Shown: piece after piece, positions 1 to 55,777 of the stretch
Layout of the letters: every line of letters starts with the position of its first letter
Numbering within the stretch: position 1 is the stretch's first letter
Source of the DNA: a virus
Lineage: Duplodnaviria > Caudoviricetes
Virus record (IMG/VR): IMGVR_UViG_3300018080_000215
Span: 1-55,777 of that record
DNA: 55,777 nucleotides
Direction: 5' to 3' (one strand)
Position numbers and translations under genes: made by a program
The notes under the pieces: generated by a model
Told to the model about the DNA's origin: nothing
What the model saw: the letters and a program-made list of their open reading frames with translations, nothing else
The model's database searches: none

Positions 1-2848
1 CAAACCCGTCATCAGTAGGTGGCGGCGCGTCTTCCGGCACATAGTCGGCTTCCGCAACAAACTGGTCATCGTTGACCCCGCCGTCCCCATACTGCTGGCG
101 TTTCGCCAGTGCTTCCTGTTCGGAGGCAAGCAACGACTGCTCGTCATAAAGGTTTCTTTGGTCAGTGGGCTGCCGCCTGCTTTGAACGTCGGCCTCCATA
201 GCCCTGCGGTACTGATCGCTAGGCTGGAATACTGTGCCGGATGCCCTCTTTGCTCGGTCAGTGGTTGGCTCAACAGCCTCAAGAATGTTCATCGACGCCT
301 GAACATGAGGCTCCAGCCGCGCCGCCATCCCGGGGTCTGGCAAGTCGAGCAAATCGAGAATGAATCCCGCCACTTCCCTGGCGGTAGGTCGGCGGGTAAC
401 AATCTGCTGGCCTTCGGGGAACTGCATGAATCCCCGCCAGATCGGCATGAGGGAGTCCAGATTGAGCGGAGCGGCCCTGACTTCGGTCAACGACGCCTCT
501 CGCAACAGACGGTCGCCTCCGCTGGCAGCGGCAGATTTTTTTACGTCACCGCTAGAATCGAATGCGTCTGACATAGCCGCTGCTGCGCTGTCCACAGCAT
601 CAACTGTCTGCCCCGGCCCCCCGAGTTCCCCTACGGAAATGCCGCCATTTCCAGAGGTTGCCAGCATATCCGGGTCAACGTATTCGTTGACCATGCGGAA
701 GATTTTCTCCCGCATCTTATCAACGTAAGACTTGCCTTCCCGCAAGGCTAGGTCATCGTCTCGTTTCTTGGATTTAGCGGTTCGGCCCCCTGAACCAGGA
801 AGCAACTCTTCTTTGACTTCTCTGGGGTCATAGAAGTAGTTGGGGTCTTGCGTTAAGTCTTCGACCGGGGCTGCTGGGCCTGGGTTTTTCTGTGTCCGCT
901 CCCGTTCCCTTGCAGCCTTGAATTCTGCGTCGATCTCGGCTGGGTCGCGAGCGAAGCCTGCTGCGGGGCTTTTGTCAGTCAGCCTCGCGGGTTCGTCTGG
1001 GCCGAATGACAGGTTCTCCCTCGCGCCGCCGCTCTTCTTGAATTCCTTCTCGGCGATCTCTGGCGGGGTTGGGAGGACAACTTCCGTTCTGGTTGCGCGC
1101 TCCCGGGGCGGGGCTGCCTTGCCCCGCTTTGTAGCCCTGCGTTGCGCCCGCAGGGAATCTACCGTAATACCGAGTCGGTTGGCTTCCTCAACGTCTTGCA
1201 AAAGAATCCAAGCCAGCCGATTGGGCGCGTCTGGTGGAATGTCTTTGTAGATGCCGGTGCGACGTTCGGACTGTTCGGCCAGCCGATACTTCTGCCGCGT
1301 ATCGCTATCTATGTAGTTCCTTAGACGCATCACCTCGGGGAGAGCGTTGCGTCCTTCGGGAACAAACACATCCCTCGGGGCGGGCATCTGCCGAGAAGAC
1401 AGATCGCGGTTGTCGATAAAGGAATCTATCTCTGGGTGGGCTTCCATCAATGAGCCGAGAGCGGAGGTCATCGCCTCGCCCCGGCGGGTGGTCGGGAAGT
1501 CCGGGTCATATCGCGCTAGTTCGACATAGGAATCAATGATTTCCTGTGCCTGGGCTAACGCTTTTGCCGCAGGCTCGGAGAGTTGCTCTATATCCGATGG
1601 GGCAATTCTCTCAACGACGTTGGCGTCTGCCTCAAACTCTGGCCTGTATCGAGTTATCCTTCTCGTCTCACCAAAGTTTGGATTTGGTTCTACCCCTCCT
1701 TCGGGAGGATCGAAAGTAAACTCATCTAAGCGATCTTCGAGAATCTCAAATCGCCTAACTGGGGCAGTGGGAGCGGCTGTCTCGGAGGGTGCAGTGCTTG
1801 CGGCAGGCTGCCTGTCAAAGGCTGCGAGTAGTTCGTCCTCTCGCCTGTTGACTAAGCCCTTTTTTTCAATGTATTCCCACCAGAGGTCTGTGTTGTCAGC
1901 CTGTTCTGCCAACTCGGCCAGCCGCCTACGGTCTTGTTGAGCCTCGTCAATGATGCTCTGGCGGGCCATGTTGCGAACGCTATCGTCATCAAGTTGCGCT
2001 CGCAGCGTATCGAGAATGGCCTGTTTCTCTTGGATGAGGGCAGGCTTCTCGGCGGCTGGGGCGGCTTCGATGCGGAAGTAATAGTCAGTGTCGGTCGCGC
2101 GAATCGCGCTTTCTATACGACCCCGCATCAACTCGATTTGTTCGCTTACGCGGGGATCGACGGACGAACCCCCGCCTTGTGAGCCGCGCTTAGGGCTGCC
2201 TTCCATCTCCACCACTGAGCGATAGCCGCGCCTGATTTGTTCCTGGCTCCAGCCTTCAGGATCGGTCACTACGGAGGTGTTGTCTGGCGAAGCACCCTCT
2301 AAGTACACCAACTCGGAATCGTCCGGCACTCTCTCTCGGGTCGCCGCAACGTCCACCGACTCAATTGTTTCTAGACCGCCGTCCTCTATTGCTCGCCTCG
2401 CGCGCGAGCGGGCGCGCGCTTCCGATGTAGTGTCGGGCGAGAGTGAGGTCGCATCGCCAAAAACGTCCGCGACGATCTGGGCGTCGGCAGCGTCAAGCGC
2501 ACCGAGCAGGCGACTCTGAACCTCTGGCGAAGCGTTGGAGAAAGCCAGACCATATAGGCGGCTTCCGGCGTCGGGGGCCGCTCGATGCTGCATTGCAGCG
2601 GCGAGCAGCGAATCGGCAATCTGCTGGAGGCTACTTGCTTCCTTCACCTTCATTCGCCGTTCGATGCCTGCCAGCACCGTAGGACGCTCGACGGCAAGAC
2701 GCGACATCTCTGCGTCTAAGGCAGGGGCTTCGGCAGCGACGAGATCGTCCAAAGTCGCAAAAGGGCTACCGGGTGGTTGGTCGCCCACACCACCGCGTAA
2801 GCGGCGCGACTTTTTGCCGGAAGATTTTCTGCGCCTGCCGCGAGCCAT
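1..2848 (-). CDS. Large acidic protein, probable internal (ejected) virion protein; ~952 aa if joined across the window ends
   Basis: ATG at 2848 abuts the TAA of the upstream gene. Absent from the ORF track because there is no in-window stop. Reads ...VPEDAPPPTDDGF|AAG* if joined to 55777-55767. Lies in the ejected-protein cluster. Confidence 0.75.
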   Translation of the reverse strand, partial: MARGRRRKSSGKKSRRLRGGVGDQPPGSPFATLDDLVAAEAPALDAEMSRLAVERPTVLAGIERRMKVKEASSLQQIADSLLAAAMQHRAAPDAGSRLYGLAFSNASPEVQSRLLGALDAADAQIVADVFGDATSLSPDTTSEARARSRARRAIEDGGLETIESVDVAATRERVPDDSELVYLEGASPDNTSVVTDPEGWSQEQIRRGYRSVVEMEGSPKRGSQGGGSSVDPRVSEQIELMRGRIESAIRATDTDYYFRIEAAPAAEKPALIQEKQAILDTLRAQLDDDSVRNMARQSIIDEAQQDRRRLAELAEQADNTDLWWEYIEKKGLVNRREDELLAAFDRQPAASTAPSETAAPTAPVRRFEILEDRLDEFTFDPPEGGVEPNPNFGETRRITRYRPEFEADANVVERIAPSDIEQLSEPAAKALAQAQEIIDSYVELARYDPDFPTTRRGEAMTSALGSLMEAHPEIDSFIDNRDLSSRQMPAPRDVFVPEGRNALPEVMRLRNYIDSDTRQKYRLAEQSERRTGIYKDIPPDAPNRLAWILLQDVEEANRLGITVDSLRAQRRATKRGKAAPPRERATRTEVVLPTPPEIAEKEFKKSGGARENLSFGPDEPARLTDKSPAAGFARDPAEIDAEFKAARERERTQKNPGPAAPVEDLTQDPNYFYDPREVKEELLPGSGGRTAKSKKRDDDLALREGKSYVDKMREKIFRMVNEYVDPDMLATSGNGGISVGELGGPGQTVDAVDSAAAAMSDAFDSSGDVKKSAAASGGDRLLREASLTEVRAAPLNLDSLMPIWRGFMQFPEGQQIVTRRPTAREVAGFILDLLDLPDPGMAARLEPHVQASMNILEAVEPTTDRAKRASGTVFQPSDQYRRAMEADVQSRRQPTDQRNLYDEQSLLASEQEALAKRQQYGDGGVNDDQFVAEADYVPEDAPPPTDDGF

Positions 2849-3169
2849 TTACTCGGCCTTCTTCTTGCGCTTCTTAGGCTCTTTCTCTAGCGGAACCTTG
2901 GACATAGCCTTCCGCATCGACCCCTTTTTGAAGTCCTCTTCGGTGACAGGGATGGGGGCTGGCGATCCTTTGGTTTCGCTATGCAGAGAGGCCAGTTTCT
3001 CGGACTCCGATTCCTCCTCTTCTTCTTCGTCTTCATCGTCCATGTCCTCGGGCATCTTGCCAGGACGCTTGGCGTTGGACTTCATGTCGGCGAACACTGT
3101 TTCCCGCAAGATGCGGTCAACGCAAGAACGCTTGAGGTCACTGAGGTCGATAGGGAACGACATAGCCAT
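2849..3169 (-). CDS. Small protein with acidic tract and basic C-terminus, unknown function
   Basis: ORF tightly packed between neighbours; DDEDEEEEEESESE tract; KKRKKK end. Confidence 0.65.
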   Translation of the reverse strand: MAMSFPIDLSDLKRSCVDRILRETVFADMKSNAKRPGKMPEDMDDEDEEEEEESESEKLASLHSETKGSPAPIPVTEEDFKKGSMRKAMSKVPLEKEPKKRKKKAE

Positions 3170-3178
3170 TGGTTTGTC

Positions 3179-3658
3179 CTAACTGAGGATTGATCCGAGA
3201 ACGCCAAAGAAATTGTTGCCGCGAGACATATCGCCCATTCGTCGGTCTGTCTGACGCTGGAGATTGCTGATGAACTCAAAAGCCTTGTCTTTCCGTAGAG
3301 CGTTCTGTGATGTCCGCTCTGTCTGGTCGGTGTCGAGCAACAGCCTCCGCAGCCCATCCTGCTCCTCCGCAATCGCGGATTGGTAATCGAAGAGAGCCTG
3401 CTGATCGTCCATCCGGCGAGCCATTGCTGCGCTGTTCGCACTCGGCGCAGACGCAAACTGCTGTGCAGCCATCATTCCAGAGCGATATGCTTCGCCCGCA
3501 CCACCCGCTCGAATTCCTGCTTGCTGTGGCCGATACGCCCGCTGGTTGCCGACGAAAGCCCTGTTAGCCTCGGCATCGGATTTCTGCTTCCGCAACGATT
3601 CGCCGCTGGCGACTATCGGGCCGGAATACGTTGTGGTGAATGAATCGCGCGCGAACAT
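3179..3658 (-). CDS. Gln/Ala-rich virion protein (pilot/ejection-like)
   Basis: Likely start MFARDSF at 3658 overlaps the upstream TAA; helical Q/A-rich composition. Confidence 0.55.
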   Translation of the reverse strand: MFARDSFTTTYSGPIVASGESLRKQKSDAEANRAFVGNQRAYRPQQAGIRAGGAGEAYRSGMMAAQQFASAPSANSAAMARRMDDQQALFDYQSAIAEEQDGLRRLLLDTDQTERTSQNALRKDKAFEFISNLQRQTDRRMGDMSRGNNFFGVLGSILS

Positions 3659-4383
3659 TATGCGAATAGCCCTGAGAGAAGATTGGCAGTACCGGAGCCA
3701 GCACTGGCTCCGAGAGCGGCACCACCCGGGCCTCCGATCATGCCGCCCAGGAGCGCGCCGATGCCTGCGCCCGCGCCGCCGTATGTGCCTCCTCGACTCA
3801 TTCGGGCGGGATTGCCGAACCAACCGGCTCCGTAGCCGCCCGAACCGTCCGCGCCCCCTCGGTACGCAGTCCAGGCATTCCCCGCCGACGAGAGCAAGCC
3901 GCCACCCGCAAGCAAGTTTGCCATGTTGTGGGTGTACTCCAGGCTGGTGTTGCGGCGTTGTTCATCAAGCCTGTTTCGGATATTGCGAATATCCTCCCGC
4001 TTGGACAGATTGATGCCCCTCAAATCGTTCATGTACGACTCGTCCATGCCGTACCGGCGGGCGGCATCGGCCCGCTGCGAGTAGATGTCGGCACTTCGGG
4101 CCTTCTCTGCCTGCTTCTGGTAACCGCGATTAGCCTGTTCCATTTGCTGGAACCGGGCGTTTCCCCGTTGTTGTGAAAGTGCCTGGGAGTAAGCGTTTTG
4201 GGTTCTTGCGCCAGCACCGCCGCCAAATGCTGCGGGCTGGGATGACCCTCGTCCATACTGACGCTGCTCGGCGGCTCGATATGGGCCTTGCGTTTGAATC
4301 CTCGACGCACCACCAATGGGCGTAGTTCCTCTGCCCAAAGGCCGGATATTGCCCATCCCGGGGACGCTCACTGCTGGCCGCAT
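3658..4383 (-). CDS. Gly/Gln-rich virion protein with glycine-zipper C-terminus (DNA pilot/ejection-like)
   Basis: GAGIGALLGGMIGGPGGAALGASAG glycine-zipper; AGGTGA RBS upstream. Confidence 0.6.
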   Translation of the reverse strand: MRPAVSVPGMGNIRPLGRGTTPIGGASRIQTQGPYRAAEQRQYGRGSSQPAAFGGGAGARTQNAYSQALSQQRGNARFQQMEQANRGYQKQAEKARSADIYSQRADAARRYGMDESYMNDLRGINLSKREDIRNIRNRLDEQRRNTSLEYTHNMANLLAGGGLLSSAGNAWTAYRGGADGSGGYGAGWFGNPARMSRGGTYGGAGAGIGALLGGMIGGPGGAALGASAGSGTANLLSGLFA

Positions 4384-4407
4384 ACCATCACCTATTCCTG
4401 TCCAGAT

Positions 4408-4428
4408 TATGGTGTTACTGCAAGCAAA
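4408..4428 (-). promoter_or_regulatory. Candidate late promoter TTTG-N12-CCATA (copy 1)
   Basis: Intergenic; same motif and spacing at 42666-42686 and 45159-45179. Confidence 0.45.
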
Positions 4429-4442
4429 ACCGGCTCGGGTTG

Positions 4443-4805
4443 TTACCCGAAGACGATGACTGAAACTTGCTGCAAGGTGCCCAGATCGCCGTAGATTCGC
4501 ACAACGAACTCATCTATGTTCTTGTCGGGGTGAATTACCGCCGACATCTGCCCAGGTGCTAACACTGTCACAATAGGCATATATTCATTGTCGATGTTGC
4601 AGGGTTGCAGGAATCTGATGCGGTAATCCCCTGGGCCAATCGCCTCGGCTTCGACCGACGCAATGTTGTGGGAGCGAATGATGGAGCCATCTGCCGAGAA
4701 TGCCAACGATGCAATCAGAGAAGGGCAGTTGAGGGAGTCGCGAATCAACGCTTCGCGCTCGTCAATCCTCTGCTTCTCTCCCGGATCGTATGTAATAATG
4801 CTCAT
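4443..4805 (-). CDS. Tail fibre-associated protein
   Basis: SHNIASV...GDYRIRF...Y.PIVT pattern like tail-fibre C-terminal modules; position after tail genes. Confidence 0.5.
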   Translation of the reverse strand: MSIITYDPGEKQRIDEREALIRDSLNCPSLIASLAFSADGSIIRSHNIASVEAEAIGPGDYRIRFLQPCNIDNEYMPIVTVLAPGQMSAVIHPDKNIDEFVVRIYGDLGTLQQVSVIVFG

Positions 4806-5050
4806 TTTTGATATGTTTCCGCATACGATTGGGGGGATAATCCGTAACCATCTGGCTCAGAGAAATCGGCCCGCCAAGCATCCCGATACTTCATGTCAGT
4901 CGGAAGTTCGGAGCGGTCGATAATCCGGTACGGCACACCTTCATCGACTACCAGTTGGGCTAATTGATGCTCGTCAGTGATTCCGGCTTGCCCTACTGGC
5001 GTCACTGAAATGCCACCGTTCTGCTGGGGAGCGATTATGCAACGAGGCAT
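4802..5050 (-). CDS. Small tail-fibre assembly/chaperone-like protein
   Basis: GVPYRIID..ELP.D..YRDAW..D.S.PDGYG pattern typical of small proteins following phage tail fibres. Confidence 0.6.
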   Translation of the reverse strand: MPRCIIAPQQNGGISVTPVGQAGITDEHQLAQLVVDEGVPYRIIDRSELPTDMKYRDAWRADFSEPDGYGLSPQSYAETYQK

Positions 5051-5059
5051 GGCAGTGCC

Positions 5060-6049
5060 CTATTGATAGACTGCTAAAGCCACATACAGTGGATTGTAAG
5101 CAGCGTTGATAGCACCCTGGTTGGCATCATGGGCATGGTAACCAAAACCGCCCACAAAGTATGAAGGCGTCATGTTGGTGGCGAACAGGGACATTCCAGT
5201 TCCGAAATTGTTAGGTTGGGCGTAATGCTGATTACAGACAACGCAGTACGCATTATTGGGCAATGCCTGGGCGAATGTGATGCGGAAAGCACCCAAACTC
5301 GCATTGCCTTCGGCAGTGTATACGGCATTGAATGTGCTGATGGATTGTTGTGCAGACATATCAAATGCCGCAAACGCCACAAGGCGGCTGTCTGCTGGGG
5401 CTGGCCCGGGTGATGGCGACCCGTCGAAAAACCCGTACACATCTTGGACGGTGTTGTCGCCTAATCGGATTGTCTTCTTTTGCAGATTCCGCAGATTGAT
5501 TGTGAGTTCGGTGCCTGCGGGAGTCTCGTCTACGGATGCCGACAGAAATCTGGGAGTCTCTGTGCTGGCAAGAATGGGCAACGCTTCTAGCAGGGTTGTG
5601 GAGGGATCAATCCGCAGATGTCGGCCTGTTTGTTTTGAGATGGACAGGTTGATCTTCGATACTGCGGCATTGGACTCGACGTTGTTTTCTACGTCGATAT
5701 ACCTCCCGCTCTGCACCCGAGGCTCGGATAAAGGTGAGTTTGTGGTGACCGGCTGGCTGTCCCGATAAGGGTGATCTCTGCCTTCCCCTGCATATCTGCC
5801 CGGGTTGCTGGATAGTCTCTGCTGGAACGGAACAGTAGGCGAATAGTCCAAATTAGTCAGATCGTATTTCCGGCTGTCTCTGGTAATAAGCCGCAGTTTC
5901 CGGCGAGGGGTGGCGTCGGTTGCGTCCCGCCCCTGCGACAGGGTGGCCGTCGCCGCATTGCCGATTGCGTTGGCAAGCGTCTGCGCGGCATTCGCGGACA
6001 GACCGCCCTCAATGAGAGTCTGGACTAAGTCGCCACTAACTGTTGGCAT
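5060..6049 (-). CDS. Tail fibre/tail protein
   Basis: C-terminal GAFRITFAQALPNNAYCV motif; follows the large tail gene. Confidence 0.55.
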   Translation of the reverse strand: MPTVSGDLVQTLIEGGLSANAAQTLANAIGNAATATLSQGRDATDATPRRKLRLITRDSRKYDLTNLDYSPTVPFQQRLSSNPGRYAGEGRDHPYRDSQPVTTNSPLSEPRVQSGRYIDVENNVESNAAVSKINLSISKQTGRHLRIDPSTTLLEALPILASTETPRFLSASVDETPAGTELTINLRNLQKKTIRLGDNTVQDVYGFFDGSPSPGPAPADSRLVAFAAFDMSAQQSISTFNAVYTAEGNASLGAFRITFAQALPNNAYCVVCNQHYAQPNNFGTGMSLFATNMTPSYFVGGFGYHAHDANQGAINAAYNPLYVALAVYQ

Positions 6050-9000
6050 CGACTCCCTCGACTTCCAATCCGTACAGAACAGTCTTGCTTGGGGCGAGAT
6101 CGTCGGCGTCCGCGCTTCTAGCCTGAGAACTAAGTTCGATGGCGATGTGCCTGTCAGAACTGGACATATCTGTCAGCGAACGTCCCGCAAATCGAGCCAT
6201 CGCAACGCCAGTAGCGGGGCCAAACGGAGTTCTGCTGGAAACCATATCCAGGGTTGTCTGCGACGAATTCGCGTCATGCACAAAGCCGGTGCCCCTATCT
6301 CGCCGCATGGCATTGGGCCTCGGGCTTGTGTCGTTGTTGTAATACTCCCGCAGGATAAGCGTAGTGGAGGTTTCGGTTGGGCGGTAAGCGACTGACACTG
6401 ACCGGTCTTGCTGTGAGTCCCCGCCCCGGGTATTGCCGTCGTTGTTCAACTCCATTGAGCCGGTGCGAAGCGTCCAGGGGACGGTGGCTCGCGAGTAAAC
6501 GACAACTTCTGCGGGAGGATTACCCTGTTGTTCGAGAGTAGAGGGAACCCTGGCGACACTGTAGCCTAGCGCATTATCTGCCGGATTGCCGGTTGGGGAT
6601 GGCTCGATAATCAGCGGTTCGTTCGCGATGAAGACTCCAAAAATGTCAATGCCGCCATAGCCGTAGCCGCCGTCGATAATCTGAATTTGCGTAACCTTGC
6701 CTTTTCTGACAATTGCCTGGAACTTCGCAGTTCCACTACCGTTCAGCGTACTGACCGATACGGCGGGTGGATCGACATAACCACTGCCACCGTACTGGAC
6801 AACAACTTGCACAATGTCCCGAAACGCTGTGTCCCGCAGCCCTTCCAAGCGATGGAGGTGGCCGTCAATCGAGGCGTAGAGGGTCTTATCCGGCTCCAAT
6901 TCGTCCCGAAAGTCAGTAGCGCAAGTGAGCGCAGTGGGGTAAGTTTCTGTCCACCAAACCTTGTTGCGTATGTGGTAGCAAAGGGCGAGGTCGGGGTATT
7001 CGCGGGTAGTGTCATTGGTTACCACAAATACCCGCAGTATTGCAGATTGTGCATCGACCTTCAGGAAGAACGCATCTCTGTATTGGAGTTGCAGAAGGTT
7101 GTCATCGAAGAAGTTGCGGATAGGCTCGCTAAGTGTCTCGATGGCACCGCCCGGGGTCATGCTGTAGACCCCTCGCTCATCAACGGCATAGAGCAAATCG
7201 TCATAGATGTCCCAGGCGTTTTGGGACAACGCACCGCGATGAGCGACGAGATTGATGGTCGCGTCGATTGAGGGGTCAGTGTTATAGGTCAGGCTATAGC
7301 AATGACTGTTCTGCATTGCCAGCAGGAGATGCCCAAACGGAACTAATGCCGTCAAGTAGTCGGTAGCCCGCAAGTTGGTCTGGATGGGCAATTCGTTCAC
7401 ATCTGGGCAAGACTCAAATTCGTCGTATTCAGAGAAAAAGATTGTGTTCGCGTCTTTGCCTGAACTGGAAACTCCGTACCAAAGCCTGTCTTGCCAAGCA
7501 ACGGCCACACCCATATCGGAACGGGGAATTCCAAACCGGAAAGCATTCACCGCACCATTCGGTAGAACTACGGGCAACGCCGCATAGTTAGAGCGATTGG
7601 GGTCAAAAAGTTCTTCGTCAGATAACTCATCTCGTCCACCGTTGCTGATGGTGATGTTGCCATCGTTGATCTCGCCGTACACATCAGTGCGATAGTAGAC
7701 GAGTGATTGGTCTGCGGACGTTCGGAAGAACTCCACATAATCGGCGCGGCTCGGCGGGATAACCCCGTCCAACGTCCAGTTGAGGCGGCTGGCCCTCCCG
7801 CTTCCGTTAGCGTCGGCCTCGACGGAGGCGAACGGCGACAGGTCTGAGTAGGTAACCGGCCTTGTCATATCCCGGATGGTGCATGGCTTATCGGTGCCCG
7901 GTGACAGCAGGGGTCGTTCCAGTGTGAGAATGTTGCCTTGGACGCTCTTGATTCTCGCCATGTGTTCGATATTTTCTGCGTCCGTAATCTGCATTCCCGG
8001 CTTGATGCCGGTTGCGTCAGACACAGTGATTCTTCGCGAATTGTCGAGCGGATTGCTGGTGGTGTAGGTGGGCCTCGATACCACTGTTCTGCTGTAATCA
8101 GCAAACCGATAGGCGCATTCATAAGAACCCTGCATCGTTCCCCGCAGAACAGGGATCAGTTTCGCAGGGGTAACATCGGTGTATAAGACGGTGTCGCTAG
8201 CAAAACCGTCGCCGCCATCCAAGATGGCAACCGAGGTCACCGTCCCACCGCTGACGGTAGCCCCGAGCCGCAGGCCATACCCACTGCCGCCCCTGAACAG
8301 TATTTGAGGCTCGCGGTAGTAATCTCTGCCGCCACTCAAAATCGTCACACTACCGATGCGTTCGCCTGCGACTGACGCTGCCAGTTGCACTGTGGTGAAC
8401 TTCCAAACGTCGCTGTTTGTAAATCCGTTTCCGACTGCGTTTGGGTCAGTAAGGAACGGTGGTGCTTTTTGCCGCAGACGAACGTAGCCGACTTCGTTCG
8501 CGGCAGTCCAACCGCTGCCAGAAATCACCACCTTGGGGGCGTCTTCTGCGGGGCTTGTGATGACAGCACCCGGCATAAGCAGTGAGCCAGCAGTGCCCGC
8601 CGTATCAACCTCTTCCGCTTGCAGATAAAAGTCGGTGTATGAGGCTTCCACATCGGTGCCGCCGCGAACTTCGTTGAACCAGCCAGCCGCATTCCGAAAG
8701 TATTTCCTGCTCCCGGTAACTCCAAATATCCAAGTGGAGTCTAGTCTGCCGCCTCGATCTACAACCGTATAACCCGCAGCATTGAACTGGTAAAAGCGAA
8801 TGGCAAACTTGGCACCTTTTTCGAGGAAACTGCCGGGGTTGATGACTTCAATTGTGCCTGCTGCTATCCCAATAGTGTCGTTGTTCGCAGCATCGCGGAA
8901 ATCAACAATGGGCTGGGCCAAGTTATACCCGTTCGGTTGATCTGTTCCCACATGGCCCTTGCCCCACCATCTGGTGTATGAATCCTGTACGGTTGATGAT

Positions 9001-10772
9001 AGTTGGTAAAGATTGTCTCCATTGTCATTCCTTACAGTATCGGTTGTTAGCAATCTGCGGTCTTGGCCGCTCTGCGGTGTGTATCGGTTGCCCCAAGCAA
9101 TCCCCAGCGTAAGGTCGGGGCGACCGTCCGTATATTTTTCCTCGTCTATTTTGTGACTTCCGAGAGTCCAAGATTCGGGGCAGGGTGCGAGGTAAATGCG
9201 AATGACCGGCAACTGTGATTCCGCCTCTAGGGCATACGCTGAACCGTCAACCTTTCTTGCGGGTTCCATCGTAATGTCGGCGTAAGGGCGATCATTGTCA
9301 TCAAACTGTACTAACGCATTCTTGACTGTCCAGTTAGAAAAATTAGTCAGCCCGTTTTCTGGCCCCGTCAGGGCGTAATAGGAAATGTATGTGTAATCGG
9401 GGAAATAGTAATCCCCAGCGATGCGAATGGCCCGGTTGTTGCCTAGCCAATCATCGGGAGTTACGCCAATAGTTATCTGCTGGCTTTTAGCAAATATGTA
9501 GTTGTATGCCGACGCCCCAAGACCCCAAAACTTGTCGCGATTCGCATACCACATATATGTGAATCGGGTTGGTATGTTGTTGATTGGGGGGGTGTATGTG
9601 TTCTCAAAGTAGTCGTTGCTGGTGTACCAACCCGACCGCTTGTACCCAAACTTCACCGGAGTCGCGGTGTTGATGATGTTCGTAGTGAACACTGAATCAG
9701 TCGCGAAACCGGCGGGGTCTACGTTGCCGGTTTTGTACGATGCCGACAGTGGCGCGAACTTGAACTGCGCGAAGGCGTCTGTCTGCACAACTGCGTTATT
9801 GGCTTCGTAGTGCAGCGGGATAAGGGCAGTGTACACTCCGGTTACGGGCGAAAACGAAACGTCAACGCCAAATGTGGTCAAGCCTTCGCGATATGCGATC
9901 TGCGGGGCTTGGCCTGGGTCATGGAACCCATGTGTACTGCCAGCCGAATAAGAACCATTGAAGTCATTTGAGAGTTGCCCACCGTCGCTTTCGCGAAACC
10001 CATAGACTGCGGGGCTTTGCTCTAAATTTCCAATCGCGGAAAATCCGACGCCCAGTTGTTCGTCGCTGACTGCGATTTCGGGGACTTCGCGGTAGTTGCT
10101 ACCGCCATCGACAATATCAATTGCGACGATAGACCCACCTTGAACGACGGCCTTGAGTTTTGCAGGACGGTCTGGGTCGCCGCCTGACACAGTGATCTTC
10201 GGCGGGGTGTAGTAAGAAGTGCCGCTGTTGACAACATCTACGCGCTCAATGAACCATCCATCCCCACTTGGAGTCACCGTTGGGGCAACCGTAGGGGCAG
10301 CCAGACCCATCGGGACTGCCTGAGCGGTGTTGTCAACTATGGTGATCGGCGGTATGTCGTTTCCGAAAAACACATAGATGCTGCCATGCCGGTCTTCGCA
10401 GAATGAAGGGCGACCTTGGGGCGTTTGCGTTGTGCTGTAAACAGACAAATCGACTGATGATGTTAACGGCCCAGCATCAACGCGGAATCTTCTGAACAGC
10501 CGGTATCCGCTTGCGGTGTCGCCTGACTCGTCCGTAAGGTTTGCTGAAGGCCGGAACGAATAAAGAATGTCGAACTCGTTCGGCCCCCGCGATTGGCGGT
10601 ACACCGCTTCGTATGTTTCGCCGTAAGTGGTGTACTTGGGGGTCAAGCCGGGGCGGGGGGTCAGTTCTCCCAAGTTGCGGATTTGCAGGTTGTTCTGCAC
10701 CCGCATCACACCAGGGGGAAGCGAGAACTGGCTTGCCGCAGTAACAAGACCCTTCCAATCGCTGGTCTTCAT
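6036..10772 (-). CDS. Large tail protein, 1578 aa: nozzle/tail-tubular-B-like with inserted beta-rich repeats
   Basis: Nozzle-like segments (WQDRLW..., TIFFSE, RGALSQNAW, IETLSEPI) interleaved with V..GG.GY...P repeats; directly after the adaptor gene. Confidence 0.7.
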   Translation of the reverse strand: MKTSDWKGLVTAASQFSLPPGVMRVQNNLQIRNLGELTPRPGLTPKYTTYGETYEAVYRQSRGPNEFDILYSFRPSANLTDESGDTASGYRLFRRFRVDAGPLTSSVDLSVYSTTQTPQGRPSFCEDRHGSIYVFFGNDIPPITIVDNTAQAVPMGLAAPTVAPTVTPSGDGWFIERVDVVNSGTSYYTPPKITVSGGDPDRPAKLKAVVQGGSIVAIDIVDGGSNYREVPEIAVSDEQLGVGFSAIGNLEQSPAVYGFRESDGGQLSNDFNGSYSAGSTHGFHDPGQAPQIAYREGLTTFGVDVSFSPVTGVYTALIPLHYEANNAVVQTDAFAQFKFAPLSASYKTGNVDPAGFATDSVFTTNIINTATPVKFGYKRSGWYTSNDYFENTYTPPINNIPTRFTYMWYANRDKFWGLGASAYNYIFAKSQQITIGVTPDDWLGNNRAIRIAGDYYFPDYTYISYYALTGPENGLTNFSNWTVKNALVQFDDNDRPYADITMEPARKVDGSAYALEAESQLPVIRIYLAPCPESWTLGSHKIDEEKYTDGRPDLTLGIAWGNRYTPQSGQDRRLLTTDTVRNDNGDNLYQLSSTVQDSYTRWWGKGHVGTDQPNGYNLAQPIVDFRDAANNDTIGIAAGTIEVINPGSFLEKGAKFAIRFYQFNAAGYTVVDRGGRLDSTWIFGVTGSRKYFRNAAGWFNEVRGGTDVEASYTDFYLQAEEVDTAGTAGSLLMPGAVITSPAEDAPKVVISGSGWTAANEVGYVRLRQKAPPFLTDPNAVGNGFTNSDVWKFTTVQLAASVAGERIGSVTILSGGRDYYREPQILFRGGSGYGLRLGATVSGGTVTSVAILDGGDGFASDTVLYTDVTPAKLIPVLRGTMQGSYECAYRFADYSRTVVSRPTYTTSNPLDNSRRITVSDATGIKPGMQITDAENIEHMARIKSVQGNILTLERPLLSPGTDKPCTIRDMTRPVTYSDLSPFASVEADANGSGRASRLNWTLDGVIPPSRADYVEFFRTSADQSLVYYRTDVYGEINDGNITISNGGRDELSDEELFDPNRSNYAALPVVLPNGAVNAFRFGIPRSDMGVAVAWQDRLWYGVSSSGKDANTIFFSEYDEFESCPDVNELPIQTNLRATDYLTALVPFGHLLLAMQNSHCYSLTYNTDPSIDATINLVAHRGALSQNAWDIYDDLLYAVDERGVYSMTPGGAIETLSEPIRNFFDDNLLQLQYRDAFFLKVDAQSAILRVFVVTNDTTREYPDLALCYHIRNKVWWTETYPTALTCATDFRDELEPDKTLYASIDGHLHRLEGLRDTAFRDIVQVVVQYGGSGYVDPPAVSVSTLNGSGTAKFQAIVRKGKVTQIQIIDGGYGYGGIDIFGVFIANEPLIIEPSPTGNPADNALGYSVARVPSTLEQQGNPPAEVVVYSRATVPWTLRTGSMELNNDGNTRGGDSQQDRSVSVAYRPTETSTTLILREYYNNDTSPRPNAMRRDRGTGFVHDANSSQTTLDMVSSRTPFGPATGVAMARFAGRSLTDMSSSDRHIAIELSSQARSADADDLAPSKTVLYGLEVEGVDANS

Positions 10773-10775
10773 GGA

Positions 10776-11915
10776 TCACTCTTGGTCGGGCAGTTGAGAC
10801 GAATAGTAGCCCATCGTTCGCGGAGTGGGATAGCCGATGGGGCTTGGCTGTCCGCTCAAGGGGGACACAACGTCCCGCTCCATCGCCAGCCGCAGATCGC
10901 GATTGAACAACTGCACCACATCTGCCCCAGGCTTCCCGGCAAGCCTCGCGTACCACATCTCCGCTGCCGAAAGAACAGCGGTGTACATCTGCGGGCTACA
11001 GTCGATCTTGTCTGTGATGGTGTATTTTAATTGCAAATTGAACCCGTATGTCAGCCCCGGGGGCTTGAAATACAAAGTAGTGGCACTCACAACCTCTGTG
11101 ATCTCCGCTTCGTCTTGAAAGGGGGTTAGTGACCCGAGCGGTTCGGGGTAATCGGTGTCAGTGCCTAATCGAATAATGCTGCCCACCATATCAGGACTCA
11201 TGGCATCTTGGTTGCTGGCACCTTGTAAACCAGAATGTCCGAATAGGGTGGTGGCAAACTGTGGTTCATAGCCGATGTACTTAATCATCTTCGGCTGGTA
11301 ACGGTAGGTGTAGTGAATCACCGTCGAGTTGGTAGGAACTCCAACGAAACGCACTTGGTAGCGGTCAGGGTTCACATCTGACCGCATAATGGTGTAGTAG
11401 AAGGGTTCGCCAGACCCCCGAGTGTTCACCTCAAGACGTTGCCATTCCTGCGGCGTTATGTAGCAGTGCAGCGTACCGACTGTGTCGGTGACTAAGGCGT
11501 CGATGTCTTTGAGGTCGGGCGGCAGATCGTAGTAAGTCTGTACCAATACCGGTACAGTCGAACCGTCTTTTTTGGCGGCAGTATCCAGGGTTATCTGGGT
11601 GCCGTTGATGGAGGTGACGCGAACGGGGTGAGAAAAGTATTCCGGGGAGATTTCCAGCATCCTGCCGACCACAATGCCTGTTGCGTCAGCCACAAAGATG
11701 GTAGCGTTGCCGTTAGTAATGGTGGCGGTGGTGGAAATCTGCTGCGTAACGAATGACCCGGTCTTGGTGTGCCATAGCCAGTTCTTGGCATGGAGAACTT
11801 CCCGCGCCCCATGAATGACTGCTTTGGTGATAGCAGTATGCTGCCCGTCTTGGGCACCGCCGCCAGTAGCCGTAAGCAGATAATCGGCAACGTCTTGAGC
11901 GGTGTGGATAATCAT
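10776..11915 (-). CDS. Head-tail adaptor (tail-tubular-A-like) with inserted domain
   Basis: W.W...., YDLPPD, ITPQEW..GEP.YY pattern; position between portal and nozzle. Confidence 0.6.
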   Translation of the reverse strand: MIIHTAQDVADYLLTATGGGAQDGQHTAITKAVIHGAREVLHAKNWLWHTKTGSFVTQQISTTATITNGNATIFVADATGIVVGRMLEISPEYFSHPVRVTSINGTQITLDTAAKKDGSTVPVLVQTYYDLPPDLKDIDALVTDTVGTLHCYITPQEWQRLEVNTRGSGEPFYYTIMRSDVNPDRYQVRFVGVPTNSTVIHYTYRYQPKMIKYIGYEPQFATTLFGHSGLQGASNQDAMSPDMVGSIIRLGTDTDYPEPLGSLTPFQDEAEITEVVSATTLYFKPPGLTYGFNLQLKYTITDKIDCSPQMYTAVLSAAEMWYARLAGKPGADVVQLFNRDLRLAMERDVVSPLSGQPSPIGYPTPRTMGYYSSQLPDQE

Positions 11916-12460
11916 GTTGCCTTGTTTCGCTTGTGGCGGGGCGCATGTTTCTCAACGATCATTTCTCGCAACTCACCTTCTTTCCTTCCCGGGTGTGCCT
12001 TCTTGTATTTCTTCAGGGCTTTCTGCATGAGCCTTTCAGAAAGTGGCACTGGTGGCGGCGGGGGTATTGGCTCGGCAGTGTGTTCGACAATGCCGGTGAC
12101 ATTGAGGTTCCGCTGCTGGGCTACCTTTTTGATGTCGCTGGCCGAGTCAATCCAGGCAGCCGGGTCGGCTGGGCCTCGCTTGTCGGCCAAGCCGGATTGG
12201 TAGTATTTCCCAGAAGTGTTAATGCCAGCCTGCTTGGCGGCATTAAGAATCCTCTTCCTGTTGGCTGGCGATAGTTCGCTCATCCACTCCCCGTTGTACC
12301 GTCCTTGCATTACGGCTCGGTCTGTTCCTCGCACCCCGGGAGGTGCCTGCAAGGCGCACATTTCTGCGAACATCTCGGATTGGCCTTGCTGGATCATCTT
12401 GAGAAAGTGATCGACTGCTGCCTTTCCGGCTTCTCTGACGCTGGTTGGTACTGCTGGCAT
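11912..12460 (-). CDS. Hypothetical protein
   Basis: 182-aa ORF coupled to the adaptor (ATGA overlap). Confidence 0.65.
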   Translation of the reverse strand: MPAVPTSVREAGKAAVDHFLKMIQQGQSEMFAEMCALQAPPGVRGTDRAVMQGRYNGEWMSELSPANRKRILNAAKQAGINTSGKYYQSGLADKRGPADPAAWIDSASDIKKVAQQRNLNVTGIVEHTAEPIPPPPPVPLSERLMQKALKKYKKAHPGRKEGELREMIVEKHAPRHKRNKAT

Positions 12461-12722
12461 GGCGGCTAAGGTATTGCATGGCCCTTCGGGCAGAAGGAAG
12501 CGAATCTCCGATCATCCCCAATCCGGTATTGCATTTCTGACACAGCACCCCGCGTATCAGTCCGGTCTTATGGCAGTGATCCACATGGGTCGCCTGCCTG
12601 GAACGACAGATAGGGCATACACCTTTGGTTTTGCGTTTCAAGCGGTCAAACTGCGAAATCGTCAACCCATATCGTTGCTTCAGATTAGATGCCCGCTTGC
12701 GAAGGCGTTTGTCTGAAGACAT
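12243..12722 (-). CDS. Endonuclease VII-family (His-Me finger) nuclease
   Basis: RYGLT...CPIC...HVDHCHKTG.IRGVLC.KCNTGLG signature. Confidence 0.9.
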   Translation of the reverse strand: MSSDKRLRKRASNLKQRYGLTISQFDRLKRKTKGVCPICRSRQATHVDHCHKTGLIRGVLCQKCNTGLGMIGDSLPSARRAMQYLSRHASSTNQRQRSRKGSSRSLSQDDPARPIRDVRRNVRLAGTSRGARNRPSRNARTVQRGVDERTIASQQEEDS

Positions 12723-12731
12723 AGGTGAGTT

Positions 12732-14825
12732 TTATTGAGGGGGCGGCTGCAACTCACTTGGTATCTGGTCTGCGGGCGGCGGCTCCATGCCTTCTGGTAA
12801 AGGCAACTCTTCTAACGGTGGGCCACCCGCCCCCGCCGCCGCCTGCTCTGGCGGGGGGGACAGCCCGGGCGGCGCGGCTGGGGGCGTAGGCGGCGGGAGT
12901 GGTGGAGGAGGCGGCAGCAAGTACGGGGTGGCGTCAATGTCCAACGAGTCAGCCCAATCGTTGATAAGGGCATTCATCGGATCGACGAACCCTGACATAG
13001 CAAGCGGTTGCAGAAGCGGGCCAAGCGTTTGGACGGCCATCTGCATCTGCTCAACGCGAGTAGCCTTGTTTGGCTTGCGGGCAGAACCAGCCTCAACGCG
13101 ATACAAGAAGTCTCTAGTTAGGCTAACAATGTCCATGTTGCCTACGCTCTTATCCCAGGCAGCGGAGGCTAGGGGGCCAAGGACAGGGACAACGTCTTCG
13201 CCCGTCAACAGCCACCGGCAGGCAAGGGCTTCTCGGCGGGCCAGAAGACTCATGCAGTCCTCGACCTCGTTCGCCATGTTGTCGGGCCTAATCGAAATGT
13301 TCTCTTGCTTTATTTGCGCCTCTGCTGCACTTCTGTACTGTGCCCTGGTAAGCCCATAAGCCAGTTCTGACAAGCCGGTGCGTTTGTCGAAAAGGTCGAA
13401 TACGGCTTGGATAATGTCGTAGAGGTCTTTGTTGACCTGGGGCATTTGGAATACAGACAGCACATCTTGGACAGATCGCCCAAGCATTTCACTCAATTCG
13501 ACAATCTTGAACCCACCCTGCGTAGGTGCCAGGATTTGGTCTTTGAGGTCTTGGTCGGCGGCTTTCGATACGCCAACCATCGTTTCGCAAGAAGTGGCAA
13601 CGCGGGTAGCCAGAAACGACATAGCCCAATTCAGAAACCGCAATTCAGGAATCGCGGGGCGTATGTGGCTAATCGGCCAAGCGTAGTTAGGCTTGGTGTG
13701 GAACGACAGCATGGTGAACGGCCAGCCCCTCGGGTCGGCGTAGTAGGGGATGGGCCATGCTGCCCTAACTAGCAGACTGTCGGGGATACCCGATTCTTCG
13801 CCAACTGGTTCATCGAGAACCTCTGGCGGGATATTCAGCGGGTATTCGACGCCTTCGCAGATAACCAGATAGACGTAATCGCCCAACGTATCGAACACAC
13901 CCTTGTTTTCTTTGGGTGCGTCCATGAGCCGGTCGCCAGCCCCGCACTTCGACCACACCTTATAGATTGTGACGAGGTCGTTCGTCTGGCCTTTGTCCCT
14001 TTTGTTGCGGCCCCTGCGCGGCTCGCTGTCGCACTTAATGGTGGTCGAGGAGTTCAGGTGCTTCTTGAGGTCGGCTTCTGGAACACCGTACTCCAGGGCG
14101 ACTTCCCGCAGCGGGCGAACCTGTCGCCGCGCACACCACAACATATCGTCCATGTTGTCAAAATCGGGATCAATCAACAGGTTGTCTACGGTGTCATAGA
14201 AAGACCCGATCATTCTCACTGGAGGGGTGCTGCCGTTACCCGAAGTTTCCAGCGTCAACAACTCTGTCCAGAAGACCCCGGCACCCTTGACCAGTGCTTC
14301 GTTGCAGACCTTGCGGGCCTGCGTCTTCAGGTCTAACTCAACAGGAGTCCAGTTGAGATACGCCTGCATCAATTCGGCAGCAACCCGCCTGTCCATCTTG
14401 GAATCTTGCTGTTGCTGCAATACCGTCATGATCTGCTGCTGCTGGGGCGTAACAGCCTGCGGATTCATGGGGTCGGGAGGCGGCACACCGAGGACTACGG
14501 GGTCAATCTCGGGATGCTCCATCACCGTCACCGTCCTAACGGGATTGCGGTGATAGATTACTGAGCCGAAGATTTCGACTAACTCAAATACCTTATTTAC
14601 TTGCATACGGAAGGCGGGCGGCGAAATGCTCGCGTTGTACCCGCGCTCGCCGCGCGAATACTGATCCTTCCACATGAAGTTGTGTTCACCGTCAAAGAAG
14701 TTTGCGGCTTCTTTGGCGTCTTCCGTAAAAGGCTTTTTGTACTTGATCGCGGCTTCGATCTTCTTGATCCAAGTCGAGACGATCTGCCTTAGCGGATTAC
14801 TTGGCGGCAACTTGCTCGCGGGCAC
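12732..14825 (-). CDS. Portal protein with Pro-rich C-terminus
   Basis: 697 aa, downstream of TerL; TGLSELAYG....RSAAEAQI and YRVEAGS pattern of podoviral portals. Confidence 0.8.
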   Translation of the reverse strand: MPASKLPPSNPLRQIVSTWIKKIEAAIKYKKPFTEDAKEAANFFDGEHNFMWKDQYSRGERGYNASISPPAFRMQVNKVFELVEIFGSVIYHRNPVRTVTVMEHPEIDPVVLGVPPPDPMNPQAVTPQQQQIMTVLQQQQDSKMDRRVAAELMQAYLNWTPVELDLKTQARKVCNEALVKGAGVFWTELLTLETSGNGSTPPVRMIGSFYDTVDNLLIDPDFDNMDDMLWCARRQVRPLREVALEYGVPEADLKKHLNSSTTIKCDSEPRRGRNKRDKGQTNDLVTIYKVWSKCGAGDRLMDAPKENKGVFDTLGDYVYLVICEGVEYPLNIPPEVLDEPVGEESGIPDSLLVRAAWPIPYYADPRGWPFTMLSFHTKPNYAWPISHIRPAIPELRFLNWAMSFLATRVATSCETMVGVSKAADQDLKDQILAPTQGGFKIVELSEMLGRSVQDVLSVFQMPQVNKDLYDIIQAVFDLFDKRTGLSELAYGLTRAQYRSAAEAQIKQENISIRPDNMANEVEDCMSLLARREALACRWLLTGEDVVPVLGPLASAAWDKSVGNMDIVSLTRDFLYRVEAGSARKPNKATRVEQMQMAVQTLGPLLQPLAMSGFVDPMNALINDWADSLDIDATPYLLPPPPPLPPPTPPAAPPGLSPPPEQAAAGAGGPPLEELPLPEGMEPPPADQIPSELQPPPQ

Positions 14826-15132
14826 TGGCTCTTACCTCCGCAGCCTTCTGCTTTTTCGCCATCGCGTTCTTAGTCGTTTCGGTGAAATCCCATACGCCAA
14901 GTTGATCCCAGCCATTGTCGAGTTTGATGCCTGGGTCATCGCGGTGGTGGACGCTGGGTCGCTCCACCCAGCCCGCAGTGGGAGTAAAAGTAAGAATCTG
15001 GATGGTGCTGTCGCCGGGTTCTTTGATAACCCACCCTATACATGGGCTAGAAAATGTGTGTTGATCCAGGGAAAAGAGGACAACATCGCCCAGATTTGGC
15101 TTGGGCATTCGCCAGTTCGCAGTTTCACTCAT
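14797..15132 (-). CDS. Hypothetical protein
   Basis: Coupled ORF between TerL and portal. Confidence 0.65.
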   Translation of the reverse strand: MSETANWRMPKPNLGDVVLFSLDQHTFSSPCIGWVIKEPGDSTIQILTFTPTAGWVERPSVHHRDDPGIKLDNGWDQLGVWDFTETTKNAMAKKQKAAEVRASAREQVAAK

Positions 15133-16819
15133 TGGAAGAGTCTCCTTGTGGGCCTAAGTATATGAACGAATCCTGTTGTAGCCCCATCCGTTTTTTTCGG
15201 TTGGCTCGCCACTTGACCCACCAGGGTTCGTCTTCTACCTGAACAGGGGGTTTGTGATAACGGGGTCTGAAGGCGGCGAGGTACTCCATGCACTGGACAA
15301 GGTGGGTGTCGCCCTTTGTAACAGGCTGGTCGGTGACAATGGCAGTCCCGGCTACGAAGTTGACCCGCTTGCGGTAACGCTTGATTTCCCGCTCTAGGTC
15401 GGGCAGGGAGTGGTAGAGAACCCTGAAGAGCGGGCTGCCGCTGGGTCGGATATGCAGCGAGTTCCGGGTTGCCTCCGTTCTGGCGGGTATGTCATCGCAA
15501 CCGGCTATGAAGGAGTGCCCGGTGGTTTCGCTGCGGATTCCGCGCTTGACCAGTTGCTCTGTGTATTGCTCGACGGGCAGGCGTCCCGAGCCGATGTCCC
15601 GAATCCTGCCGCCATGAGCGTCGATGATGAATGCCTGGAAGGGGTGTTTGACCTTGCCTGCAAACTTCTCTCCGAAAATCTGGGCATTGCAATGCCGTAT
15701 GTAGAGTTGGTCATACAGCAAGACGAATTCTTCAGACGGCGGTACTGCGGCGAACAGCACTGCGGTAACTGAATGCCCGGGGTCGATTACCGCATAGCGG
15801 CACCAATCGTTGGGGATTTGGCCGTCTGGCAGTTCTGTACGCTCCATCCCATGCACCCGCATATCGAAGTTGGGGTACATGAGGATGCTGTCGGTGATGA
15901 AATCACCCTCAGATCGCATCCGCAGAATATCTTCGCCGCTGGCTGCCCACCGCTCGATGGACTTCCGTTTTTCATCTTCATCTAGGTGCGGGTTGTCGAG
16001 CATCCGCAGTTTGAACTGGACGATGTCCGGGTTTTCTGGATTAGCCTCCAGTACCGCATCTGCCCGCTCTTTCAGATTCAAAAGCGCATTATTCGTTGAA
16101 TGGGGCATGGCTGACCAGCAAAGCACCCCTTTGCGGTCAACGAGCCTCGCCTGCATTTCGGGAACCCAGGACTCAGAATTCAAGTCTTCGTCGAAATGGC
16201 ACCTGTCGCAAGAAAATCCTTGCGGGGGTTCCCCTTCAGAACTAAAGAAATAGATTTGCCACCCGTTGTGCATAATGCAGTGCTGTATGTACTTGGCAGA
16301 CTTCAGCACCCAAGATCGCTTAGAGACGAGTCGGGCAGGGATGAGGGGCGGGGCAGGGCGGCACTGATCCTTGCGGTCGGCATCTGTGTTCGGATTGTAT
16401 GCCCGCCATTCCTTCGTCTCTAAGTCTTTGATGATCTTGTAAGCCCCCTTTTCAAATAGTAGGGGGTATACGGTTAGACCAATATGCCGCCAATCTTTCC
16501 CGATAATCACAAGTACCCCGTTTTCCTTCGGGTACTTGTTGTAGGGGTCTTGCCCAGTAACAGCCCTGGCGTCTTCCACAAACGTACACAGGGATTTGCC
16601 TGACCGATTGCCGCCGATCACCAAGATTTCATGGGCGCGGCATTCATGAATCTTCTGCTGGGTCGGGGTCGGCTGGTATAGCCTCAGACCCTCCAGCCTT
16701 CTTTCCCTCAGTTCGGACTGAATCGACTTGATCTCGTCCTTCTGAAATTCGGTCAGGGAGGGCGGGGATGGAATGATCGGTGGTGTCGGAATCTGGGGAT
16801 GGCGGGAGGGCTTTGGCAT
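15125..16819 (-). CDS. terL: Terminase large subunit
   Basis: PTPTQ Q-motif, Walker A GGNRSGKS, Walker B CHFDE, nuclease AVIDPG and C-terminal DTHLVQCMEY. Confidence 0.92.
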   Translation of the reverse strand: MPKPSRHPQIPTPPIIPSPPSLTEFQKDEIKSIQSELRERRLEGLRLYQPTPTQQKIHECRAHEILVIGGNRSGKSLCTFVEDARAVTGQDPYNKYPKENGVLVIIGKDWRHIGLTVYPLLFEKGAYKIIKDLETKEWRAYNPNTDADRKDQCRPAPPLIPARLVSKRSWVLKSAKYIQHCIMHNGWQIYFFSSEGEPPQGFSCDRCHFDEDLNSESWVPEMQARLVDRKGVLCWSAMPHSTNNALLNLKERADAVLEANPENPDIVQFKLRMLDNPHLDEDEKRKSIERWAASGEDILRMRSEGDFITDSILMYPNFDMRVHGMERTELPDGQIPNDWCRYAVIDPGHSVTAVLFAAVPPSEEFVLLYDQLYIRHCNAQIFGEKFAGKVKHPFQAFIIDAHGGRIRDIGSGRLPVEQYTEQLVKRGIRSETTGHSFIAGCDDIPARTEATRNSLHIRPSGSPLFRVLYHSLPDLEREIKRYRKRVNFVAGTAIVTDQPVTKGDTHLVQCMEYLAAFRPRYHKPPVQVEDEPWWVKWRANRKKRMGLQQDSFIYLGPQGDSSNE

Positions 16820-17309
16820 CTAGGGTAATCCCCTTATATGTCTGGATGGCTTGCTGGAACCGGGCATCCAACTCCGCTTCGAGTTCTTCTTCAGTCCAGA
16901 GGCTAAGAGGCTTCTTGGCACCGCCAACCTCTACGTTCTTGGAAACCAGCCTTGTAATAGTCTCGATCAGTTTGTTTCTAGCAGACGATCCTGGCGGCGA
17001 ATCATAGTATTGTTTGACCAGAATTGAGGCGAATCCAGAGACACCACCGAAATACTGGAAGACCCTTTCCAGCACTTCGGCAGAGTGCGGGATATTGCTG
17101 CCGCCATTGGTGGCAATTTCGGCGAACAGATCGACGCCAGCGGACTCAATCTTGGCAAGTCTCTTCGCCCGCCGAGCCTGCTTTCGTTCAGCCTGTTTCT
17201 TCTGTTGCTGTAAAAGACAGAGTTTGCAAGTAGACGGTGCCTTTTTGCTCCAGTTTTCGGGAGCATCGTCATACTCGTTGGCACAAACGCCGCAAGTCTT
17301 TTTGCCCAT
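16644..17309 (-). CDS. Probable terminase small subunit with N-terminal Zn finger
   Basis: CxxC...CxxC N-terminus, TEEELEAEL motif, immediately upstream of TerL. Confidence 0.5.
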   Translation of the reverse strand: MGKKTCGVCANEYDDAPENWSKKAPSTCKLCLLQQQKKQAERKQARRAKRLAKIESAGVDLFAEIATNGGSNIPHSAEVLERVFQYFGGVSGFASILVKQYYDSPPGSSARNKLIETITRLVSKNVEVGGAKKPLSLWTEEELEAELDARFQQAIQTYKGITLDAKALPPSPDSDTTDHSIPALPDRISEGRDQVDSVRTEGKKAGGSEAIPADPDPAEDS

Positions 17310-17319
17310 GCCGATAGCA

Positions 17320-17352
17320 TAACACCCCCCCGGGGCAACCGGAGGGGTGTTA
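17320..17352. terminator. Stem-loop downstream of capsid genes (terminator/processing site)
   Basis: TAACACCCC...GGGGTGTTA inverted repeat in the intergenic gap. Confidence 0.55.
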
Positions 17353-17381
17353 GCGGACGTTACAGAGAAGCGTTGTGGTGG

Positions 17382-18077
17382 TCAGGCCCAGCCAACCCCG
17401 TTGGTAAAGACCCGCACCGTAGCACCGGCAGAAGCAGCGGTGCCGCCGAGAGTCTGGTCGTAGGTGGCCGGATCAATCGTCCCGAACGCCTGACCAATCA
17501 CCACACTTTCAGCATTACCGGTGGCAACCGGGAGAATGTTGGTGGCAGCAGTCACCTTTCCGGGGTCTGCGCCAGCCGGGGAAACCCGAACTGCCGCACC
17601 GGGGTTGATCGCTCCACCGACAATCTTCTTCAGGTTGGCTGGCCCCTTAAAGACCAACCAGACGATGTCGTTAGCCCGCACAGTGCCGGTCAGGTACTCG
17701 TCAAGGAACGCGACCCGCTTGCCGGTCACAACGTCGGCACTGGTAGCCTTCGCGGTGAACTCGGCAGTGCCGGTCATTCCAGACGCAGCCTTGAGGACGT
17801 AAGCCTGACCGGAATCCGCACCGTCGCGGTTGGCATTCAGGACGGTACTTTCGTTAGCGGGCTTGAACCGAGCCGCTACGCAGTACACCAGTTCGTTGGA
17901 CAGGCGAGTCTTGGCAACAGGGTGAATGTCCTGAAACGCCTTGACCTGACCGACGATCTCGCTGCCAGCGGCAGGAACCCCATTGGCGTAGGAGTCACCG
18001 CTGGAATACTCAATGGCTTCCCCATTGAGAAGAGTGGTGCCGCGAGTGAAAGGGGGGTCGCTAAAAAGCGATGACAT
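17382..18077 (-). CDS. Capsid decoration/cement-like protein
   Basis: Ala/Gly/Val-rich, directly downstream of MCP, DIVWLVFKGPA motif. Confidence 0.55.
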   Translation of the reverse strand: MSSLFSDPPFTRGTTLLNGEAIEYSSGDSYANGVPAAGSEIVGQVKAFQDIHPVAKTRLSNELVYCVAARFKPANESTVLNANRDGADSGQAYVLKAASGMTGTAEFTAKATSADVVTGKRVAFLDEYLTGTVRANDIVWLVFKGPANLKKIVGGAINPGAAVRVSPAGADPGKVTAATNILPVATGNAESVVIGQAFGTIDPATYDQTLGGTAASAGATVRVFTNGVGWA

Positions 18078-18089
18078 TTGGTGTACCTC

Positions 18090-19235
18090 TTATTGGTCGG
18101 GGCCGTCAGTGAGAAGGAAGAAGTTCCGAGGACTACGAAAACGCAGGTTCCCGAGGACGCTACAGGAATACCTATATGACTGTAGTTCCTCGTTAAAGAA
18201 CGGCCCCTCCGCAGTAAACAACTGCGACTCAAGGCAGTGCATCTCCATGTTTCCGATGGAGATTCCGTAGCCCTGGCCTGCCGGAACCGAATACTCCGAC
18301 GCAATTTCGACCCCGTCCTGCTCGAAGACATCAGTAAACCCGTATGCCCGTAGGCCGGTCGAGCGGGTCACAATCGCCCGTTCGCTGCTGCTAAGGCGAT
18401 TGAGGTACTGAATGTAGAGGTTGCGGTCGAGAATCACCATGTCAATGGCCGATTCCCTGGTGTCATTGCGCTTGGTCTGGAAAATTCCTTCGCGAGTAGC
18501 CTCGACGCAGTTCTCTTTCCAGGAGTTGCCGTTCGGAACTCCGAAGCCAGTGCTGTTGTAATTGATGAGGATCGGCGAGTAAAAGTCCGCTTCTGGATCA
18601 ACAGGGCAAACCGGCCAAGTGCTGGTGCCACTCAGCCGCCCGCCACCGTAGTAGCCGAGGTTCGTCCGCAGGCCCGCGTAAGTATCGTCGGGCAGGAGGA
18701 ACTTATCATCGACATTGGCATTCCGGGCCTTGAACGGGTCGGTGGTCTGGCTGGTGTCGATGGACTGATTGGAGTGCCCGGTGAAACTACCAAGCCCATG
18801 AAAGTCATTTTCATGGCCCGGGGCATTCCCATCCGCGTAGACCTGAAAAGCAAGATGCTGTTCGAGGGACTCCTGCAACCGGGTAGCCATACCGGAGGCG
18901 ACGTTAACCAAAGCCTCCTGGTTCCGGTTCTCCAACATCTCCCTACGATAAATACTGTCTGTGGTTACGAAGCCGCGCCAAGGGAGTTCCGCTCGCTTCC
19001 AGAGCGACTGTCGAGAAAAGGTTCTAGGAGTATCGCCCGTATTACCGGAAACAGGGGTATTGCGATAACGGACATTCCAGTCCATCCCGCGCCCCGATTG
19101 ATTCATCATGACGTTGCCGCTGGCTTCCAGGGCGGCAAACACCTTGAACTTACGGAAAGTAGCCAGTTCCTCTTCCCGCAGGTGATTTACGATAGTCGTT
19201 CCGATAACCCGCGACCAATCGGTAGGAGAAGCCAT
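18090..19235 (-). CDS. Major capsid protein
   Basis: 381 aa after scaffold; SGR.MDWNV, YADG.......DFHGL pattern and GNL.FRSPR C-terminus typical of HK97-fold capsids; AGAAAG RBS. Confidence 0.8.
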   Translation of the reverse strand: MASPTDWSRVIGTTIVNHLREEELATFRKFKVFAALEASGNVMMNQSGRGMDWNVRYRNTPVSGNTGDTPRTFSRQSLWKRAELPWRGFVTTDSIYRREMLENRNQEALVNVASGMATRLQESLEQHLAFQVYADGNAPGHENDFHGLGSFTGHSNQSIDTSQTTDPFKARNANVDDKFLLPDDTYAGLRTNLGYYGGGRLSGTSTWPVCPVDPEADFYSPILINYNSTGFGVPNGNSWKENCVEATREGIFQTKRNDTRESAIDMVILDRNLYIQYLNRLSSSERAIVTRSTGLRAYGFTDVFEQDGVEIASEYSVPAGQGYGISIGNMEMHCLESQLFTAEGPFFNEELQSYRYSCSVLGNLRFRSPRNFFLLTDGPDQ

Positions 19236-19254
19236 GTCTTTCTGTACCTTTCCG

Positions 19255-20334
19255 CTATTCCAAGTTGGAAATGCCTTGCGCTCTTAGGTCAGCCTTCAAG
19301 CGTTCGGCGAAAGTGAGGGGGCGTTGGGGAACTCTGGAGTCGGTGGTTGCTGCGGAGTTGCGAGGAGCGGTGCGTTTCGCTTGCGTCCTCAGAAACTCCA
19401 TATTGCGTTGAGCCTGCTGCTGCTGCTGATTTTGCTGCGGTGCGGGCTGCGGTGCGGGTGCTGCTTGCTGTGGGGCTGGTGCTTGCTGCTGAAACTGCTG
19501 AACTACTTGCAATGCCAAGTCTCGTTCAAGTTTGGCGACTGCGTAGTCCCATCGAGCCTCGGGATCGGAAATGCCCATTCCCTTAGCGTCTTCAATGTAT
19601 TTCTGGACTATGACCCCTTCGCGAGATGCAATCTTTTTTTCAGGGTCTTGGTATAGCCACTCAGCATTTTCTTGCTCGATCTGCTGGACGAAATTCTCCT
19701 GACGCTGGCGGGTGATCTGCTGACTCACCATCTGCTCTGCCCGTTGGGTGGCAATTTGCTCCACCATCGGGCCTAACGCCTGCTCGGGATTGTCGAGGAA
19801 TTTGCGGGCGAAATCGGCCCGGTAGTTCATCCATTCCGTAAGTTGGGCCTTTGCCTCAAGCGGCGCATGTTCTGCGATGGTTTCGCGGCCTTCAGCATCG
19901 CGGACGAGGTATTGCTTGTAGGAGTCTTTGAGTTGCGGAGGCGACCACCAACTGGGCTTTTCCGGTTCCGGCTGCGGCGCAGCCTGCTGCTGTGCCGGTG
20001 CCTGCTGTGCTTCCCGCCACTTCTGGAACGCTTCCCGCTGCGGGAGATACTCGGAAACCACCGGGACGAGTTGCTGATACTGCTGGAGTGCCCGGGTCGC
20101 GGCCTGCTCCCGCTGCATGGTTTCGTACAAGTTTTGGGCAATTTGCCGATCATCCATCCCCTGGAACTGCGGCAAGTCCCGGAAGCCAGCGTAGTAATCT
20201 TCGGGTGCTTGCTGCGTAGCGGCACCCTGCTCGGCAGATGCTTCGGGTGATTCGTAGCCGGAATCCTCACTGCCCGCTTCTGCGGACACATCGGCAACTT
20301 CCTCGACCTCTGCTTCCATCGTTTCTTCAGACAT
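19255..20334 (-). CDS. Capsid scaffolding protein
   Basis: Acidic N-terminus, Gln-rich coiled coil, basic C-terminus, upstream of MCP; start MSEETME with AGGTGA RBS. Confidence 0.7.
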   Translation of the reverse strand: MSEETMEAEVEEVADVSAEAGSEDSGYESPEASAEQGAATQQAPEDYYAGFRDLPQFQGMDDRQIAQNLYETMQREQAATRALQQYQQLVPVVSEYLPQREAFQKWREAQQAPAQQQAAPQPEPEKPSWWSPPQLKDSYKQYLVRDAEGRETIAEHAPLEAKAQLTEWMNYRADFARKFLDNPEQALGPMVEQIATQRAEQMVSQQITRQRQENFVQQIEQENAEWLYQDPEKKIASREGVIVQKYIEDAKGMGISDPEARWDYAVAKLERDLALQVVQQFQQQAPAPQQAAPAPQPAPQQNQQQQQAQRNMEFLRTQAKRTAPRNSAATTDSRVPQRPLTFAERLKADLRAQGISNLE

Positions 20335-20338
20335 TGTC

Positions 20339-22090
20339 TCACCTGTTTCTCGGTAGGGTGCGAACGCGACCTGTTGGTATTTTGCGTTTCGGATTGCGTT
20401 TGCGGAAGTCACTTATATCAGTGACGGTGTCTTGCCTATCAGAAGACCAATCTTCAAACAACGAACGGTATCTTGGACTGTCGGCTTGAGGCGTCTGGCC
20501 GTACTCGTCGCGAATAGGGTTGTTCGGGTCTGGGTCTGATAGGTAACCCTGCATTGTTTGCGGGGTCATCGACAACGAAATGCCGGTGTTGTAGCCCATT
20601 TCCCCCTTTACATCACCAAATTCTGCCTTGGCGGCTGCCCTTCCAGAACGCGCTAGGTTTTGGAGAATTGGCACACGCGCCCGCGCGTTCAGGCCAAGGC
20701 TGCCAACGCCGGTCAAGGCAGCCACACCCGCATTAATAGGGTCGCCCGCGATGCCCGGGACAACCATCAGTGCGTCATTGAATGCTGCCGTTGAGTGAAA
20801 CGGCACAATCGGGCCGTCTGCCCCGGGGTCAGAACTCGGCTCGGGAGCGTTTTCTGGCCGATCTGTCGGGCCAAACCAGGGATTGGCGGGGTCGTTGCTG
20901 GTCGTATCTCCTGCCCAGACCTGCGCGTTAGTCGGGATTTCTTGCAGACCTTGATTCAAATACCTTATCCACATAGGCAGTCTGGCCGACACTTGCCGCC
21001 AGTCATCGCCCTCTAGTTTCGCTCCCCTCACCCGAAGGTCGTTGATTTCGTCCGCAGTACCTTCTGGCCGGATAGGAGTCAACCGGTCAATGTCGTTTAG
21101 GACATCGACGAATGCCCCCCGCTCATCTCGGTTGAAGTTGTTCATCATGACAGGGGTGGTCAAGTACCGCGTTGCCCTGCCGTACATTGTGTTTCCGCTT
21201 TCCGACTTCTGGCCTAATCCAGAAGCGGTCATGGCACTGAACTGGGGCAGGTAACTGCCGGATGCCCAATCGTTGAAGAACCTGGGGTCTTGGCGTTGCG
21301 CGTACCGCATCACCTCCATGGTGTAATCGAGGGCACTGCCGGGGTCGGGCGACATTATGAAGCCCGCCTGCTTGCGGGCGATCTGGTCGCCAGGAAGTGA
21401 GTCAGGGCGAGTTGAACTCAAGGATGTGAATGGAAGATTTTCATACGCGACACCCAAGCCCGCACCAATGAGATTGATGGCGGCACCCTGGAGCGGCTCG
21501 GGGCTATGCAACCCTGTCTGGAAGGTGGCGAAAAGGTTGTAATCCAGCAGTTTCTTGGCGGCGTCTACCCCTGTGTCGGTAAGCCGCCAATCCGCGTTCG
21601 CCCGGTTGCGGAAACTGGGGTCTTGCCGGAAGGACTCTGCCTCCTCTGGTGTTACCCCGGTATCGGGACGGTCATCCCCGATGATTGATGTGTCCCGCAT
21701 CCAAGACAGGAAGTCGTTGACCATCGTCTGGGCAAGTTGCTCGCCCTCGGGGGATACGTTGATCGGGGGTTTGATGCCAAGAATCTTGGCTCGGAACAGC
21801 GGAGCGACTTCTTTGATGCTCGCCCGCATACGCGCGCGGGCCTCTTCAGAGCGGCTTGCCAGCCAGGGGGCTAGGTAAGCGTCCAGTTTGGGGCCAGCCA
21901 TGCCCAAAAAATCCATGTGCTTGGCGTACTCTGGTGTGCCGTAGAGCGAACTACGCTCATACCACTCTTCCCAATTGCGGTCAGAGTAGCGACCACCAGA
22001 GTCGGATTTGTACAGGTCTGGCGAAAAGTAATCGACGGCGGGCTGGACTACGTTGTTCGCTATTCCAAGTACAAAGTCTTCGTAGTTCAT
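20339..22090 (-). CDS. Hypothetical (probable virion) protein, 583 aa
   Basis: Long coupled ORF in the structural block. Confidence 0.65.
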   Translation of the reverse strand: MNYEDFVLGIANNVVQPAVDYFSPDLYKSDSGGRYSDRNWEEWYERSSLYGTPEYAKHMDFLGMAGPKLDAYLAPWLASRSEEARARMRASIKEVAPLFRAKILGIKPPINVSPEGEQLAQTMVNDFLSWMRDTSIIGDDRPDTGVTPEEAESFRQDPSFRNRANADWRLTDTGVDAAKKLLDYNLFATFQTGLHSPEPLQGAAINLIGAGLGVAYENLPFTSLSSTRPDSLPGDQIARKQAGFIMSPDPGSALDYTMEVMRYAQRQDPRFFNDWASGSYLPQFSAMTASGLGQKSESGNTMYGRATRYLTTPVMMNNFNRDERGAFVDVLNDIDRLTPIRPEGTADEINDLRVRGAKLEGDDWRQVSARLPMWIRYLNQGLQEIPTNAQVWAGDTTSNDPANPWFGPTDRPENAPEPSSDPGADGPIVPFHSTAAFNDALMVVPGIAGDPINAGVAALTGVGSLGLNARARVPILQNLARSGRAAAKAEFGDVKGEMGYNTGISLSMTPQTMQGYLSDPDPNNPIRDEYGQTPQADSPRYRSLFEDWSSDRQDTVTDISDFRKRNPKRKIPTGRVRTLPRNR

Positions 22091-23085
22091 CAGTTCATCA
22101 AGCCAGACAGCGGGCCTGCTGGGTTCTGCGATGTGTTGCGGCTACCCTCGTCTCCAGGGCTTGTGTCAGACAGAAGCCCGGTGGTGATGCCGCCCAGGGT
22201 CAGAATCTCCCGGAGCCGTTGCGGCAACATTGCCTGCACTTGCGGCGGTAAAGACAGGAGCATCCGCAGGTCGCGAAGCCGCAGGCCGGTGGGCTGGTCG
22301 ATCTCGTAGTCGGGCGAATCCATGTTGTTGCGGAGCCGATCCATATTGCGTTCCAGAACGCCTTCGGCGTCCTCAACGCCCAGGTAAGACCGGCCATCTT
22401 TACGCCGCATCTCGGCCAGCACCCGATCTACCTCCATTGCGTCGTACATCTGGGTGTCGCCCTCGCGTCCGACGTAATCAGTCATAGCCCGCTCAAAGCC
22501 CTCGGCCCGCTGGCGAGCATCAATGGCTTTTTGCTTCATATCATCGACGTAGTCCCGAGTCATCCCGGCATCCCCCATGATCTCTCCTGGGATCGGGATT
22601 ACGACTTGCCGGTCATCGAACTCGGTATCCCCCATTGCAGCAACGGGGAGATCGTCCATCTCATCGGGGATGGGGTCACTGACGGCAAAGTCGCCGTCGG
22701 GGAAGCGACTGTCAGTTACAACGCGACTTTCATACTCCCGGTCAGGCTCATCCGGCATAGACAGACGCCCTTCTTCTGGGAAGTCGGGGTCTTCAGTGCG
22801 GATTAGGCCGATGTCATCGTCGTAGCGGTCATAGTCGATCTCGGGGAAGTATTTCCGGTAGTCAGGCTCGTTGATGACGCTCAACTGCTGGCCGAGTTCC
22901 CGGGCATTCTCAATCGCCTGCTCAAGGTTCGCCATACCGCCGTAGTACGGGGCGATCTGCTCACCAGTGCTGATGACCCTGCCTGTGCGGAGAGGGATTT
23001 CCTTCTTGTTGTAGACCTGGGGGCGCGGTCTTCCTCGTCCTCTTCCCATCATTAACCCTTTCCGTAACGCCACTGCCTTCGCCAT
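22090..23085 (-). CDS. Acidic hypothetical protein, 331 aa
   Basis: Long coupled ORF. Confidence 0.65.
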   Translation of the reverse strand: MAKAVALRKGLMMGRGRGRPRPQVYNKKEIPLRTGRVISTGEQIAPYYGGMANLEQAIENARELGQQLSVINEPDYRKYFPEIDYDRYDDDIGLIRTEDPDFPEEGRLSMPDEPDREYESRVVTDSRFPDGDFAVSDPIPDEMDDLPVAAMGDTEFDDRQVVIPIPGEIMGDAGMTRDYVDDMKQKAIDARQRAEGFERAMTDYVGREGDTQMYDAMEVDRVLAEMRRKDGRSYLGVEDAEGVLERNMDRLRNNMDSPDYEIDQPTGLRLRDLRMLLSLPPQVQAMLPQRLREILTLGGITTGLLSDTSPGDEGSRNTSQNPAGPLSGLMN

Positions 23086-23429
23086 TTCCGAAGGCTTTTA
23101 GCGGCTGAGAGATCACTTCGATACCACCGCAAAGTTATCCACACTGACTGCCAGATGATCTGGGAGAGTGCTTCCTGCCACTTATCGTATTCGGGTTCCC
23201 CGTACACAAACGCAAGATGCCTCTTGCAAGAAGCAACTGTCTGCTTGAGTGCCTTGACCTCCAGAGTCTCTCCTGACTTGCTGTTGTCGATAGCGTCACA
23301 GGGAAATTCCTGTATCAGCACCGAAGCAACGTCAAAACACTTATGGTGCCCAAGGAGATATTTCCGCAATGGAAGTCTCCCCCAGACATACTTCTGGAAG
23401 CCGATGATTTCCGTTTTGAACTTGCCCAC
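23052..23429 (-). CDS. Hypothetical protein
   Basis: ORF 23052-23465; GTG at 23429 preferred to avoid overlap with the upstream small ORF. Confidence 0.55.
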   Translation of the reverse strand: MGKFKTEIIGFQKYVWGRLPLRKYLLGHHKCFDVASVLIQEFPCDAIDNSKSGETLEVKALKQTVASCKRHLAFVYGEPEYDKWQEALSQIIWQSVWITLRWYRSDLSAAKSLRKWRRQWRYGKG

Positions 23430-23436
23430 ATTTTTC

Positions 23437-23571
23437 TTACGGCTTTTTCGTCCCACAACTGGCACCCTTCGCCATCTTCTTGTTGAGTCTGCGGTTCTGC
23501 ATCTCTCCGTAGGCGGCGGTCAGTTTATCCTTCAAGGACATCTTCTTCGGTGTCTTTTTCCCGGCAGGCAA
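23437..23571 (-). CDS. Small basic protein, 44 aa (MPAGKKTPKKMSLKDKL...), below the ORF-track cutoff
   Basis: GGAGGTGA RBS before TTG; open frame to TAA at 23439-23437. Confidence 0.6.
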   Translation of the reverse strand: MPAGKKTPKKMSLKDKLTAAYGEMQNRRLNKKMAKGASCGTKKP

Positions 23572-23699
23572 AGATCACCTCCCTTCATTCGGATGCGTCG
23601 GTTTCCCGACTAAGGACGTTGCTCTCTTTGTATATGGGCGCAAAGCACCGCCCCGGGTTACTCGCGACAGGGGCGAAGCGAGGCCCGGGGCCAGTGCCG

Positions 23700-23906
23700 T
23701 CAATCAAACAAGTGCGGATGGTGTTTCTCGACAGCCTCAATCGTCGCCAGTAGCCCCTCTACGCTTTTTCGCAATTGGACTATTTCTTCAGCCGCTACCC
23801 AATCCAAATGCTCACTAACCGGGATAGGCTCGCCAGCAGTTTCTATCTTCGCCCGCGCTCGCAGCAGGAAGACCAAGTCATCTAGGTCTGGCGTTTTTTT
23901 CGTCAT
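23700..23906 (-). CDS. Hypothetical protein
   Basis: DLV..LR..A....AAEEI..LR phage small-protein pattern; coupled. Confidence 0.6.
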   Translation of the reverse strand: MTKKTPDLDDLVFLLRARAKIETAGEPIPVSEHLDWVAAEEIVQLRKSVEGLLATIEAVEKHHPHLFD

Positions 23907-24127
23907 TTATGCCGGATAGGGGCTTTGGGGTGCGGTATGTCCCACATGGGATTCCCCATTACCCGAATCTCGCAGGAGTCGATATGCACAACCCGGCCAT
24001 CGGAGAAGGTGTGTACTAACCACACTGTATTGATAGATGGGCCGTAATCTATCAAAAACAGCGCATGGCCTTCCCCCAGTGGGGTTTGCACCCACAGCGG
24101 AGGCTCGATCCGGTGGATTTGCGTCAT
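23903..24127 (-). CDS. Conserved small phage protein
   Basis: PLWV.TPLGEG.A.FLIDYG...N.VW pattern; ATGA couplings. Confidence 0.7.
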   Translation of the reverse strand: MTQIHRIEPPLWVQTPLGEGHALFLIDYGPSINTVWLVHTFSDGRVVHIDSCEIRVMGNPMWDIPHPKAPIRHK

Positions 24128-24435
24128 CGCTTCCTGGCCTCCAGGGACTTCAACTTGGCTTTGAGGGCGACAATCTGATCTTGGTAGTCCTGCACCACTG
24201 CCTTGAGCCGCTCTACCTCCAGCCCATTTCCGATAGCCTCGGCAGCCAAATCCCGCCGCACCTCCTGAAACGCATCCCGAAACTGGCTTAGTCGCCGAAT
24301 GCAGTTCGCCGCCCGAGCCAGCGTATCCGCATCCTCCTGCAACACAGGGCAGAGAGCCTCCAGCCGCCGGATGACCTCTTCATCCGACATAGCCCCATCC
24401 TTGTCGGCCTTCTTCTTTCGTCTGACAATCATCAA
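24124..24435 (-). CDS. Coiled-coil hypothetical protein
   Basis: First gene of the leftward block; GAGG RBS. Confidence 0.6.
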   Translation of the reverse strand: MMIVRRKKKADKDGAMSDEEVIRRLEALCPVLQEDADTLARAANCIRRLSQFRDAFQEVRRDLAAEAIGNGLEVERLKAVVQDYQDQIVALKAKLKSLEARKR

Positions 24436-24824
24436 ATATCCCTCTTTGATTAGGTGTCCTGCCGTCGAGTTAGGTAGACACCTTCAGTACAACCCCGATG
24501 TCAAGACCGGCCCTTGACCAAAGTTGTCCAGAGAGAAGCCCAAACTCGGCGAAAACGTCAGACAGAAGGGAGATAAGGTTCGGCTAACCTACGTTCGTTA
24601 CTCAGCAGGGGGTGTTAGGGCAGGGGTCTGCAAAACTGGAAAAAATCCAGGAGGGGAACGTCATATATGTTGCGACCGACTCGGGGGCCGGGAGGGGCTT
24701 GCCGCGCATCCCCTGGCTATGCTAGGGGTTCGGAGTATGCCGATGGTTCCCTCCGCCTCCGGCGGCTCGCGCAGCCGCCCGACCGAGTGCCGTTCCCCCC
24801 CTCCCCCCACAGAATCCATTCTCC

Positions 24825-24952
24825 CGGGGCTTTGCCCCGTCCGGAGTATCCCGATACCCCCCCGGGGCTTTGCCCCGCAGAACGGCTCTCCGGGGCTTTG
24901 CCCCGATTGCCCGATTCTGGCATCATCCCCCCTCGCGGGGCTTCGCCCCGCG
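24825..24952. repeat. Four palindromic repeats CGGGGC-TT(T/C)-GCCCCG
   Basis: Copies at 24825-24839, 24863-24877, 24891-24905 and 24936-24950. Confidence 0.9.
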
Positions 24953-24959
24953 CGCGCAT

Positions 24960-24997
24960 AAAAAAACCCCCGGAGTCCGAAGACTCCGGGGGTTTTC
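24960..24997 (-). terminator. Intrinsic terminator (probably bidirectional)
   Basis: Minus strand CCCCCGGAGTC-TTCG-GACTCCGGGGG-TTTTTTT; T-run on the plus side too. Confidence 0.85.
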
Positions 24998-25022
24998 GCG
25001 TTACCGGGAACCGGGCGTAGAC

Positions 25023-25412
25023 TCAGGATTCCTGAGTCCACTCGCTGTTCCCGGGCTTTCCGGCCTTGGCCGGAGGCTCCATAACCATGCCATTCTCGGC
25101 GGCATGGCGAAGATCATCGGCATGATCGGCAGACTGACGGTATTCGAGAATACCGGCCCAACGATTGCCGTATTCACCGTTGCCGTCCCTTCGATTCTTC
25201 GAAGGGATGAAGTTGGTTTTCTCAATGAGAAAACCCGCCTGGGTAACGGTGTAGTCGATGTACTGTCCATCGGCCAGAACCCGGCGGAAGTGATAGCCGT
25301 ACTGATCCCGCTTGATGTACCGTCCCGGGGCGAGATCGGAGGAACCGATCTTCGCAACGGACTGCGACTTGAAGCGGTTTGCAGGAACGGCGGTAGTCTT
25401 CGACTTTGCCAT
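25023..25412 (-). CDS. Early hypothetical protein
   Basis: AAAGGA RBS, start MAKSKT; downstream of hairpin element 1. Confidence 0.7.
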   Translation of the reverse strand: MAKSKTTAVPANRFKSQSVAKIGSSDLAPGRYIKRDQYGYHFRRVLADGQYIDYTVTQAGFLIEKTNFIPSKNRRDGNGEYGNRWAGILEYRQSADHADDLRHAAENGMVMEPPAKAGKPGNSEWTQES

Positions 25413-25486
25413 GATGAAAAAGTCCTTTCGCCCTATGGGCAAACGGGGAAGTGTGATGCGGTCGGCGACGTTGCCGAACCGCTCCG

Positions 25487-25520
25487 AAAGGCCATCGCTG
25501 CTGGCCCCCTTCGGGGGCTA
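25487..25520 (-). promoter_or_regulatory. Hairpin-AGCGATGG element 1
   Basis: Sense: GCCCCC-GAA-GGGGGC CAGC AGCGATGGCCTTT. Confidence 0.8.
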
Positions 25521-25760
25521 ACGCGAAGTACGCGGTGATTCGGTAGTCTCACCGGGTTGGGACGGGGTTTCGACCGTATCGGGCCGAAAGACGAAATGGG
25601 GCATCATCGAGAGATAGCCCAGTGAGACTATGTCAGAAGTCTTCAAGTCTGCGATGAACTGGAGCAACTCCGTATCCTTCACAGTCTCCTGCTGGAGATG
25701 GTCGGACTCACCATCATTGGTGACATAGTTCACATTCCAATACTTCACAATCATCTGCAA
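25518..25760 (-). CDS. Early hypothetical protein
   Basis: AGAAAGGGG RBS; TAG abuts element 1. Confidence 0.6.
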   Translation of the reverse strand: MQMIVKYWNVNYVTNDGESDHLQQETVKDTELLQFIADLKTSDIVSLGYLSMMPHFVFRPDTVETPSQPGETTESPRTSR

Positions 25761-25775
25761 ATACCCCTTTCTGGG

Positions 25776-25991
25776 TTAGAAGTGCTTGTTGATTCGGGTC
25801 ATGATTGCCAGGACTCTCTCGCAAATATCCCGGTGATTGCGAGCCTTATCGAAGTCTTGAGCATCGCAGGCTTCGCTCGCAAGGTTCTGCTGATGGTCGA
25901 TATACATGAGCAGAGCAGCGGAGACTTCGACAGCCTCCTTGAGCATGAGGGGGATATTCGCAGTACGGGTGACATATGGTTTCGGAGTCAT
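25776..25991 (-). CDS. Early hypothetical protein
   Basis: AGAAAGGG RBS; follows element 2. Confidence 0.65.
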   Translation of the reverse strand: MTPKPYVTRTANIPLMLKEAVEVSAALLMYIDHQQNLASEACDAQDFDKARNHRDICERVLAIMTRINKHF

Positions 25992-26038
25992 GGAAGTACC
26001 CTTTCTGGGTTACGGGGAGTGATTGCCGAAGCGGCTCG

Positions 26039-26074
26039 AAAGGCCATCGCTGCTGGCCCTCCTACGGAGGGCTA
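26039..26074 (-). promoter_or_regulatory. Hairpin-AGCGATGG element 2
   Basis: Sense: GCCCTCC-GTA-GGAGGGC CAGC AGCGATGGCCTTT. Confidence 0.8.
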
Positions 26075-26083
26075 AAGAATCAA

Positions 26084-26119
26084 CAATCCCCGGGGAGTTG
26101 CGATACTCCCCGGGGATTG
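26084..26119 (-). terminator. 15-bp perfect stem-loop, probable terminator
   Basis: CAATCCCCGGGGAGT-TGCGAT-ACTCCCCGGGGATTG just after the TAA at 26125. Confidence 0.65.
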
Positions 26120-26124
26120 GAGGG

Positions 26125-26364
26125 TTACGACACTGTGGTGTTCTGACGAGCCGCAATGAGGTTCGCCAGTTGCCGAAGTTCTTGGTCAGTCAGAACCCGG
26201 GGTGAAATATCCCGGAAAGACTTGACCCGACCCTTGGAGAATCGGCGTTGCCGCTTGTTGAGTTGACTGATGAGTTGGTCAACTTCGACAGGTGACAGGA
26301 AGTTCTCTGGCCGAATAGGGGTATTCGGCTTGGAAACGACGGACTCGGAGAAACTATGAGCCAT
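26125..26364 (-). CDS. Early hypothetical basic protein
   Basis: AGAAAGG RBS, start MAHSFS. Confidence 0.6.
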   Translation of the reverse strand: MAHSFSESVVSKPNTPIRPENFLSPVEVDQLISQLNKRQRRFSKGRVKSFRDISPRVLTDQELRQLANLIAARQNTTVS

Positions 26365-26395
26365 TGGAAAGACCTTTCTTGATTGGGAGGTTGTG

Positions 26396-26617
26396 TCAGT
26401 CGGTGAAAGCATCGTCGGGAATCGAATCATCGGGATAACCCTCGGGATACTCGTCGATGGGGTCATAGTTGTCCTCATCGGCGGCATCATCGAGAGCCTC
26501 GGCAGCCTCGGCATACCAATCCTCCCGCTCCTCATCAGTCATCCCCAACTCATCGACTTCGCAGCAGTCATCGTCGAAGTCTCGGAACTCATCGTCACTC
26601 ATCGAATGAATGCTCAT
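26396..26617 (-). CDS. Very acidic 73-aa protein (DNA-mimic candidate)
   Basis: MSIHSMSDDEFRDFDDD... D/E-dominated with spaced aromatics; GGAG RBS; follows element 3. Confidence 0.65.
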   Translation of the reverse strand: MSIHSMSDDEFRDFDDDCCEVDELGMTDEEREDWYAEAAEALDDAADEDNYDPIDEYPEGYPDDSIPDDAFTD

Positions 26618-26672
26618 TGCATTACTCCGCAACAAAGGAAAATGCCATTTCGCTACTGGGAAACGGCTGTCC

Positions 26673-26708
26673 AAAGAGCCATCGCTGCTGCCGCCCCTTC
26701 GGGGCGGT
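26673..26708 (-). promoter_or_regulatory. Hairpin-AGCGATGG element 3
   Basis: Sense: CCGCCCC-GAA-GGGGCGG CAGC AGCGATGGCTCTTT. Confidence 0.8.
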
Positions 26709-26760
26709 CGCGCGATGTATGAAAGAGACTGAGAAACCCAGCGGTTACGACGGGTTCCGA

Positions 26761-27111
26761 TCAGTACCCCCAAGAACAACCCAGTACGACAGGCTTGTTA
26801 GCCCGACGAGCCTGTCGCAACATGGATTCAGTACCGCGACCACCGGGAAACAACACAACGAAATCGCAATACTCGGCCATTTTGCGATTACGAATCGGGC
26901 CAGCGGCGCGGCCATGAGTCTTCCAATCGGCAGGGAATACGGTGATTGGCAGACCCATAGACTTGGCGAAGTCTTCGCCGCCTTTGTCAGCACCGGTAGC
27001 CCCGCCAGACACAATCTCGGTGACTTCGCGAGACAGGCACAACTGTCGAAGAAAACGGCGGTCTGCATCGGTTAGCGAGTAATGGCGACCACCGGCAATA
27101 ACGAGTTTCAT
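26761..27111 (-). CDS. SLOG-superfamily (YspA/DUF2493-like) protein
   Basis: KLVIAGGR...IVSGGATGAD...FPADW..HGRAAGPIRN..M....FPGGRGT..M signature. Confidence 0.9.
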   Translation of the reverse strand: MKLVIAGGRHYSLTDADRRFLRQLCLSREVTEIVSGGATGADKGGEDFAKSMGLPITVFPADWKTHGRAAGPIRNRKMAEYCDFVVLFPGGRGTESMLRQARRANKPVVLGCSWGY

Positions 27112-27164
27112 GACAACCTCAAAAGGGTAAGTGGGTATGGCAACCCGAAAATGGGTCTGCCAAC

Positions 27165-27197
27165 AAGCCATCGCTCCTGCCGCCCCTTCGGGGCGGT
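27165..27197 (-). promoter_or_regulatory. Hairpin-AGCGATGG element 4
   Basis: Sense: CCGCCCC-GAA-GGGGCGG CAGG AGCGATGGCTT. Confidence 0.8.
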
Positions 27198-27334
27198 AAA
27201 AGACTAGAAGACTTGAGTCTCCAATCCCCGTAATGCCGCAGGGTTACGACATCAACGACTACTGCTGTGCAATATCTGTGTTTCGATAAAACGCAGAGTT
27301 TCGATGGGTTACGAGAGACTTAGAAGACTTCTTG

Positions 27335-27367
27335 AGCCGCCGAAGGCGGCTTTGCAGCGATGGGCTT
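27335..27367 (+). promoter_or_regulatory. Hairpin-AGCGATGG element 5
   Basis: AGCCGCC-GAA-GGCGGCT TTGC AGCGATGGGCTT. Confidence 0.8.
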
Positions 27368-27419
27368 CTGGCGGCGACCGCTGCCCTTCGTTCCCCGTCC
27401 ATTTCCCCAGGAGAATCCC

Positions 27420-27857
27420 ATGAGTCAGTTCGCAACAACGACTACCGGCAACAAGCCTGTTGTCTACGGGTTTGATGCGAGATTGCAGCAGTATTTCCTC
27501 GACATTGATATGTGTCCCCTAGTCGGGCCGTTGGCAGATACTTACGGGTCTGCTGCTAACTTCATCAAGAAGTGCATGATGTTCGCCGTGATGCTGCCCA
27601 ATCGGCATATCAGCGAAGTCTCTGGCGACCTTGTCTTCAGTCGCCTAACTGAAGAGGAGGCTGCCGATAAGCACCACATTGTCCCGACTGATCCGGCAGT
27701 CAAAGTGGTTGATATGGATTCAGGCCAGACTGCCTACCCGAGTCACACCGAGTTGCTAGAGAAGGCTGTTGAACTGTCCCCTAATGCCACCATTCGGCAA
27801 GACGGCGACGGTCAAATCGTCATCTACACCAACCTTGCTTATTACGAGGGGGACTGA
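27420..27857 (+). CDS. Early hypothetical protein
   Basis: AGGAG RBS; VYGFD..LQQYFL motif. Confidence 0.7.
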   Translation: MSQFATTTTGNKPVVYGFDARLQQYFLDIDMCPLVGPLADTYGSAANFIKKCMMFAVMLPNRHISEVSGDLVFSRLTEEEAADKHHIVPTDPAVKVVDMDSGQTAYPSHTELLEKAVELSPNATIRQDGDGQIVIYTNLAYYEGD

Positions 27858-28081
27858 TGGCAGGACTAATCAACTCTTTCAACTATCGAGACGGTATGTC
27901 TCAACAGTGCAGTGAGGCTATTCGCCTGCTTCGCCGTGAAGGCTGGGCAGTTGCAGTAGTCAGGCCCGAGGTTGTCGGTACTCCCCACAATCGCGGTCGA
28001 ATCGAGAAAAGCATGGTTATGGAGGGTGTTCGCCGAGCATCCGAACTGAAACACATGAACTACGGAGGTTTGCGACAGTGA
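27857..28081 (+). CDS. Hypothetical protein
   Basis: TGATG coupling, GAGGGG RBS. Confidence 0.65.
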   Translation: MAGLINSFNYRDGMSQQCSEAIRLLRREGWAVAVVRPEVVGTPHNRGRIEKSMVMEGVRRASELKHMNYGGLRQ

Positions 28082-28290
28082 CGAAATACCGAGTCATGCG
28101 AAAGCGGGCTTACTGGGTCAAAGAGATTGTGGAGATCGACGCTGACTCATTCGAGCAAGCAGAAGAACTGTTTTTTGACAACTTCGATCCTGAACTGGTG
28201 ATCGAGGGAGTATTCGATTTTCATGGACAAAGGTTTGAGACACCTATGGAAGTAAAGGTCATATCAACCAAAGAAGGAGGTGAGTCATGA
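28078..28290 (+). CDS. Hypothetical protein (YRV...VEIDADS.E.AE type)
   Basis: GGAGG RBS, GTGA coupling. Confidence 0.65.
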   Translation: MTKYRVMRKRAYWVKEIVEIDADSFEQAEELFFDNFDPELVIEGVFDFHGQRFETPMEVKVISTKEGGES

Positions 28291-28618
28291 CACATACCCC
28301 TGGCCCCTGGCATCAACATACCCAACACCCAGAGCGAATCATTCTCAATGGTTCCGCTGGATATGAGGTTCATCATGCTTGGGATGAGAACCTCGGCCCT
28401 AACCCCGCTGATGTCCGACTGATGGCAGCAGCACCGGAGTTACTGGCTGCCCTGAAGGCACTCGTCAATCACTGCGTCAGAAACATCAATGTCGATGTGC
28501 GGACTTATGCAAGTATCCTCGCTGCTGCTGACCGGGCGATCTACCAAGCAGAATGGGGTAGTCCGCAAAAAGAACCAGCAGAAGGAGGTGAGTCATGACA
28601 CATACTCCTGGCCCCTGG
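28272..28618 (+). repeat. 39-bp direct repeat spanning RBS and start (28272-28310, 28580-28618), one mismatch
   Basis: AGAAGGAGGTGAGTCATGACACATAC(C/T)CCTGGCCCCTGG. Confidence 0.9.
28287..28598 (+). CDS. HTPGPW...AAAPELL family phage protein, copy 1
   Basis: MTHTPGPW and LMAAAPELLAAL motifs; strong RBS. Confidence 0.8.
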   Translation: MTHTPGPWHQHTQHPERIILNGSAGYEVHHAWDENLGPNPADVRLMAAAPELLAALKALVNHCVRNINVDVRTYASILAAADRAIYQAEWGSPQKEPAEGGES

Positions 28619-28993
28619 TTTGTTGCCAGCAATCATGACGATGGTGGAGTCTTGTCTGACTTCGGTCGAATGAGGGATTCCCAAAACGACGAAGCAGAGT
28701 GCATTCTTGGTGGTGGTGACGATTATCAATCGCCATGCAAGAACACCCCTCCCGGGCCTCGGGTTATCTGTTGGACACAGATGAACGAGACTCCAGAGGG
28801 TGGTGACGCGATCACTGATGAGGATAGGGCGAATGCCAATCTGATTGCGGCAGCACCGGAGTTACTGGCTGCATCTAAGTGCGCACTGGCTGACTTGATG
28901 GGGATGTCGGACTTAGTAGAAGAAGGTCATCCTTGCTTTGCGACTATCGAAGAACTCCAAGCCGCCATAGTCAAGGCAGAAGGGAGGGAGTGA
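28595..28993 (+). CDS. HTPGPW...AAAPELL family phage protein, copy 2
   Basis: MTHTPGPW, ANANLIAAAPELLAA and AAIVKAEG motifs. Confidence 0.8.
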   Translation: MTHTPGPWFVASNHDDGGVLSDFGRMRDSQNDEAECILGGGDDYQSPCKNTPPGPRVICWTQMNETPEGGDAITDEDRANANLIAAAPELLAASKCALADLMGMSDLVEEGHPCFATIEELQAAIVKAEGRE

Positions 28994-29244
28994 TGATAAA
29001 GCCTTTTACTTACACTTGCATTCGGATTGCAGACTTTTGTGAACACAACGGACTCGACCTTGACGAGGTACTGTGGGAGATTTCGGAGTGTGATGTGGCG
29101 TCGTTTGGCGACAACTACGACACCCTAATCACAATACCCCAGTTAGAGAGTGTGCTTCAGGATATTCTCGACGAGGATGGCCTCAAGGCTCTCGACTACG
29201 GAGTCAAGGACATCCTGACTACTCGCATTAGTCTGGGGTCTTGA
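28993..29244 (+). CDS. Acidic hypothetical protein
   Basis: GGAGG RBS, TGATG coupling. Confidence 0.6.
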   Translation: MIKPFTYTCIRIADFCEHNGLDLDEVLWEISECDVASFGDNYDTLITIPQLESVLQDILDEDGLKALDYGVKDILTTRISLGS

Positions 29245-29245
29245 T

Positions 29246-29500
29246 ATGAGTTGGGCTGACCAATGCAAGTATTCCAAGCCGTTAGTGGAACACCTCTGTA
29301 TGTATTGCAAGTCTGAGATGGACTTCGACAGAGTGATGTTTCTACAGGAGACAGGCAGACCTTGTGTGTGTCTGTCATGCTCCGAAGAATCACCCAAGTT
29401 GACCCTCATGGAATATGGTCACAAGACTGCCGGGTATCTGGTGGTTGTTGGCAAGGGTGATGAGGATAAGGCGATTCGTTGTTATCGCCGAAGTAGATGA
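29246..29500 (+). CDS. Small zinc-finger protein (DksA/TraR C4-like spacing)
   Basis: CxxC...R..........CxxC then HKTAG motif. Confidence 0.55.
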   Translation: MSWADQCKYSKPLVEHLCMYCKSEMDFDRVMFLQETGRPCVCLSCSEESPKLTLMEYGHKTAGYLVVVGKGDEDKAIRCYRRSR

Positions 29501-29509
29501 GTCTGGCTA

Positions 29510-29544
29510 ACGCCCCGAAGGGGCGTCTGTAGCGATGGCTTTTT
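29510..29544 (+). promoter_or_regulatory. Hairpin-AGCGATGG element 6
   Basis: ACGCCCC-GAA-GGGGCGT CTGT AGCGATGGCTTTTT. Confidence 0.8.
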
Positions 29545-29602
29545 GCAGCGGCTTCGACGCCGCAGTTTTCTGTTTTTCCCCTTTTGAAAGAGAGGTTTGT
29601 CG

Positions 29603-30034
29603 ATGGCTAAGAGTCGTGCCGAAGTGTTGGAGAGTCTGAAAGGCATCTTCAGTGGTAAGGAAAGCCCCAAGAAGGGAGGTCAACGTCCCGCTAAGGATGC
29701 GTTTCCTCGGCCCAAGTCTTCTGTTGTCGCTGTTGATGACGAGGAAGAGGAGGACGAAGACGAGTTGGAGGAGTCCGAAGTCGAAGATGAAGAGGAGGAA
29801 GCCGAGGATTCGGAAGACACCGAAGCCGAAGCCGAGGACTACGAGTCTGATGATGATGACTCCGACGATCTCGATGATGACCAGTACGAGGAGGAGGAAG
29901 AGGACGAGGAGGAAGAGGACGTTGATACGTCACCTGTCGAAGACCTTCTCGACCGCGTCGAGTCTCTTCTGGACTTTGTTGCGGAGCATCATGCCGCACT
30001 GAAGTCCTACCTCGATCATCTCAAGGTGAGTTGA
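29603..30034 (+). CDS. Protein with basic N-terminus and long D/E tract
   Basis: GAGG RBS; central region almost entirely Asp/Glu. Confidence 0.75.
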   Translation: MAKSRAEVLESLKGIFSGKESPKKGGQRPAKDAFPRPKSSVVAVDDEEEEDEDELEESEVEDEEEEAEDSEDTEAEAEDYESDDDDSDDLDDDQYEEEEEDEEEEDVDTSPVEDLLDRVESLLDFVAEHHAALKSYLDHLKVS

Positions 30035-30050
30035 TCGACAATCGTTCAGT

Positions 30051-30098
30051 AGCCCCCCCGATTGCCCTTGTTTTCAAGGCTTTCGGGGGGGCTTTTCT
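30051..30098 (+). terminator. Intrinsic terminator
   Basis: AGCCCCCCCGA...TCGGGGGGGCT-TTTCT after the acidic gene. Confidence 0.7.
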
Positions 30099-30178
30099 AT
30101 TGCTGCTCTTGACATGGGGTTCACCTTGAAGGGTGAGCCTTTTTCTTTGCCCATTCACCCCGTTTATGAGGTTTCCAA

Positions 30179-31087
30179 ATGATTCGTAAGACGATTACCG
30201 ATGACGGTGTTCAGGTCTATTGGGACTCTGCGAAGGCTCCCAGGTCTGTCGTTCGTAAGTCATTCCGGGCCGCTGGCTTCGACAGCCTTGTCCCCCTCTT
30301 CGATCCTGTCGAGTGTCTCAAGCGAGTCGCTCATGACATTGTCGAGGTTGCTGGACTGAAGGTTCGCGGCCAGCCTATCGAGCCGAAGCAGTTGCGCCGC
30401 GATGTTGTCGGTGTTACTGCTGTTCGGGAGATCAAGGGAGCGAAGCGTAACGACTATCGCAACCTGTTCTCTATCGGCTGCACTGGCACCAACGCCGAGG
30501 ACTTCGAGGTTCGGTTCTTCGACGTTGACCCCGTCGAGGCTCCCGATATTGCCAAGAACTTGCAGGCTACCGAGCAGGCTGCCAAGTCTTTGTGGTCTGG
30601 GCACAAGGATTGGATGCCTGCCCAGGACATCACCTCTGCTATCCGAGGACTGTTGTTTCGACTGCATGGCACCATGCTGAAGAAGTCCGGTGGTGTTTAC
30701 TTCCTGCCGGAAGAACATCTCCAGACTTTCGAGAAGGTTGTCAGTCCTATCGAACAGTCTGAGTCCGAGTTGTGTGTGACCACTTGTTCGTTCGACATTC
30801 AGGCCAATCAGCGCATGTTCGACCGACTGCTGGCTGCCCTGGAAGCGGAAATCTTGGAGCAGACTTCCAAGATGAACGAGGACATTGCGAATATGTCCGA
30901 CAAGTCGAAGAAGATGCGGCGTAACGGCATCGAACGGCGGCTCTCTGACATCTGCCGCTGGACTGACAAGGTCGAGTATTACGAGAAGTTGATGGGTACA
31001 ACGATGCCCAAACTTCGCGAGGCGATTGACACTGCCCAGTATGCCATCGGTGTGCATGGTCTTGTCTCAATGGGGGCTAACTCTTGA
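30179..31087 (+). CDS. Partner protein of the MoxR/vWA module (DUF6744-like)
   Basis: SGGVYFLP motif and YYEKLMG C-terminal helix; directly upstream of AAA+ and vWA genes. Confidence 0.65.
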   Translation: MIRKTITDDGVQVYWDSAKAPRSVVRKSFRAAGFDSLVPLFDPVECLKRVAHDIVEVAGLKVRGQPIEPKQLRRDVVGVTAVREIKGAKRNDYRNLFSIGCTGTNAEDFEVRFFDVDPVEAPDIAKNLQATEQAAKSLWSGHKDWMPAQDITSAIRGLLFRLHGTMLKKSGGVYFLPEEHLQTFEKVVSPIEQSESELCVTTCSFDIQANQRMFDRLLAALEAEILEQTSKMNEDIANMSDKSKKMRRNGIERRLSDICRWTDKVEYYEKLMGTTMPKLREAIDTAQYAIGVHGLVSMGANS

Positions 31088-31095
31088 GTCTCCCA

Positions 31096-31131
31096 ACCGT
31101 CCTTACGGACGGTCAGAAGCGATGGCTTTTT
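31096..31131 (+). promoter_or_regulatory. Hairpin-AGCGATGG element 7 (4-nt loop variant)
   Basis: ACCGTCC-TTAC-GGACGGT CAGA AGCGATGGCTTTTT. Confidence 0.75.
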
Positions 31132-31190
31132 GCCAGCCGACCGGCGAACCGGTACGGCATTTCATTCCTACAACAAAGCGAGGTTCACAA

Positions 31191-32333
31191 ATGGTTACGA
31201 CTGCTGCCCCCCGAAACATTCGGGGTGGCGAAGTTCTCATCCCCAACATGGCATATCACATTGCCATTCAAACCCGAGTCCCGGCCTTGGCCTGGGGTGG
31301 TACTGGTGTTGTCAAGACTCAAGGCAATGCCGCTCTGGCTAAGGCATTGGGGTTCAAGTTCTATCCTCTCATCGGTAGTTGCCATGCCCCCGAAGACTTC
31401 GGCGGTATCCCGTTCCCGGTGTTCAACGAGGGTCACACCGAACTGCTGCCAATGAAGTGGGTTCGCAAGACCCGCGATCCGTATTGGTTCATCTTCATGG
31501 ACGAGGTAACGACCATTCCGATTCAGGTTCGCCCACCGGCTCTTTCAATGTTGAGCGAACGCCGCATTGGTGAGTGTGTTATGCACCCCACCACTATCAT
31601 TTGTGGTGCCACCAATCCCCCGGAGTTGGCTCCCAACGCCGCTCCACTGGAGAAGTCTTTGCTCAATCGCTTCTATCACCACAAGTGGGAGTTCCCTCTT
31701 GCTGAATGGGTGAAGGGTATGCGACAGGGGCAGAACTTCGACGAGCCGAAAGTGACTATCCTCCCCGACAACTGGGAGACTTACATCGGCAAGTGGTCAA
31801 GCCTCGTTGGCAACTTCATTATGTCTCGTCCTGAAATGGCCGAGGAAGATCATTCCAAGTGCGACGATGACCGACTGTCATTCGCATCACCCCGGGCTTG
31901 GTCAAAGGCTGCCCTGTTACTGGCTGGTGCCGAGGCTTGCGATGCTCCGGTCGAAGTCTATGTGCAGTTGTTGTCTGGCATGATTGGTGAGGCGAACGGC
32001 AGTGAGTTCGTTGCTCATCTCCATGCTACTGAACTGTACAGTCCTGACGAGATTCTGAACGGCGACGTTACTGTCGATTGGCAGAAGAGTCGCTTCGATG
32101 TTCTGGCCTGTTTGCCCAGTGCTATCGTCGGGGCAATCAAGAGCGAGAACAGCGACAAGCGTTTCAGTAATGCCGTCAAGTTCTTCGTCGAACTGTGTGA
32201 GCATGAGGCCGACCTTGCACTCTATCCGCTACTGGAACTGATGCCACTGATGCCCGATGGACACCGTCTTGACCAAGATGCTGCGGTCAAGTTCTCCGGT
32301 GTCGTTCGTCAAATGGAACAGGGGGTGAACTGA
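31191..32333 (+). CDS. MoxR-type AAA+ ATPase
   Basis: WGGTGVVKT (variant Walker A), PEDFGGIP, FIFMDE Walker B, ATNPP sensor, LLNRF Arg finger, ASPRAW. Confidence 0.85.
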   Translation: MVTTAAPRNIRGGEVLIPNMAYHIAIQTRVPALAWGGTGVVKTQGNAALAKALGFKFYPLIGSCHAPEDFGGIPFPVFNEGHTELLPMKWVRKTRDPYWFIFMDEVTTIPIQVRPPALSMLSERRIGECVMHPTTIICGATNPPELAPNAAPLEKSLLNRFYHHKWEFPLAEWVKGMRQGQNFDEPKVTILPDNWETYIGKWSSLVGNFIMSRPEMAEEDHSKCDDDRLSFASPRAWSKAALLLAGAEACDAPVEVYVQLLSGMIGEANGSEFVAHLHATELYSPDEILNGDVTVDWQKSRFDVLACLPSAIVGAIKSENSDKRFSNAVKFFVELCEHEADLALYPLLELMPLMPDGHRLDQDAAVKFSGVVRQMEQGVN

Positions 32334-33856
32334 TGGAGAAGATGACAAGAGATCGTCTGATTATCGCCAAGGCTAAGGAGCGATGCCGCCAGTGGATGCC
32401 CTACTTGCGGCGTTTGTTCCTGCCGATGCGTTGTATTGCCAAAGACAACATCCCTACTGCGGCAGTCGATAAGTATTGCCGTATGTATTACAACCCGGGA
32501 TTCGTCAGCAAACTGACTGTCCCGCAGATGGCTTACGTCATTCTGCATGAGGTTCTTCATGTGGTGCTATCACACCACAAGAGAACGGCCAGGATGGCCC
32601 CCAATGCTGACAAGCAAACCCTGTTCCTTGCCAACATCGCTCAAGACCTGTGTATTCAGCAGGCTTTGCAGTCTGACGTTGGCTGCCATGAACCGGAAGA
32701 CATCGTTCGCATTGACCAGTGGACTCATATCGACGGCATCGAGCCGGGTATGACCAGTGAGCAATACTTCTACGCTCTCCGCGAATGGTACGAGAATCGG
32801 GAGGACGGGGAGCCAACAGAAGGCGAAGACGAGTCACCCTCGGAAGACTCCGAAGAAGGCTTAGGTTCTCCCCAAGACTCCGAGTCAGACGGCGATTCGG
32901 AAAATGATTCCGATGGCGATGAAGACTCCGATGGGGATGGTGAGTCATCGGCAGATGACGGTGATGAAGAGTCTGACGAAGACGGCAGCGATGGCGGGCA
33001 GTCTTCGGAAGACGATGATTCCGATAGCGATGCGGAATCGGAGGCGACCGGCAGCGGTCAAGGTGAGTCAGATTCCCAATCGGAAGTAGACACTTCGGGT
33101 ATGCCAGCGATGGGGGATATTTGTAATCCTGCCCATGCTGGTTCCAACTCTGACGGTGAAGAAAAGCCTTGGGAAGACCCGCCGACTCTCGCTGATGTTG
33201 CCAACCAAGAGCGGGCTTTGAGGGAAGTCGAGAAAGACATCGACGAATGTCAGAGTCTCGGGGCTGGTGGCGGCGGGATTCGTCAGTCACTCAAGGCTCG
33301 GCTGCATCCTCTGCCAGACCCGTTCGACGAACTCCGTACTGCTGTTGGTCGGACGCTGGTGGCGGCTGCTGGCGATCCCCGGAAGACCTACCGCAAGTAT
33401 CCCCGTCGCACTCTTCCCGGTGATGGAAGGCTCATGGGCACTGAGCATATCCAGCCGGAAGCGGTGATCTTGCTAGACACCAGTGGTTCTATGGAGTCTA
33501 GCGCAATCAAGGATCGAGCCTTGACGATTGTCGCCAAGGGTATCTCGCGATTGCAGAATCCCCGTATCGTTTGTTGCGACGGGGTGGTGCAGTCTGAGAA
33601 CCGGGTGGCGAATATGTCCCGGTTTACCTGGGACGGCGGTGGCGGCACTGATATGACAGCCGGTCTTCTCTACGTCCAAGAGAAGTACAACCCCGACGCT
33701 ATCGTCATCATCACTGACGGTATCACCCACTGGCCGACCGAAAAGTTACGGGCCAAGGTTATCTGTGCTTTGTGTTGTGGTGCTTGGGCAGAACGAGTGC
33801 CGAAGTGGCTCAAGACTGTGCATCTATATCGGGAGCAACACAAATATGCTCTCTGA
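32333..33856 (+). CDS. Metallopeptidase-like (HExxH) + acidic linker + vWA domain protein
   Basis: PTAAVD..YYNP, LHEVLH, DTSGS MIDAS, GGGGTDM, IITDG. Confidence 0.9.
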   Translation: MEKMTRDRLIIAKAKERCRQWMPYLRRLFLPMRCIAKDNIPTAAVDKYCRMYYNPGFVSKLTVPQMAYVILHEVLHVVLSHHKRTARMAPNADKQTLFLANIAQDLCIQQALQSDVGCHEPEDIVRIDQWTHIDGIEPGMTSEQYFYALREWYENREDGEPTEGEDESPSEDSEEGLGSPQDSESDGDSENDSDGDEDSDGDGESSADDGDEESDEDGSDGGQSSEDDDSDSDAESEATGSGQGESDSQSEVDTSGMPAMGDICNPAHAGSNSDGEEKPWEDPPTLADVANQERALREVEKDIDECQSLGAGGGGIRQSLKARLHPLPDPFDELRTAVGRTLVAAAGDPRKTYRKYPRRTLPGDGRLMGTEHIQPEAVILLDTSGSMESSAIKDRALTIVAKGISRLQNPRIVCCDGVVQSENRVANMSRFTWDGGGGTDMTAGLLYVQEKYNPDAIVIITDGITHWPTEKLRAKVICALCCGAWAERVPKWLKTVHLYREQHKYAL

Positions 33857-33919
33857 AATAATCACTGTCGCTGTACTCATTTACGTCTTTTCAATCTTAC
33901 TCTCTAACGAAACGGGACT

Positions 33920-34993
33920 ATGAACAATCTGTGCAATATGGAATCTTACTACCAACAGTATTGGCGGTGGGGCGATGAAAAGAATTTTCGGCGTTCCCTA
34001 GATAATGCCCATAAAGTGCGGCCTCGATGCGATCTGAATGATTGGACGCTGGCCGATGCTGCTAGGTTTTGGATTGGCAATAACGATGGCCTGTTGGAAT
34101 CTATGGAGACGTTCGACATACCCGATGGGTTTGTTGTTGTTCTTGCTGCCACCATGATTATGCGGAGTTGCGCAGCAGAGCATCATCGCCGTTATGTGGA
34201 TAACGGGGTTCAACACATGTCCTTGGGGAGGCCGCTAGCCAACAATGCGTACTTCCCAGTGTACTGTGAGCGACTTCAACAGGATGCCATTTTATCTGAC
34301 CCGATTTGTAGGAGTCCTGAAGACAACAAGGTGACGCAATCTCACTTTTGCAGGAGTTTGTTTCGGGCTATTACAGAACATGATACTTGTACCCATTTCT
34401 TCTCGATGGATATTCCTACTGCCCGGGAGTATTGCGCAAGAACGCACTGCACTGCCAATGACAGTTCTATGCCCCAATGCGTACCCCAGGTTATGTGGGA
34501 AAAACACCCCGAGTTCTTCACCAGTGAGCGGCTGAACTACCAAGGTGTGTATCACCTCTGGCCCGCATTTCGGTCTGCACTCACCAGCGAACCTCCAACA
34601 ATTTCTATCAAGCGGCAGCGCAGTCACAAACTGGTTCCTGTGGTTCCGAGAATGACTGTCGAAATTCTTGAGTCCTTTCGGATGAACTGTCTTTCCTATG
34701 TCAAGGAAGCCGGGGAGAGATACTTTTTTCGCGAACAGTTGAAAGAGATTATCGGAGCCGTAGGCCAATGTAGGTTGCAGTACCGTTTCATACTGAGTGC
34801 TACTGGCAAGGATGTGCAGATGTACTTGCGTAAATTCGACCTGACTTTCCTGCGTTTGTTGTGTTGGAAGTGGAAAGTAATGAACCCGCTCTGTGATAAC
34901 AACAGCCTTCATTACTGGGGACTTGAGCAAGATCAGTGGTCATCTCTCGCGAAAGACGTTTATTTGTGGGACTCTGAACCCCTTACTTACTGA
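33920..34993 (+). CDS. Hypothetical protein, 357 aa
   Basis: Long ORF, Cys/Trp-rich, no motif recognised. Confidence 0.6.
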   Translation: MNNLCNMESYYQQYWRWGDEKNFRRSLDNAHKVRPRCDLNDWTLADAARFWIGNNDGLLESMETFDIPDGFVVVLAATMIMRSCAAEHHRRYVDNGVQHMSLGRPLANNAYFPVYCERLQQDAILSDPICRSPEDNKVTQSHFCRSLFRAITEHDTCTHFFSMDIPTAREYCARTHCTANDSSMPQCVPQVMWEKHPEFFTSERLNYQGVYHLWPAFRSALTSEPPTISIKRQRSHKLVPVVPRMTVEILESFRMNCLSYVKEAGERYFFREQLKEIIGAVGQCRLQYRFILSATGKDVQMYLRKFDLTFLRLLCWKWKVMNPLCDNNSLHYWGLEQDQWSSLAKDVYLWDSEPLTY

Positions 34994-35007
34994 AGAAAGG
35001 ATATGCC

Positions 35008-35304
35008 ATGTCAGGCAAGAAACTGCCGATGATTCGTCTTACCCGTCTCTTCCCTCTAACTGACCCCAATGTTCCCAAACTGGTTGCAGACTTGGGCTTT
35101 GAGGTCGCTCTTGTCGAACCGCCAAAGACTCGCCCCGAGAAAAAGAAAAAGGCTAGTCGCCGTAGACCGCCGGTCGCCCTGACTAAGGAGCGGCTGGCCG
35201 AGTTTCGTAGGGCTAGGAACGGTGGCAAAACTTACGGGCAGATCGCCAAAATCTTTGGCGTTACTCCTGCCCGCGCTTGGCAGATTGTGAACAAGGGGAA
35301 ATGA
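35008..35304 (+). CDS. HTH DNA-binding protein (sigma region 4-like)
   Basis: GKTYGQIAKIFGVTPARAWQIV. Confidence 0.75.
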   Translation: MSGKKLPMIRLTRLFPLTDPNVPKLVADLGFEVALVEPPKTRPEKKKKASRRRPPVALTKERLAEFRRARNGGKTYGQIAKIFGVTPARAWQIVNKGK

Positions 35305-36275
35305 ACATGAACTTCTTCATCCCCCGCACAACCTTTCAGATTGCCAAGTCTGATGGTGCTGATGCCAAGTCACATAGGGAGTTTGCATCAGTGATGATAG
35401 CGGCAATGGAGGCCGCTTGCGACCATTATGGTGGCAGTCTGAGGGAGATTGACCCGTTCACCCCAACGCTCTTGATGATGGAGGCTGAGTGGGCTGAGTT
35501 GCGTATGCCCTACTACAACCTCTGGCCCTCTATCATTCCTGCCCTAACTAAGTTGCGGCTGGACGTTGATGCTAGTCACTTCAAGTTACCAGTATCACCC
35601 TTACTGATTAGGTTTCCATCGACTGTCCCGCACCCGTTGCGGTGGAGTTACGATGGGCAAGAGTGGGTTGTTCAAACCTTATTGGTTGATGACCAACCTG
35701 TCCGTATGTGCGAGAAACTTCGGCATCGGCATCCCGATCTGCCGAACGGCTCCGATGTACCGGCACTGTCTTTTTTCGTAGACATTGACGAGCCGGTTGA
35801 AGGCAATGAGATGTTTCGACAGAAACTCTACAAGCATTGTCTCACCCTCCCGGGCTGGAGTATTGAGCGTAGTTTCTCGGAGATACCAGGGCACTCCTCT
35901 GCTGATAGTGGTGTTCAGTATCCAGACCATATCGTTCAAGACTTGGCGAGGATCGTCTGCACCCTCTGTCTCATGGCAGATGACCCACAACTGGTAGTGC
36001 CAGATGTTCTATCCAAGGACAAGCAGAAGTTCGCCGAGAGTCGCGACAGCAGGCTGGTAGCCAAAGCCCACAATCGGGGCAAGGTGGGCTGGAACGTAGG
36101 GGCAGACATCGAAGTCTCGCCACACTACAGAAACGCCAGCCCAGCGGCTCTCTACTGGACGGGACAGGGGAGGAAGGTGCCTCGCATCCGGTTCCGCAAA
36201 GGTTGTTTCGTACACCGGCAGCGTATGTCAAGTGTTCCGACAGGATACCTCTTACCGCAAGGAGAAAAGCGTTGA
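35301..36275 (+). CDS. Phage protein with C-terminal SPHxR...WTGxGR motif
   Basis: VSPHYR...YWTGQGRKVPRIRF; coupled start. Confidence 0.65.
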   Translation: MNMNFFIPRTTFQIAKSDGADAKSHREFASVMIAAMEAACDHYGGSLREIDPFTPTLLMMEAEWAELRMPYYNLWPSIIPALTKLRLDVDASHFKLPVSPLLIRFPSTVPHPLRWSYDGQEWVVQTLLVDDQPVRMCEKLRHRHPDLPNGSDVPALSFFVDIDEPVEGNEMFRQKLYKHCLTLPGWSIERSFSEIPGHSSADSGVQYPDHIVQDLARIVCTLCLMADDPQLVVPDVLSKDKQKFAESRDSRLVAKAHNRGKVGWNVGADIEVSPHYRNASPAALYWTGQGRKVPRIRFRKGCFVHRQRMSSVPTGYLLPQGEKR

Positions 36276-36685
36276 TCTATGACAACAAGGTTTATGCCCC
36301 ACACTTCGGGGTTTGGAATCTGGTGGAGCGACACCTACCCAAGATGGGCGAGGTAGTTCTTGGAATGGCCTGTCACAAGAAGGGTGGCCCGCAGGTTTTC
36401 CTTTGCGAATGGCGAATCGTTGAGGAACCTTCCGACTACAACTCCGAGCATCTATTCGCTGTAGGCGACCGGGATGCGGAGGAAGATGTAAGCATTGCCG
36501 ATCTGCACATGGCGGCATGGTTCCTGAGTTTCTACGAAACGGAATCAAGCGGCCAGTTGACGCTCCCCAATGTTTTGTTCTGGGCAGAAGCCCGCTTCCT
36601 TATTCAAACACCGCTGTCTGTGTGTGAGGAATGTGATGCACTCCACTGTGACTTCGGTGACTGCGATGAGGAGGATGAGGAATGA
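36272..36685 (+). CDS. Hypothetical protein
   Basis: AGGAG RBS before TTG overlapping the upstream stop. Confidence 0.55.
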   Translation: MIYDNKVYAPHFGVWNLVERHLPKMGEVVLGMACHKKGGPQVFLCEWRIVEEPSDYNSEHLFAVGDRDAEEDVSIADLHMAAWFLSFYETESSGQLTLPNVLFWAEARFLIQTPLSVCEECDALHCDFGDCDEEDEE

Positions 36686-36939
36686 AACCCACAATCAAGT
36701 CTGCGGTTGACATAGCAAACGCCGCCAAGCAAGCCCGCAATGCCCTTCCCGTTCGGGATGACTTGTTCGCCAAGGCATGGCGGCGAGTTCAAGCATCGCC
36801 TTGCCTGCTGCAATACGAAGAAGAACTCCTGGCTGACCCCGGCGATGACGATAATCTGCGGTGGTTGGTCAGTGCAAAGGTTAGCGACCTTGTTTACTGG
36901 GCAGAACTGATGCGGAGGGATAGCAATGAAGAGATATGA
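36682..36939 (+). CDS. Hypothetical protein
   Basis: ATGA coupling. Confidence 0.6.
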   Translation: MKPTIKSAVDIANAAKQARNALPVRDDLFAKAWRRVQASPCLLQYEEELLADPGDDDNLRWLVSAKVSDLVYWAELMRRDSNEEI

Positions 36940-37321
36940 ACGTCAGTACGAAGACTTGCAGTCTTATGCGTATCGCAAGGCTGGCTGGAAGAAGCATCTT
37001 GTCGGCAAGAAGATGGTGAGAGCCATCGTCGCCTCTGCTTTGTACAACTGGCCTATCGTCGCACTCAAGGATAGGTCGCTGAACTCGGAAGTATCCGACA
37101 AGTTGCAGAAGGAAATCTTCTATCAACTATCTATTGCCCAGTACAAGCGCAACAGAAAGCCGTTTGGTTCTGTGTGGATCATCATCTTGTCGGCAGTGAT
37201 AGGGCAGATCGTTCGGGCTATGATCGAATGGTATTGGAACAGGGATAGCGGGAGGGCTGGGTTTGTGTTTGCCAATCTGAGGAACAGTGACTTGGTACAT
37301 GGGGAATTGAGATATGAGTAG
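36926..37321 (+). CDS. Hypothetical protein with one hydrophobic segment
   Basis: FGSVWIIILSAVIGQIV; GGAGG RBS. Confidence 0.6.
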   Translation: MKRYERQYEDLQSYAYRKAGWKKHLVGKKMVRAIVASALYNWPIVALKDRSLNSEVSDKLQKEIFYQLSIAQYKRNRKPFGSVWIIILSAVIGQIVRAMIEWYWNRDSGRAGFVFANLRNSDLVHGELRYE

Positions 37322-37670
37322 GAAGCAAGAGATTCGAGCCGCTGGGAAGCGGGAAAAGCAGATTGGGATTCTGACAATGATTGCCAATCACATTTGGAAT
37401 TACGGCTATCAACCTACGTTACGGGAGATTGCCGCAGAGTTGGGCTGGGAAAGCCCGGGGTATGTTCAGACACTTTTACAACACTGGTTTGAGGAGACAG
37501 GAGATGGCAGAGTCACAATGCGTAGTCGAGCAATCGACTTCAATTGGAGAGAGTACGTTACCGTCGCTCATGTATCATGGGACATCGAGCGACCGGCTCG
37601 GAACAATACTTCCCGCCGGTCTAAGGCCAAGAGGGCGAAGAAAAAGCCGGTGGGAGCAGTATCCAAGTAG
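37314..37670 (+). CDS. LexA N-terminal-like winged-helix regulator (no peptidase domain)
   Basis: QIGIL..I......GYQPTLREIAAELGW.S...V...L ... SRAI. Confidence 0.75.
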   Translation: MSRKQEIRAAGKREKQIGILTMIANHIWNYGYQPTLREIAAELGWESPGYVQTLLQHWFEETGDGRVTMRSRAIDFNWREYVTVAHVSWDIERPARNNTSRRSKAKRAKKKPVGAVSK

Positions 37671-38226
37671 ACCGGATATGGTCTATCTGACAACGGCATA
37701 CGCTACTTACTACGGTTCGGCCCGCTGCCCGGTCGATGCTTTGCAAGTCATCGTCGAAGTTGACACAACGCAACTCGACGCAACCAAGTTCTTTCCTGAC
37801 GAAGACTTCGTTGCCCAAGCCCTAGCACACCAGACCGGTAGGGCACTTGCAGATGTGCATGAAGAAGTGCGGGCAGATTTGGATGGCTACCGCCACCACT
37901 ATGCTGATAGTGTGAAAAGTCTGGGGAATCTGGCTTACCGAGGGGTCATTCCACCGGAGGCGATTAGCCGTTATGCCATCTTGCCTGACCCAGTAGCGGG
38001 AAGGCTGGCGTTGATTGTTGATCCCATAATTTCCCCGGTCAACTACAAGTTGTGTGGCGAGTATTACCGTCAGGTGACTGCTTGGTTGTTTGGTGACCTA
38101 GAGAACTTCCCATTGCAATGGCCTGTGTCTTCGCTGCCGGATGATATTGCATCTGAATGGGTTCGAGGTCGCGTAGAAATGAACGAACTCCGCAAGACCA
38201 TCCTACTTGTGAAGAGAGGTGCCTAA
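37570..38226 (+). CDS. ADP-ribosyltransferase-fold (Tpt1/KptA- or PARP-like) protein
   Basis: YHGTS......I...GL.P, VYLTT...A..Y, Y.GVIPPEAI; start uncertain. Confidence 0.65.
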   Translation: MYHGTSSDRLGTILPAGLRPRGRRKSRWEQYPSRPDMVYLTTAYATYYGSARCPVDALQVIVEVDTTQLDATKFFPDEDFVAQALAHQTGRALADVHEEVRADLDGYRHHYADSVKSLGNLAYRGVIPPEAISRYAILPDPVAGRLALIVDPIISPVNYKLCGEYYRQVTAWLFGDLENFPLQWPVSSLPDDIASEWVRGRVEMNELRKTILLVKRGA

Positions 38227-38582
38227 TGAGAGACCCGGGTAACCAACAGTTTCTTACAAGAATACTGAACCTAGAGAAGCAGATACACCAGTGCGTCGAG
38301 AGGCGAGCCGAGGAGGCGGGGTACGCGATTATCGGCGGCGAGATTCCTCGCTACATCGGCGACGGGATAGAGATGAACGGACAGAAGTATGCCCTGGCTG
38401 CACTATGTTTAGCCATTACTTCCCAGTTCGCTCAGGAAACTACCACCGTCTCAGAGACGCTGGAGACGATGAAGTTCCTGCTAGACATAGGGTGCCTGCG
38501 AGACAGGGAGTTTGAGTCTCTTCGTACTGTCCTGAATCAATTGCTATCTATCCAAGTCCCTGGTCTGGAGGAAGACGAATGA
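38226..38582 (+). CDS. Hypothetical protein
   Basis: GAGGTG RBS, TAATG coupling. Confidence 0.6.
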   Translation: MRDPGNQQFLTRILNLEKQIHQCVERRAEEAGYAIIGGEIPRYIGDGIEMNGQKYALAALCLAITSQFAQETTTVSETLETMKFLLDIGCLRDREFESLRTVLNQLLSIQVPGLEEDE

Positions 38583-38869
38583 GTGTGCCTTCAATTCTTA
38601 ACCAAGCAGAGATGATGGTGATTGCCTTGAGTGCATACCAAATGTTGTACCGGGGCAGCGAGGACAGGATCGTTGTTGGGCTAACACCGCAGCATTGCAG
38701 CGCAATACGGGCAATGCTTCAGGACGATAACTTCAAGGCAGTCGCACTCGATGCTTGGAATGAAGTATTCGTTGAGAGAGAAGGTGAGTTGTATGACGCT
38801 GTTCGGGCTGCGATGCAGGAGTGCGGTGTTTGGGACTCGTTTCGCGAAGTCTGTGGAGACAAGCGGTGA
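38579..38869 (+). CDS. Hypothetical protein
   Basis: GGAGG RBS, ATGA coupling. Confidence 0.6.
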   Translation: MSVPSILNQAEMMVIALSAYQMLYRGSEDRIVVGLTPQHCSAIRAMLQDDNFKAVALDAWNEVFVEREGELYDAVRAAMQECGVWDSFREVCGDKR

Positions 38870-39660
38870 AGAAGCAGCGACCTGGGCTGGTCTATGGTTA
38901 CGGGCGGCACTCCACCCACAAGCAAGACTTGACCCAAGATGTTCAGAAACAGCGGTGTTACGAATACTTCCAACGGAGCCTGTTGGGAGACGGGTGTATT
39001 TGGCAAGGGTTCTATTACGATACCGCTGTATCTGCTGGGAGAACTTCGTTTGCTGAAAGACCGCAAGGAAAGATGGTCTTCCATTCCCTCCAGCCTGGGG
39101 ATCACCTAGTCTTATCCAGGCTCGACCGATGCTTCCGTTCTGTTCTGGACGGGGTCAATGTGATGGAGATGCTTGAGAAGAGGGGAGTGTATTTTCATTC
39201 GCTCGACCTGAGTATCGACACTAGAACCCCGCTCGGTAGGTACGTCCGCAACATCTTGCTGGCTGGCGCAGAGTTGGAACGCGATTTAGCCAGGGAGAGA
39301 GCCAACGAAACAATTGCATACTTGCAATCACAAGACCTCCCTTACACTAGGGTTGCTCCGATTGGCTGGAAGATCGTTCGGAGAAACAAGCGTCGGGAGT
39401 ATCGGGTAGACCAAGAGGAAAGGGATTTCGTAGAACTGCTGCGGGAGGGCAGGGATGCCGGTGCTTCGGTCTACGATCTTGCCAACTACTGCTGGAATAC
39501 CCAGGAACGGTTTGGGACGAGCCGGAACTTTGGGAACCTGTCTGCCATCAAGTGGGCTTTGCAAGCCCATGCACTTGGCTTCCCCAAGGTTGTTGGTCGA
39601 AGAAGGATAAACAAACTGTGGCGGGAACAGCATGATGCTGGCCTGCTTCCCCAGTTCTAA
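38866..39660 (+). CDS. Serine recombinase (resolvase/invertase catalytic domain)
   Basis: YGYGRHST..Q catalytic motif, D.AVSA...RP, GD.LV.SRLDR..R, AELERDL..ER. Confidence 0.92.
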   Translation: MKKQRPGLVYGYGRHSTHKQDLTQDVQKQRCYEYFQRSLLGDGCIWQGFYYDTAVSAGRTSFAERPQGKMVFHSLQPGDHLVLSRLDRCFRSVLDGVNVMEMLEKRGVYFHSLDLSIDTRTPLGRYVRNILLAGAELERDLARERANETIAYLQSQDLPYTRVAPIGWKIVRRNKRREYRVDQEERDFVELLREGRDAGASVYDLANYCWNTQERFGTSRNFGNLSAIKWALQAHALGFPKVVGRRRINKLWREQHDAGLLPQF

Positions 39661-40184
39661 GGCAGATCGCTCTCTGCCTGACGCAGCGACTTGATCGCTG
39701 CTTGTACCCTCCGCTGAATAGTGCGGGGGTCACACTGCTGCTCGTATCCCAGTTGCTCTAGGGTGACTTGCTCTATGAGCCGATCTTCGAGAAGCACTCT
39801 GTCTTCCGCAGACAGCAGCCTCAATGCCCGCAGTGCCCGCATTTCCTGGCGGGTTCTGTGGGTGTTGGGGGTGGGGTCTAGGATTCTTTCTGTCGGGATA
39901 TATCTGCCGTCCTGCCTCTGTTGCTTCAGGACTTCCCGATATAGGGCATGGCGAATAGCCGAAGAGAAGTATGTGCTGACTTGGCTCTTCTCTGGACTGT
40001 AGGTAAATGCCGCGAGACAGATCGCATGATTGGCAACACTGTACAGATCGACCCTCTTGATCCAGGGGCGCAGGTCTGGATTGCGCTTGATGAATGTCCG
40101 CACCGCTGGCTGCACTACTTCGGCAGCCTCTTCTACATAGCGGCGTTGCTTGTTATTCAGTCGGCGGGGCTTGCTCTGGCGCAT
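39657..40184 (-). CDS. Phage sigma70-family (group 3/ECF-like) sigma factor
   Basis: Region 2 (DL.S.A..AI..AA.TY.PEKS..STY....IR) and region 4 (LS.EDR.LL......TL..LG.......TI). Confidence 0.8.
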   Translation of the reverse strand: MRQSKPRRLNNKQRRYVEEAAEVVQPAVRTFIKRNPDLRPWIKRVDLYSVANHAICLAAFTYSPEKSQVSTYFSSAIRHALYREVLKQQRQDGRYIPTERILDPTPNTHRTRQEMRALRALRLLSAEDRVLLEDRLIEQVTLEQLGYEQQCDPRTIQRRVQAAIKSLRQAESDLP

Positions 40185-40467
40185 CGGAATGTACTCGGAT
40201 AAGTGTGTCGAGTTTCGCGCCGATCAATTCCAGCCTTTCTGTATGTCTTTTTTGCCCGTCTACTATCTGCTCCACCACCTCAAAATGTGCGTCCAACAAC
40301 GGTTGGACGATGTCTGTCTTGAGCCAGTAGCCCACAATGAGCAGAAGTAGGGTGGGTACACCGAACCGCTCTGCTACCCGGAGTCCGAACTCGGCGTAAG
40401 GACTGAGGTGGTGGTGGCTTGTGGACTGCGAGGGGCGAGATTCAACTCGCACTGCTGCGTCTGACAT
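40153..40467 (-). CDS. Holin-like membrane protein
   Basis: ERFGVPTLLLLIVGYW hydrophobic helix followed by coiled coil; start uncertain. Confidence 0.5.
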   Translation of the reverse strand: MSDAAVRVESRPSQSTSHHHLSPYAEFGLRVAERFGVPTLLLLIVGYWLKTDIVQPLLDAHFEVVEQIVDGQKRHTERLELIGAKLDTLIRVHSDAPEQAPPTE

Positions 40468-40556
40468 TTCTGCTGAACCTGGGTGGGGGGGTGGCTGACG
40501 GGGGGTTCCACAGTAGCGATTCCAAATGCCACTGCTGCTGCTACTAGGACGTTCAT
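40374..40556 (-). CDS. Small secreted-type peptide, 60 aa
   Basis: ATGA coupling to the peptidase stop; MNVLVAAAVAFGIA signal-like start. Confidence 0.4.
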   Translation of the reverse strand: MNVLVAAAVAFGIATVEPPVSHPPTQVQQKCQTQQCELNLAPRSPQATTTSVLTPSSDSG

Positions 40557-41572
40557 ACAATCCCCCCCAGCCCCCAGTTGGGCATGATCCTGGCGGGCCA
40601 GCCCGCACTGGCCCCCATCGCTACTGCGTAACGATTGTCTAGGTCTGTCCACTTCGCCCAGAAAGAACCATGCGGAATCTCTATGTCTGTTCCTGGAATA
40701 CCCCTCTCACCTGAAATCCAATTGTTTCCCCAAGAATTGATAACCAAAATCAGACCACAACCCTCTCGTTCTATCGTCTCTGGCCGGTCATCAACCGCAC
40801 CATAGGCCATAGCATGATGCCAAGTCTGCCTGCTTCTGCTAGCAACACCGTACTTGTTCCGCGTCTTCTCGAATGCCTCTGATCCGCATGAGGAGATGGC
40901 ATTTCCGGTAGCCAGCATATCTCGCACCGACTCATAGGTGCGGCAGACCGTTGTGTTCTGGCAAAGATTCTCTTGCCCCTTGGTAACTATCTCTGCTGGC
41001 GGGCTGAGTCTCCCCCATTTCCCTGCAACCTGGGGAGAGTATTTCGTTAGGTCGAACCCCAGTTCTGGGTAGTCTCGGCGAATCCACATCGCGCTTTTTG
41101 TCAGTGCTATCTCTGCTGCCTCGGCGCACTGCCAACCCTCCCCAGAATGACCGCGATACCAGTATAGGGCTTCGCTACTAATGCAGCCTGACCGAACTGC
41201 CTCGTCTGACAATTCTGGGATACTGTGCTTGTCTGGGTTAGACCCATACTGGAGTTCGTACATATAAGAAATCCAGATCGCAGTCCGCGTCGAGAAACTG
41301 ACGCAGTCGCCTCGCTCCTGGGCGCGACCGGGAATAGCCTCTGGGTATCTGTCGCTCACCGCTCGGTATGGCAAACTGAGTTTCCCTTCGCCTGCACCAT
41401 AGATTCCATACTGGGAACAGGCATCCTCCGCGTATCGGTTTTGCCCTCTGTCCTCAATGGTCTTGAGGAGATGCTCGGCCCCGGCGGCATCCCAGTACGC
41501 TCCTTCAAGGCCGCGCTCATACGCCTCCTCGATCAGCAGCGGGTCGCTGGCTATCAATTCGCGGTCGCGCAC
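40553..41572 (-). CDS. Papain-like (C1) cysteine peptidase
   Basis: Q..GDCVSF (Gln/Cys), HAM (His), INSWG..W (Asn). Confidence 0.85.
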   Translation of the reverse strand: MRDRELIASDPLLIEEAYERGLEGAYWDAAGAEHLLKTIEDRGQNRYAEDACSQYGIYGAGEGKLSLPYRAVSDRYPEAIPGRAQERGDCVSFSTRTAIWISYMYELQYGSNPDKHSIPELSDEAVRSGCISSEALYWYRGHSGEGWQCAEAAEIALTKSAMWIRRDYPELGFDLTKYSPQVAGKWGRLSPPAEIVTKGQENLCQNTTVCRTYESVRDMLATGNAISSCGSEAFEKTRNKYGVASRSRQTWHHAMAYGAVDDRPETIEREGCGLILVINSWGNNWISGERGIPGTDIEIPHGSFWAKWTDLDNRYAVAMGASAGWPARIMPNWGLGGIV

Positions 41573-42060
41573 AGTTCTGCCATCCGCGAGAGGGTTGATG
41601 CGATTTCGCTACGCAAAGAGGGATTCATCAGCACCTCCTCCTTGCCGACGCCAACGTCCAGCATTCGCTCTATGGCGGCAGACAGTCCGGTAGTAGGCTG
41701 GTTGTCTCCGATGCCTCGCCAGACAACGAGCAGCCCCGCCCGATGCCCCCTGCGGAATGCCTGGGTATCGACAAGGGTGGGTTCCGATAGTTCGCCGTCC
41801 GCAACCACCGCGCGGGCGAGCGCACCATAGAACTCGCCGAGCAGCGTCCTGTCCGCTGGCTTGAGTGAACTAGCCTGTTCCCAGAAGTCCCGCTCTGCGT
41901 CAGTTAGATGCTCGGGAACTACGACCGGATTGTCCGGGACAAGCGGGCCTAGCGGCAAACCGTTAGGCAGCCTGTGTCCGACGAAGACGGCCAAAGCGGC
42001 CAGCACAAAAAAAATTTGTGTTGAACCCAAAAATTTTTGGGAGGCACTATTTGGTGGCAT
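41554..42060 (-). CDS. Membrane-anchored protein
   Basis: N-terminal IFFVLAALAVFV, Pro-rich linker, helical domain. Confidence 0.6.
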   Translation of the reverse strand: MPPNSASQKFLGSTQIFFVLAALAVFVGHRLPNGLPLGPLVPDNPVVVPEHLTDAERDFWEQASSLKPADRTLLGEFYGALARAVVADGELSEPTLVDTQAFRRGHRAGLLVVWRGIGDNQPTTGLSAAIERMLDVGVGKEEVLMNPSLRSEIASTLSRMAELCATAN

Positions 42061-42376
42061 TTGTTTTGACTGCTTTTTCGGGCGTTTTTATCGCGATGTC
42101 TGTACGCAAAACATTGTTCGGCTCGCCGCCAAGCAGCCGCCAAATCAGTTCGCGCGCGAGCGGGACACACTTATCTGAATCTTGGGTGCCCTTGGCCTCG
42201 TCCGAAAAACGCATGAGCGTTGTTACCCACTCCTCATGCCAGCCCAGCGGGACGGCAGGATCGCTAGGCTTGCCCGGTGCCAAGATTCCTAGCAAGGCAG
42301 CCCTATTGCTGTAGCCGTACCATAGGATGGCGGCGGCAGCGATGGCGATGTAGCCAAGATATTCAGTCGGTTGCAT
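42047..42376 (-). CDS. Membrane-anchored protein
   Basis: YLGYIAIAAAAILWY; GAGGGTGA RBS. Confidence 0.6.
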   Translation of the reverse strand: MQPTEYLGYIAIAAAAILWYGYSNRAALLGILAPGKPSDPAVPLGWHEEWVTTLMRFSDEAKGTQDSDKCVPLARELIWRLLGGEPNNVLRTDIAIKTPEKAVKTNATK

Positions 42377-42626
42377 TCACCCTCTCCATCAGCAGGCAAA
42401 TTTGGTCGCACAGATAATCTACCAAAGCCTTGCCCTCTGGTGTGACAACGATGTCTTCGATCAGTCCGACAATGCGGTCATCATGTTCAAATGGGGTTTG
42501 TTTGGCAACCCATTCGATGATGTCGATAACTGCGAGAACCCGCTTCACACCGGGGGGTGAGTCGGGCAGAGAGGTAATCATTTGCAGCAGCGGGAGCAGT
42601 TGCAAAAGCAATTTGAGATTGGGCAT
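42363..42626 (-). CDS. Hypothetical protein, first gene of the putative lysis cassette
   Basis: AGGTG RBS; T...DD motif. Confidence 0.6.
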   Translation of the reverse strand: MPNLKLLLQLLPLLQMITSLPDSPPGVKRVLAVIDIIEWVAKQTPFEHDDRIVGLIEDIVVTPEGKALVDYLCDQICLLMERVNATD

Positions 42627-42661
42627 CTCGCACCTGTAGAAGGGGAATTCCGTAAGCCCTC

Positions 42662-42686
42662 TGTATATGGTGCTAATTATTTCAAA
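42662..42686 (-). promoter_or_regulatory. Candidate late promoter TTTG-N12-CCATATACA (copy 2)
   Basis: In the gap ahead of the putative lysis cassette. Confidence 0.5.
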
Positions 42687-42961
42687 TCGGCAGTGGGTGA
42701 GAACGCCGAATTTGAGCGTTGTGCGAGGCTATTCAGATACCATTTTTTGTCTATGCCACAGGCTTCGCAGGCTTCCGAGAATGTGATTAGCCCTTTGTCC
42801 TGGCATAGCCAATCTCGTATCGTCCTTCGGCCCCGAATGCGCTCCTTGTTGTGGGTGCGATGCACCAACTCCTGTGCTGATCGCAGCAGCATCGCAGCGC
42901 AAAGCGACCGCCACCCCCCAAGCAACTCATCGTCACTGAGCCTCTGATCCTCTGCATCCAT
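42677..42961 (-). CDS. Hypothetical protein (L..A.L..A...WL....TF...CE..GID family)
   Basis: GGAGG RBS before MDAEDQ. Confidence 0.65.
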   Translation of the reverse strand: MDAEDQRLSDDELLGGWRSLCAAMLLRSAQELVHRTHNKERIRGRRTIRDWLCQDKGLITFSEACEACGIDKKWYLNSLAQRSNSAFSPTADLK

Positions 42962-43166
42962 GCCGTGCCTCCAGTGTTGCAATCTCCCTCTCTAAATACC
43001 ACCGGGCCTTCTTCAGGTCTTCCAGTTCGCTCGTTTGGCTCTTGCGTCCAGCCCTGGCGACATACTTGATGACGTTGCCTCGGCAGAAGTTCATTGTTTC
43101 AGTAAGGGTGATGACGCTTGCCCCGTTCGGCATATCGTAGTAGTCCCGGTCTTCCTCGCTCGTCAT
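42933..43166 (-). CDS. DUF3310 (SaV / T7 gp1.7-like) protein
   Basis: FCRGNVIKYV.RAGRK....EDLKKA.WYL. Confidence 0.85.
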   Translation of the reverse strand: MTSEEDRDYYDMPNGASVITLTETMNFCRGNVIKYVARAGRKSQTSELEDLKKARWYLEREIATLEARHGCRGSEAQ

Positions 43167-43468
43167 TCTCCCCCCCGGTAGTGAATAGTGATTGCCCCGT
43201 AAATGGCCCAAAAGATGCTGTCATGCTCGGTATGGATGGGAACGCACACCTCATGGCGAATGGCATGGGCGTACTCCTCTATAAGCGTATCTGCCATTAC
43301 CTCGTCACTGGCCTGGGCTATGCGAATCCTAACCCGATCACCCTCGCATTCCATCTCGCCATGCAGTCCCGGCAGGCTGGACGGCGGCAGCACCCTGACT
43401 GTCGTTTTACGTCTCAGCGGATAATGCCGACGTAGCCATCTGCACAGTCTCCGCATTCTCATAGGCAT
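43163..43468 (-). CDS. Zincin-like small protein
   Basis: TLIEEYAHA...H...FW (HExxH variant); start uncertain. Confidence 0.5.
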   Translation of the reverse strand: MPMRMRRLCRWLRRHYPLRRKTTVRVLPPSSLPGLHGEMECEGDRVRIRIAQASDEVMADTLIEEYAHAIRHEVCVPIHTEHDSIFWAIYGAITIHYRGGE

Positions 43469-43778
43469 GGCATAACACCGGTAGGTCAGTCACCCTAATA
43501 GTCAGCAGCCATTCGGAGCGAGAACGACGATGCATGAGGACGGGAGTCCTTCTGCCACTTTGAGATATGGCTATCTCCATAGCCTTAGTCACATTCAATC
43601 GCTCATTTCGCTTGACTTCCCACCACAATTGCGGAGTCTGCTCCACCCGTAGATCGGCAGAATCGGCAGTCCCGCAGTGCTGTTGTGTCCTGCCGCACAC
43701 CCAACCGAATAGATCGCGCAGAAACTTCGCGGCTTCCAGTTCTCCGTTCTTCCCTTTTCGCCGAGAATTCAAGGCCAT
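43407..43778 (-). CDS. Holliday-junction resolvase-like PD-(D/E)xK nuclease
   Basis: NSRRKG..GELE...ADL....WEVKR.E.L. Confidence 0.85.
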   Translation of the reverse strand: MALNSRRKGKNGELEAAKFLRDLFGWVCGRTQQHCGTADSADLRVEQTPQLWWEVKRNERLNVTKAMEIAISQSGRRTPVLMHRRSRSEWLLTIRVTDLPVLCHAYENAETVQMATSALSAET

Positions 43779-44152
43779 GCTTTCCCCCCTCCATACCTTT
43801 CGGCTAGGTACTCCTCTGGTATCTCTTCAGGCTCATACGGCAGATTTGCCCACCGACGCAGTTTCGCCAAGACTTTAGTATCGAACTCGCCGTCTTCCTC
43901 AAACTTGGCCGTCAGGATAGCACCGGGCCTTAGTGCGGGGTAGTCGGCCAGATTGTCATGGACTGCCCGATGGCAGCGATTGCAAAGCAAACACCAGTTT
44001 TCTGGTATGTCCTTGCGACCCGGCCCCCCGACAATGTGGTGAACTTCCAGCCAACGTCCCCTCTCGTCTATCTGCCAGTGGCAGACCGCGCATCTCCCCC
44101 GCAGCATCACATAGTCATTCTTGTCCAAGTCCTTCGGGAGCCTTATTGTCAT
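43769..44152 (-). CDS. HNH endonuclease
   Basis: CAVC...LEVHHI..G.....EN...LC.RCH..VH. Confidence 0.85.
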   Translation of the reverse strand: MTIRLPKDLDKNDYVMLRGRCAVCHWQIDERGRWLEVHHIVGGPGRKDIPENWCLLCNRCHRAVHDNLADYPALRPGAILTAKFEEDGEFDTKVLAKLRRWANLPYEPEEIPEEYLAERYGGGKAWP

Positions 44153-44615
44153 TAGGGTGTTTCCTTATCCATCCATCTGCGACCTTGGCATATTGACGTA
44201 TGTCAACGAATGACAGGTCTTTGGCAATCTTGAGAAATGAATCTGCAAATACTGCGACGGGAACCTCTTGGTTCAGCACACCGTCAACGAGCAGGATGGA
44301 CACCAACGCATGGGCTAGACCTCGATTGCGGAAATCGGGATCGACAAACCCTTGTAGCGATAGTGCCCTGTCCCATTGAGTGACGCTGACCCATCCGAGG
44401 CAATGCAGTGAATCGGTATATGGGTCAGACCAAAGGCAGATCGACATTGGGAAATCTGCTGACTCTGGGCTGTCGCTAGAACCTGCGCTCGACTCTGAGT
44501 ATTCGACGAAGAATCGGTGCATCTCTGAGCCGGGGTTCGACAGTTTTCTGGCAATTTCGCTGGCTACCCAATCTGGCAATGCGCTACTGCGGGTAGTCTG
44601 TATTGTTACACTCAT
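44115..44615 (-). CDS. GNAT-family acetyltransferase-like protein
   Basis: FVDPDFRNRGLA..L acetyl-CoA motif A. Confidence 0.65.
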   Translation of the reverse strand: MSVTIQTTRSSALPDWVASEIARKLSNPGSEMHRFFVEYSESSAGSSDSPESADFPMSICLWSDPYTDSLHCLGWVSVTQWDRALSLQGFVDPDFRNRGLAHALVSILLVDGVLNQEVPVAVFADSFLKIAKDLSFVDIRQYAKVADGWIRKHPNDNKAPEGLGQE

Positions 44616-44618
44616 TTC

Positions 44619-45170
44619 TTAAATCCAATCTAGGATGCTTTCCCATTCGGCGACCGGCATAAACAGAACCTTGTTCAATTGACAGGCCCAACTGAAACTC
44701 TTGCGGTCATCAAGTTTCAGTGATTTCTCCTCCAGCGTCCAGTAGGGTTTGGTTGCGGGGATAATCACACCCATGTGCGTCATCGCTCTATTGGCAGTTA
44801 GGTAACACAGGAACGGTGTGGTGTATCGCCTTCGTTCTGTTACTCCCATGTTGTAATACTGGTGTGCCGGGATGCTCCGATCCCGCATCTTGTATTCTTC
44901 ATTAATGTAAAAGGTGGGGTACGGGTAATCGTCCTTGTTGGTGAAGTCGAACTTCCGACGCTTCGCCTCAATGGGGAATCCGTTTAGTGCCATATCGGGG
45001 TCAGGATCGGGAGTGTGAGAGATCACCTGTTCGGCTGGCTTTGGTGCGCGCAGCCCAGAGAACCGCTGCCTGAGCAAGCGGTAGACCTTGAACTCCCACT
45101 CCTTGCCGTAGTGGATGAACCGCTCAAATTCTGCGTCTGTTCGTCCCATCTCCATGTATATGGACTCCAT
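44619..45170 (-). CDS. PD-(D/E)xK nuclease-like protein
   Basis: DPDM.....IEAKRR..FT...DYPY; true start may be a later ATG (MEMG...). Confidence 0.6.
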   Translation of the reverse strand: MESIYMEMGRTDAEFERFIHYGKEWEFKVYRLLRQRFSGLRAPKPAEQVISHTPDPDPDMALNGFPIEAKRRKFDFTNKDDYPYPTFYINEEYKMRDRSIPAHQYYNMGVTERRRYTTPFLCYLTANRAMTHMGVIIPATKPYWTLEEKSLKLDDRKSFSWACQLNKVLFMPVAEWESILDWI

Positions 45171-45179
45171 CTGCGCAAA
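45155..45179 (-). promoter_or_regulatory. Candidate late promoter TTTG-N12-CCATATACA (copy 3)
   Basis: At the head of the nuclease gene cluster. Confidence 0.4.
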
Positions 45180-45412
45180 CCCCCGTTCTGCATAGAGGGG
45201 GGTGTTCCTTATGCTGGGGCGATACCCAAGCCGCAGGGGACGCCTTATTGGGGGGCTTCCTCTATGCAGTTGCCAGACCCGGGGGGGAGGTGCTGGACTT
45301 CGCGCGACCCTGTGGTTGTCCGTCCGATCAAGTTCAGGACGGTTTTGTTTATGCTGGCGACTTTTGATTTCGGGGCGGTGGTGTCGGCCAGTACATGAAC
45401 ACCGCTATATCG

Positions 45413-46993
45413 TCAGTTGTTTCTGTTTCTGATCTCCCGCTGGATGGCGGCTCGCAAGGGTTCTTTGATCCCGCGCGCCTTGAGTAGCCAGTGCAGCAAA
45501 CCCGTATCCACCTCTCTGATTAAGCGGCCTCGCTCCTTGCCGAACGGAACTCTCCAGCCTCGCTGGCTTGGGCGGCTCTCGGCCCGCAGGAAGGCCGGTC
45601 GCTCGTAGTTGCCGAACTCGACCCCTGCCAGCCAAGCGGCCCTCTGACGCTCTGTGAGAGCCTCCTGGGCAGCCCTCTGTCTGGCCTCCTGTGCGGCCTC
45701 CTCTGCCATGAGTTCCCGCTCGACGGCAAGCAGGCGATCCAAGTCTGTTGGCGACATTGGGGTGTCCGGCTTGCGCTTGCCCTTGGCTCTCTTGAGAAGG
45801 TCGATTTCTTCCTTGCCTCTGAGTGCGTCCACTGAGGTGATGAGGTCGTTGTGTCTAGATGCGTCCACCAGATCGAAGATTTCAAAGAACGGCTTCTGGG
45901 ATGCTGCGATAGCGGCTCGACGCTCCTCGGGGGTCGCCAGCCCGACCAGCATGGAGGCGGGCCAGGGTCGAGTTCCGCGTCCAACCATCTGCTGATAGAG
46001 CGACCTACTCTTCGTCGGCTTGCAGCAAAATAGTTTTTTGACCATCGGGCAATTCCAACCGGTGGTCAGGCAGCCGACATTGAGGATGACATTCAGTTCG
46101 CCAGCCTCAAACATTCCTAGATGCCTGAATCTCTCGTCGCGATCCATCCTGCTGTGGACGATTGCCGCCTCTAGCCCGCCGCGAGCGAGAACAGTCCGCA
46201 CCCTCTCTGCCTGGAATACCCCTTGGCAATAGACAACGCTCGGCTCTCCCTCATGGTGTTGAAGGACAAGGTTGGCTACGGTCTGGACGAGACTGTCGCG
46301 AGACATCTCCTTGGCTAGACGCTCGGCAGAGTAATCGCCGAAGCCAGAGTCGAACCGGCTAAGGTCTAGGTCGCTGGCAACAGACAGCCAGATGCGGGGC
46401 GGTACGAGCCAGCCATCCTCGATGGCCTGCTGCAACTCATAGAAGTACGCGCAGTCGCCGTAGAACTCTGTAAGCGGATCGCCTTTGAGCCGGTCTGGCG
46501 ATGCAGTCAAGCCGATGATTTTGGAGCCGCACTCTCGGAAGACCGAGAGTATGTCCATCGCTCTCTTGCTGTAGTTGAGATGTGACTCATCTACCAGCAC
46601 AACAGAGACGTTGTGCGTATACGCTTGGTATCGCTCTCGCGATATGAGGGACTTATAACTGGCGACAGTGATCCGCTGATCGCTGATCTGCCTGCCCTGC
46701 TCGATGCCACAGGGTAGCCCCCTCGACCGTAGTCGCTCGGCAGTCTGAGCAACCAGAGGGTCAAGGGGGCTAACCACCAGCCCCCGCGACTCGCCAGTAG
46801 CGAGGGCTTGCAGTAACATCACTATTATCTCGGTCTTGCCAGTGCCACATGGCAATACCAACAAGCCCCCCGACTTTGTCTCCAGGTGCTTGAGGCACTT
46901 GTCAACTGCGGCGATCTGGTAATCCCGCCAACGCACTGACCCCTGGGGTGCAGGAATCGCATGGGTTGGGAATAGTGATAGATTCTGCGGCAT
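45413..46993 (-). CDS. SF2 (DExH) helicase with C-terminal PFGK..G motif
   Basis: RDYQ, PCGTGKT, DESH, GLTASP.R, LTTGWN.P, QMVGRGTR. Confidence 0.92.
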   Translation of the reverse strand: MPQNLSLFPTHAIPAPQGSVRWRDYQIAAVDKCLKHLETKSGGLLVLPCGTGKTEIIVMLLQALATGESRGLVVSPLDPLVAQTAERLRSRGLPCGIEQGRQISDQRITVASYKSLISRERYQAYTHNVSVVLVDESHLNYSKRAMDILSVFRECGSKIIGLTASPDRLKGDPLTEFYGDCAYFYELQQAIEDGWLVPPRIWLSVASDLDLSRFDSGFGDYSAERLAKEMSRDSLVQTVANLVLQHHEGEPSVVYCQGVFQAERVRTVLARGGLEAAIVHSRMDRDERFRHLGMFEAGELNVILNVGCLTTGWNCPMVKKLFCCKPTKSRSLYQQMVGRGTRPWPASMLVGLATPEERRAAIAASQKPFFEIFDLVDASRHNDLITSVDALRGKEEIDLLKRAKGKRKPDTPMSPTDLDRLLAVERELMAEEAAQEARQRAAQEALTERQRAAWLAGVEFGNYERPAFLRAESRPSQRGWRVPFGKERGRLIREVDTGLLHWLLKARGIKEPLRAAIQREIRNRNN

Positions 46994-47028
46994 CCCTGTC
47001 GGACTCCCTTCCTGCGGGCATCCCTGCC

Positions 47029-47313
47029 CTACTCAATCCCTGCTACCCTCCGTATCGCTCTCGCTCCGACCCAGCGACGTTTAGCCTGCTCCTCCGTCCA
47101 TCGACTCTGTAGCGACTTCGCTATCCGGCGAATCTCCGCTGGACTTGGCGCGCTTGGCTCGCTTACGCCGAGTCCGCTTTGCTGGAACAGGCTCACTAGC
47201 CGCTGTTGGGTCATCCCGTTTCTCCTCGCTACCGCTGCCACTCCCTCCGTCCTCGACTGCTGGTACATCGTCTCCAGTGTTACTTTCGCTCCTGTCATCA
47301 CTGCTGATGGCAT
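47029..47313 (-). CDS. Small HTH-like protein
   Basis: GVAAVARRNGMT helix-turn-helix-like; PS.AEI.......Q.RW. Confidence 0.5.
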   Translation of the reverse strand: MPSAVMTGAKVTLETMYQQSRTEGVAAVARRNGMTQQRLVSLFQQSGLGVSEPSAPSPAEIRRIAKSLQSRWTEEQAKRRWVGARAIRRVAGIE

Positions 47314-47557
47314 CTGACAATCCCCCTTTCATTAAGAACTCATCTACCCTGTCTGCGAACATCGCCCGCAGAGTGTCCAATTCCGAGAACAGCGAGAGAA
47401 CGTCACCCCGAAGGGAGACAAAGGCGAGTTGAACCCGCCAATACTGTTCTTCGTCGTAACGCACCAATTCCTCGTTACTGTCAACGAGATTCCGCGCTGC
47501 CTCGGCGGCAGTCAGTAACCTCTCCTTGATCTCCAGAAGTTGTGATCCGCTAATCAT
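47081..47557 (-). CDS. Hypothetical protein
   Basis: AGGAG RBS, ATGA coupling; disordered tail overlaps the next gene. Confidence 0.6.
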   Translation of the reverse strand: MISGSQLLEIKERLLTAAEAARNLVDSNEELVRYDEEQYWRVQLAFVSLRGDVLSLFSELDTLRAMFADRVDEFLMKGGLSDAISSDDRSESNTGDDVPAVEDGGSGSGSEEKRDDPTAASEPVPAKRTRRKRAKRAKSSGDSPDSEVATESMDGGAG

Positions 47558-48195
47558 TTCTGCTCCTTCCTGCTAAGGGCTTGCTTGCGGAAACCTGCCC
47601 GCTTGCGTATCTCGTTCATCTCTGCTGCACTGATCTCCTCACTGGCGAGACGCTCTTCAGCCCGCGACAGCAGCGCATCTATGTCTTCGACGGTTGATGC
47701 TGCTGCGAGTTTTTTCGCGGCTAGGTCGAGGAGTCGCGTCTTGGAATCCTGGGCGGCAGCGTCGGCGGCAGACTCGCCGTCATCGTCATCCTCTGACGAA
47801 AGGCCCAGCATCGAGGCGTAGGCCATGCGCCTCATATATGTGCAGTAGGCAGAGGTGTGCTGTGGGTTCTGCGAAACCTTGATAGGCACCTGACTGCTGA
47901 CGTATTGGCCCGTTTTGTGTAGCAGCGTTGTGTTGAGGATCAGATCGTCGCCCGCCGGGTGGAACGTCTGGAGGACTGCTAGACCGTTCTCGGCGAGTGG
48001 CCCCCGAGCCGCCCGCCGCAAGGCACTGAGGTCGGCGTATTCGCCGTACTGGCCTTTCCGGTTTTTCTTCGGTTCGTCCATTAGCCCCATCGCAAGAACG
48101 AGGCTCTCCGACAACTCCTTCAGGTCTTTGCTGCGTTCGACATAGACAAACACCCCATCCGACACATGGCTCTCAAGAGTCCTAATCGCTGGCAT
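47554..48195 (-). CDS. erf: ERF-family single-strand annealing protein
   Basis: YADL......PL..NGL...Q, LLH.TG, TY.RR......GL..EDDDG. Confidence 0.9.
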   Translation of the reverse strand: MPAIRTLESHVSDGVFVYVERSKDLKELSESLVLAMGLMDEPKKNRKGQYGEYADLSALRRAARGPLAENGLAVLQTFHPAGDDLILNTTLLHKTGQYVSSQVPIKVSQNPQHTSAYCTYMRRMAYASMLGLSSEDDDDGESAADAAAQDSKTRLLDLAAKKLAAASTVEDIDALLSRAEERLASEEISAAEMNEIRKRAGFRKQALSRKEQK

Positions 48196-48209
48196 CTCAG
48201 CCCCCCTTT

Positions 48210-49100
48210 TCAATAACGGCTCGGATACATTTCCAACTCAGTCATCTGCCCGTAGTCTTCGGGCAGCCAGTGATCCCATTCAGTCCGGTCGCGCATCTCG
48301 TCGAGATACCGCAAGACCCTGTCCCTGGCTCGGCGCACAACGGCTGCCGGAAGAGTCACCACATGGCAGTGGTGGGGAAACAGGGTGCTGATGACAACGA
48401 AGACCAACCGGTGATCCGGCCAGCCTGCGGCTACAGCAGCGTCCTCATAGACTGCGGACTGAAGGTCGTAGCCCCACTGCTGAACGCTTGAGCGAAATTG
48501 CTTTAGCGGGTAGAGATCGCGAGTGGTCTTGAGGTCGTACCAGAACTCCTCTGTCGCCCCATCGCAGCGGCAACGCATTTGGTGACCGTTCAGCGTCCAA
48601 CGGATGTTGAACTCGGCGTCGATGCGCTTCTCGAATATCTCTGCTGCGGCAGCGTTGCGAAGGATGCCCTGCCATTGGGCCTCAACCTGCTCTAACTCGG
48701 CGGGCGTTACGCCAACCCTGTCGGGCGGCAAGCCATCGAGCCACTCCTGCCCCTTCTTGCTCAACGCTCCAGTGGCGGTGATCGCAGACTCGGGGGCCAT
48801 CTCCAGCGAGTCATGCCACTGCTCGTCGCCTAACTCATGGCGAAGATGGAGAAGTGTCCCAGCGCGGAGGGCCGGGGAATTTTTCGGCGGGGCAGTTCCC
48901 GCGATATGCCGCAGGTAGTAGCCCAGCGGCGAATTCGCAAATTCTTTGAGTTGGGAACAGGAGATGCCAGCCGAGCGGTGGTACTCCTCGGCTGGCTGCC
49001 TATCTATGGTGACTAGCGGCGACCGGACTTGAACCGGTGACACCCGGCTTATGAATTCGGTGCCACCAGCACCACCCTCAAAAACTGAGGGAGCATCCAT
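48210..49100 (-). CDS. RecE/exonuclease VIII-like PD-(D/E)xK nuclease (DUF3799-like)
   Basis: YH...ISCSQLK, GT..H, RCRCD....DLKTT, GY..Q.A.Y; start ATG 49100 or 49181, or GTG inside the tRNA-like segment. Confidence 0.88.
   Translation of the reverse strand: MDAPSVFEGGAGGTEFISRVSPVQVRSPLVTIDRQPAEEYHRSAGISCSQLKEFANSPLGYYLRHIAGTAPPKNSPALRAGTLLHLRHELGDEQWHDSLEMAPESAITATGALSKKGQEWLDGLPPDRVGVTPAELEQVEAQWQGILRNAAAAEIFEKRIDAEFNIRWTLNGHQMRCRCDGATEEFWYDLKTTRDLYPLKQFRSSVQQWGYDLQSAVYEDAAVAAGWPDHRLVFVVISTLFPHHCHVVTLPAAVVRRARDRVLRYLDEMRDRTEWDHWLPEDYGQMTELEMYPSRY
49014..49063 (-). other. tRNA(CAT) 3'-half fragment, putative attP core
   Basis: TTCATAA loop-GCCGG-GTGTC-ACCGG TTCAAGT CCGGT-CGCCGCT-A; no D-arm or 5' acceptor strand; adjacent to the integrase. 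Confidence 0.8.
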
Positions 49101-49131
49101 CCCCTGGAGAGGGCACCCCCGGGAGGGCGAT

Positions 49132-50010
49132 ATGTCCCTTACACTTTCGTCAGTATCAAAAGGCTTGCCTTCATCGCCCATGACTCTAGCGTCCCTGGTT
49201 GCTGAGTATGTCGAGCAGAGGGGGGCTGGTGACCGCTACAAAGAATCCCTGCGGCGCACCGTTCGGAAACTGACAGGGTATGGAATGATCCGCGTCTGTC
49301 AACTCCGGTCGAGTGCGGTCAATGATTTTCTTTCCAGCCTCGCCCTGTCGGCCACTACCCGAGCGAACATTCGCCGCGAAATCCTGACCCTCTGGCGATA
49401 CGCATTTGAACAAGCGTACACTGACGAGGCACCGATTCGCGTCAGGCGTATCCGAGTTTGCCGAGAGCCACCGCAGTGCTGGAGCCTAGACACAATTCGC
49501 AGGATGCTGTGTCTGGCAGAACGCGATGAGTCGCCAGTTGTCAGACGAGTCCCAGGTCTACAGTGGCGAGATGTGATGCCCTGCTGGATCGCAATTGGCT
49601 ATGACACTGCACTCCGGTTTTCTGATCTGCTGCATCTCCACCAGCGAAACTACAACAATGGGGCAATCCGCGTAGTCGCCAGGAAGACGGGCAAGCCGAC
49701 CGTTCGCAAACTAAGCCAATACGCTATCTCGGTTACGGACAGCCTGTTGTCGAAAAGCACAACAGGGGAGTTGTTCTTGTGGTGCGTCACCCGCAGAAGA
49801 ATGCTGCTGAAGTGGAAGAATTTCCTAACCCAACATGGGATACCGGGATCGAGCCGGTGGTTGCGTCGGTCAGCAGCCACTTATGTCGAGCGAATCTCAC
49901 CGGGCGCAGCCCCCCGATTCCTGTCGCACAGCAATCCTGACTTAGCCAAGTTTCACTATATTGATGAAACTCTTCTGGCTCCGGTAGCGCAGCCGCCAGC
50001 ATTACGCTAA
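49132..50010 (+). CDS. int: Tyrosine recombinase/integrase
   Basis: TALRFSDL (R), RKTG (K), WLRRSAAT (R), LSH (H), HY (Y); GGAGG RBS before ATG 49132 (alternative start 49180); no obvious arm-binding domain. Confidence 0.88.
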   Translation: MSLTLSSVSKGLPSSPMTLASLVAEYVEQRGAGDRYKESLRRTVRKLTGYGMIRVCQLRSSAVNDFLSSLALSATTRANIRREILTLWRYAFEQAYTDEAPIRVRRIRVCREPPQCWSLDTIRRMLCLAERDESPVVRRVPGLQWRDVMPCWIAIGYDTALRFSDLLHLHQRNYNNGAIRVVARKTGKPTVRKLSQYAISVTDSLLSKSTTGELFLWCVTRRRMLLKWKNFLTQHGIPGSSRWLRRSAATYVERISPGAAPRFLSHSNPDLAKFHYIDETLLAPVAQPPALR

Positions 50011-50011
50011 A

Positions 50012-50299
50012 TCACCAACTGTAGTTGCAAGACCAATAGCCCGGCTTGGTCTTGTCCTTCTTCTCCGAACAGTTGTGTCGAGATTTGAAGTTGGCTCGTC
50101 TGCCAGCATCACCATGCCCCTTTCCCTTGCTGGAGCCTTCCTTGAAGTGGCCCATGCTGGCATCGCCGAACCTGACCAGTTTCTCGACGTTGTTGACGCA
50201 GGCTTTGACCACAAATTTCTTGCCGCCAGAAGTCTGTTTCTTTGGCTGGTTGCATTTCAGGGAGTCTTTGAGCGACTTGACGCTATTTCTTTTTGTCAC
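50012..50299 (-). CDS. Conserved small basic phage protein
   Basis: KKFVV.......KLVRFG...M....RR.NF.SRH.C....K..PGYWSC. Confidence 0.75.
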   Translation of the reverse strand: MTKRNSVKSLKDSLKCNQPKKQTSGGKKFVVKACVNNVEKLVRFGDASMGHFKEGSSKGKGHGDAGRRANFKSRHNCSEKKDKTKPGYWSCNYSW

Positions 50300-50447
50300 T
50301 TCGGCTATCCCTCAATGCCTTTTCGGTAGGTGCCCCCGGCGAACCGGGCTTTCGCATCCTCTCTCCGCTGCCAGCGGCGATTCGCTTCCGCTTGGCATGG
50401 ATGTTTGCCCAAAGACCCTTCAGTTTCTTGACATTGTTCTTTGCCAT
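50283..50447 (-). CDS. Small basic phage protein, 54 aa, below the ORF-track cutoff
   Basis: MAKNNVKKLKGLWANIHAKRKRIAAGSGERMRKPGSPGAPT...; TAATG coupling. Confidence 0.75.
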   Translation of the reverse strand: MAKNNVKKLKGLWANIHAKRKRIAAGSGERMRKPGSPGAPTEKALRDSRSDKKK

Positions 50448-53400
50448 TATCGGCTCCCGGCATACTTGCGCTCGTAAAACTCTCTCAACTGCCTACTCAA
50501 GTCGCGGCCCAGTGCGTCGAGCCGCTGGGTTTCGATTGGCAGCGTAGGCAGAAGTTCCTTCGGAATGTTGCTAATAGTGAAATCCTGGGCATACGGAGCA
50601 TTCTGCTGCCGGATTTTCTCTAAGGCATCGAGAGCCTCATATTCCGCATCGACGTTCTGAATCTTTACCCCTGTGAACGTATTGGTCAGTGCCTTCAGCA
50701 GACGGTAATTGACATCTGGGATTGACGGGTCAACGAGGTTCGCGGCAAGACTCGCCCCGCGACTACCCATTGGCACAACAGACGCAGCATTGGAGATGAC
50801 TGACCGCAGTAGCGGGTTGATTCGGGCATACCTGTTTCCAGTAGCCGCCCTATAAATTTTGTCGTAGGGGGTGACTGCCTGTTCCAACGGTCGCTTGCTG
50901 AAGAAGTCTCGCCCAGTTGCGAGTTCTGCCACTGAGCGAATGAGGGGATTAGCCTGCTGAAATACCTCGCCAATGGTTTCTTGGCCTGTCCGCAAGGCAG
51001 ACCCGAGCATATCTGGGGCATATCCCAGTTTGATTAGATTGAGAGTATCAATTCCGGGAAGGTCAATGTCGGTGAGGTACGTTTGGAGTTGATCCTGCCA
51101 CCCCGGCATACGGACAGCGAACCGCTGTCGCAACGCTGTCGGGATATACGTTTCGTCAGTAGTGGCCTGGGCATCGTTGATTGCCCGAATGGTCTGGGCG
51201 TATCTACCGCCAGGATTTCGCAACAGCGACTCGACTGCATACTTACCAATCCTGCTGGTGTAGGCCCACCAGGGAAACAGCGTTCTCCGCATAAAATTTC
51301 GCTCGAACTTTGTCAGAGAGCCGTAGTCCACCAGGGCACTCTTCATGCGACGGGATGCCTCGTCAATCGAAACACCCTTGCGTAGCAGTGCTAAGAACCC
51401 GCCGACTCGGCCCATCGAGTCGATGCTGTCGCCGAGCATATTGCTGGCGTTGTAGAGGGCATTGCGAGTTTCGTATGTGTTGTTGACCCCCCGAACAGTG
51501 GCGAAGTCGCTGAGTTGTTGCGACAAATTGCGGCTGCCGTCAGGCACTAACTGCTTCAGTGCCCGCGAAATGGAGATTGGCGTTGACCCGGGAACGAACT
51601 GACTGATGTCGCCCCTGCGGTTAGCGGACAACAGGTCGCTGGTGGCAAGCCCCTGGAGTGTGCCGGTCGAGCCGATGTCGTTTTGGACTTGGGCGATTAG
51701 GTTTTTTCCTTTAAGCCCAAGAGCCTTGTAACGAGGGATAGATTCTAGGTAATCGGCAATCTCATCCCATTTCCCGTTGATGAGTTTCGATCCTGCCCGA
51801 ACCCCCCGCAGTGTTTCCGCTACATCTCCTGTCTCTAGCCAGACAGAGAACAAGTTGCTATAGGCGTCTCTCGCGAAGCGACTCGGCCATGTCAGGACAC
51901 TGCTCTTAAATAGAGTGGTGAACTTGTCGAACAGGCTGGCGACCTCTTTCTGAGCGTCGGGAGTGTTGTAGAAGGCATCCATCCGCAGGATGCGGTTAAC
52001 CATCTCGCGGGGGACAGAAATGCTCTTGAGCCGTATTCTTCGCGCCTGAGTGCCGGGTGCAAACTGGGCAGCCGCGAGTCGATCCCTAATGTACTGGCTG
52101 GCCTTGCGGCTATTAGGGTCAATCCCGATGGCATCTCCAATTTGTTTCAACGCATCAGATAGCCGTAGGTATTTCCCGCCTGGGATATTCTCCCGACGAG
52201 CGATCACTGCGGAATCTACCAGTGCCTCAAATGCACTTTCCGCATTGTTCCTGCGAACCTCTTCGTTGATGATGTAAGACATCTGTTCAACGATGGGATG
52301 CGTCCCAAACACCGGGATATTGTCGGGAATGTCTTTACCAAGTGCCCGATAGATTTTTGCTATCTCGGTGCCCTGCCGCTCGGTAACGAGCGGGTTGCCA
52401 ATGAGTTGGGCTATGTATGCCCCAATCTCTGCTTCTGTCTCCTGTGATGCCCCTTTCATGAAAGCGCGGACGCGAGGGTCGAGACTGATTTGCTGAAGTT
52501 GGTATGTGCCGCCCGGAACAAACAGGTCTGGGTTACGGGCAATCTGGTTAGCGATCTTGGCCGAGTACGATGCGGCGTAGCCAGGGGCGTTGACCGCCCC
52601 GTCCGTAAAGTCCAGTTCTGGCGTCGATCTTGGGCTGAAGTAGGTGCCGAATGGGTCGCGTAACTCATTGGCTTTCAGTCCAAGGGCTTTGGCCTCGGCC
52701 AGTTTTGAGTCAGCGATCTGCCGCCAGCCGACGATCCAATCGTCGAGTTCTGGCATATCCCGCAATAGATCGAGGTCAGTACCAATAGGCTTTCCTTCGA
52801 TCAGTCGCAGGAGCGTATCTGCCCCCTCGGGACTGAAGAAACTGGTGATTCCAGTTTTCTGGGTGACCGACGCGGGAATGGCGATTTGTTGCAGTCGAGT
52901 AGCATGGGCAGTCGCCTCTGACCGGCCAGCCCGCAAAGCCTGTTCCTGGCCTTGATACCGACGCATAGCCATGATTTGGTCGCCCACCTTGGTGGTGTCG
53001 CCAACCGCTTTGGAGAAGAACGACGAGGCCAAACGCGACGGGTAACTCCATCGAATGCCAGCCCCTAGCCTGTCGAGGGCATCGGCAGCACCCTCGGCAA
53101 ACCCCAGTTTGCTCAAGTCATCTGTGCGGCCAGCATTCAGAGCGGCGTTGATGACAGACGATTCGCCGCTAAACGGATTCCAAATTCCCGCTACGCCACC
53201 TAGCCGCTGATTGCGGACTTCTGCGTAGGGTGTGTTGCCTAGAGCATTTTGAACGTCTTTGAATGCCTGGAGCGGGTCAGGGGCAGCCTTAACGACTTCG
53301 TCCAACGTCGTTGTCATCTGGGCAAGACGCTGTCCCACTAATGGTCTGGTCTGCAAGACAGACGTAGTCGGCTTGAGTCCAGCCTTGCCGATCTCCCGCA

Positions 53401-53848
53401 GTGTGTATTTTCCTGTGCGGGTAGCGTCCGAGCCTTTCTTCAGTGTTGCGATGAAAGGGGCGTATTTAGTTAGGCCAGCCTTGGCGGCGGCACTACCGGC
53501 CTTGGAGTAGGCCGATAATGGCAGCATGGTGAATGCCAGTGGATCGAGGGCCACTTCGGCAGCGAAGCCCGCTGGCGTTGACAGGTAAGGGTTGTCTGGT
53601 TTTAGGCCATACGCATCCAGCAACTCCTCTCCCGTAACGCGGCTGTCCCGGTCAAAAGAGAACCCACTGAGGGGGTCACCGGCCAGGATGCCGCGAGTGA
53701 TCGCACCGGGGGTATCTAGCAGTAACCCCAGTGCCTCAATCGCCTGACCGCTGCGTTGCCCCAGCATCGCCATGTAGGAAGATTTCTCTTCCGGCGTAAC
53801 GTACTGAGTCCGCTGCTGGTTATTGCCGCGATTGGCATAGATGCCCAC
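50447..53848 (-). CDS. Large internal (ejected) virion protein, 1133 aa
   Basis: Ala-rich helical; LDTPGA..RG, AEVALDPL, DYG.LT.FER..MR...FP.W, NPL....ELATG.D.F patterns of podoviral ejection proteins. Confidence 0.7.
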   Translation of the reverse strand: MGIYANRGNNQQRTQYVTPEEKSSYMAMLGQRSGQAIEALGLLLDTPGAITRGILAGDPLSGFSFDRDSRVTGEELLDAYGLKPDNPYLSTPAGFAAEVALDPLAFTMLPLSAYSKAGSAAAKAGLTKYAPFIATLKKGSDATRTGKYTLREIGKAGLKPTTSVLQTRPLVGQRLAQMTTTLDEVVKAAPDPLQAFKDVQNALGNTPYAEVRNQRLGGVAGIWNPFSGESSVINAALNAGRTDDLSKLGFAEGAADALDRLGAGIRWSYPSRLASSFFSKAVGDTTKVGDQIMAMRRYQGQEQALRAGRSEATAHATRLQQIAIPASVTQKTGITSFFSPEGADTLLRLIEGKPIGTDLDLLRDMPELDDWIVGWRQIADSKLAEAKALGLKANELRDPFGTYFSPRSTPELDFTDGAVNAPGYAASYSAKIANQIARNPDLFVPGGTYQLQQISLDPRVRAFMKGASQETEAEIGAYIAQLIGNPLVTERQGTEIAKIYRALGKDIPDNIPVFGTHPIVEQMSYIINEEVRRNNAESAFEALVDSAVIARRENIPGGKYLRLSDALKQIGDAIGIDPNSRKASQYIRDRLAAAQFAPGTQARRIRLKSISVPREMVNRILRMDAFYNTPDAQKEVASLFDKFTTLFKSSVLTWPSRFARDAYSNLFSVWLETGDVAETLRGVRAGSKLINGKWDEIADYLESIPRYKALGLKGKNLIAQVQNDIGSTGTLQGLATSDLLSANRRGDISQFVPGSTPISISRALKQLVPDGSRNLSQQLSDFATVRGVNNTYETRNALYNASNMLGDSIDSMGRVGGFLALLRKGVSIDEASRRMKSALVDYGSLTKFERNFMRRTLFPWWAYTSRIGKYAVESLLRNPGGRYAQTIRAINDAQATTDETYIPTALRQRFAVRMPGWQDQLQTYLTDIDLPGIDTLNLIKLGYAPDMLGSALRTGQETIGEVFQQANPLIRSVAELATGRDFFSKRPLEQAVTPYDKIYRAATGNRYARINPLLRSVISNAASVVPMGSRGASLAANLVDPSIPDVNYRLLKALTNTFTGVKIQNVDAEYEALDALEKIRQQNAPYAQDFTISNIPKELLPTLPIETQRLDALGRDLSRQLREFYERKYAGSR

Positions 53849-54510
53849 TACAAGACCTCATAGCGGCGCGACGGCATGAGGGGCTGGTACACCGCTGGGG
53901 CGATATATTCAGGCGCATCGACGCCCAGCATTGCGTTCTGTGGGACAAGCACTTCGGGCTGCGGGAACCCTGGAGCGGCAATCTGGCTGGGGTCGAACTC
54001 GGCCACTGCCGGTGGGGCAATCTCCATAGGTTCGGCATTTAGTTGCGAAGCAACGCCCATATTCGGATCGTCTAGCAGTCCTGCCGTAATAGGCATCTGC
54101 ATCTCAAACCCCATGTTGATCCGGTTGGGTTCAGGCAGTGGATTAGGATATTCAATGGGTTCGTACTCTGGAGTCCTCCAGAGTTGTTGTGGCGACAGCA
54201 CTGCCGGGGGAGTGCTTTTCGCGTAGGTGTTCCTGGCGGGCTGGGACAGAAGTTGCTGGCGCGAAGGAGTTGACTGCACTGGCTGCGACAAGGGCTGCGA
54301 CAAGAGTTGTTGACGCGACGGGGTGGACTGAATCGGCTGGTACTGGGCAGCAGAAGGCGTTTGGAAATCTGGCGAACTAGACTGCATTCGCGGGGTGGAC
54401 GGCGACATAAGCCCGCTGAACAGGGGCGAAGGCATACTGTCCGGTCGCAGTGAACTGAAGTTGGGGCTAAGTCGATTGTCGAGCGATTTCTTGAAAGCCA
54501 TCGGAGTCAC
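53848..54510 (-). CDS. Pro/Ser/Gln-rich disordered protein with internal repeat
   Basis: QSTPSRQQLLSQP occurs twice; coupled at both ends. Confidence 0.6.
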   Translation of the reverse strand: MTPMAFKKSLDNRLSPNFSSLRPDSMPSPLFSGLMSPSTPRMQSSSPDFQTPSAAQYQPIQSTPSRQQLLSQPLSQPVQSTPSRQQLLSQPARNTYAKSTPPAVLSPQQLWRTPEYEPIEYPNPLPEPNRINMGFEMQMPITAGLLDDPNMGVASQLNAEPMEIAPPAVAEFDPSQIAAPGFPQPEVLVPQNAMLGVDAPEYIAPAVYQPLMPSRRYEVL

Positions 54511-54716
54511 CTTCCAAACATAGCCCTGCCGTAATCGCCGGGTTTGTACTCGGGAATGTCATCTAGCAATTGTTTCCGCAGATTCAGGGATCGCAGATGT
54601 TCGGTGTTTCGCTTTTCCTGCTGACGTTCTCGTTCCCGTTGGAGGTACGCTGTTCGGTCTTGGTTGTACCTTTTGTTGCGAGAATAGATGTTCAGGAATG
54701 TTGGAATAATGCCCAT
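54507..54716 (-). CDS. Small hypothetical protein
   Basis: Coupled ORF. Confidence 0.55.
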   Translation of the reverse strand: MGIIPTFLNIYSRNKRYNQDRTAYLQRERERQQEKRNTEHLRSLNLRKQLLDDIPEYKPGDYGRAMFGR

Positions 54717-54720
54717 CGGG

Positions 54721-55767
54721 TTACTCGCTCATTTGCTGCATACGAATGATGTTGTATTCCACGGCGCGCACCAACAGGCTTCCCAACTGCATGGCTTGGT
54801 CAGTGCGCAGTCCAGCCATCTGCTGAACCTGACCCACAACCTGGGCAATCTTCTGCTGTCGGGCGGCGCGGTCAGCCTTGGAGTCGCCGGTGCTGGACTG
54901 CGCCAGAATGCTCGACAACTCCAAGATTGCCGGATCGCTTATGCTGGGAGCCTGCCGACTATTGACCCTATCGGCAAACACCACTGCCGCTGCCTGCAAA
55001 GCGTTATTAGCGTAACGCTGTTGATACATAGGCTGGGTAGGATCGGGGGTTACTTGTGCTGCGATGAACTGTGCATCCGTTGCCGCTGATGCAGCCCCAG
55101 CAATGCCCATAGTCCTAGCAGTCTGGGCGAATGACTGCGCGTCGGTGTAGATCGAGTCTGGCGGCTTTTGGAGTCTCGCGGCAGCCAACGCATTCTCGCG
55201 CTCGAACTGGGCCTGCTGGCTTGCATACTGCTGGTTGCTGTAGTCCTGCATCAGAGCGTCAGCCCTAACAGACTCCTGGGCTGCCAAGCCCTGTTCTGTC
55301 ATCAGTAGTCGCTCTAGTTGGTTGTATTGGTCGCTGCCAGCCGAGACGCTGTCCATCTGCGATTGAAGAGATTGCATCCGCGCCGCCCGCTGTTGGGCCG
55401 ATTGCCGCAATGCCTGAGATTGCGTAATTCGCCAATCTGGCGGCGGGGCGTCTGTCTCATCGACCGGGACTTGCATCGCAAACCCGGCAAACTGTTTGTC
55501 CTTCGGGGGTTCAGCGGGAGCCTGCTGAAAGCCCTCCATTTGCTTAGTCTTGGCCTGCCGTCTTTCCGAGTCCATCATTCGGGCAGTGCTGACGGCCCGG
55601 GCCTCGGGATTCTGCGTAATCGGCAGGCTGGTTGTCCCTGTCGAATAAGCGTTTGTCTTGGGTGGCGGCTGCGAGATGCGGCGAGTCGGGCCTACCGACA
55701 AATCTGTGTTGTCGCCCCGCATCATGCTGTCCATACCAAAAGACCCGTATTTTGGTGGCAGTCCCAC
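54721..55767 (-). CDS. Gln/Ala-rich probable ejected virion protein
   Basis: 348 aa helical composition; GTG overlaps the upstream TAG. Confidence 0.6.
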   Translation of the reverse strand: MGLPPKYGSFGMDSMMRGDNTDLSVGPTRRISQPPPKTNAYSTGTTSLPITQNPEARAVSTARMMDSERRQAKTKQMEGFQQAPAEPPKDKQFAGFAMQVPVDETDAPPPDWRITQSQALRQSAQQRAARMQSLQSQMDSVSAGSDQYNQLERLLMTEQGLAAQESVRADALMQDYSNQQYASQQAQFERENALAAARLQKPPDSIYTDAQSFAQTARTMGIAGAASAATDAQFIAAQVTPDPTQPMYQQRYANNALQAAAVVFADRVNSRQAPSISDPAILELSSILAQSSTGDSKADRAARQQKIAQVVGQVQQMAGLRTDQAMQLGSLLVRAVEYNIIRMQQMSE

Positions 55768-55777
55768 TAGCCTGCGG

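What the first reader, a model, noticed from the sequence alone, without database searches (positions are those of the whole stretch)
25487..31131. Seven bipartite 'mini-hairpin + AGCGATGG' elements head the early gene units: candidate new structure-dependent promoter or cassette system
Seen: seven intergenic copies (25487-25520, 26039-26074, 26673-26708, 27165-27197 on minus; 27335-27367, 29510-29544, 31096-31131 on plus), always oriented with the downstream gene and roughly 50-75 nt before its start. Each is a perfect 6-7 bp GC-rich inverted repeat whose sequence varies but stays paired (GCCCCC, GCCCTCC, CCGCCCC, AGCCGCC, ACGCCCC, ACCGTCC), followed by invariant AGCGATGG and a T-rich run. 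The box starts 11 nt after the loop in six copies and 10 nt in one. Six loops are C-GNA-G triloops (GAA x5, GTA x1). Established: C-GNA-G triloops form exceptionally stable DNA mini-hairpins and are the element read by phage N4 virion RNA polymerase. The true terminator at 24960 uses an RNA-type C(UUCG)G loop instead. Unlike N4, the GNA loop here is on the coding strand, and no RNA polymerase gene is recognisable. Inference: a hairpin-plus-box signal read by an ejected phage protein or by host RNAP to fire early/anti-defence genes. Alternatives are RNA processing sites or cassette recombination sites.
Basis: partly seen in the sequence, partly recalled or inferred. Interest (0 to 1): 0.88.

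Follow-up and report, generated by a model that had tools for sequence, protein, structure and literature searches.

The report
Hairpin-plus-box signals heading phage early genes
An uncultured 56-kb phage places the same two-part DNA signal, a tiny perfectly paired hairpin followed four bases later by a fixed eight-base box, in front of seven early gene units; it is most likely a phage-specific transcription start signal, but the phage has no recognisable RNA polymerase of its own to read it.

Summary
Exactly seven copies of a perfect 6-7 bp GC hairpin, a 4-nt spacer, AGCGATGG and a pyrimidine run lie in the window. All are intergenic, face the next gene, and are followed by a second, unrelated stem-loop.

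New here:
- A 62%-related contig has a copy at the same position with a different stem and box GGCAATGG.
- A distant, complete relative (G001; ATPase 34% identical) has five copies of the same architecture. They share the frame C-N-G-N3-C-N2-TGG.
- In the 13 hairpins, 91 of 91 pairs are Watson-Crick, with no G·T. Five of seven stem positions covary.

One copy follows a strong terminator directly, and two sit back to back at the divergent junction. I therefore read them as promoter cassettes (confidence about 0.5). Geometry resembles N4/LUZ7 hairpin promoters and genomic role resembles T4-type PeSLs, but neither membership test is passed.

No phage RNA polymerase was found. The 1133-aa candidate gave no polymerase match and only weak ejectosome-protein matches. 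Similarity of the small sigma-like gene does not track the elements.

This scan has noted similar hairpin-plus-box signals in other uncultured phages.

The parts
25484..25518 (-). el1. Hairpin 25504-25518 (6 bp, loop GAA), spacer CAGC, box AGCGATGG 25492-25499, pyrimidine run to 25484. Heads gene 25023-25412.
   Evidence: the upstream gene's stop codon TAG abuts the stem
26036..26072 (-). el2. Hairpin 26056-26072 (7 bp, loop GTA), spacer CAGC, box 26044-26051. Heads genes 25776-25991 and 25518-25760.
   Evidence: lies directly after terminator 26084-26119
26671..26707 (-). el3. Hairpin 26691-26707 (7 bp, GAA), spacer CAGC, box 26679-26686. Heads the acidic 73-aa gene 26396-26617 and gene 26125-26364.
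27160..27196 (-). el4. Hairpin 27180-27196 (7 bp, GAA), spacer CAGG, box 27168-27175. First element of the leftward unit; heads the SLOG-domain gene 26761-27111.
27197..27334 (.). Non-coding spacer of about 137 bp between the back-to-back elements el4 and el5. Holds two direct TAGAAGACTT repeats. No sigma-70-like site was found.
27335..27371 (+). el5. Hairpin 27335-27351 (7 bp, GAA), spacer TTGC, box 27356-27363. First element of the rightward unit; heads the small genes from 27420 to 29500.
29510..29546 (+). el6. Hairpin 29510-29526 (7 bp, GAA), spacer CTGT, box 29531-29538. Heads the acidic 143-aa gene 29603-30034.
31096..31133 (+). el7. Hairpin 31096-31113 (7 bp, loop TTAC), spacer CAGA, box 31118-31125. 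Heads the AAA ATPase gene 31191-32333 and the DUF2201/VWA gene. Syntenic copies exist in L028 and G001.
25458..25482 (-). Second stem-loop (hp2) of el1. The other hp2 lie at about 26025-26035(-), 26644-26667(-), 27138-27162(-), 27370-27385(+), 29545-29566(+) and 31136-31158(+). Their sequences are unrelated, and they carry G-U pairs and bulges.
   Evidence: RNA folds (6 G-U among 64 predicted pairs); one search lists two of them as terminator-like
26084..26119 (-). Intrinsic-terminator-like hairpin (15 pairs followed by a T-rich tail) between the el3 unit and el2.
24963..24996 (.). 15-bp-stem hairpin flanked by A and T runs. It closes the leftward early unit.
30051..30097 (+). Long-loop GC hairpin followed by TTTT, after the el6 gene. 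Terminator-like by eye only. The next gene (30179-31087) has no element but has a CTTGACAT motif.
   Evidence: the scan tool did not call it

Best explanation
The seven elements are phage-specific promoter cassettes. Each is one DNA-level signal made of two parts:
- a 7-bp GC hairpin, in which only the closing C-G pair, the pairing and the purine-rich triloop on the coding strand are kept;
- four bases further on, a recognition frame C-N-G-N3-C-N2-TGG (here YWGN-AGCGATGG) followed by a pyrimidine run.

Inferred: transcription starts in or just after this frame. Two placements are possible. One is at the A/G of the box, 13-14 nt from the hairpin centre as in LUZ7. The other is 6-8 nt past the box, which would put the second stem-loop at the 5' end of each mRNA as a stabiliser.

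No phage polymerase is found in this phage or in the complete relative that carries the same kind of signal. The enzyme is therefore most likely the host RNA polymerase, guided by an unidentified specificity factor.

Shown: anatomy, covariation, fixed spacing, conservation in relatives, and position at unit heads and after a terminator.
Inferred: promoter function, DNA-level action, start site and reader.
For: (1) Seven of seven copies are intergenic and oriented with the next gene. el4 and el5 sit back to back around a 137-bp spacer. el2 begins 9 nt after a terminator with a 15-bp stem and T tail. An RNA element that depends on upstream transcription would be cut off there.

(2) The stem-to-box spacer is 4 nt in 8 of 8 group-A copies, although the stems differ (7 distinct stems) and the spacer letters vary.

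(3) Relatives:
- L028 (ATPase 62% identical) has a copy at the same site with a different 8-bp stem and box GGCAATGG.
- G001 (complete, direct terminal repeats, ATPase 34% identical) has exactly 5 copies: a 7-bp hairpin, then CGGG, then NYCTGTGG. All lie 55-65 nt before a start codon, and the last stands before the ATPase gene.
- Aligned, all 13 copies share C1, G3, C7 and T10-G11-G12 after the stem.

(4) Covariation on the 10 copies that align in register:
- 70 of 70 cells are paired; 5 of 7 pairs change on both sides; no pair changes on one side only.
- The covariation score is 0.781 against 0.146 in shuffles, and 0 of 500 shuffles reach it.
- Slid registers pair 36-60% of cells.
- Over all 13 hairpins, cognate arms pair 91 of 91 and non-cognate arms 574 of 998.

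(5) Hairpin 1 has 0 G·T among 91 pairs. The second stem-loops have 6 G-U among 64 predicted pairs, plus bulges. This fits hairpin 1 acting as DNA and hp2 acting as RNA.

(6) A third group of relatives carries a repeated box TGGGGTGCCGGGAGG plus hp2 before several early genes, in places right after a terminator-like hairpin. Group-specific boxes at unit heads are what phage-specific promoters look like.

(7) Sigma-70-like sites: 0 found against 5.3 expected in 24-34 kb, and 13 against about 24 over the 50 kb scanned. None scores above 9 of 12.

(8) The geometry matches mapped hairpin promoters. N4 has 5-7 bp stems, 3-nt loops, and conserved plus merely paired stem bases (PMC4496689, passages). 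LUZ7 starts at a G 13-14 nt from the hairpin centre, and its middle promoters have stems of 6 bp or more with 3-4 nt loops (PMC9163698, passages).
Against: - No transcript data of any kind were available, so no start site is shown.
- No reader was identified.
  - PF00940 is absent from G000-G003, but the control rang nowhere, so sensitivity is unproven.
  - There were no Pfam, PHROG or PDB hits for the large unknown ORFs.
  - 5% of the genome is missing, and the window ends cut two ORFs.
- The box matches no known sigma consensus that I could compare. Those comparisons were made by eye from recalled consensus sequences, not by a call.
- The GNA loop is on the coding strand in 10 of 11 triloops (the eleventh is AAA). 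This is the opposite of N4 and is equally what an RNA hairpin in a sense transcript would show.
- The absence of G·T could merely reflect the need for stability in a 7-bp stem.
- Gene 30179, which follows a terminator-like hairpin, has no element, so other promoter types must exist.
- Relatives G002 and the G005 contig have the sigma-like gene at 65-71% identity. G002 has no hairpin-plus-box family in its whole record. In G005 only the 14.7-kb locus L057 was looked at, and it has none.
- The copies within each phage are paralogues, so covariation counts overstate independent events.
Confidence: 0.5

Rival explanations
1. A two-function cassette of the PeSL kind. The box is an unconventional promoter for the host polymerase. 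Hairpin 1 acts separately, in RNA or DNA, as an attenuator, insulator or 3'-end protector for the unit upstream, and as a patch of homology for gene shuffling.
For: - PeSLs of T4-type phages are repeated promoter-plus-GC-stem-loop cassettes between small early ORFans of hyperplastic regions (PMC2839356, abstract and passages).
- Here the elements are confined to 5.7 kb of small ORFs without homologues in G001 or G002.
- Strains differ in gene content in this region.
- The group-C relatives have a box without hairpin 1, sometimes with a true terminator in its place.
Against: - The hairpin-to-box distance is fixed (4 nt in 8 of 8; 5 of 5 in G001). In PeSLs the stem-loop sits at five different places relative to the promoter.
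- No U tract follows hairpin 1, so it is not an intrinsic terminator.
- There is no sigma-70 consensus.
- The loop and the closing pair are conserved and strand-specific.
- The resolved deletion 27400-27854 ends outside the elements.
Confidence: 0.2
2. An RNA-level leader element. Transcripts start further upstream, and hairpin 1 plus the box is bound or cut in the RNA. Cutting between the two stem-loops would give stable mRNAs; alternatively the site could serve nut-like antitermination or translational control.
For: - The conserved GAA/GTA loops are on the sense strand in 10 of 11 triloops.
- In RNA folds the box lies mostly single-stranded between two stem-loops.
- The run GCUCUUU / GCUUUUU after the box recalls boxA of nut and rrn antiterminators (recalled, not tested).
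- el1 abuts the upstream stop codon, so it is surely transcribed by read-through.
Against: - el2 follows a strong terminator directly.
- el4 and el5 would each need a separate promoter inside 137 bp, where none is recognisable. In G001 the first element sits at the edge of the divergent region.
- Seven sites, one per unit, is unlike nut sites, of which phages have two (recalled).
- Hairpin 1 has 0 G-U among 91 pairs, against 6 among 64 in hp2.
- There is no Rfam match.
- Only 2-3 of the 8 hp2 look like terminators.
Confidence: 0.17
3. N4-style promoters read by an unrecognised phage-encoded or ejected polymerase, either lying in the missing 5% of the genome or having a fold that sequence searches cannot see.
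For: - Hairpin size, the 3-nt GNA loop, the mix of conserved and merely paired stem bases, and the distance to a G all resemble N4 and LUZ7.
- The window ends cut two large minus-strand ORFs.
- Several ORFs of 280-580 aa have no annotation.
Against: - The GNA loop is on the non-template strand.
- There was no PF00940 match, and no catalytic-motif match in ORFs of 250 aa or more in G000, G001 (100% complete) or G002.
- The 1133-aa protein gave a confident model with no polymerase match; its best long alignment is to a T7-like ejectosome protein.
- The cut ORFs are low-complexity and show no polymerase motif, and no longer homologue of the 949-aa piece was found.
- No large protein is shared by G000 and G001 alone.
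Confidence: 0.08
4. Site-specific recombination or cassette-capture sites (integron-attC-like, or invertase sites for the serine recombinase at 38821-39660).
For: - The elements are folded palindromes at cassette borders.
- A resolvase-family gene is present.
- Gene content varies between strains.
Against: - The elements occur in both orientations and always face a gene.
- The palindromic part is variable in sequence, so it is a poor protein recognition site.
- The resolved indel has both ends outside the elements.
- The recombinase is also present in G002, which lacks the elements.
Confidence: 0.03

Closest known systems
Early promoters P1-P3 of coliphage N4, and early and middle promoters of Pseudomonas phage LUZ7 (Schitoviridae), read by the injected virion RNAP or by RNAPII
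   Same: - Small GC hairpin of 5-7 bp with a 3-nt (sometimes 4-nt) loop of the GNA type.
- Some stem bases are conserved and the others only need to pair.
- A conserved single-stranded stretch lies downstream.
- A G lies 11-14 nt from the hairpin centre, where LUZ7 starts transcription.
   Different: - The GNA loop lies on the coding strand, not the template strand.
- An 8-nt invariant box follows, instead of an A tract.
- No T7-like or any other phage polymerase was found in this phage or in its complete relative G001.
- The genome is 56 kb and shows no other N4-like gene.
PeSL (promoter-early stem-loop) cassettes of T4-type phages RB49 and phi1
   Same: - Repeated composite of a promoter-like sequence and a GC-rich stem-loop.
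- Placed between small, poorly conserved early genes.
- Confined to a plastic region of the genome.
   Different: - PeSL promoters are sigma-70 consensus promoters with AT-rich upstream regions.
- Their stem-loops tolerate G-T pairs and sit at varying positions.
- Here the box is unlike any sigma-70 element, the spacing is rigid, the pairing is perfect, and the loop is strand-specific.
Single-element promoters of phage-encoded sigma factors (phiEco32 gp36: tAATGTAtA, start 6-8 bp downstream)
   Same: - A phage with a small sigma-like gene.
- One short conserved element and no -35 element.
   Different: - Similarity of the sigma-like gene does not track presence of the element.
- Another motif, CCATATACA (three times on the minus strand before gene blocks), resembles the phiEco32 element more.
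- Those promoters serve middle and late genes and have no hairpin.

Membership tests
N4-type hairpin promoters | Hairpin with a 5-7 bp stem and a 3-nt loop just upstream of the start site | tested here: met
   6-7 bp perfect stems. The loop is 3 nt in 6 of 7 copies and 4 nt in 1.
N4-type hairpin promoters | Stem has conserved bases near the loop; the remaining bases are free as long as they pair | tested here: met
   In the window and L028 the two loop-proximal pairs are C-G in 8 of 8 copies, and positions 3-7 vary with compensation. On the 10 aligned copies, including G001, two pairs never vary and five change on both sides.
N4-type hairpin promoters | The stable purine-centred (GNA-type) loop is on the template strand | tested here: not met
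   GAA or GTA is on the coding strand in 6 of 7 copies, so the template strand reads TTC or TAC. N4 has G(-10) G(-11) A(-12) on the template strand.
N4-type hairpin promoters | The phage encodes and injects a T7-like virion RNA polymerase | tested here: inconclusive
   - No PF00940 match in G000-G003, but the control rang nowhere.
- No Pfam, PHROG or PDB hit for the large ORFs.
- The 1133-aa model gave no polymerase match.
- 5% of the genome is missing.
N4-type hairpin promoters | Transcription starts at a fixed distance downstream of the hairpin; dependence on gyrase and SSB | not testable with these tools
   No RNA run is listed and no host is known.
PeSL cassettes (T4-type) | Repeated promoter-plus-stem-loop cassettes between small early ORFans of a plastic region | tested here: met
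   - Seven copies lie in 5.7 kb of small ORFs.
- Of the ORFs from 25023 to 30034, only one (29246-29500) has a homologue in G001, and none has one in G002.
- Gene content varies between strains.
PeSL cassettes (T4-type) | The promoter part is a sigma-70 -35/-10 consensus with an AT-rich upstream region | tested here: not met
   0 sigma-70-like sites in 24000-34000, against 5.3 expected. The box AGCGATGG is unlike either hexamer.
PeSL cassettes (T4-type) | Stem-loop at variable position relative to the promoter, G-T pairs allowed, acts as terminator | tested here: not met
   The spacing is fixed at 4 nt. There are 0 G·T among 91 pairs. No T run follows the stem. Terminator activity itself cannot be tested here.
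Promoters of the phage's own sigma factor | Element and sigma factor occur and change together among relatives | tested here: not met
   - Sigma-like gene 65% identical in G002 and G003, and 71% in the G005 contig. G002 has no hairpin-plus-box family in its whole record, and L057 has none in its 14.7 kb.
- G001, with the sigma-like gene only 31% identical, has the family.
nut-type antitermination sites (boxA/boxB) | Site transcribed from an upstream promoter; few sites per genome; RNA hairpin bound by a phage protein | tested here: inconclusive
   Seven sites, one of them directly after a terminator, and no G-U pairs argue against. No RNA or protein-binding data exist. The nut features are recalled from memory.
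Rfam RNA families | Match to a curated covariance model | tested here: not met
   0 matches at gathering score in the whole window. In 25350-31250 there are only 3 chance-level matches, none on an element.
Integron attC / recombination sites | Sites at the 3' end of cassettes in one orientation, with a cognate integrase; cassette borders at the sites | tested here: not met
   Both orientations occur and the elements sit at the heads of genes. The only recombinase is a resolvase-family gene that G002 also has, and G002 lacks the elements. The indel ends lie outside the elements.

The most novel reading that the evidence does not exclude
Structure-dependent 'hairpin-plus-box' promoters are not a peculiarity of N4-like phages and their injected polymerase. 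A separate lineage of about 55-65 kb phages, without any phage polymerase, uses a mini-hairpin on the non-template strand, fixed 4 nt from a C-N-G-N3-C-N2-TGG frame, to recruit the host's multisubunit RNA polymerase. Recruitment might work through a fork-junction-like structure made by cruciform extrusion, or through an unknown small phage factor. The result would be to fire early and anti-defence cassettes.
Probability: 0.25. Interest if true: 0.8.

Novelty: new variant of a known kind. Interest (0 to 1): 0.62.

Why it matters
If these are promoters, they would be the first hairpin-dependent start signals outside phages that bring their own polymerase. That would mean a cellular RNA polymerase, or a small unknown factor, can be directed by an extruded DNA hairpin.

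They would also give a compact, portable and easily recognised marker of early and anti-defence gene cassettes in uncultured phages. This scan has noted similar signals in crAss-like and other phages, so the principle may be general.

The eight plus five natural variants amount to a ready-made mutational series for reporter and in vitro tests: stems, loops GAA / GTA / AAA / TTAC / TAAC, and three box versions.

Tried and rejected
- **RNA evidence.** The look-up of sequencing runs listed no RNA holder, so expression could not be tested.
- **Strain variation.** Read laying on DNA contigs of 4 metagenomes showed strain variants. Only 40 of 283 single-base differences were printed. None of the 40 lies in an element, so conservation of the elements among strains could not be judged. 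Contigs often end at the elements, which I put down to assembly at repeats or palindromes.
- **Close relatives.** The contigs of the 18 ATPase homologues at 60-69% identity (P0002-P0019) could therefore not be fetched. Only L028 and L029 were reachable through the metagenome scan.
- **Pattern scans of viral contigs** gave only chance matches, apart from G001's own record.
- **A longer form of the cut 949-aa ORF:** none found.
- **Fold searches of the 1133-aa model.**
  - Foldseek found nothing at E of 0.001 or below.
  - In VIA-align the best Z was 6.0, on a 69-residue piece. The only long alignment (212 residues, Z 5.2) is to a PhiM1 ejectosome protein.
  - No polymerase appeared. For a 1133-residue helical model this is weak evidence.
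- **Sigma-54, ECF, sigma-28 and Bacteroidota-type readings of the box.** I compared these by eye with recalled consensus sequences. Spacing or key bases did not fit. No tool tested this.
- **The box as a start codon.** Its ATG is in frame with the next gene in el4, el5 and el7. I rejected the idea because G001's box has no ATG and every gene has its own Shine-Dalgarno sequence and ATG.
- **Relatives without the family.**
  - Group-D relatives: I found no repeated hairpin-plus-box in the whole G002 record or in loci L024 and L022.
  - L057: none in the 14.7-kb locus.
- **The 84-aa Cys-rich protein** shared only by G000 and G001: no family and no informative Atlas neighbour.
- **Literature.** Full-text searches found 'hairpin promoter' with phage only in N4 papers. 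That makes three searches, not an exhaustive survey. Supplementary files were not consulted.
- **Papers and what I saw of them.** Passages through 'find' for PMC4496689, PMC9163698, PMC2839356 (with abstract) and PMC8948821 (with part of the abstract). Only the listing's abstract start for PMC13037366.
- **Unused allowances:** the second structure job and the third homologue search.

Full report
**What the window is.** The window is a whole IMG/VR virus record of 55,777 bp, classed linear and about 95% complete. No DNA-level relative exists among deposited phages beyond a low-complexity acidic stretch.

Gene content:
- A long minus-strand structural block runs from 24435 to 1, with the portal at 12732-14825 and the major head protein at 18090-19235.
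- A leftward block of six small genes lies at 27111-25023.
- A rightward block starts at 27420. It holds small ORFs, an acidic protein, a DUF6744 protein, an AAA ATPase, a DUF2201/VWA protein and a resolvase-family recombinase.
- A further minus-strand block covers 55776-39657. It holds low-complexity and 1133-aa virion-type proteins, a PD-(D/E)XK nuclease, ERF, a helicase, HNH and a small sigma-like protein.
- There is no tRNA and no Rfam family.

**The observation.** AGCGATGG occurs 13 times, against 2.57 expected; 0 of 100 shuffles reach 13. Exactly seven of these carry a perfect hairpin that ends 4 nt upstream. Among all other exact and one-mismatch boxes, no perfect hairpin of 6 bp or more sits at that spacing.

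All are intergenic and point toward the next gene. Details:
- Stems are 6 bp in one copy and 7 bp in six.
- Loops are GAA in five copies, GTA in one and TTAC in one.
- Spacers read CAGC (three times), CAGG, TTGC, CTGT and CAGA. The third base is always G.
- A pyrimidine run ending in G follows the box. Then come a second stem-loop of unrelated sequence, a C/T-rich tract, a Shine-Dalgarno sequence and ATG.
- The box start lies 60-87 nt from the start codon.
- As single-stranded DNA the hairpins fold at -6.8 to -9.2 kcal/mol, z -2.4 to -4.4.

The one refinement is that the constant quantity is the distance from the stem base to the box (4 nt), not the distance from the loop to the box (10-12 nt).

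**Transcription-unit context.**
- el4 and el5 are back to back, with their boxes pointing outward, around 137 bp of non-coding DNA. That DNA holds no sigma-70-like site.
- el2 starts 9 nt after a terminator-like hairpin of 15 pairs with a T-rich tail (26119-26084).
- The leftward block ends at a 15-bp-stem hairpin flanked by A and T runs (24963-24996).
- After the el6 gene lies another GC hairpin followed by TTTT (by eye).

An element that works only in RNA made from further upstream would be useless behind the 26119 terminator. A promoter there makes sense.

Sigma-70-type consensus sites are at or below chance throughout: 0 against 5.3, 9 against 8.7, and 4 against 10.1 expected in the three stretches scanned. 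None is better than 9 of 12.

**Relatives.** Scans with an ATPase alignment gave one close contig and many distant ones.

L028 (62% identity) has an 8-bp hairpin of different sequence with loop GAA at the same site, between the DUF6744 and ATPase genes. It is followed by a 4-nt spacer, GGCAATGG, a T-rich run and a second stem-loop.

The important find is G001. This 64,362-bp record has 127-bp terminal repeats and is rated 100% complete; its ATPase is 34% identical. It carries exactly five elements of the same build on one strand:
- Each has a 7-bp perfect hairpin. There are three distinct stems, and the loops are GAA (three times), AAA and TAAC.
- CGGG, then N-Y-CTGTGG and T follow the stem directly.
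- All lie 55-65 nt before a start codon.
- The first sits at the edge of a divergent non-coding region and the last stands before the ATPase gene.

Laid side by side, all 13 elements share C at position 1, G at 3, C at 7 and TGG at 10-12 after the stem. They are therefore one family with a common frame and lineage-specific filling.

A third group (L023, L034-L041, L044) has a repeated box TGGGGTGCCGGGAGG plus second stem-loop before several early genes. It has no hairpin 1, and in places the box follows a terminator-like hairpin directly.

A fourth group (G002, G003) shows no such repeat family. For G002 the whole record was examined; for L057 (G005) only the 14.7-kb locus.

**Covariation.** Ten copies align in register. 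el1, el7 and L028 were left out because their stem or loop lengths put MAFFT out of register.
- 70 of 70 cells are standard pairs.
- 5 of 7 pairs change on both sides, in 19 cells. None changes on one side only.
- The covariation score is 0.781, against 0.146 ± 0.058 in shuffles; 0 of 500 shuffles reach it.
- Registers slid by 1-3 columns pair only 36-60% of cells.

Counting all 13 from the loop outward, cognate arms pair 91 of 91 and non-cognate arms 574 of 998. The copies within a phage are paralogues, so these are not independent events. Even so, nine distinct stems with perfect pairing cannot be inheritance alone.

Hairpin 1 has no G·T pair at all. The predicted second stem-loops have 6 G-U among 64 pairs, and bulges in several copies. 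A hypergeometric estimate that I made by hand gives about 0.004, with the caveat that the hp2 pairs come from a predictor that allows G-U. This contrast is my main reason to place hairpin 1 at the DNA level and hp2 at the RNA level.

**Who reads it?** I looked for a polymerase and found none.
- The ten largest ORFs have no polymerase family in Pfam or PHROGs.
- The three largest unknown ORFs have no PDB relative by sequence.
- The two ORFs cut by the window ends are low-complexity, charged proteins without polymerase motifs. No longer form of the 949-aa piece exists in the protein collection.
- The 1133-aa ORF belongs to a very large family (2,573 representatives at E of 0.001 or below). With 36 sequences it gives a confident, mostly helical model (pLDDT 84.6, pTM 0.86). 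Foldseek finds nothing significant, and its weak rows include T7 and E1004 core proteins. In the VIA-align search the only long alignment is to a PhiM1 ejectosome protein (Z 5.2, 212 residues). I read it as an ejection protein, not a polymerase.
- PF00940 is absent from G000, G001, G002 and G003, but that search's control rang nowhere.
- Recalled catalytic motifs are absent from ORFs of 250 aa or more in G000 and G001. G002 has a single FGDTD match, in a 713-aa ORF that I took by recall to be a DNA polymerase.

A phyletic comparison shows that nothing large is shared by the two element-bearing phages alone. Only three small proteins are: an 84-aa Cys-rich protein, a LexA-type winged-helix protein, and a 101-aa ORF.

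The sigma-like gene at 39657-40184 rests on three weak hits: Sigma70_r2 at E 1.9e-4, a PHROG sigma factor at 1.5e-4, and ECF SigE in the PDB at E 0.38. It is conserved in all relatives, but its similarity does not follow the elements. It is 65-71% identical in G002, G003 and G005, where I saw no such family, and 31% identical in G001, which has it.

A different motif, CCATATACA, stands three times on the minus strand before gene blocks. It resembles the single-element promoter tAATGTAtA of the phiEco32 sigma factor (PMC8948821), so it is the better candidate for this sigma factor.

By elimination, the host polymerase with an unknown specificity factor is the most likely reader.

**Comparison with known systems.**
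- *N4.* N4 early promoters are hairpins of 5-7 bp with a 3-nt loop centred at -11. Some stem bases are conserved and the rest only need to pair. [quoted passage not shown]
- *LUZ7.* Early promoters start at a G 13-14 nt from the hairpin centre. Middle promoters have GC stems of 6 bp or more, with 3-4 nt loops, about 15 bp before the start (PMC9163698).
- *Fit with the elements here.* The A and G that open the box are 13 and 14 nt from the hairpin centre, and the invariant spacer G is 11 nt away. The logic of conserved loop-proximal pairs plus freely covarying distal pairs is the same.
- *What fails.* N4 has its G-N-A loop on the template strand. Here 10 of 11 triloops have it on the coding strand, the eleventh is AAA, and the two tetraloops read GNNA on the template strand. 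The defining polymerase is also missing. The element works like an N4 promoter in geometry, but I do not file it as one.
- *PeSL.* The genomic role matches the PeSL cassettes of T4-type phages: a promoter plus GC stem-loop between plastic early ORFans (PMC2839356). A lead from earlier notes of this scan sent me to that paper. But PeSL promoters are sigma-70 consensus promoters, and their stem-loops sit at variable positions and tolerate G-T pairs.
- *Mini-hairpins.* GCGNAGC and GCGNNAGC DNA mini-hairpins are described as extraordinarily stable (PMC13037366, listing abstract only).

**Plasticity.** DNA contigs from four metagenomes cover the region with variants. One run replaces 27400-27854, the first gene behind el5, by 22 other bases. 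Several contigs leave the reference near 28961-28996. The genes behind the elements have no homologues in G001 or G002, except the 84-aa protein, DUF6744 and the ATPase. Variable genes behind conserved heads is thus supported. The one resolved breakpoint pair lies in the leader and at the gene end, not in the elements.

**Verdict.**
- The feature is real, non-random, structure-constrained and conserved in architecture across phages whose shared proteins are only about 30-35% identical.
- It is most likely a promoter cassette acting as DNA (0.5).
- The main alternatives are a two-function PeSL-like cassette (0.2) and an RNA leader element (0.17).
- A hidden phage polymerase is unlikely (0.08).
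- Start sites, reader and host are unknown, and everything about function is inference.
- This scan has already noted similar hairpin-plus-box signals in crAss-like and other uncultured phages. Those notes are unchecked and are not evidence here, but they suggest the principle is widespread.

Noticed in passing
window 24620-24690 (-); G001 about 56960-57010 (+); G002 about 28690-28740 (+): A single-copy non-coding block containing TGGATTTTTTCC is conserved in all three phages. Its flanks are similar too (C-rich, then ..TTTG..). It lies next to the early region and upstream of the structural-gene block. It may be a major promoter, an origin or a packaging signal.
   Followed up: partly
window 24800-24952: Four CGGGGC-(T/A)3-GCCCCG triloop palindromes and G/C runs lie in a 590-bp stretch without ORFs, between the early terminator and the late genes. 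They are the same kind of mini-hairpin but have no AGCGATGG box.
   Followed up: no
window 23629-23637, 42662-42670, 45155-45163 (-): CCATATACA occurs three times, all on the minus strand just before gene blocks, and once each in G001 and G002. It resembles the phiEco32 sigma-factor promoter element tAATGTAtA, so it is a candidate promoter for the phage sigma-like protein at 39657-40184.
   Followed up: partly
window 24498-24505 (-) and 30108-30115 (+): Two intergenic CTTGACAT motifs are each followed by GGGGTT...TGAAGG(G)TG. One stands before the first late gene, the other before the DUF6744 gene that lacks a hairpin-plus-box element. This may be a second promoter class. CTTGACAT itself is not enriched (36 against 42 expected with one mismatch).
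   Followed up: partly
window 50447-53848 (-): This 1133-aa protein belongs to a very large family without annotation (2,573 representatives). The AlphaFold model is confident (pLDDT 84.6) and mostly helical, with no clear match in the PDB. Weak similarity to ejectosome and core proteins of T7-like phages is all that appears.
   Followed up: yes
window 27400-27854 and 28961-28996: One metagenome's contigs replace the first gene behind el5 by 22 bases. Contigs of three runs diverge from the reference around 28961-28996. The early region therefore differs in gene content between strains.
   Followed up: partly
window 26008-27313 and 27205/27321: GGTTACG occurs 13 times against 3.8 expected, and five copies are clustered on the + strand in 1.3 kb around the divergent junction. 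TAGAAGACTT occurs as an exact direct repeat just inside el4 and el5. No function is assigned.
   Followed up: no
window 27169-27171, 27360-27362, 31122-31124: The ATG inside the box is in frame with the downstream gene, without a stop, in el4 and el5 (20 codons upstream) and in el7 (23 codons). I judged this coincidental, because G001's box has no ATG.
   Followed up: yes
window 29246-29500 (+): An 84-aa Cys-rich (zinc-ribbon-like) protein is the only small early-region protein shared with the element-bearing relative G001 (54% identity over 56 residues). It is absent from G002. It has no family assignment.
   Followed up: partly
loci L023, L034-L041, L044: A related phage group, one record of which is classed as a provirus, repeats the 15-nt box TGGGGTGCCGGGAGG plus a stem-loop before several early genes. 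One copy stands at the ATPase site, where the letters before the box happen to spell AGCGATGG.
   Followed up: partly
window 1-2848 and 54721-55777: Both ends of the record cut minus-strand ORFs that encode low-complexity, charged or Q/A-rich proteins. The frames do not join directly, so sequence is missing between them. Another assembly of the same phage is 58.9 kb.
   Followed up: partly

Follow-up and report, generated by a model that had tools for sequence, protein, structure and literature searches.

Gene content and reading frames around the tRNA-derived core

In the window, the whole 55,777-nucleotide stretch of Caudoviricetes DNA analyzed here, a RecE-like exonuclease gene and an integrase gene diverge from each other, and part of a tRNA sequence lies within the 5' coding region of the former. 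The exonuclease body (48210..49013, minus strand) is a DUF3799/PD-(D/E)XK protein by its Pfam matches (DUF3799, 48.7 bits against a cut-off of 26; PDDEXK_1, 32.3 bits against 22) and also matches PHROG 412 'exonuclease VIII' (E 2e-35). D207, D216 and K218 are invariant among 29 aligned sequences, and we read these residues as the D...(D/E)xK nuclease motif. The same minus-strand gene block contains genes for an ERF-family single-strand annealing protein (47554..48213), whose listed TTG start overlaps the exonuclease stop, and for a ResIII/DEAD-type helicase (45413..46993). The divergent tyrosine integrase (49180..50010, plus strand; alternative start 49132) matches PHROG 1 'integrase' (E 6e-9), as do all four candidate integrases from this and related loci, which are 43-46% identical to one another. 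The Pfam Phage_integrase model scores below threshold for the window protein (17.5 bits versus a cut-off of 27.1) and above it for two homologues from an integrated relative, G1115. The four-sequence alignment has invariant Arg, His and His-Tyr columns, which probably represent the catalytic residues. The CATG at 49179-49182 and the two integrase ATGs, 49132 and 49180, are present as described in the original prediction; alignment with three homologues places the conserved start at the 49180 ATG, and of the two it is the ATG at 49132 that is preceded by the better Shine-Dalgarno-like motif. That prediction also held that no CI repressor lies beside the integrase, and Pfam recognized no HTH/CI-type repressor among the 66 ORFs of the window.

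The tRNA-derived core (49014..49063, minus strand) had been read as the 3' half of a tRNA with a CAT anticodon, and alignment bears this out and assigns it to tRNA-Met(CAT). It is identical at 48/50 bases to linear positions 25-74 of a tRNA-Met(CAT) gene in a Pirellulaceae host (L002:717-791), with contiguous identity (42/42) at 49014-49055, from the anticodon loop to the discriminator. Both mismatches fall in the 5' arm of the anticodon stem (49056-49063, minus strand; 6/8 matched), and ARAGORN found no whole tRNA in the window. When a 41-nt exact pattern from the core was searched against the genome_contigs collection (185,579 species genomes), there was exactly one match, within a tRNA gene of a Pirellulaceae MAG; the proposed attP thus corresponds exactly to a real host tRNA, and the host of this uncultured phage is predicted to belong to the Pirellulaceae. 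Of the 30 Pirellulaceae tRNA-Met genes compared, the one in the L002 host is alone in having a matching acceptor arm. Because this tRNA has no phage genes beside it, the locus looks like an empty attB. The identity block reaches the discriminator, as in attP sites of the type that rebuilds its target tRNA, so the tRNA would be rebuilt upon integration. A search for arm-type integrase sites around the core yielded only a weak direct repeat of 12 nt in two copies, plus a scatter of inverted repeats.

The core is read in frame, as anticipated, within ORF 48210-49181 (minus strand), as ...EFISRVSPVQVRSPL..., and the conserved exonuclease domain starts about five codons ahead of a PAEEYH motif (P codon 48995-48993). 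Between the fragment and this motif the window contains no canonical start (ATG, GTG or TTG), in agreement with the prediction, which placed the start upstream of or within the core. The second option allows for an in-frame GTG in the core (49041..49043, minus strand; tRNA positions 45-47), which has no preceding Shine-Dalgarno-like motif. The in-frame ATGs upstream of the core lie at 49100 and 49181. The former is the start in the database gene call (P0001, 296 aa), and the exonuclease leader 5' of the core, counted from it, spans 49064..49100 (minus strand). Ribosome-binding motifs are unconvincing at both ATGs (GGGG abuts 49100 and AGGGA lies 14 nt before 49181), and Shine-Dalgarno-like motifs precede only about half of the genes of this phage. 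We infer that translation starts at ATG 49100 or 49181. No promoter-like site was found in 48700-50500, and promoter and terminator scans did not rise above shuffled sequences. A perfect 10-bp inverted repeat (48966..48996, minus strand) begins 18 nt past the tRNA end and could form a hairpin spanning the PAEEYH codons; it was rejected as a conserved element, since the stable hairpins of 5/8 att-bearing loci differ in pairing register and give no basis for a covariation claim.

Conservation of the arrangement and integrated relatives

Alignment of the exonuclease N-termini shows that a translated tRNA 3' half, in sense orientation, is present in 37 of 57 homologues. DNA was inspected for 10 relatives, and 50 of the 57 homologues were compared as proteins only. 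The tRNA-derived N-termini use two reading frames and at least two different tRNAs, and 23/57 homologues use the frame that has no in-core start. At the protein level, seven homologues start at an internal MLKDY and two have antisense-looking N-termini. At the DNA level, the fragment occurs together with a divergent integrase ORF of ~300 aa in L021, L022 and L101; L020 and L102 have neither fragment nor integrase, and their exonuclease genes begin 9 and 11 codons ahead of the motif. None of the five fragment-bearing loci has a canonical start between core and domain, and the upstream starts of L022 and L101 are preceded by AGGAG- and GGGAGGG-type motifs, respectively. The fragments follow the tRNA variants of their own hosts, including paired T-stem changes. 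Conservation of the leader is poor: 5 of its 10 codons change the amino acid relative to a 92%-identical relative from sequencing run X2. The leader peptide itself is probably unimportant.

A close exonuclease was found in 3/401 Pirellulales genomes (order-level sample). In all three an intact tRNA-Met lies 12-52 nt before the PAxEY motif and the exonuclease body is start-less: the frame is closed by a TAG at tRNA positions 8-10, the domain is not preceded by a canonical start, and the next start lies 71-139 codons inside the gene. The opposite junction was found in one of them, G1115, where contig C173 carries the integrase, the leader (its GTG preceded by GAGGAG) and the tRNA half, followed by host DNA. 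One homologue, P0018, joins the leader of C173 to the exonuclease body on contig C39 of the same genome. The leader agrees in 8/9 of the first residues, start codon apart, the aligned stretch in 21/24, and the body in 302/304; with a protein ~99% identical, P0018 is evidently the free form of the phage integrated in G1115. Comparison with a second genome, G908, indicates that both G1115 junction flanks are chromosomal; G908 was rejected as an empty site, since another island sits at its orthologous tRNA-Met and the right flank is rearranged. The visible part of the G1115 prophage extends to the end of C39, 3 kb past the tRNA.

When the start-less attL, the matching attR and the joined free form are considered together, it is apparent from their sequences that integration decapitates the exonuclease gene in these relatives. 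The crossover in G1115 maps to the anticodon stem-loop, which supports the anticodon-loop region proposed originally. A 20-nt block (linear tRNA positions 26-45) is common to attL and attR of this relative, and its overlap with the identity block of the window places the likely crossover zone of the window phage, carried over from G1115, at 49043..49055 (minus strand). The original prediction further held that integration would leave the exonuclease-ERF-helicase operon behind a host tRNA, separated from its start or promoter. This holds for relatives, in which these genes lie directly behind the tRNA and lack the leader, start codon and upstream region, with attL in three genomes and a matching right-hand junction in one. 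No lysogen of the window phage was found.

This search covered the host-candidate genome G001, its genus, the family, the order and phylum samples, and the source sample. The exonuclease was absent from G001 and from its genus (0/3), distant family members (22-29% identity) occurred in only 15/401 Pirellulaceae genomes, and no phylum-level genome had a match at E 1e-25 (0/401). When viral_contigs was scanned with single proteins (the window exonuclease, P0034 and P0021), no relatives emerged, and a degenerate whole-tRNA pattern matched one unrelated provirus in that collection. Junction contigs were absent from the source-sample contigs, and the contigs of the other public runs likewise showed neither a junction nor a joint. 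A tRNA-Met contig of the source sample has 3 mismatches to the core and ends at the tRNA 3' end, run X3 contains an attB-like contig, and the 92% relative in run X2 has a matching core-exonuclease layout; these contigs neither show nor exclude integration of the window phage. When the window phage is integrated into L002 in silico, a TAG at tRNA position 21 closes the frame and the in-core GTG is the only canonical start that stays with the exonuclease body. By analogy with its relatives, the window phage most likely integrates in the same way.

A gene split by integration and its possible meaning

The sequence comparisons above establish the identity of the attP, the arrangement of the locus and its conservation, and they show attL as well as attR in relatives. 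These findings are best explained if 49014-49063 is a working attP in a temperate phage that infects Pirellulaceae (Planctomycetota), used by the adjoining tyrosine integrase and placed in the 5' end of an exonuclease gene that starts upstream of the core, is split by integration and is rebuilt by excision. We assign this explanation as a whole a probability of roughly 0.78. In this clade of phages an integrase-attP cassette occupies the extreme 5' end of the RecE-like exonuclease gene, and the exonuclease ORF, lacking a domain-adjacent start, would be read from an upstream start through the tRNA sequence into the nuclease domain. Integration would cross over in the anticodon stem-loop to give an attL composed of the host promoter, the rebuilt tRNA-Met, the start-less exonuclease body and then the ERF and helicase genes, and an attR composed of the integrase gene, the exonuclease leader, the tRNA 3' half and host DNA. 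Since attL is start-less and attR carries the leader, the gene would be present at full length only while the phage genome is free or excised, and excision would restore it. During tRNA maturation, 3' processing separates a tRNA from the downstream transcript. In the lysogen it would be expected to cut any transcript that reads through, at a point past the in-core GTG and ahead of the exonuclease body, so that the recombination module may stay untranslated until excision.

A split of this kind need not carry regulatory meaning. It could be a neutral by-product of the landing of an integrase-attP cassette, the early operon being repressed in the prophage anyway, and we give this reading a little less than an even chance. 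It is in keeping with the fast-evolving leader, which has no conserved peptide, and with the integrase-less relatives, which work with an ordinary start. The use of two tRNA reading frames and at least two tRNAs at one place likewise indicates that the open frame is kept and not its product. On the other side, the layout is maintained among exonucleases with as little as 37% identity and through changes of target tRNA, which suggests that it is at least not selected against, and the lack of a recognizable repressor in the window is weak negative evidence in the same direction. The stronger regulatory view is that attP acts as an excision checkpoint. Integration would remove the promoter-proximal leader and start codon and place a complete tRNA in front of the exonuclease-ERF-helicase module, which would be translatable only from the excised circle; the state of attP, instead of or besides a classical repressor, would silence early functions in the lysogen and make their onset dependent on excision. 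We regard this view as tentative and rather doubtful.

A different start codon would also alter the picture. With the same attP, translation could begin within the core, at GTG 49043, or past it, at a non-canonical codon. In that case the leader would not be translated, integration would take away the promoter region but leave the start codon in place, and the gene would still be translatable in the prophage, e.g., by read-through behind the tRNA. The GTG at tRNA position 45 does survive simulated integration, five homologues (P0009, P0016, P0027, P0028 and P0030) are called from the equivalent in-core start, as judged from their peptides, and the motifs ahead of ATG 49100 and ATG 49181 are weak in a phage in which such motifs are dispensed with by about half of the genes. 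However, GTG 49043 itself lacks such a motif, the closest homologue (P0002) has E instead of V at this codon and with it no in-core start, and the homologues in the other frame (the 23 noted above) have no in-core start and good Shine-Dalgarno motifs upstream. In a lysogen, moreover, the GTG would lie within a complete tRNA, whose 3' processing, judging from general tRNA maturation, would part it from the exonuclease body. We consider an in-core or downstream start unlikely and retain the start upstream of the core. A further alternative, that the fragment no longer works as an attP and is left over from a past tRNA capture or recombination event, is nearly refuted: no arm-type repeats were recognized around the core, but it matches the tRNA of an extant host over 42/42 nt, the fragments of relatives agree with the tRNA variants of their respective hosts, paired T-stem changes included, the integrase always adjoins, and actual attL and attR junctions are present in relatives.

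Comparison with other attP sites inside genes

An attP inside a phage gene is already known from integrase genes (Mx8, SSV1) and from some mycobacteriophage repressors, in which it proved central to a simple genetic switch. Here it is the 5' end of the first recombination gene that is affected, clade-wide in uncultured planctomycete phages and through changes of frame and target tRNA, and natural attL, attR and free forms are at hand for comparison. Our literature searches found no published description of an attP in an exonuclease gene or of attP in planctomycete phages. If the split has regulatory force, it would be a second, independent example of gene control that depends on recombination state. 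For annotation, start-less or oddly started exonuclease genes behind a tRNA-Met may mark prophage ends, and a protein N-terminus that resembles a translated tRNA is not necessarily an artefact.

In SSV1-type archaeal viruses the integrase gene is split by its own attP and the target is a tRNA gene. The window phage resembles them in its tRNA target and in a gene that integration would split and excision rebuild; here, however, the gene is the exonuclease of a bacterial phage, and the core lies outside the integrase gene, across the divergent start. In lambda sib retroregulation, and in the circular-form-dependent expression of Tn916 and some ICEs, expression depends on the sequence across the att joint. 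That sequence would likewise differ between the integrated and excised forms here, with a putative effect on expression, but those systems use RNA processing signals or promoters across the joint, whereas here a start codon and N-terminal coding sequence would be removed.

Mycobacteriophage BPs and its relatives are described as having attP in the repressor gene (33) and integration-dependent immunity (PMC4557955; also PMC3694055), integration removing the 3' end of the repressor gene with a degradation tag to yield an active, shorter protein (PMC4557955). As in BPs, attP lies in a phage protein gene beside the integrase gene, and integrated and free genomes would therefore encode different products. 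In BPs recombination itself changes gene expression, an effect that is only putative for the window phage. Unlike in BPs, the attP gene is an exonuclease gene and no repressor is involved; it would lose its 5' end, with start codon, leader and upstream region, and be left start-less. Myxophage Mx8, as reported, has attP within the int coding sequence (PMC6070905), and like the window phage it is a tyrosine-integrase bacteriophage in which integration makes a recombinant gene; Mx8 replaces the 3' end of int, whereas here int would stay intact and its neighbor lose the 5' end. In inovirus XacF1, attP is reported to lie inside ORF12, which is split by integration (PMC5666396). A phage ORF would be halved in both cases, by host XerC/D at dif in a putative regulator ORF of XacF1, and by a phage tyrosine integrase at a tRNA gene in an enzyme ORF here.

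The tRNA-Met fragment and the exonuclease start

The putative attP core at 49014-49063 (minus strand), originally read as a tRNA-CAT 3′ half, aligns at 48 of 50 nucleotides with a tRNA-Met(CAT) gene (linear positions 25-74); 42 nt (49014-49055) are identical without a break, starting at the first anticodon-loop base and ending at the discriminator, and the two differences are in the anticodon stem, both in its 5′ arm. A 41-nt stretch of this block, searched as an exact pattern in one genome for each of 185,579 prokaryote species, gave a single match, on a Pirellulaceae MAG contig, L002, where ARAGORN places a tRNA-Met at 717-791. From a search of 401 Pirellulaceae genomes, 30 tRNA-Met loci were compared, and the phage's acceptor arm was seen in this host alone, the others differing at one or more paired positions; the match is therefore specific and not a generic tRNA resemblance. 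Comparing the core with bacterial tRNAs, as had been proposed, thus ends on one exact Pirellulaceae match, which predicts the host lineage of the phage. The L002 locus looks like an empty attB, because ordinary cellular-looking ORFs flank the tRNA on both sides and phage genes are absent.

As anticipated, the fragment is translated (as EFISRVSPVQVRSPL) in the frame of a RecE-like exonuclease ORF (48210-49181, minus strand; Pfam DUF3799/PDDEXK_1 above cut-off; PHROG 412 'exonuclease VIII', E 2e-35), in which the exonuclease profile matches start at residue 58-74. An ERF annealing protein (47554-48213) follows on the same strand, which also carries a ResIII/DEAD helicase (45413-46993). The noted lack of ATG, GTG and TTG codons from the fragment to the conserved PAEEYH motif is confirmed, and the in-frame starts are ATG 49181, ATG 49100 (used in the database gene call P0001) and GTG 49043, within the fragment itself. 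A good ribosome-binding motif is missing at both ATG codons, as it is for about half of the genes of this phage. The leader, the part of the ORF 5′ of the core, changes fast, with a different amino acid in 5 of 10 codons relative to a 92% relative in the public sequencing run X2; its importance probably lies in keeping the frame open and providing a place for initiation, and not in the peptide itself.

The divergent tyrosine integrase (plus strand; PHROG 1, E 6e-9; sub-threshold Pfam match) had been expected to start at 49132 or 49180. Alignment with three homologues (43-46% identity) favours ATG 49180 as the beginning of the conserved protein, and a GGGAGGG motif precedes ATG 49132. Starts at 49132 (integrase, good SD) and 49181 (exonuclease) would give the two genes an overlap of 50 nt, and starts at 49180 and 49100 would leave 79 nt between them. 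Under either choice, their promoters have to be within coding sequence or very near it; no promoter-like signals above background were detected in a scan of 48700-50500, nor any terminator-like ones. The reported absence of a CI repressor beside the integrase agrees with a Pfam analysis of 66 window ORFs, in which no HTH-type repressor was found and most proteins matched nothing.

Conservation of the layout across the clade

A protein search returned 57 exonuclease homologues, among them the window's own call (the rest show 42-71% identity), and comparison of their N-termini revealed a sense tRNA 3′ half in 37. The anticodon and T arms are read as ...RLHKPG(V)..SSP.. in 23 of the 57 and in another open frame (GFISRVSPVQVR...), with the start further upstream, in 7; 5 begin within the tRNA-derived part (read from peptides), and 2 have the variant SFPSW.SPV.... 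Another 6 have no tRNA piece and start near the domain, 7 have a gene call that begins at an internal Met (MLKDY), 2 are antisense-tRNA-like (read from peptides), 4 are fragments and 1 is unclear. The remaining sense frame is closed by a TAA of the tRNA's anticodon loop, which leaves the two observed frames as the only ones that can be open. The tRNA-in-exonuclease layout is thus a property of the clade.

The SFPSW variant in the relative's locus L100 corresponds to another tRNA, one whose anticodon loop reads CCC. The 3′ half of this CCC-loop tRNA replaces tRNA-Met at the same 5′ place of the exonuclease in L100 (255-298), P0017 and P0040. The clade has switched its integration target while attP stayed inside the exonuclease gene. 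The N-termini of P0004 and P0008, seen as protein, resemble antisense tRNA including the CAT anticodon loop, which inversion of the cassette or an artefact of gene calling may explain. The MLKDY starts (P0005, P0006, P0010, P0012, P0013, P0021 and P0034) lie downstream of the PAEEYH segment, and three of these seven proteins are encoded on contigs of ~58-60 kb; such starts are what a gene caller would give for an attL-type, start-less gene.

For seven close relatives the DNA itself could be compared, on viral and metagenome contigs. L021, L022 and L101 hold 47-52 nt of a tRNA-Met 3′ part, 44/47 to 49/52 identical to the L002 gene and with paired changes in the T stem, and in all three, which are all the tRNA-Met-fragment loci with enough upstream DNA, a divergent integrase ORF of ~300 aa lies directly upstream. 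L020 and L102 have neither the fragment nor a divergent integrase ORF, and their exonuclease ATG stands 9 and 11 codons before the motif. None of the five fragment-bearing loci has a canonical start between fragment and domain, the three loci in the RLHKPG frame also lack one within the fragment, and SD-type motifs precede the upstream starts (GAAGGAG in L022, GGGAGGG in L101, GAAGGA in L021). On these grounds an upstream exonuclease start, with attP inside the ORF, is well supported for the clade.

Junctions of integrated relatives

A nuclease-domain search of 401 Pirellulales genomes gave three close matches (55%, 52% and 37% identity). In all three, ARAGORN detects an intact tRNA-Met(CAT), oriented like the exonuclease, that ends 12-52 nt before PAxEY, and the genes upstream of the tRNAs are non-phage (an AbiEii toxin, an unassigned ORF and a PNPOx-family protein). 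The exonuclease frame extends back through each tRNA to a TAG at positions 8-10 without a canonical start, and the next in-frame start lies 71-139 codons within the gene. The predicted placing of the exonuclease behind the host tRNA, with its start removed, is thus seen in all three of these relatives.

The other junction was located in one of these genomes, G1115, in which contig C39 holds attL and the exonuclease body. Contig C173 carries, in order, two tandem integrase homologues, a GTG-led leader, a tRNA-Met 3′ half with a T arm unlike that of the attL copy, and non-exonuclease DNA. P0018, a homologue from independent assemblies, matches the C173 leader at 8 of its first 9 residues, differing in the start codon, and at 21 of 24 over an aligned stretch reaching into the tRNA-derived part; over the other 304 residues it agrees with the C39 gene at 302. 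P0018 joins the C173 leader to the C39 body, and the two junctions therefore belong together; it is the free (attP) form of the phage integrated in G1115. Both flanks are chromosomal, as comparison with a further genome, G908, shows: the left flank of the orthologous tRNA-Met on its contig C1 is 75% identical to that of C39, ~70 nt at the start of the right flank recur behind a tRNA-Met 3′ half on C1, and the large right-flank ORF has a 100% identity match on C41. The tRNA-Met on C1 holds a different island of ~9 kb. The only block common to attL and attR is 20 nt, linear tRNA positions 26-45, so the G1115 crossover falls in the anticodon stem-loop.

The C173 integrases (5-838 and 1175-2002, both minus strand), at the right end of the integrated relative, are 56% and 49% identical to that of the window, and the leader and tRNA half adjoin the inner one only; the pair may indicate a two-integrase phage or the remnant of an earlier insertion.

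The search for integrated relatives thus yielded attL in three genomes and attR in G1115; a lysogen of the window phage was not found in the candidate host genome, its genus, 401 Pirellulaceae or 401 phylum-level genomes, nor were its junctions in public-run contigs. By analogy with G1115, we infer that its crossover would lie at about 49043-49055. A simulated exchange inside the 42-nt block that the window shares with L002 gives an attL in which a TAG at tRNA position 21 closes the exonuclease frame, the in-core GTG is the only canonical start left and the next start lies 65 codons into the domain; in the simulated attR, the leader ORFs extend into host DNA for 59 codons (from ATG 49100) or 86 codons (from ATG 49181). 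In a lysogen the in-core GTG would fall within the complete tRNA, and as normal tRNA maturation includes 3′ processing, this step would detach the GTG from the downstream message.

Known systems and the tRNA-Met locus

The location of attP within a phage gene is already established, and SSV1-type integrases have attP inside the gene. Published work places attP in the repressor gene of BPs, where the 3′ end is affected and a degradation tag is lost (PMC4557955), within the integrase gene of Mx8 (PMC6070905) and within ORF12 of XacF1 (PMC5666396). In contrast to these cases, the gene affected here is a RecE-like exonuclease, it is affected at its 5′ end, with the start codon and upstream region, and the layout is kept across a clade despite changes of frame and target tRNA. 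A full-text literature search found no description of attP inside an exonuclease gene or in planctomycete phages.

The window, an entire IMG/VR virus record of 55,777 bp, is classed as linear (CheckV completeness estimate 95%, G+C 55%) and contains no complete tRNA detectable by ARAGORN. Minus-strand ORFs at 2-2848 and 54721-55776 continue past both ends, and probably the contig has no true ends, its genome having been cut open or being slightly incomplete. It also encodes a serine recombinase (38821-39660, plus strand; Pfam Resolvase, E 1e-26), convergent with a sigma-70 region-2-like protein (39657-40184, minus strand; sub-threshold match).

Other elements were observed at the same tRNA gene. 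The ~9-kb island on G908 contig C1 (locus L227, 764-837 and ~9735-9780) has a 582-aa integrase ORF running antisense into the tRNA, and a provirus at L210 (2475-2549) has integrases on both sides of the same tRNA-Met. This tRNA-Met, used by unrelated elements, is an insertion hot spot in Planctomycetota. A Pirellulaceae contig (G369:C29, 3827-3950) carries two adjacent partial tRNA-Met matches (positions 1-65 and 20-75), head to tail, which may mark an insertion into the tRNA or a small att scar.

Strong hairpins occur within ~70 nt past the tRNA end in five of eight att-bearing loci (z -2.6 to -6.6 versus shuffles): window 48966-48996 (minus strand), L100 299-372, L211 and L212 1461-1534, and L213 1448-1521. 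L021, L022 and L101 show weak ones or none. Several of the hairpins span the PAEEYH codons, in differing pairing registers. Integration would leave these hairpins just behind the rebuilt tRNA, where they could possibly act as a transcription or processing barrier.
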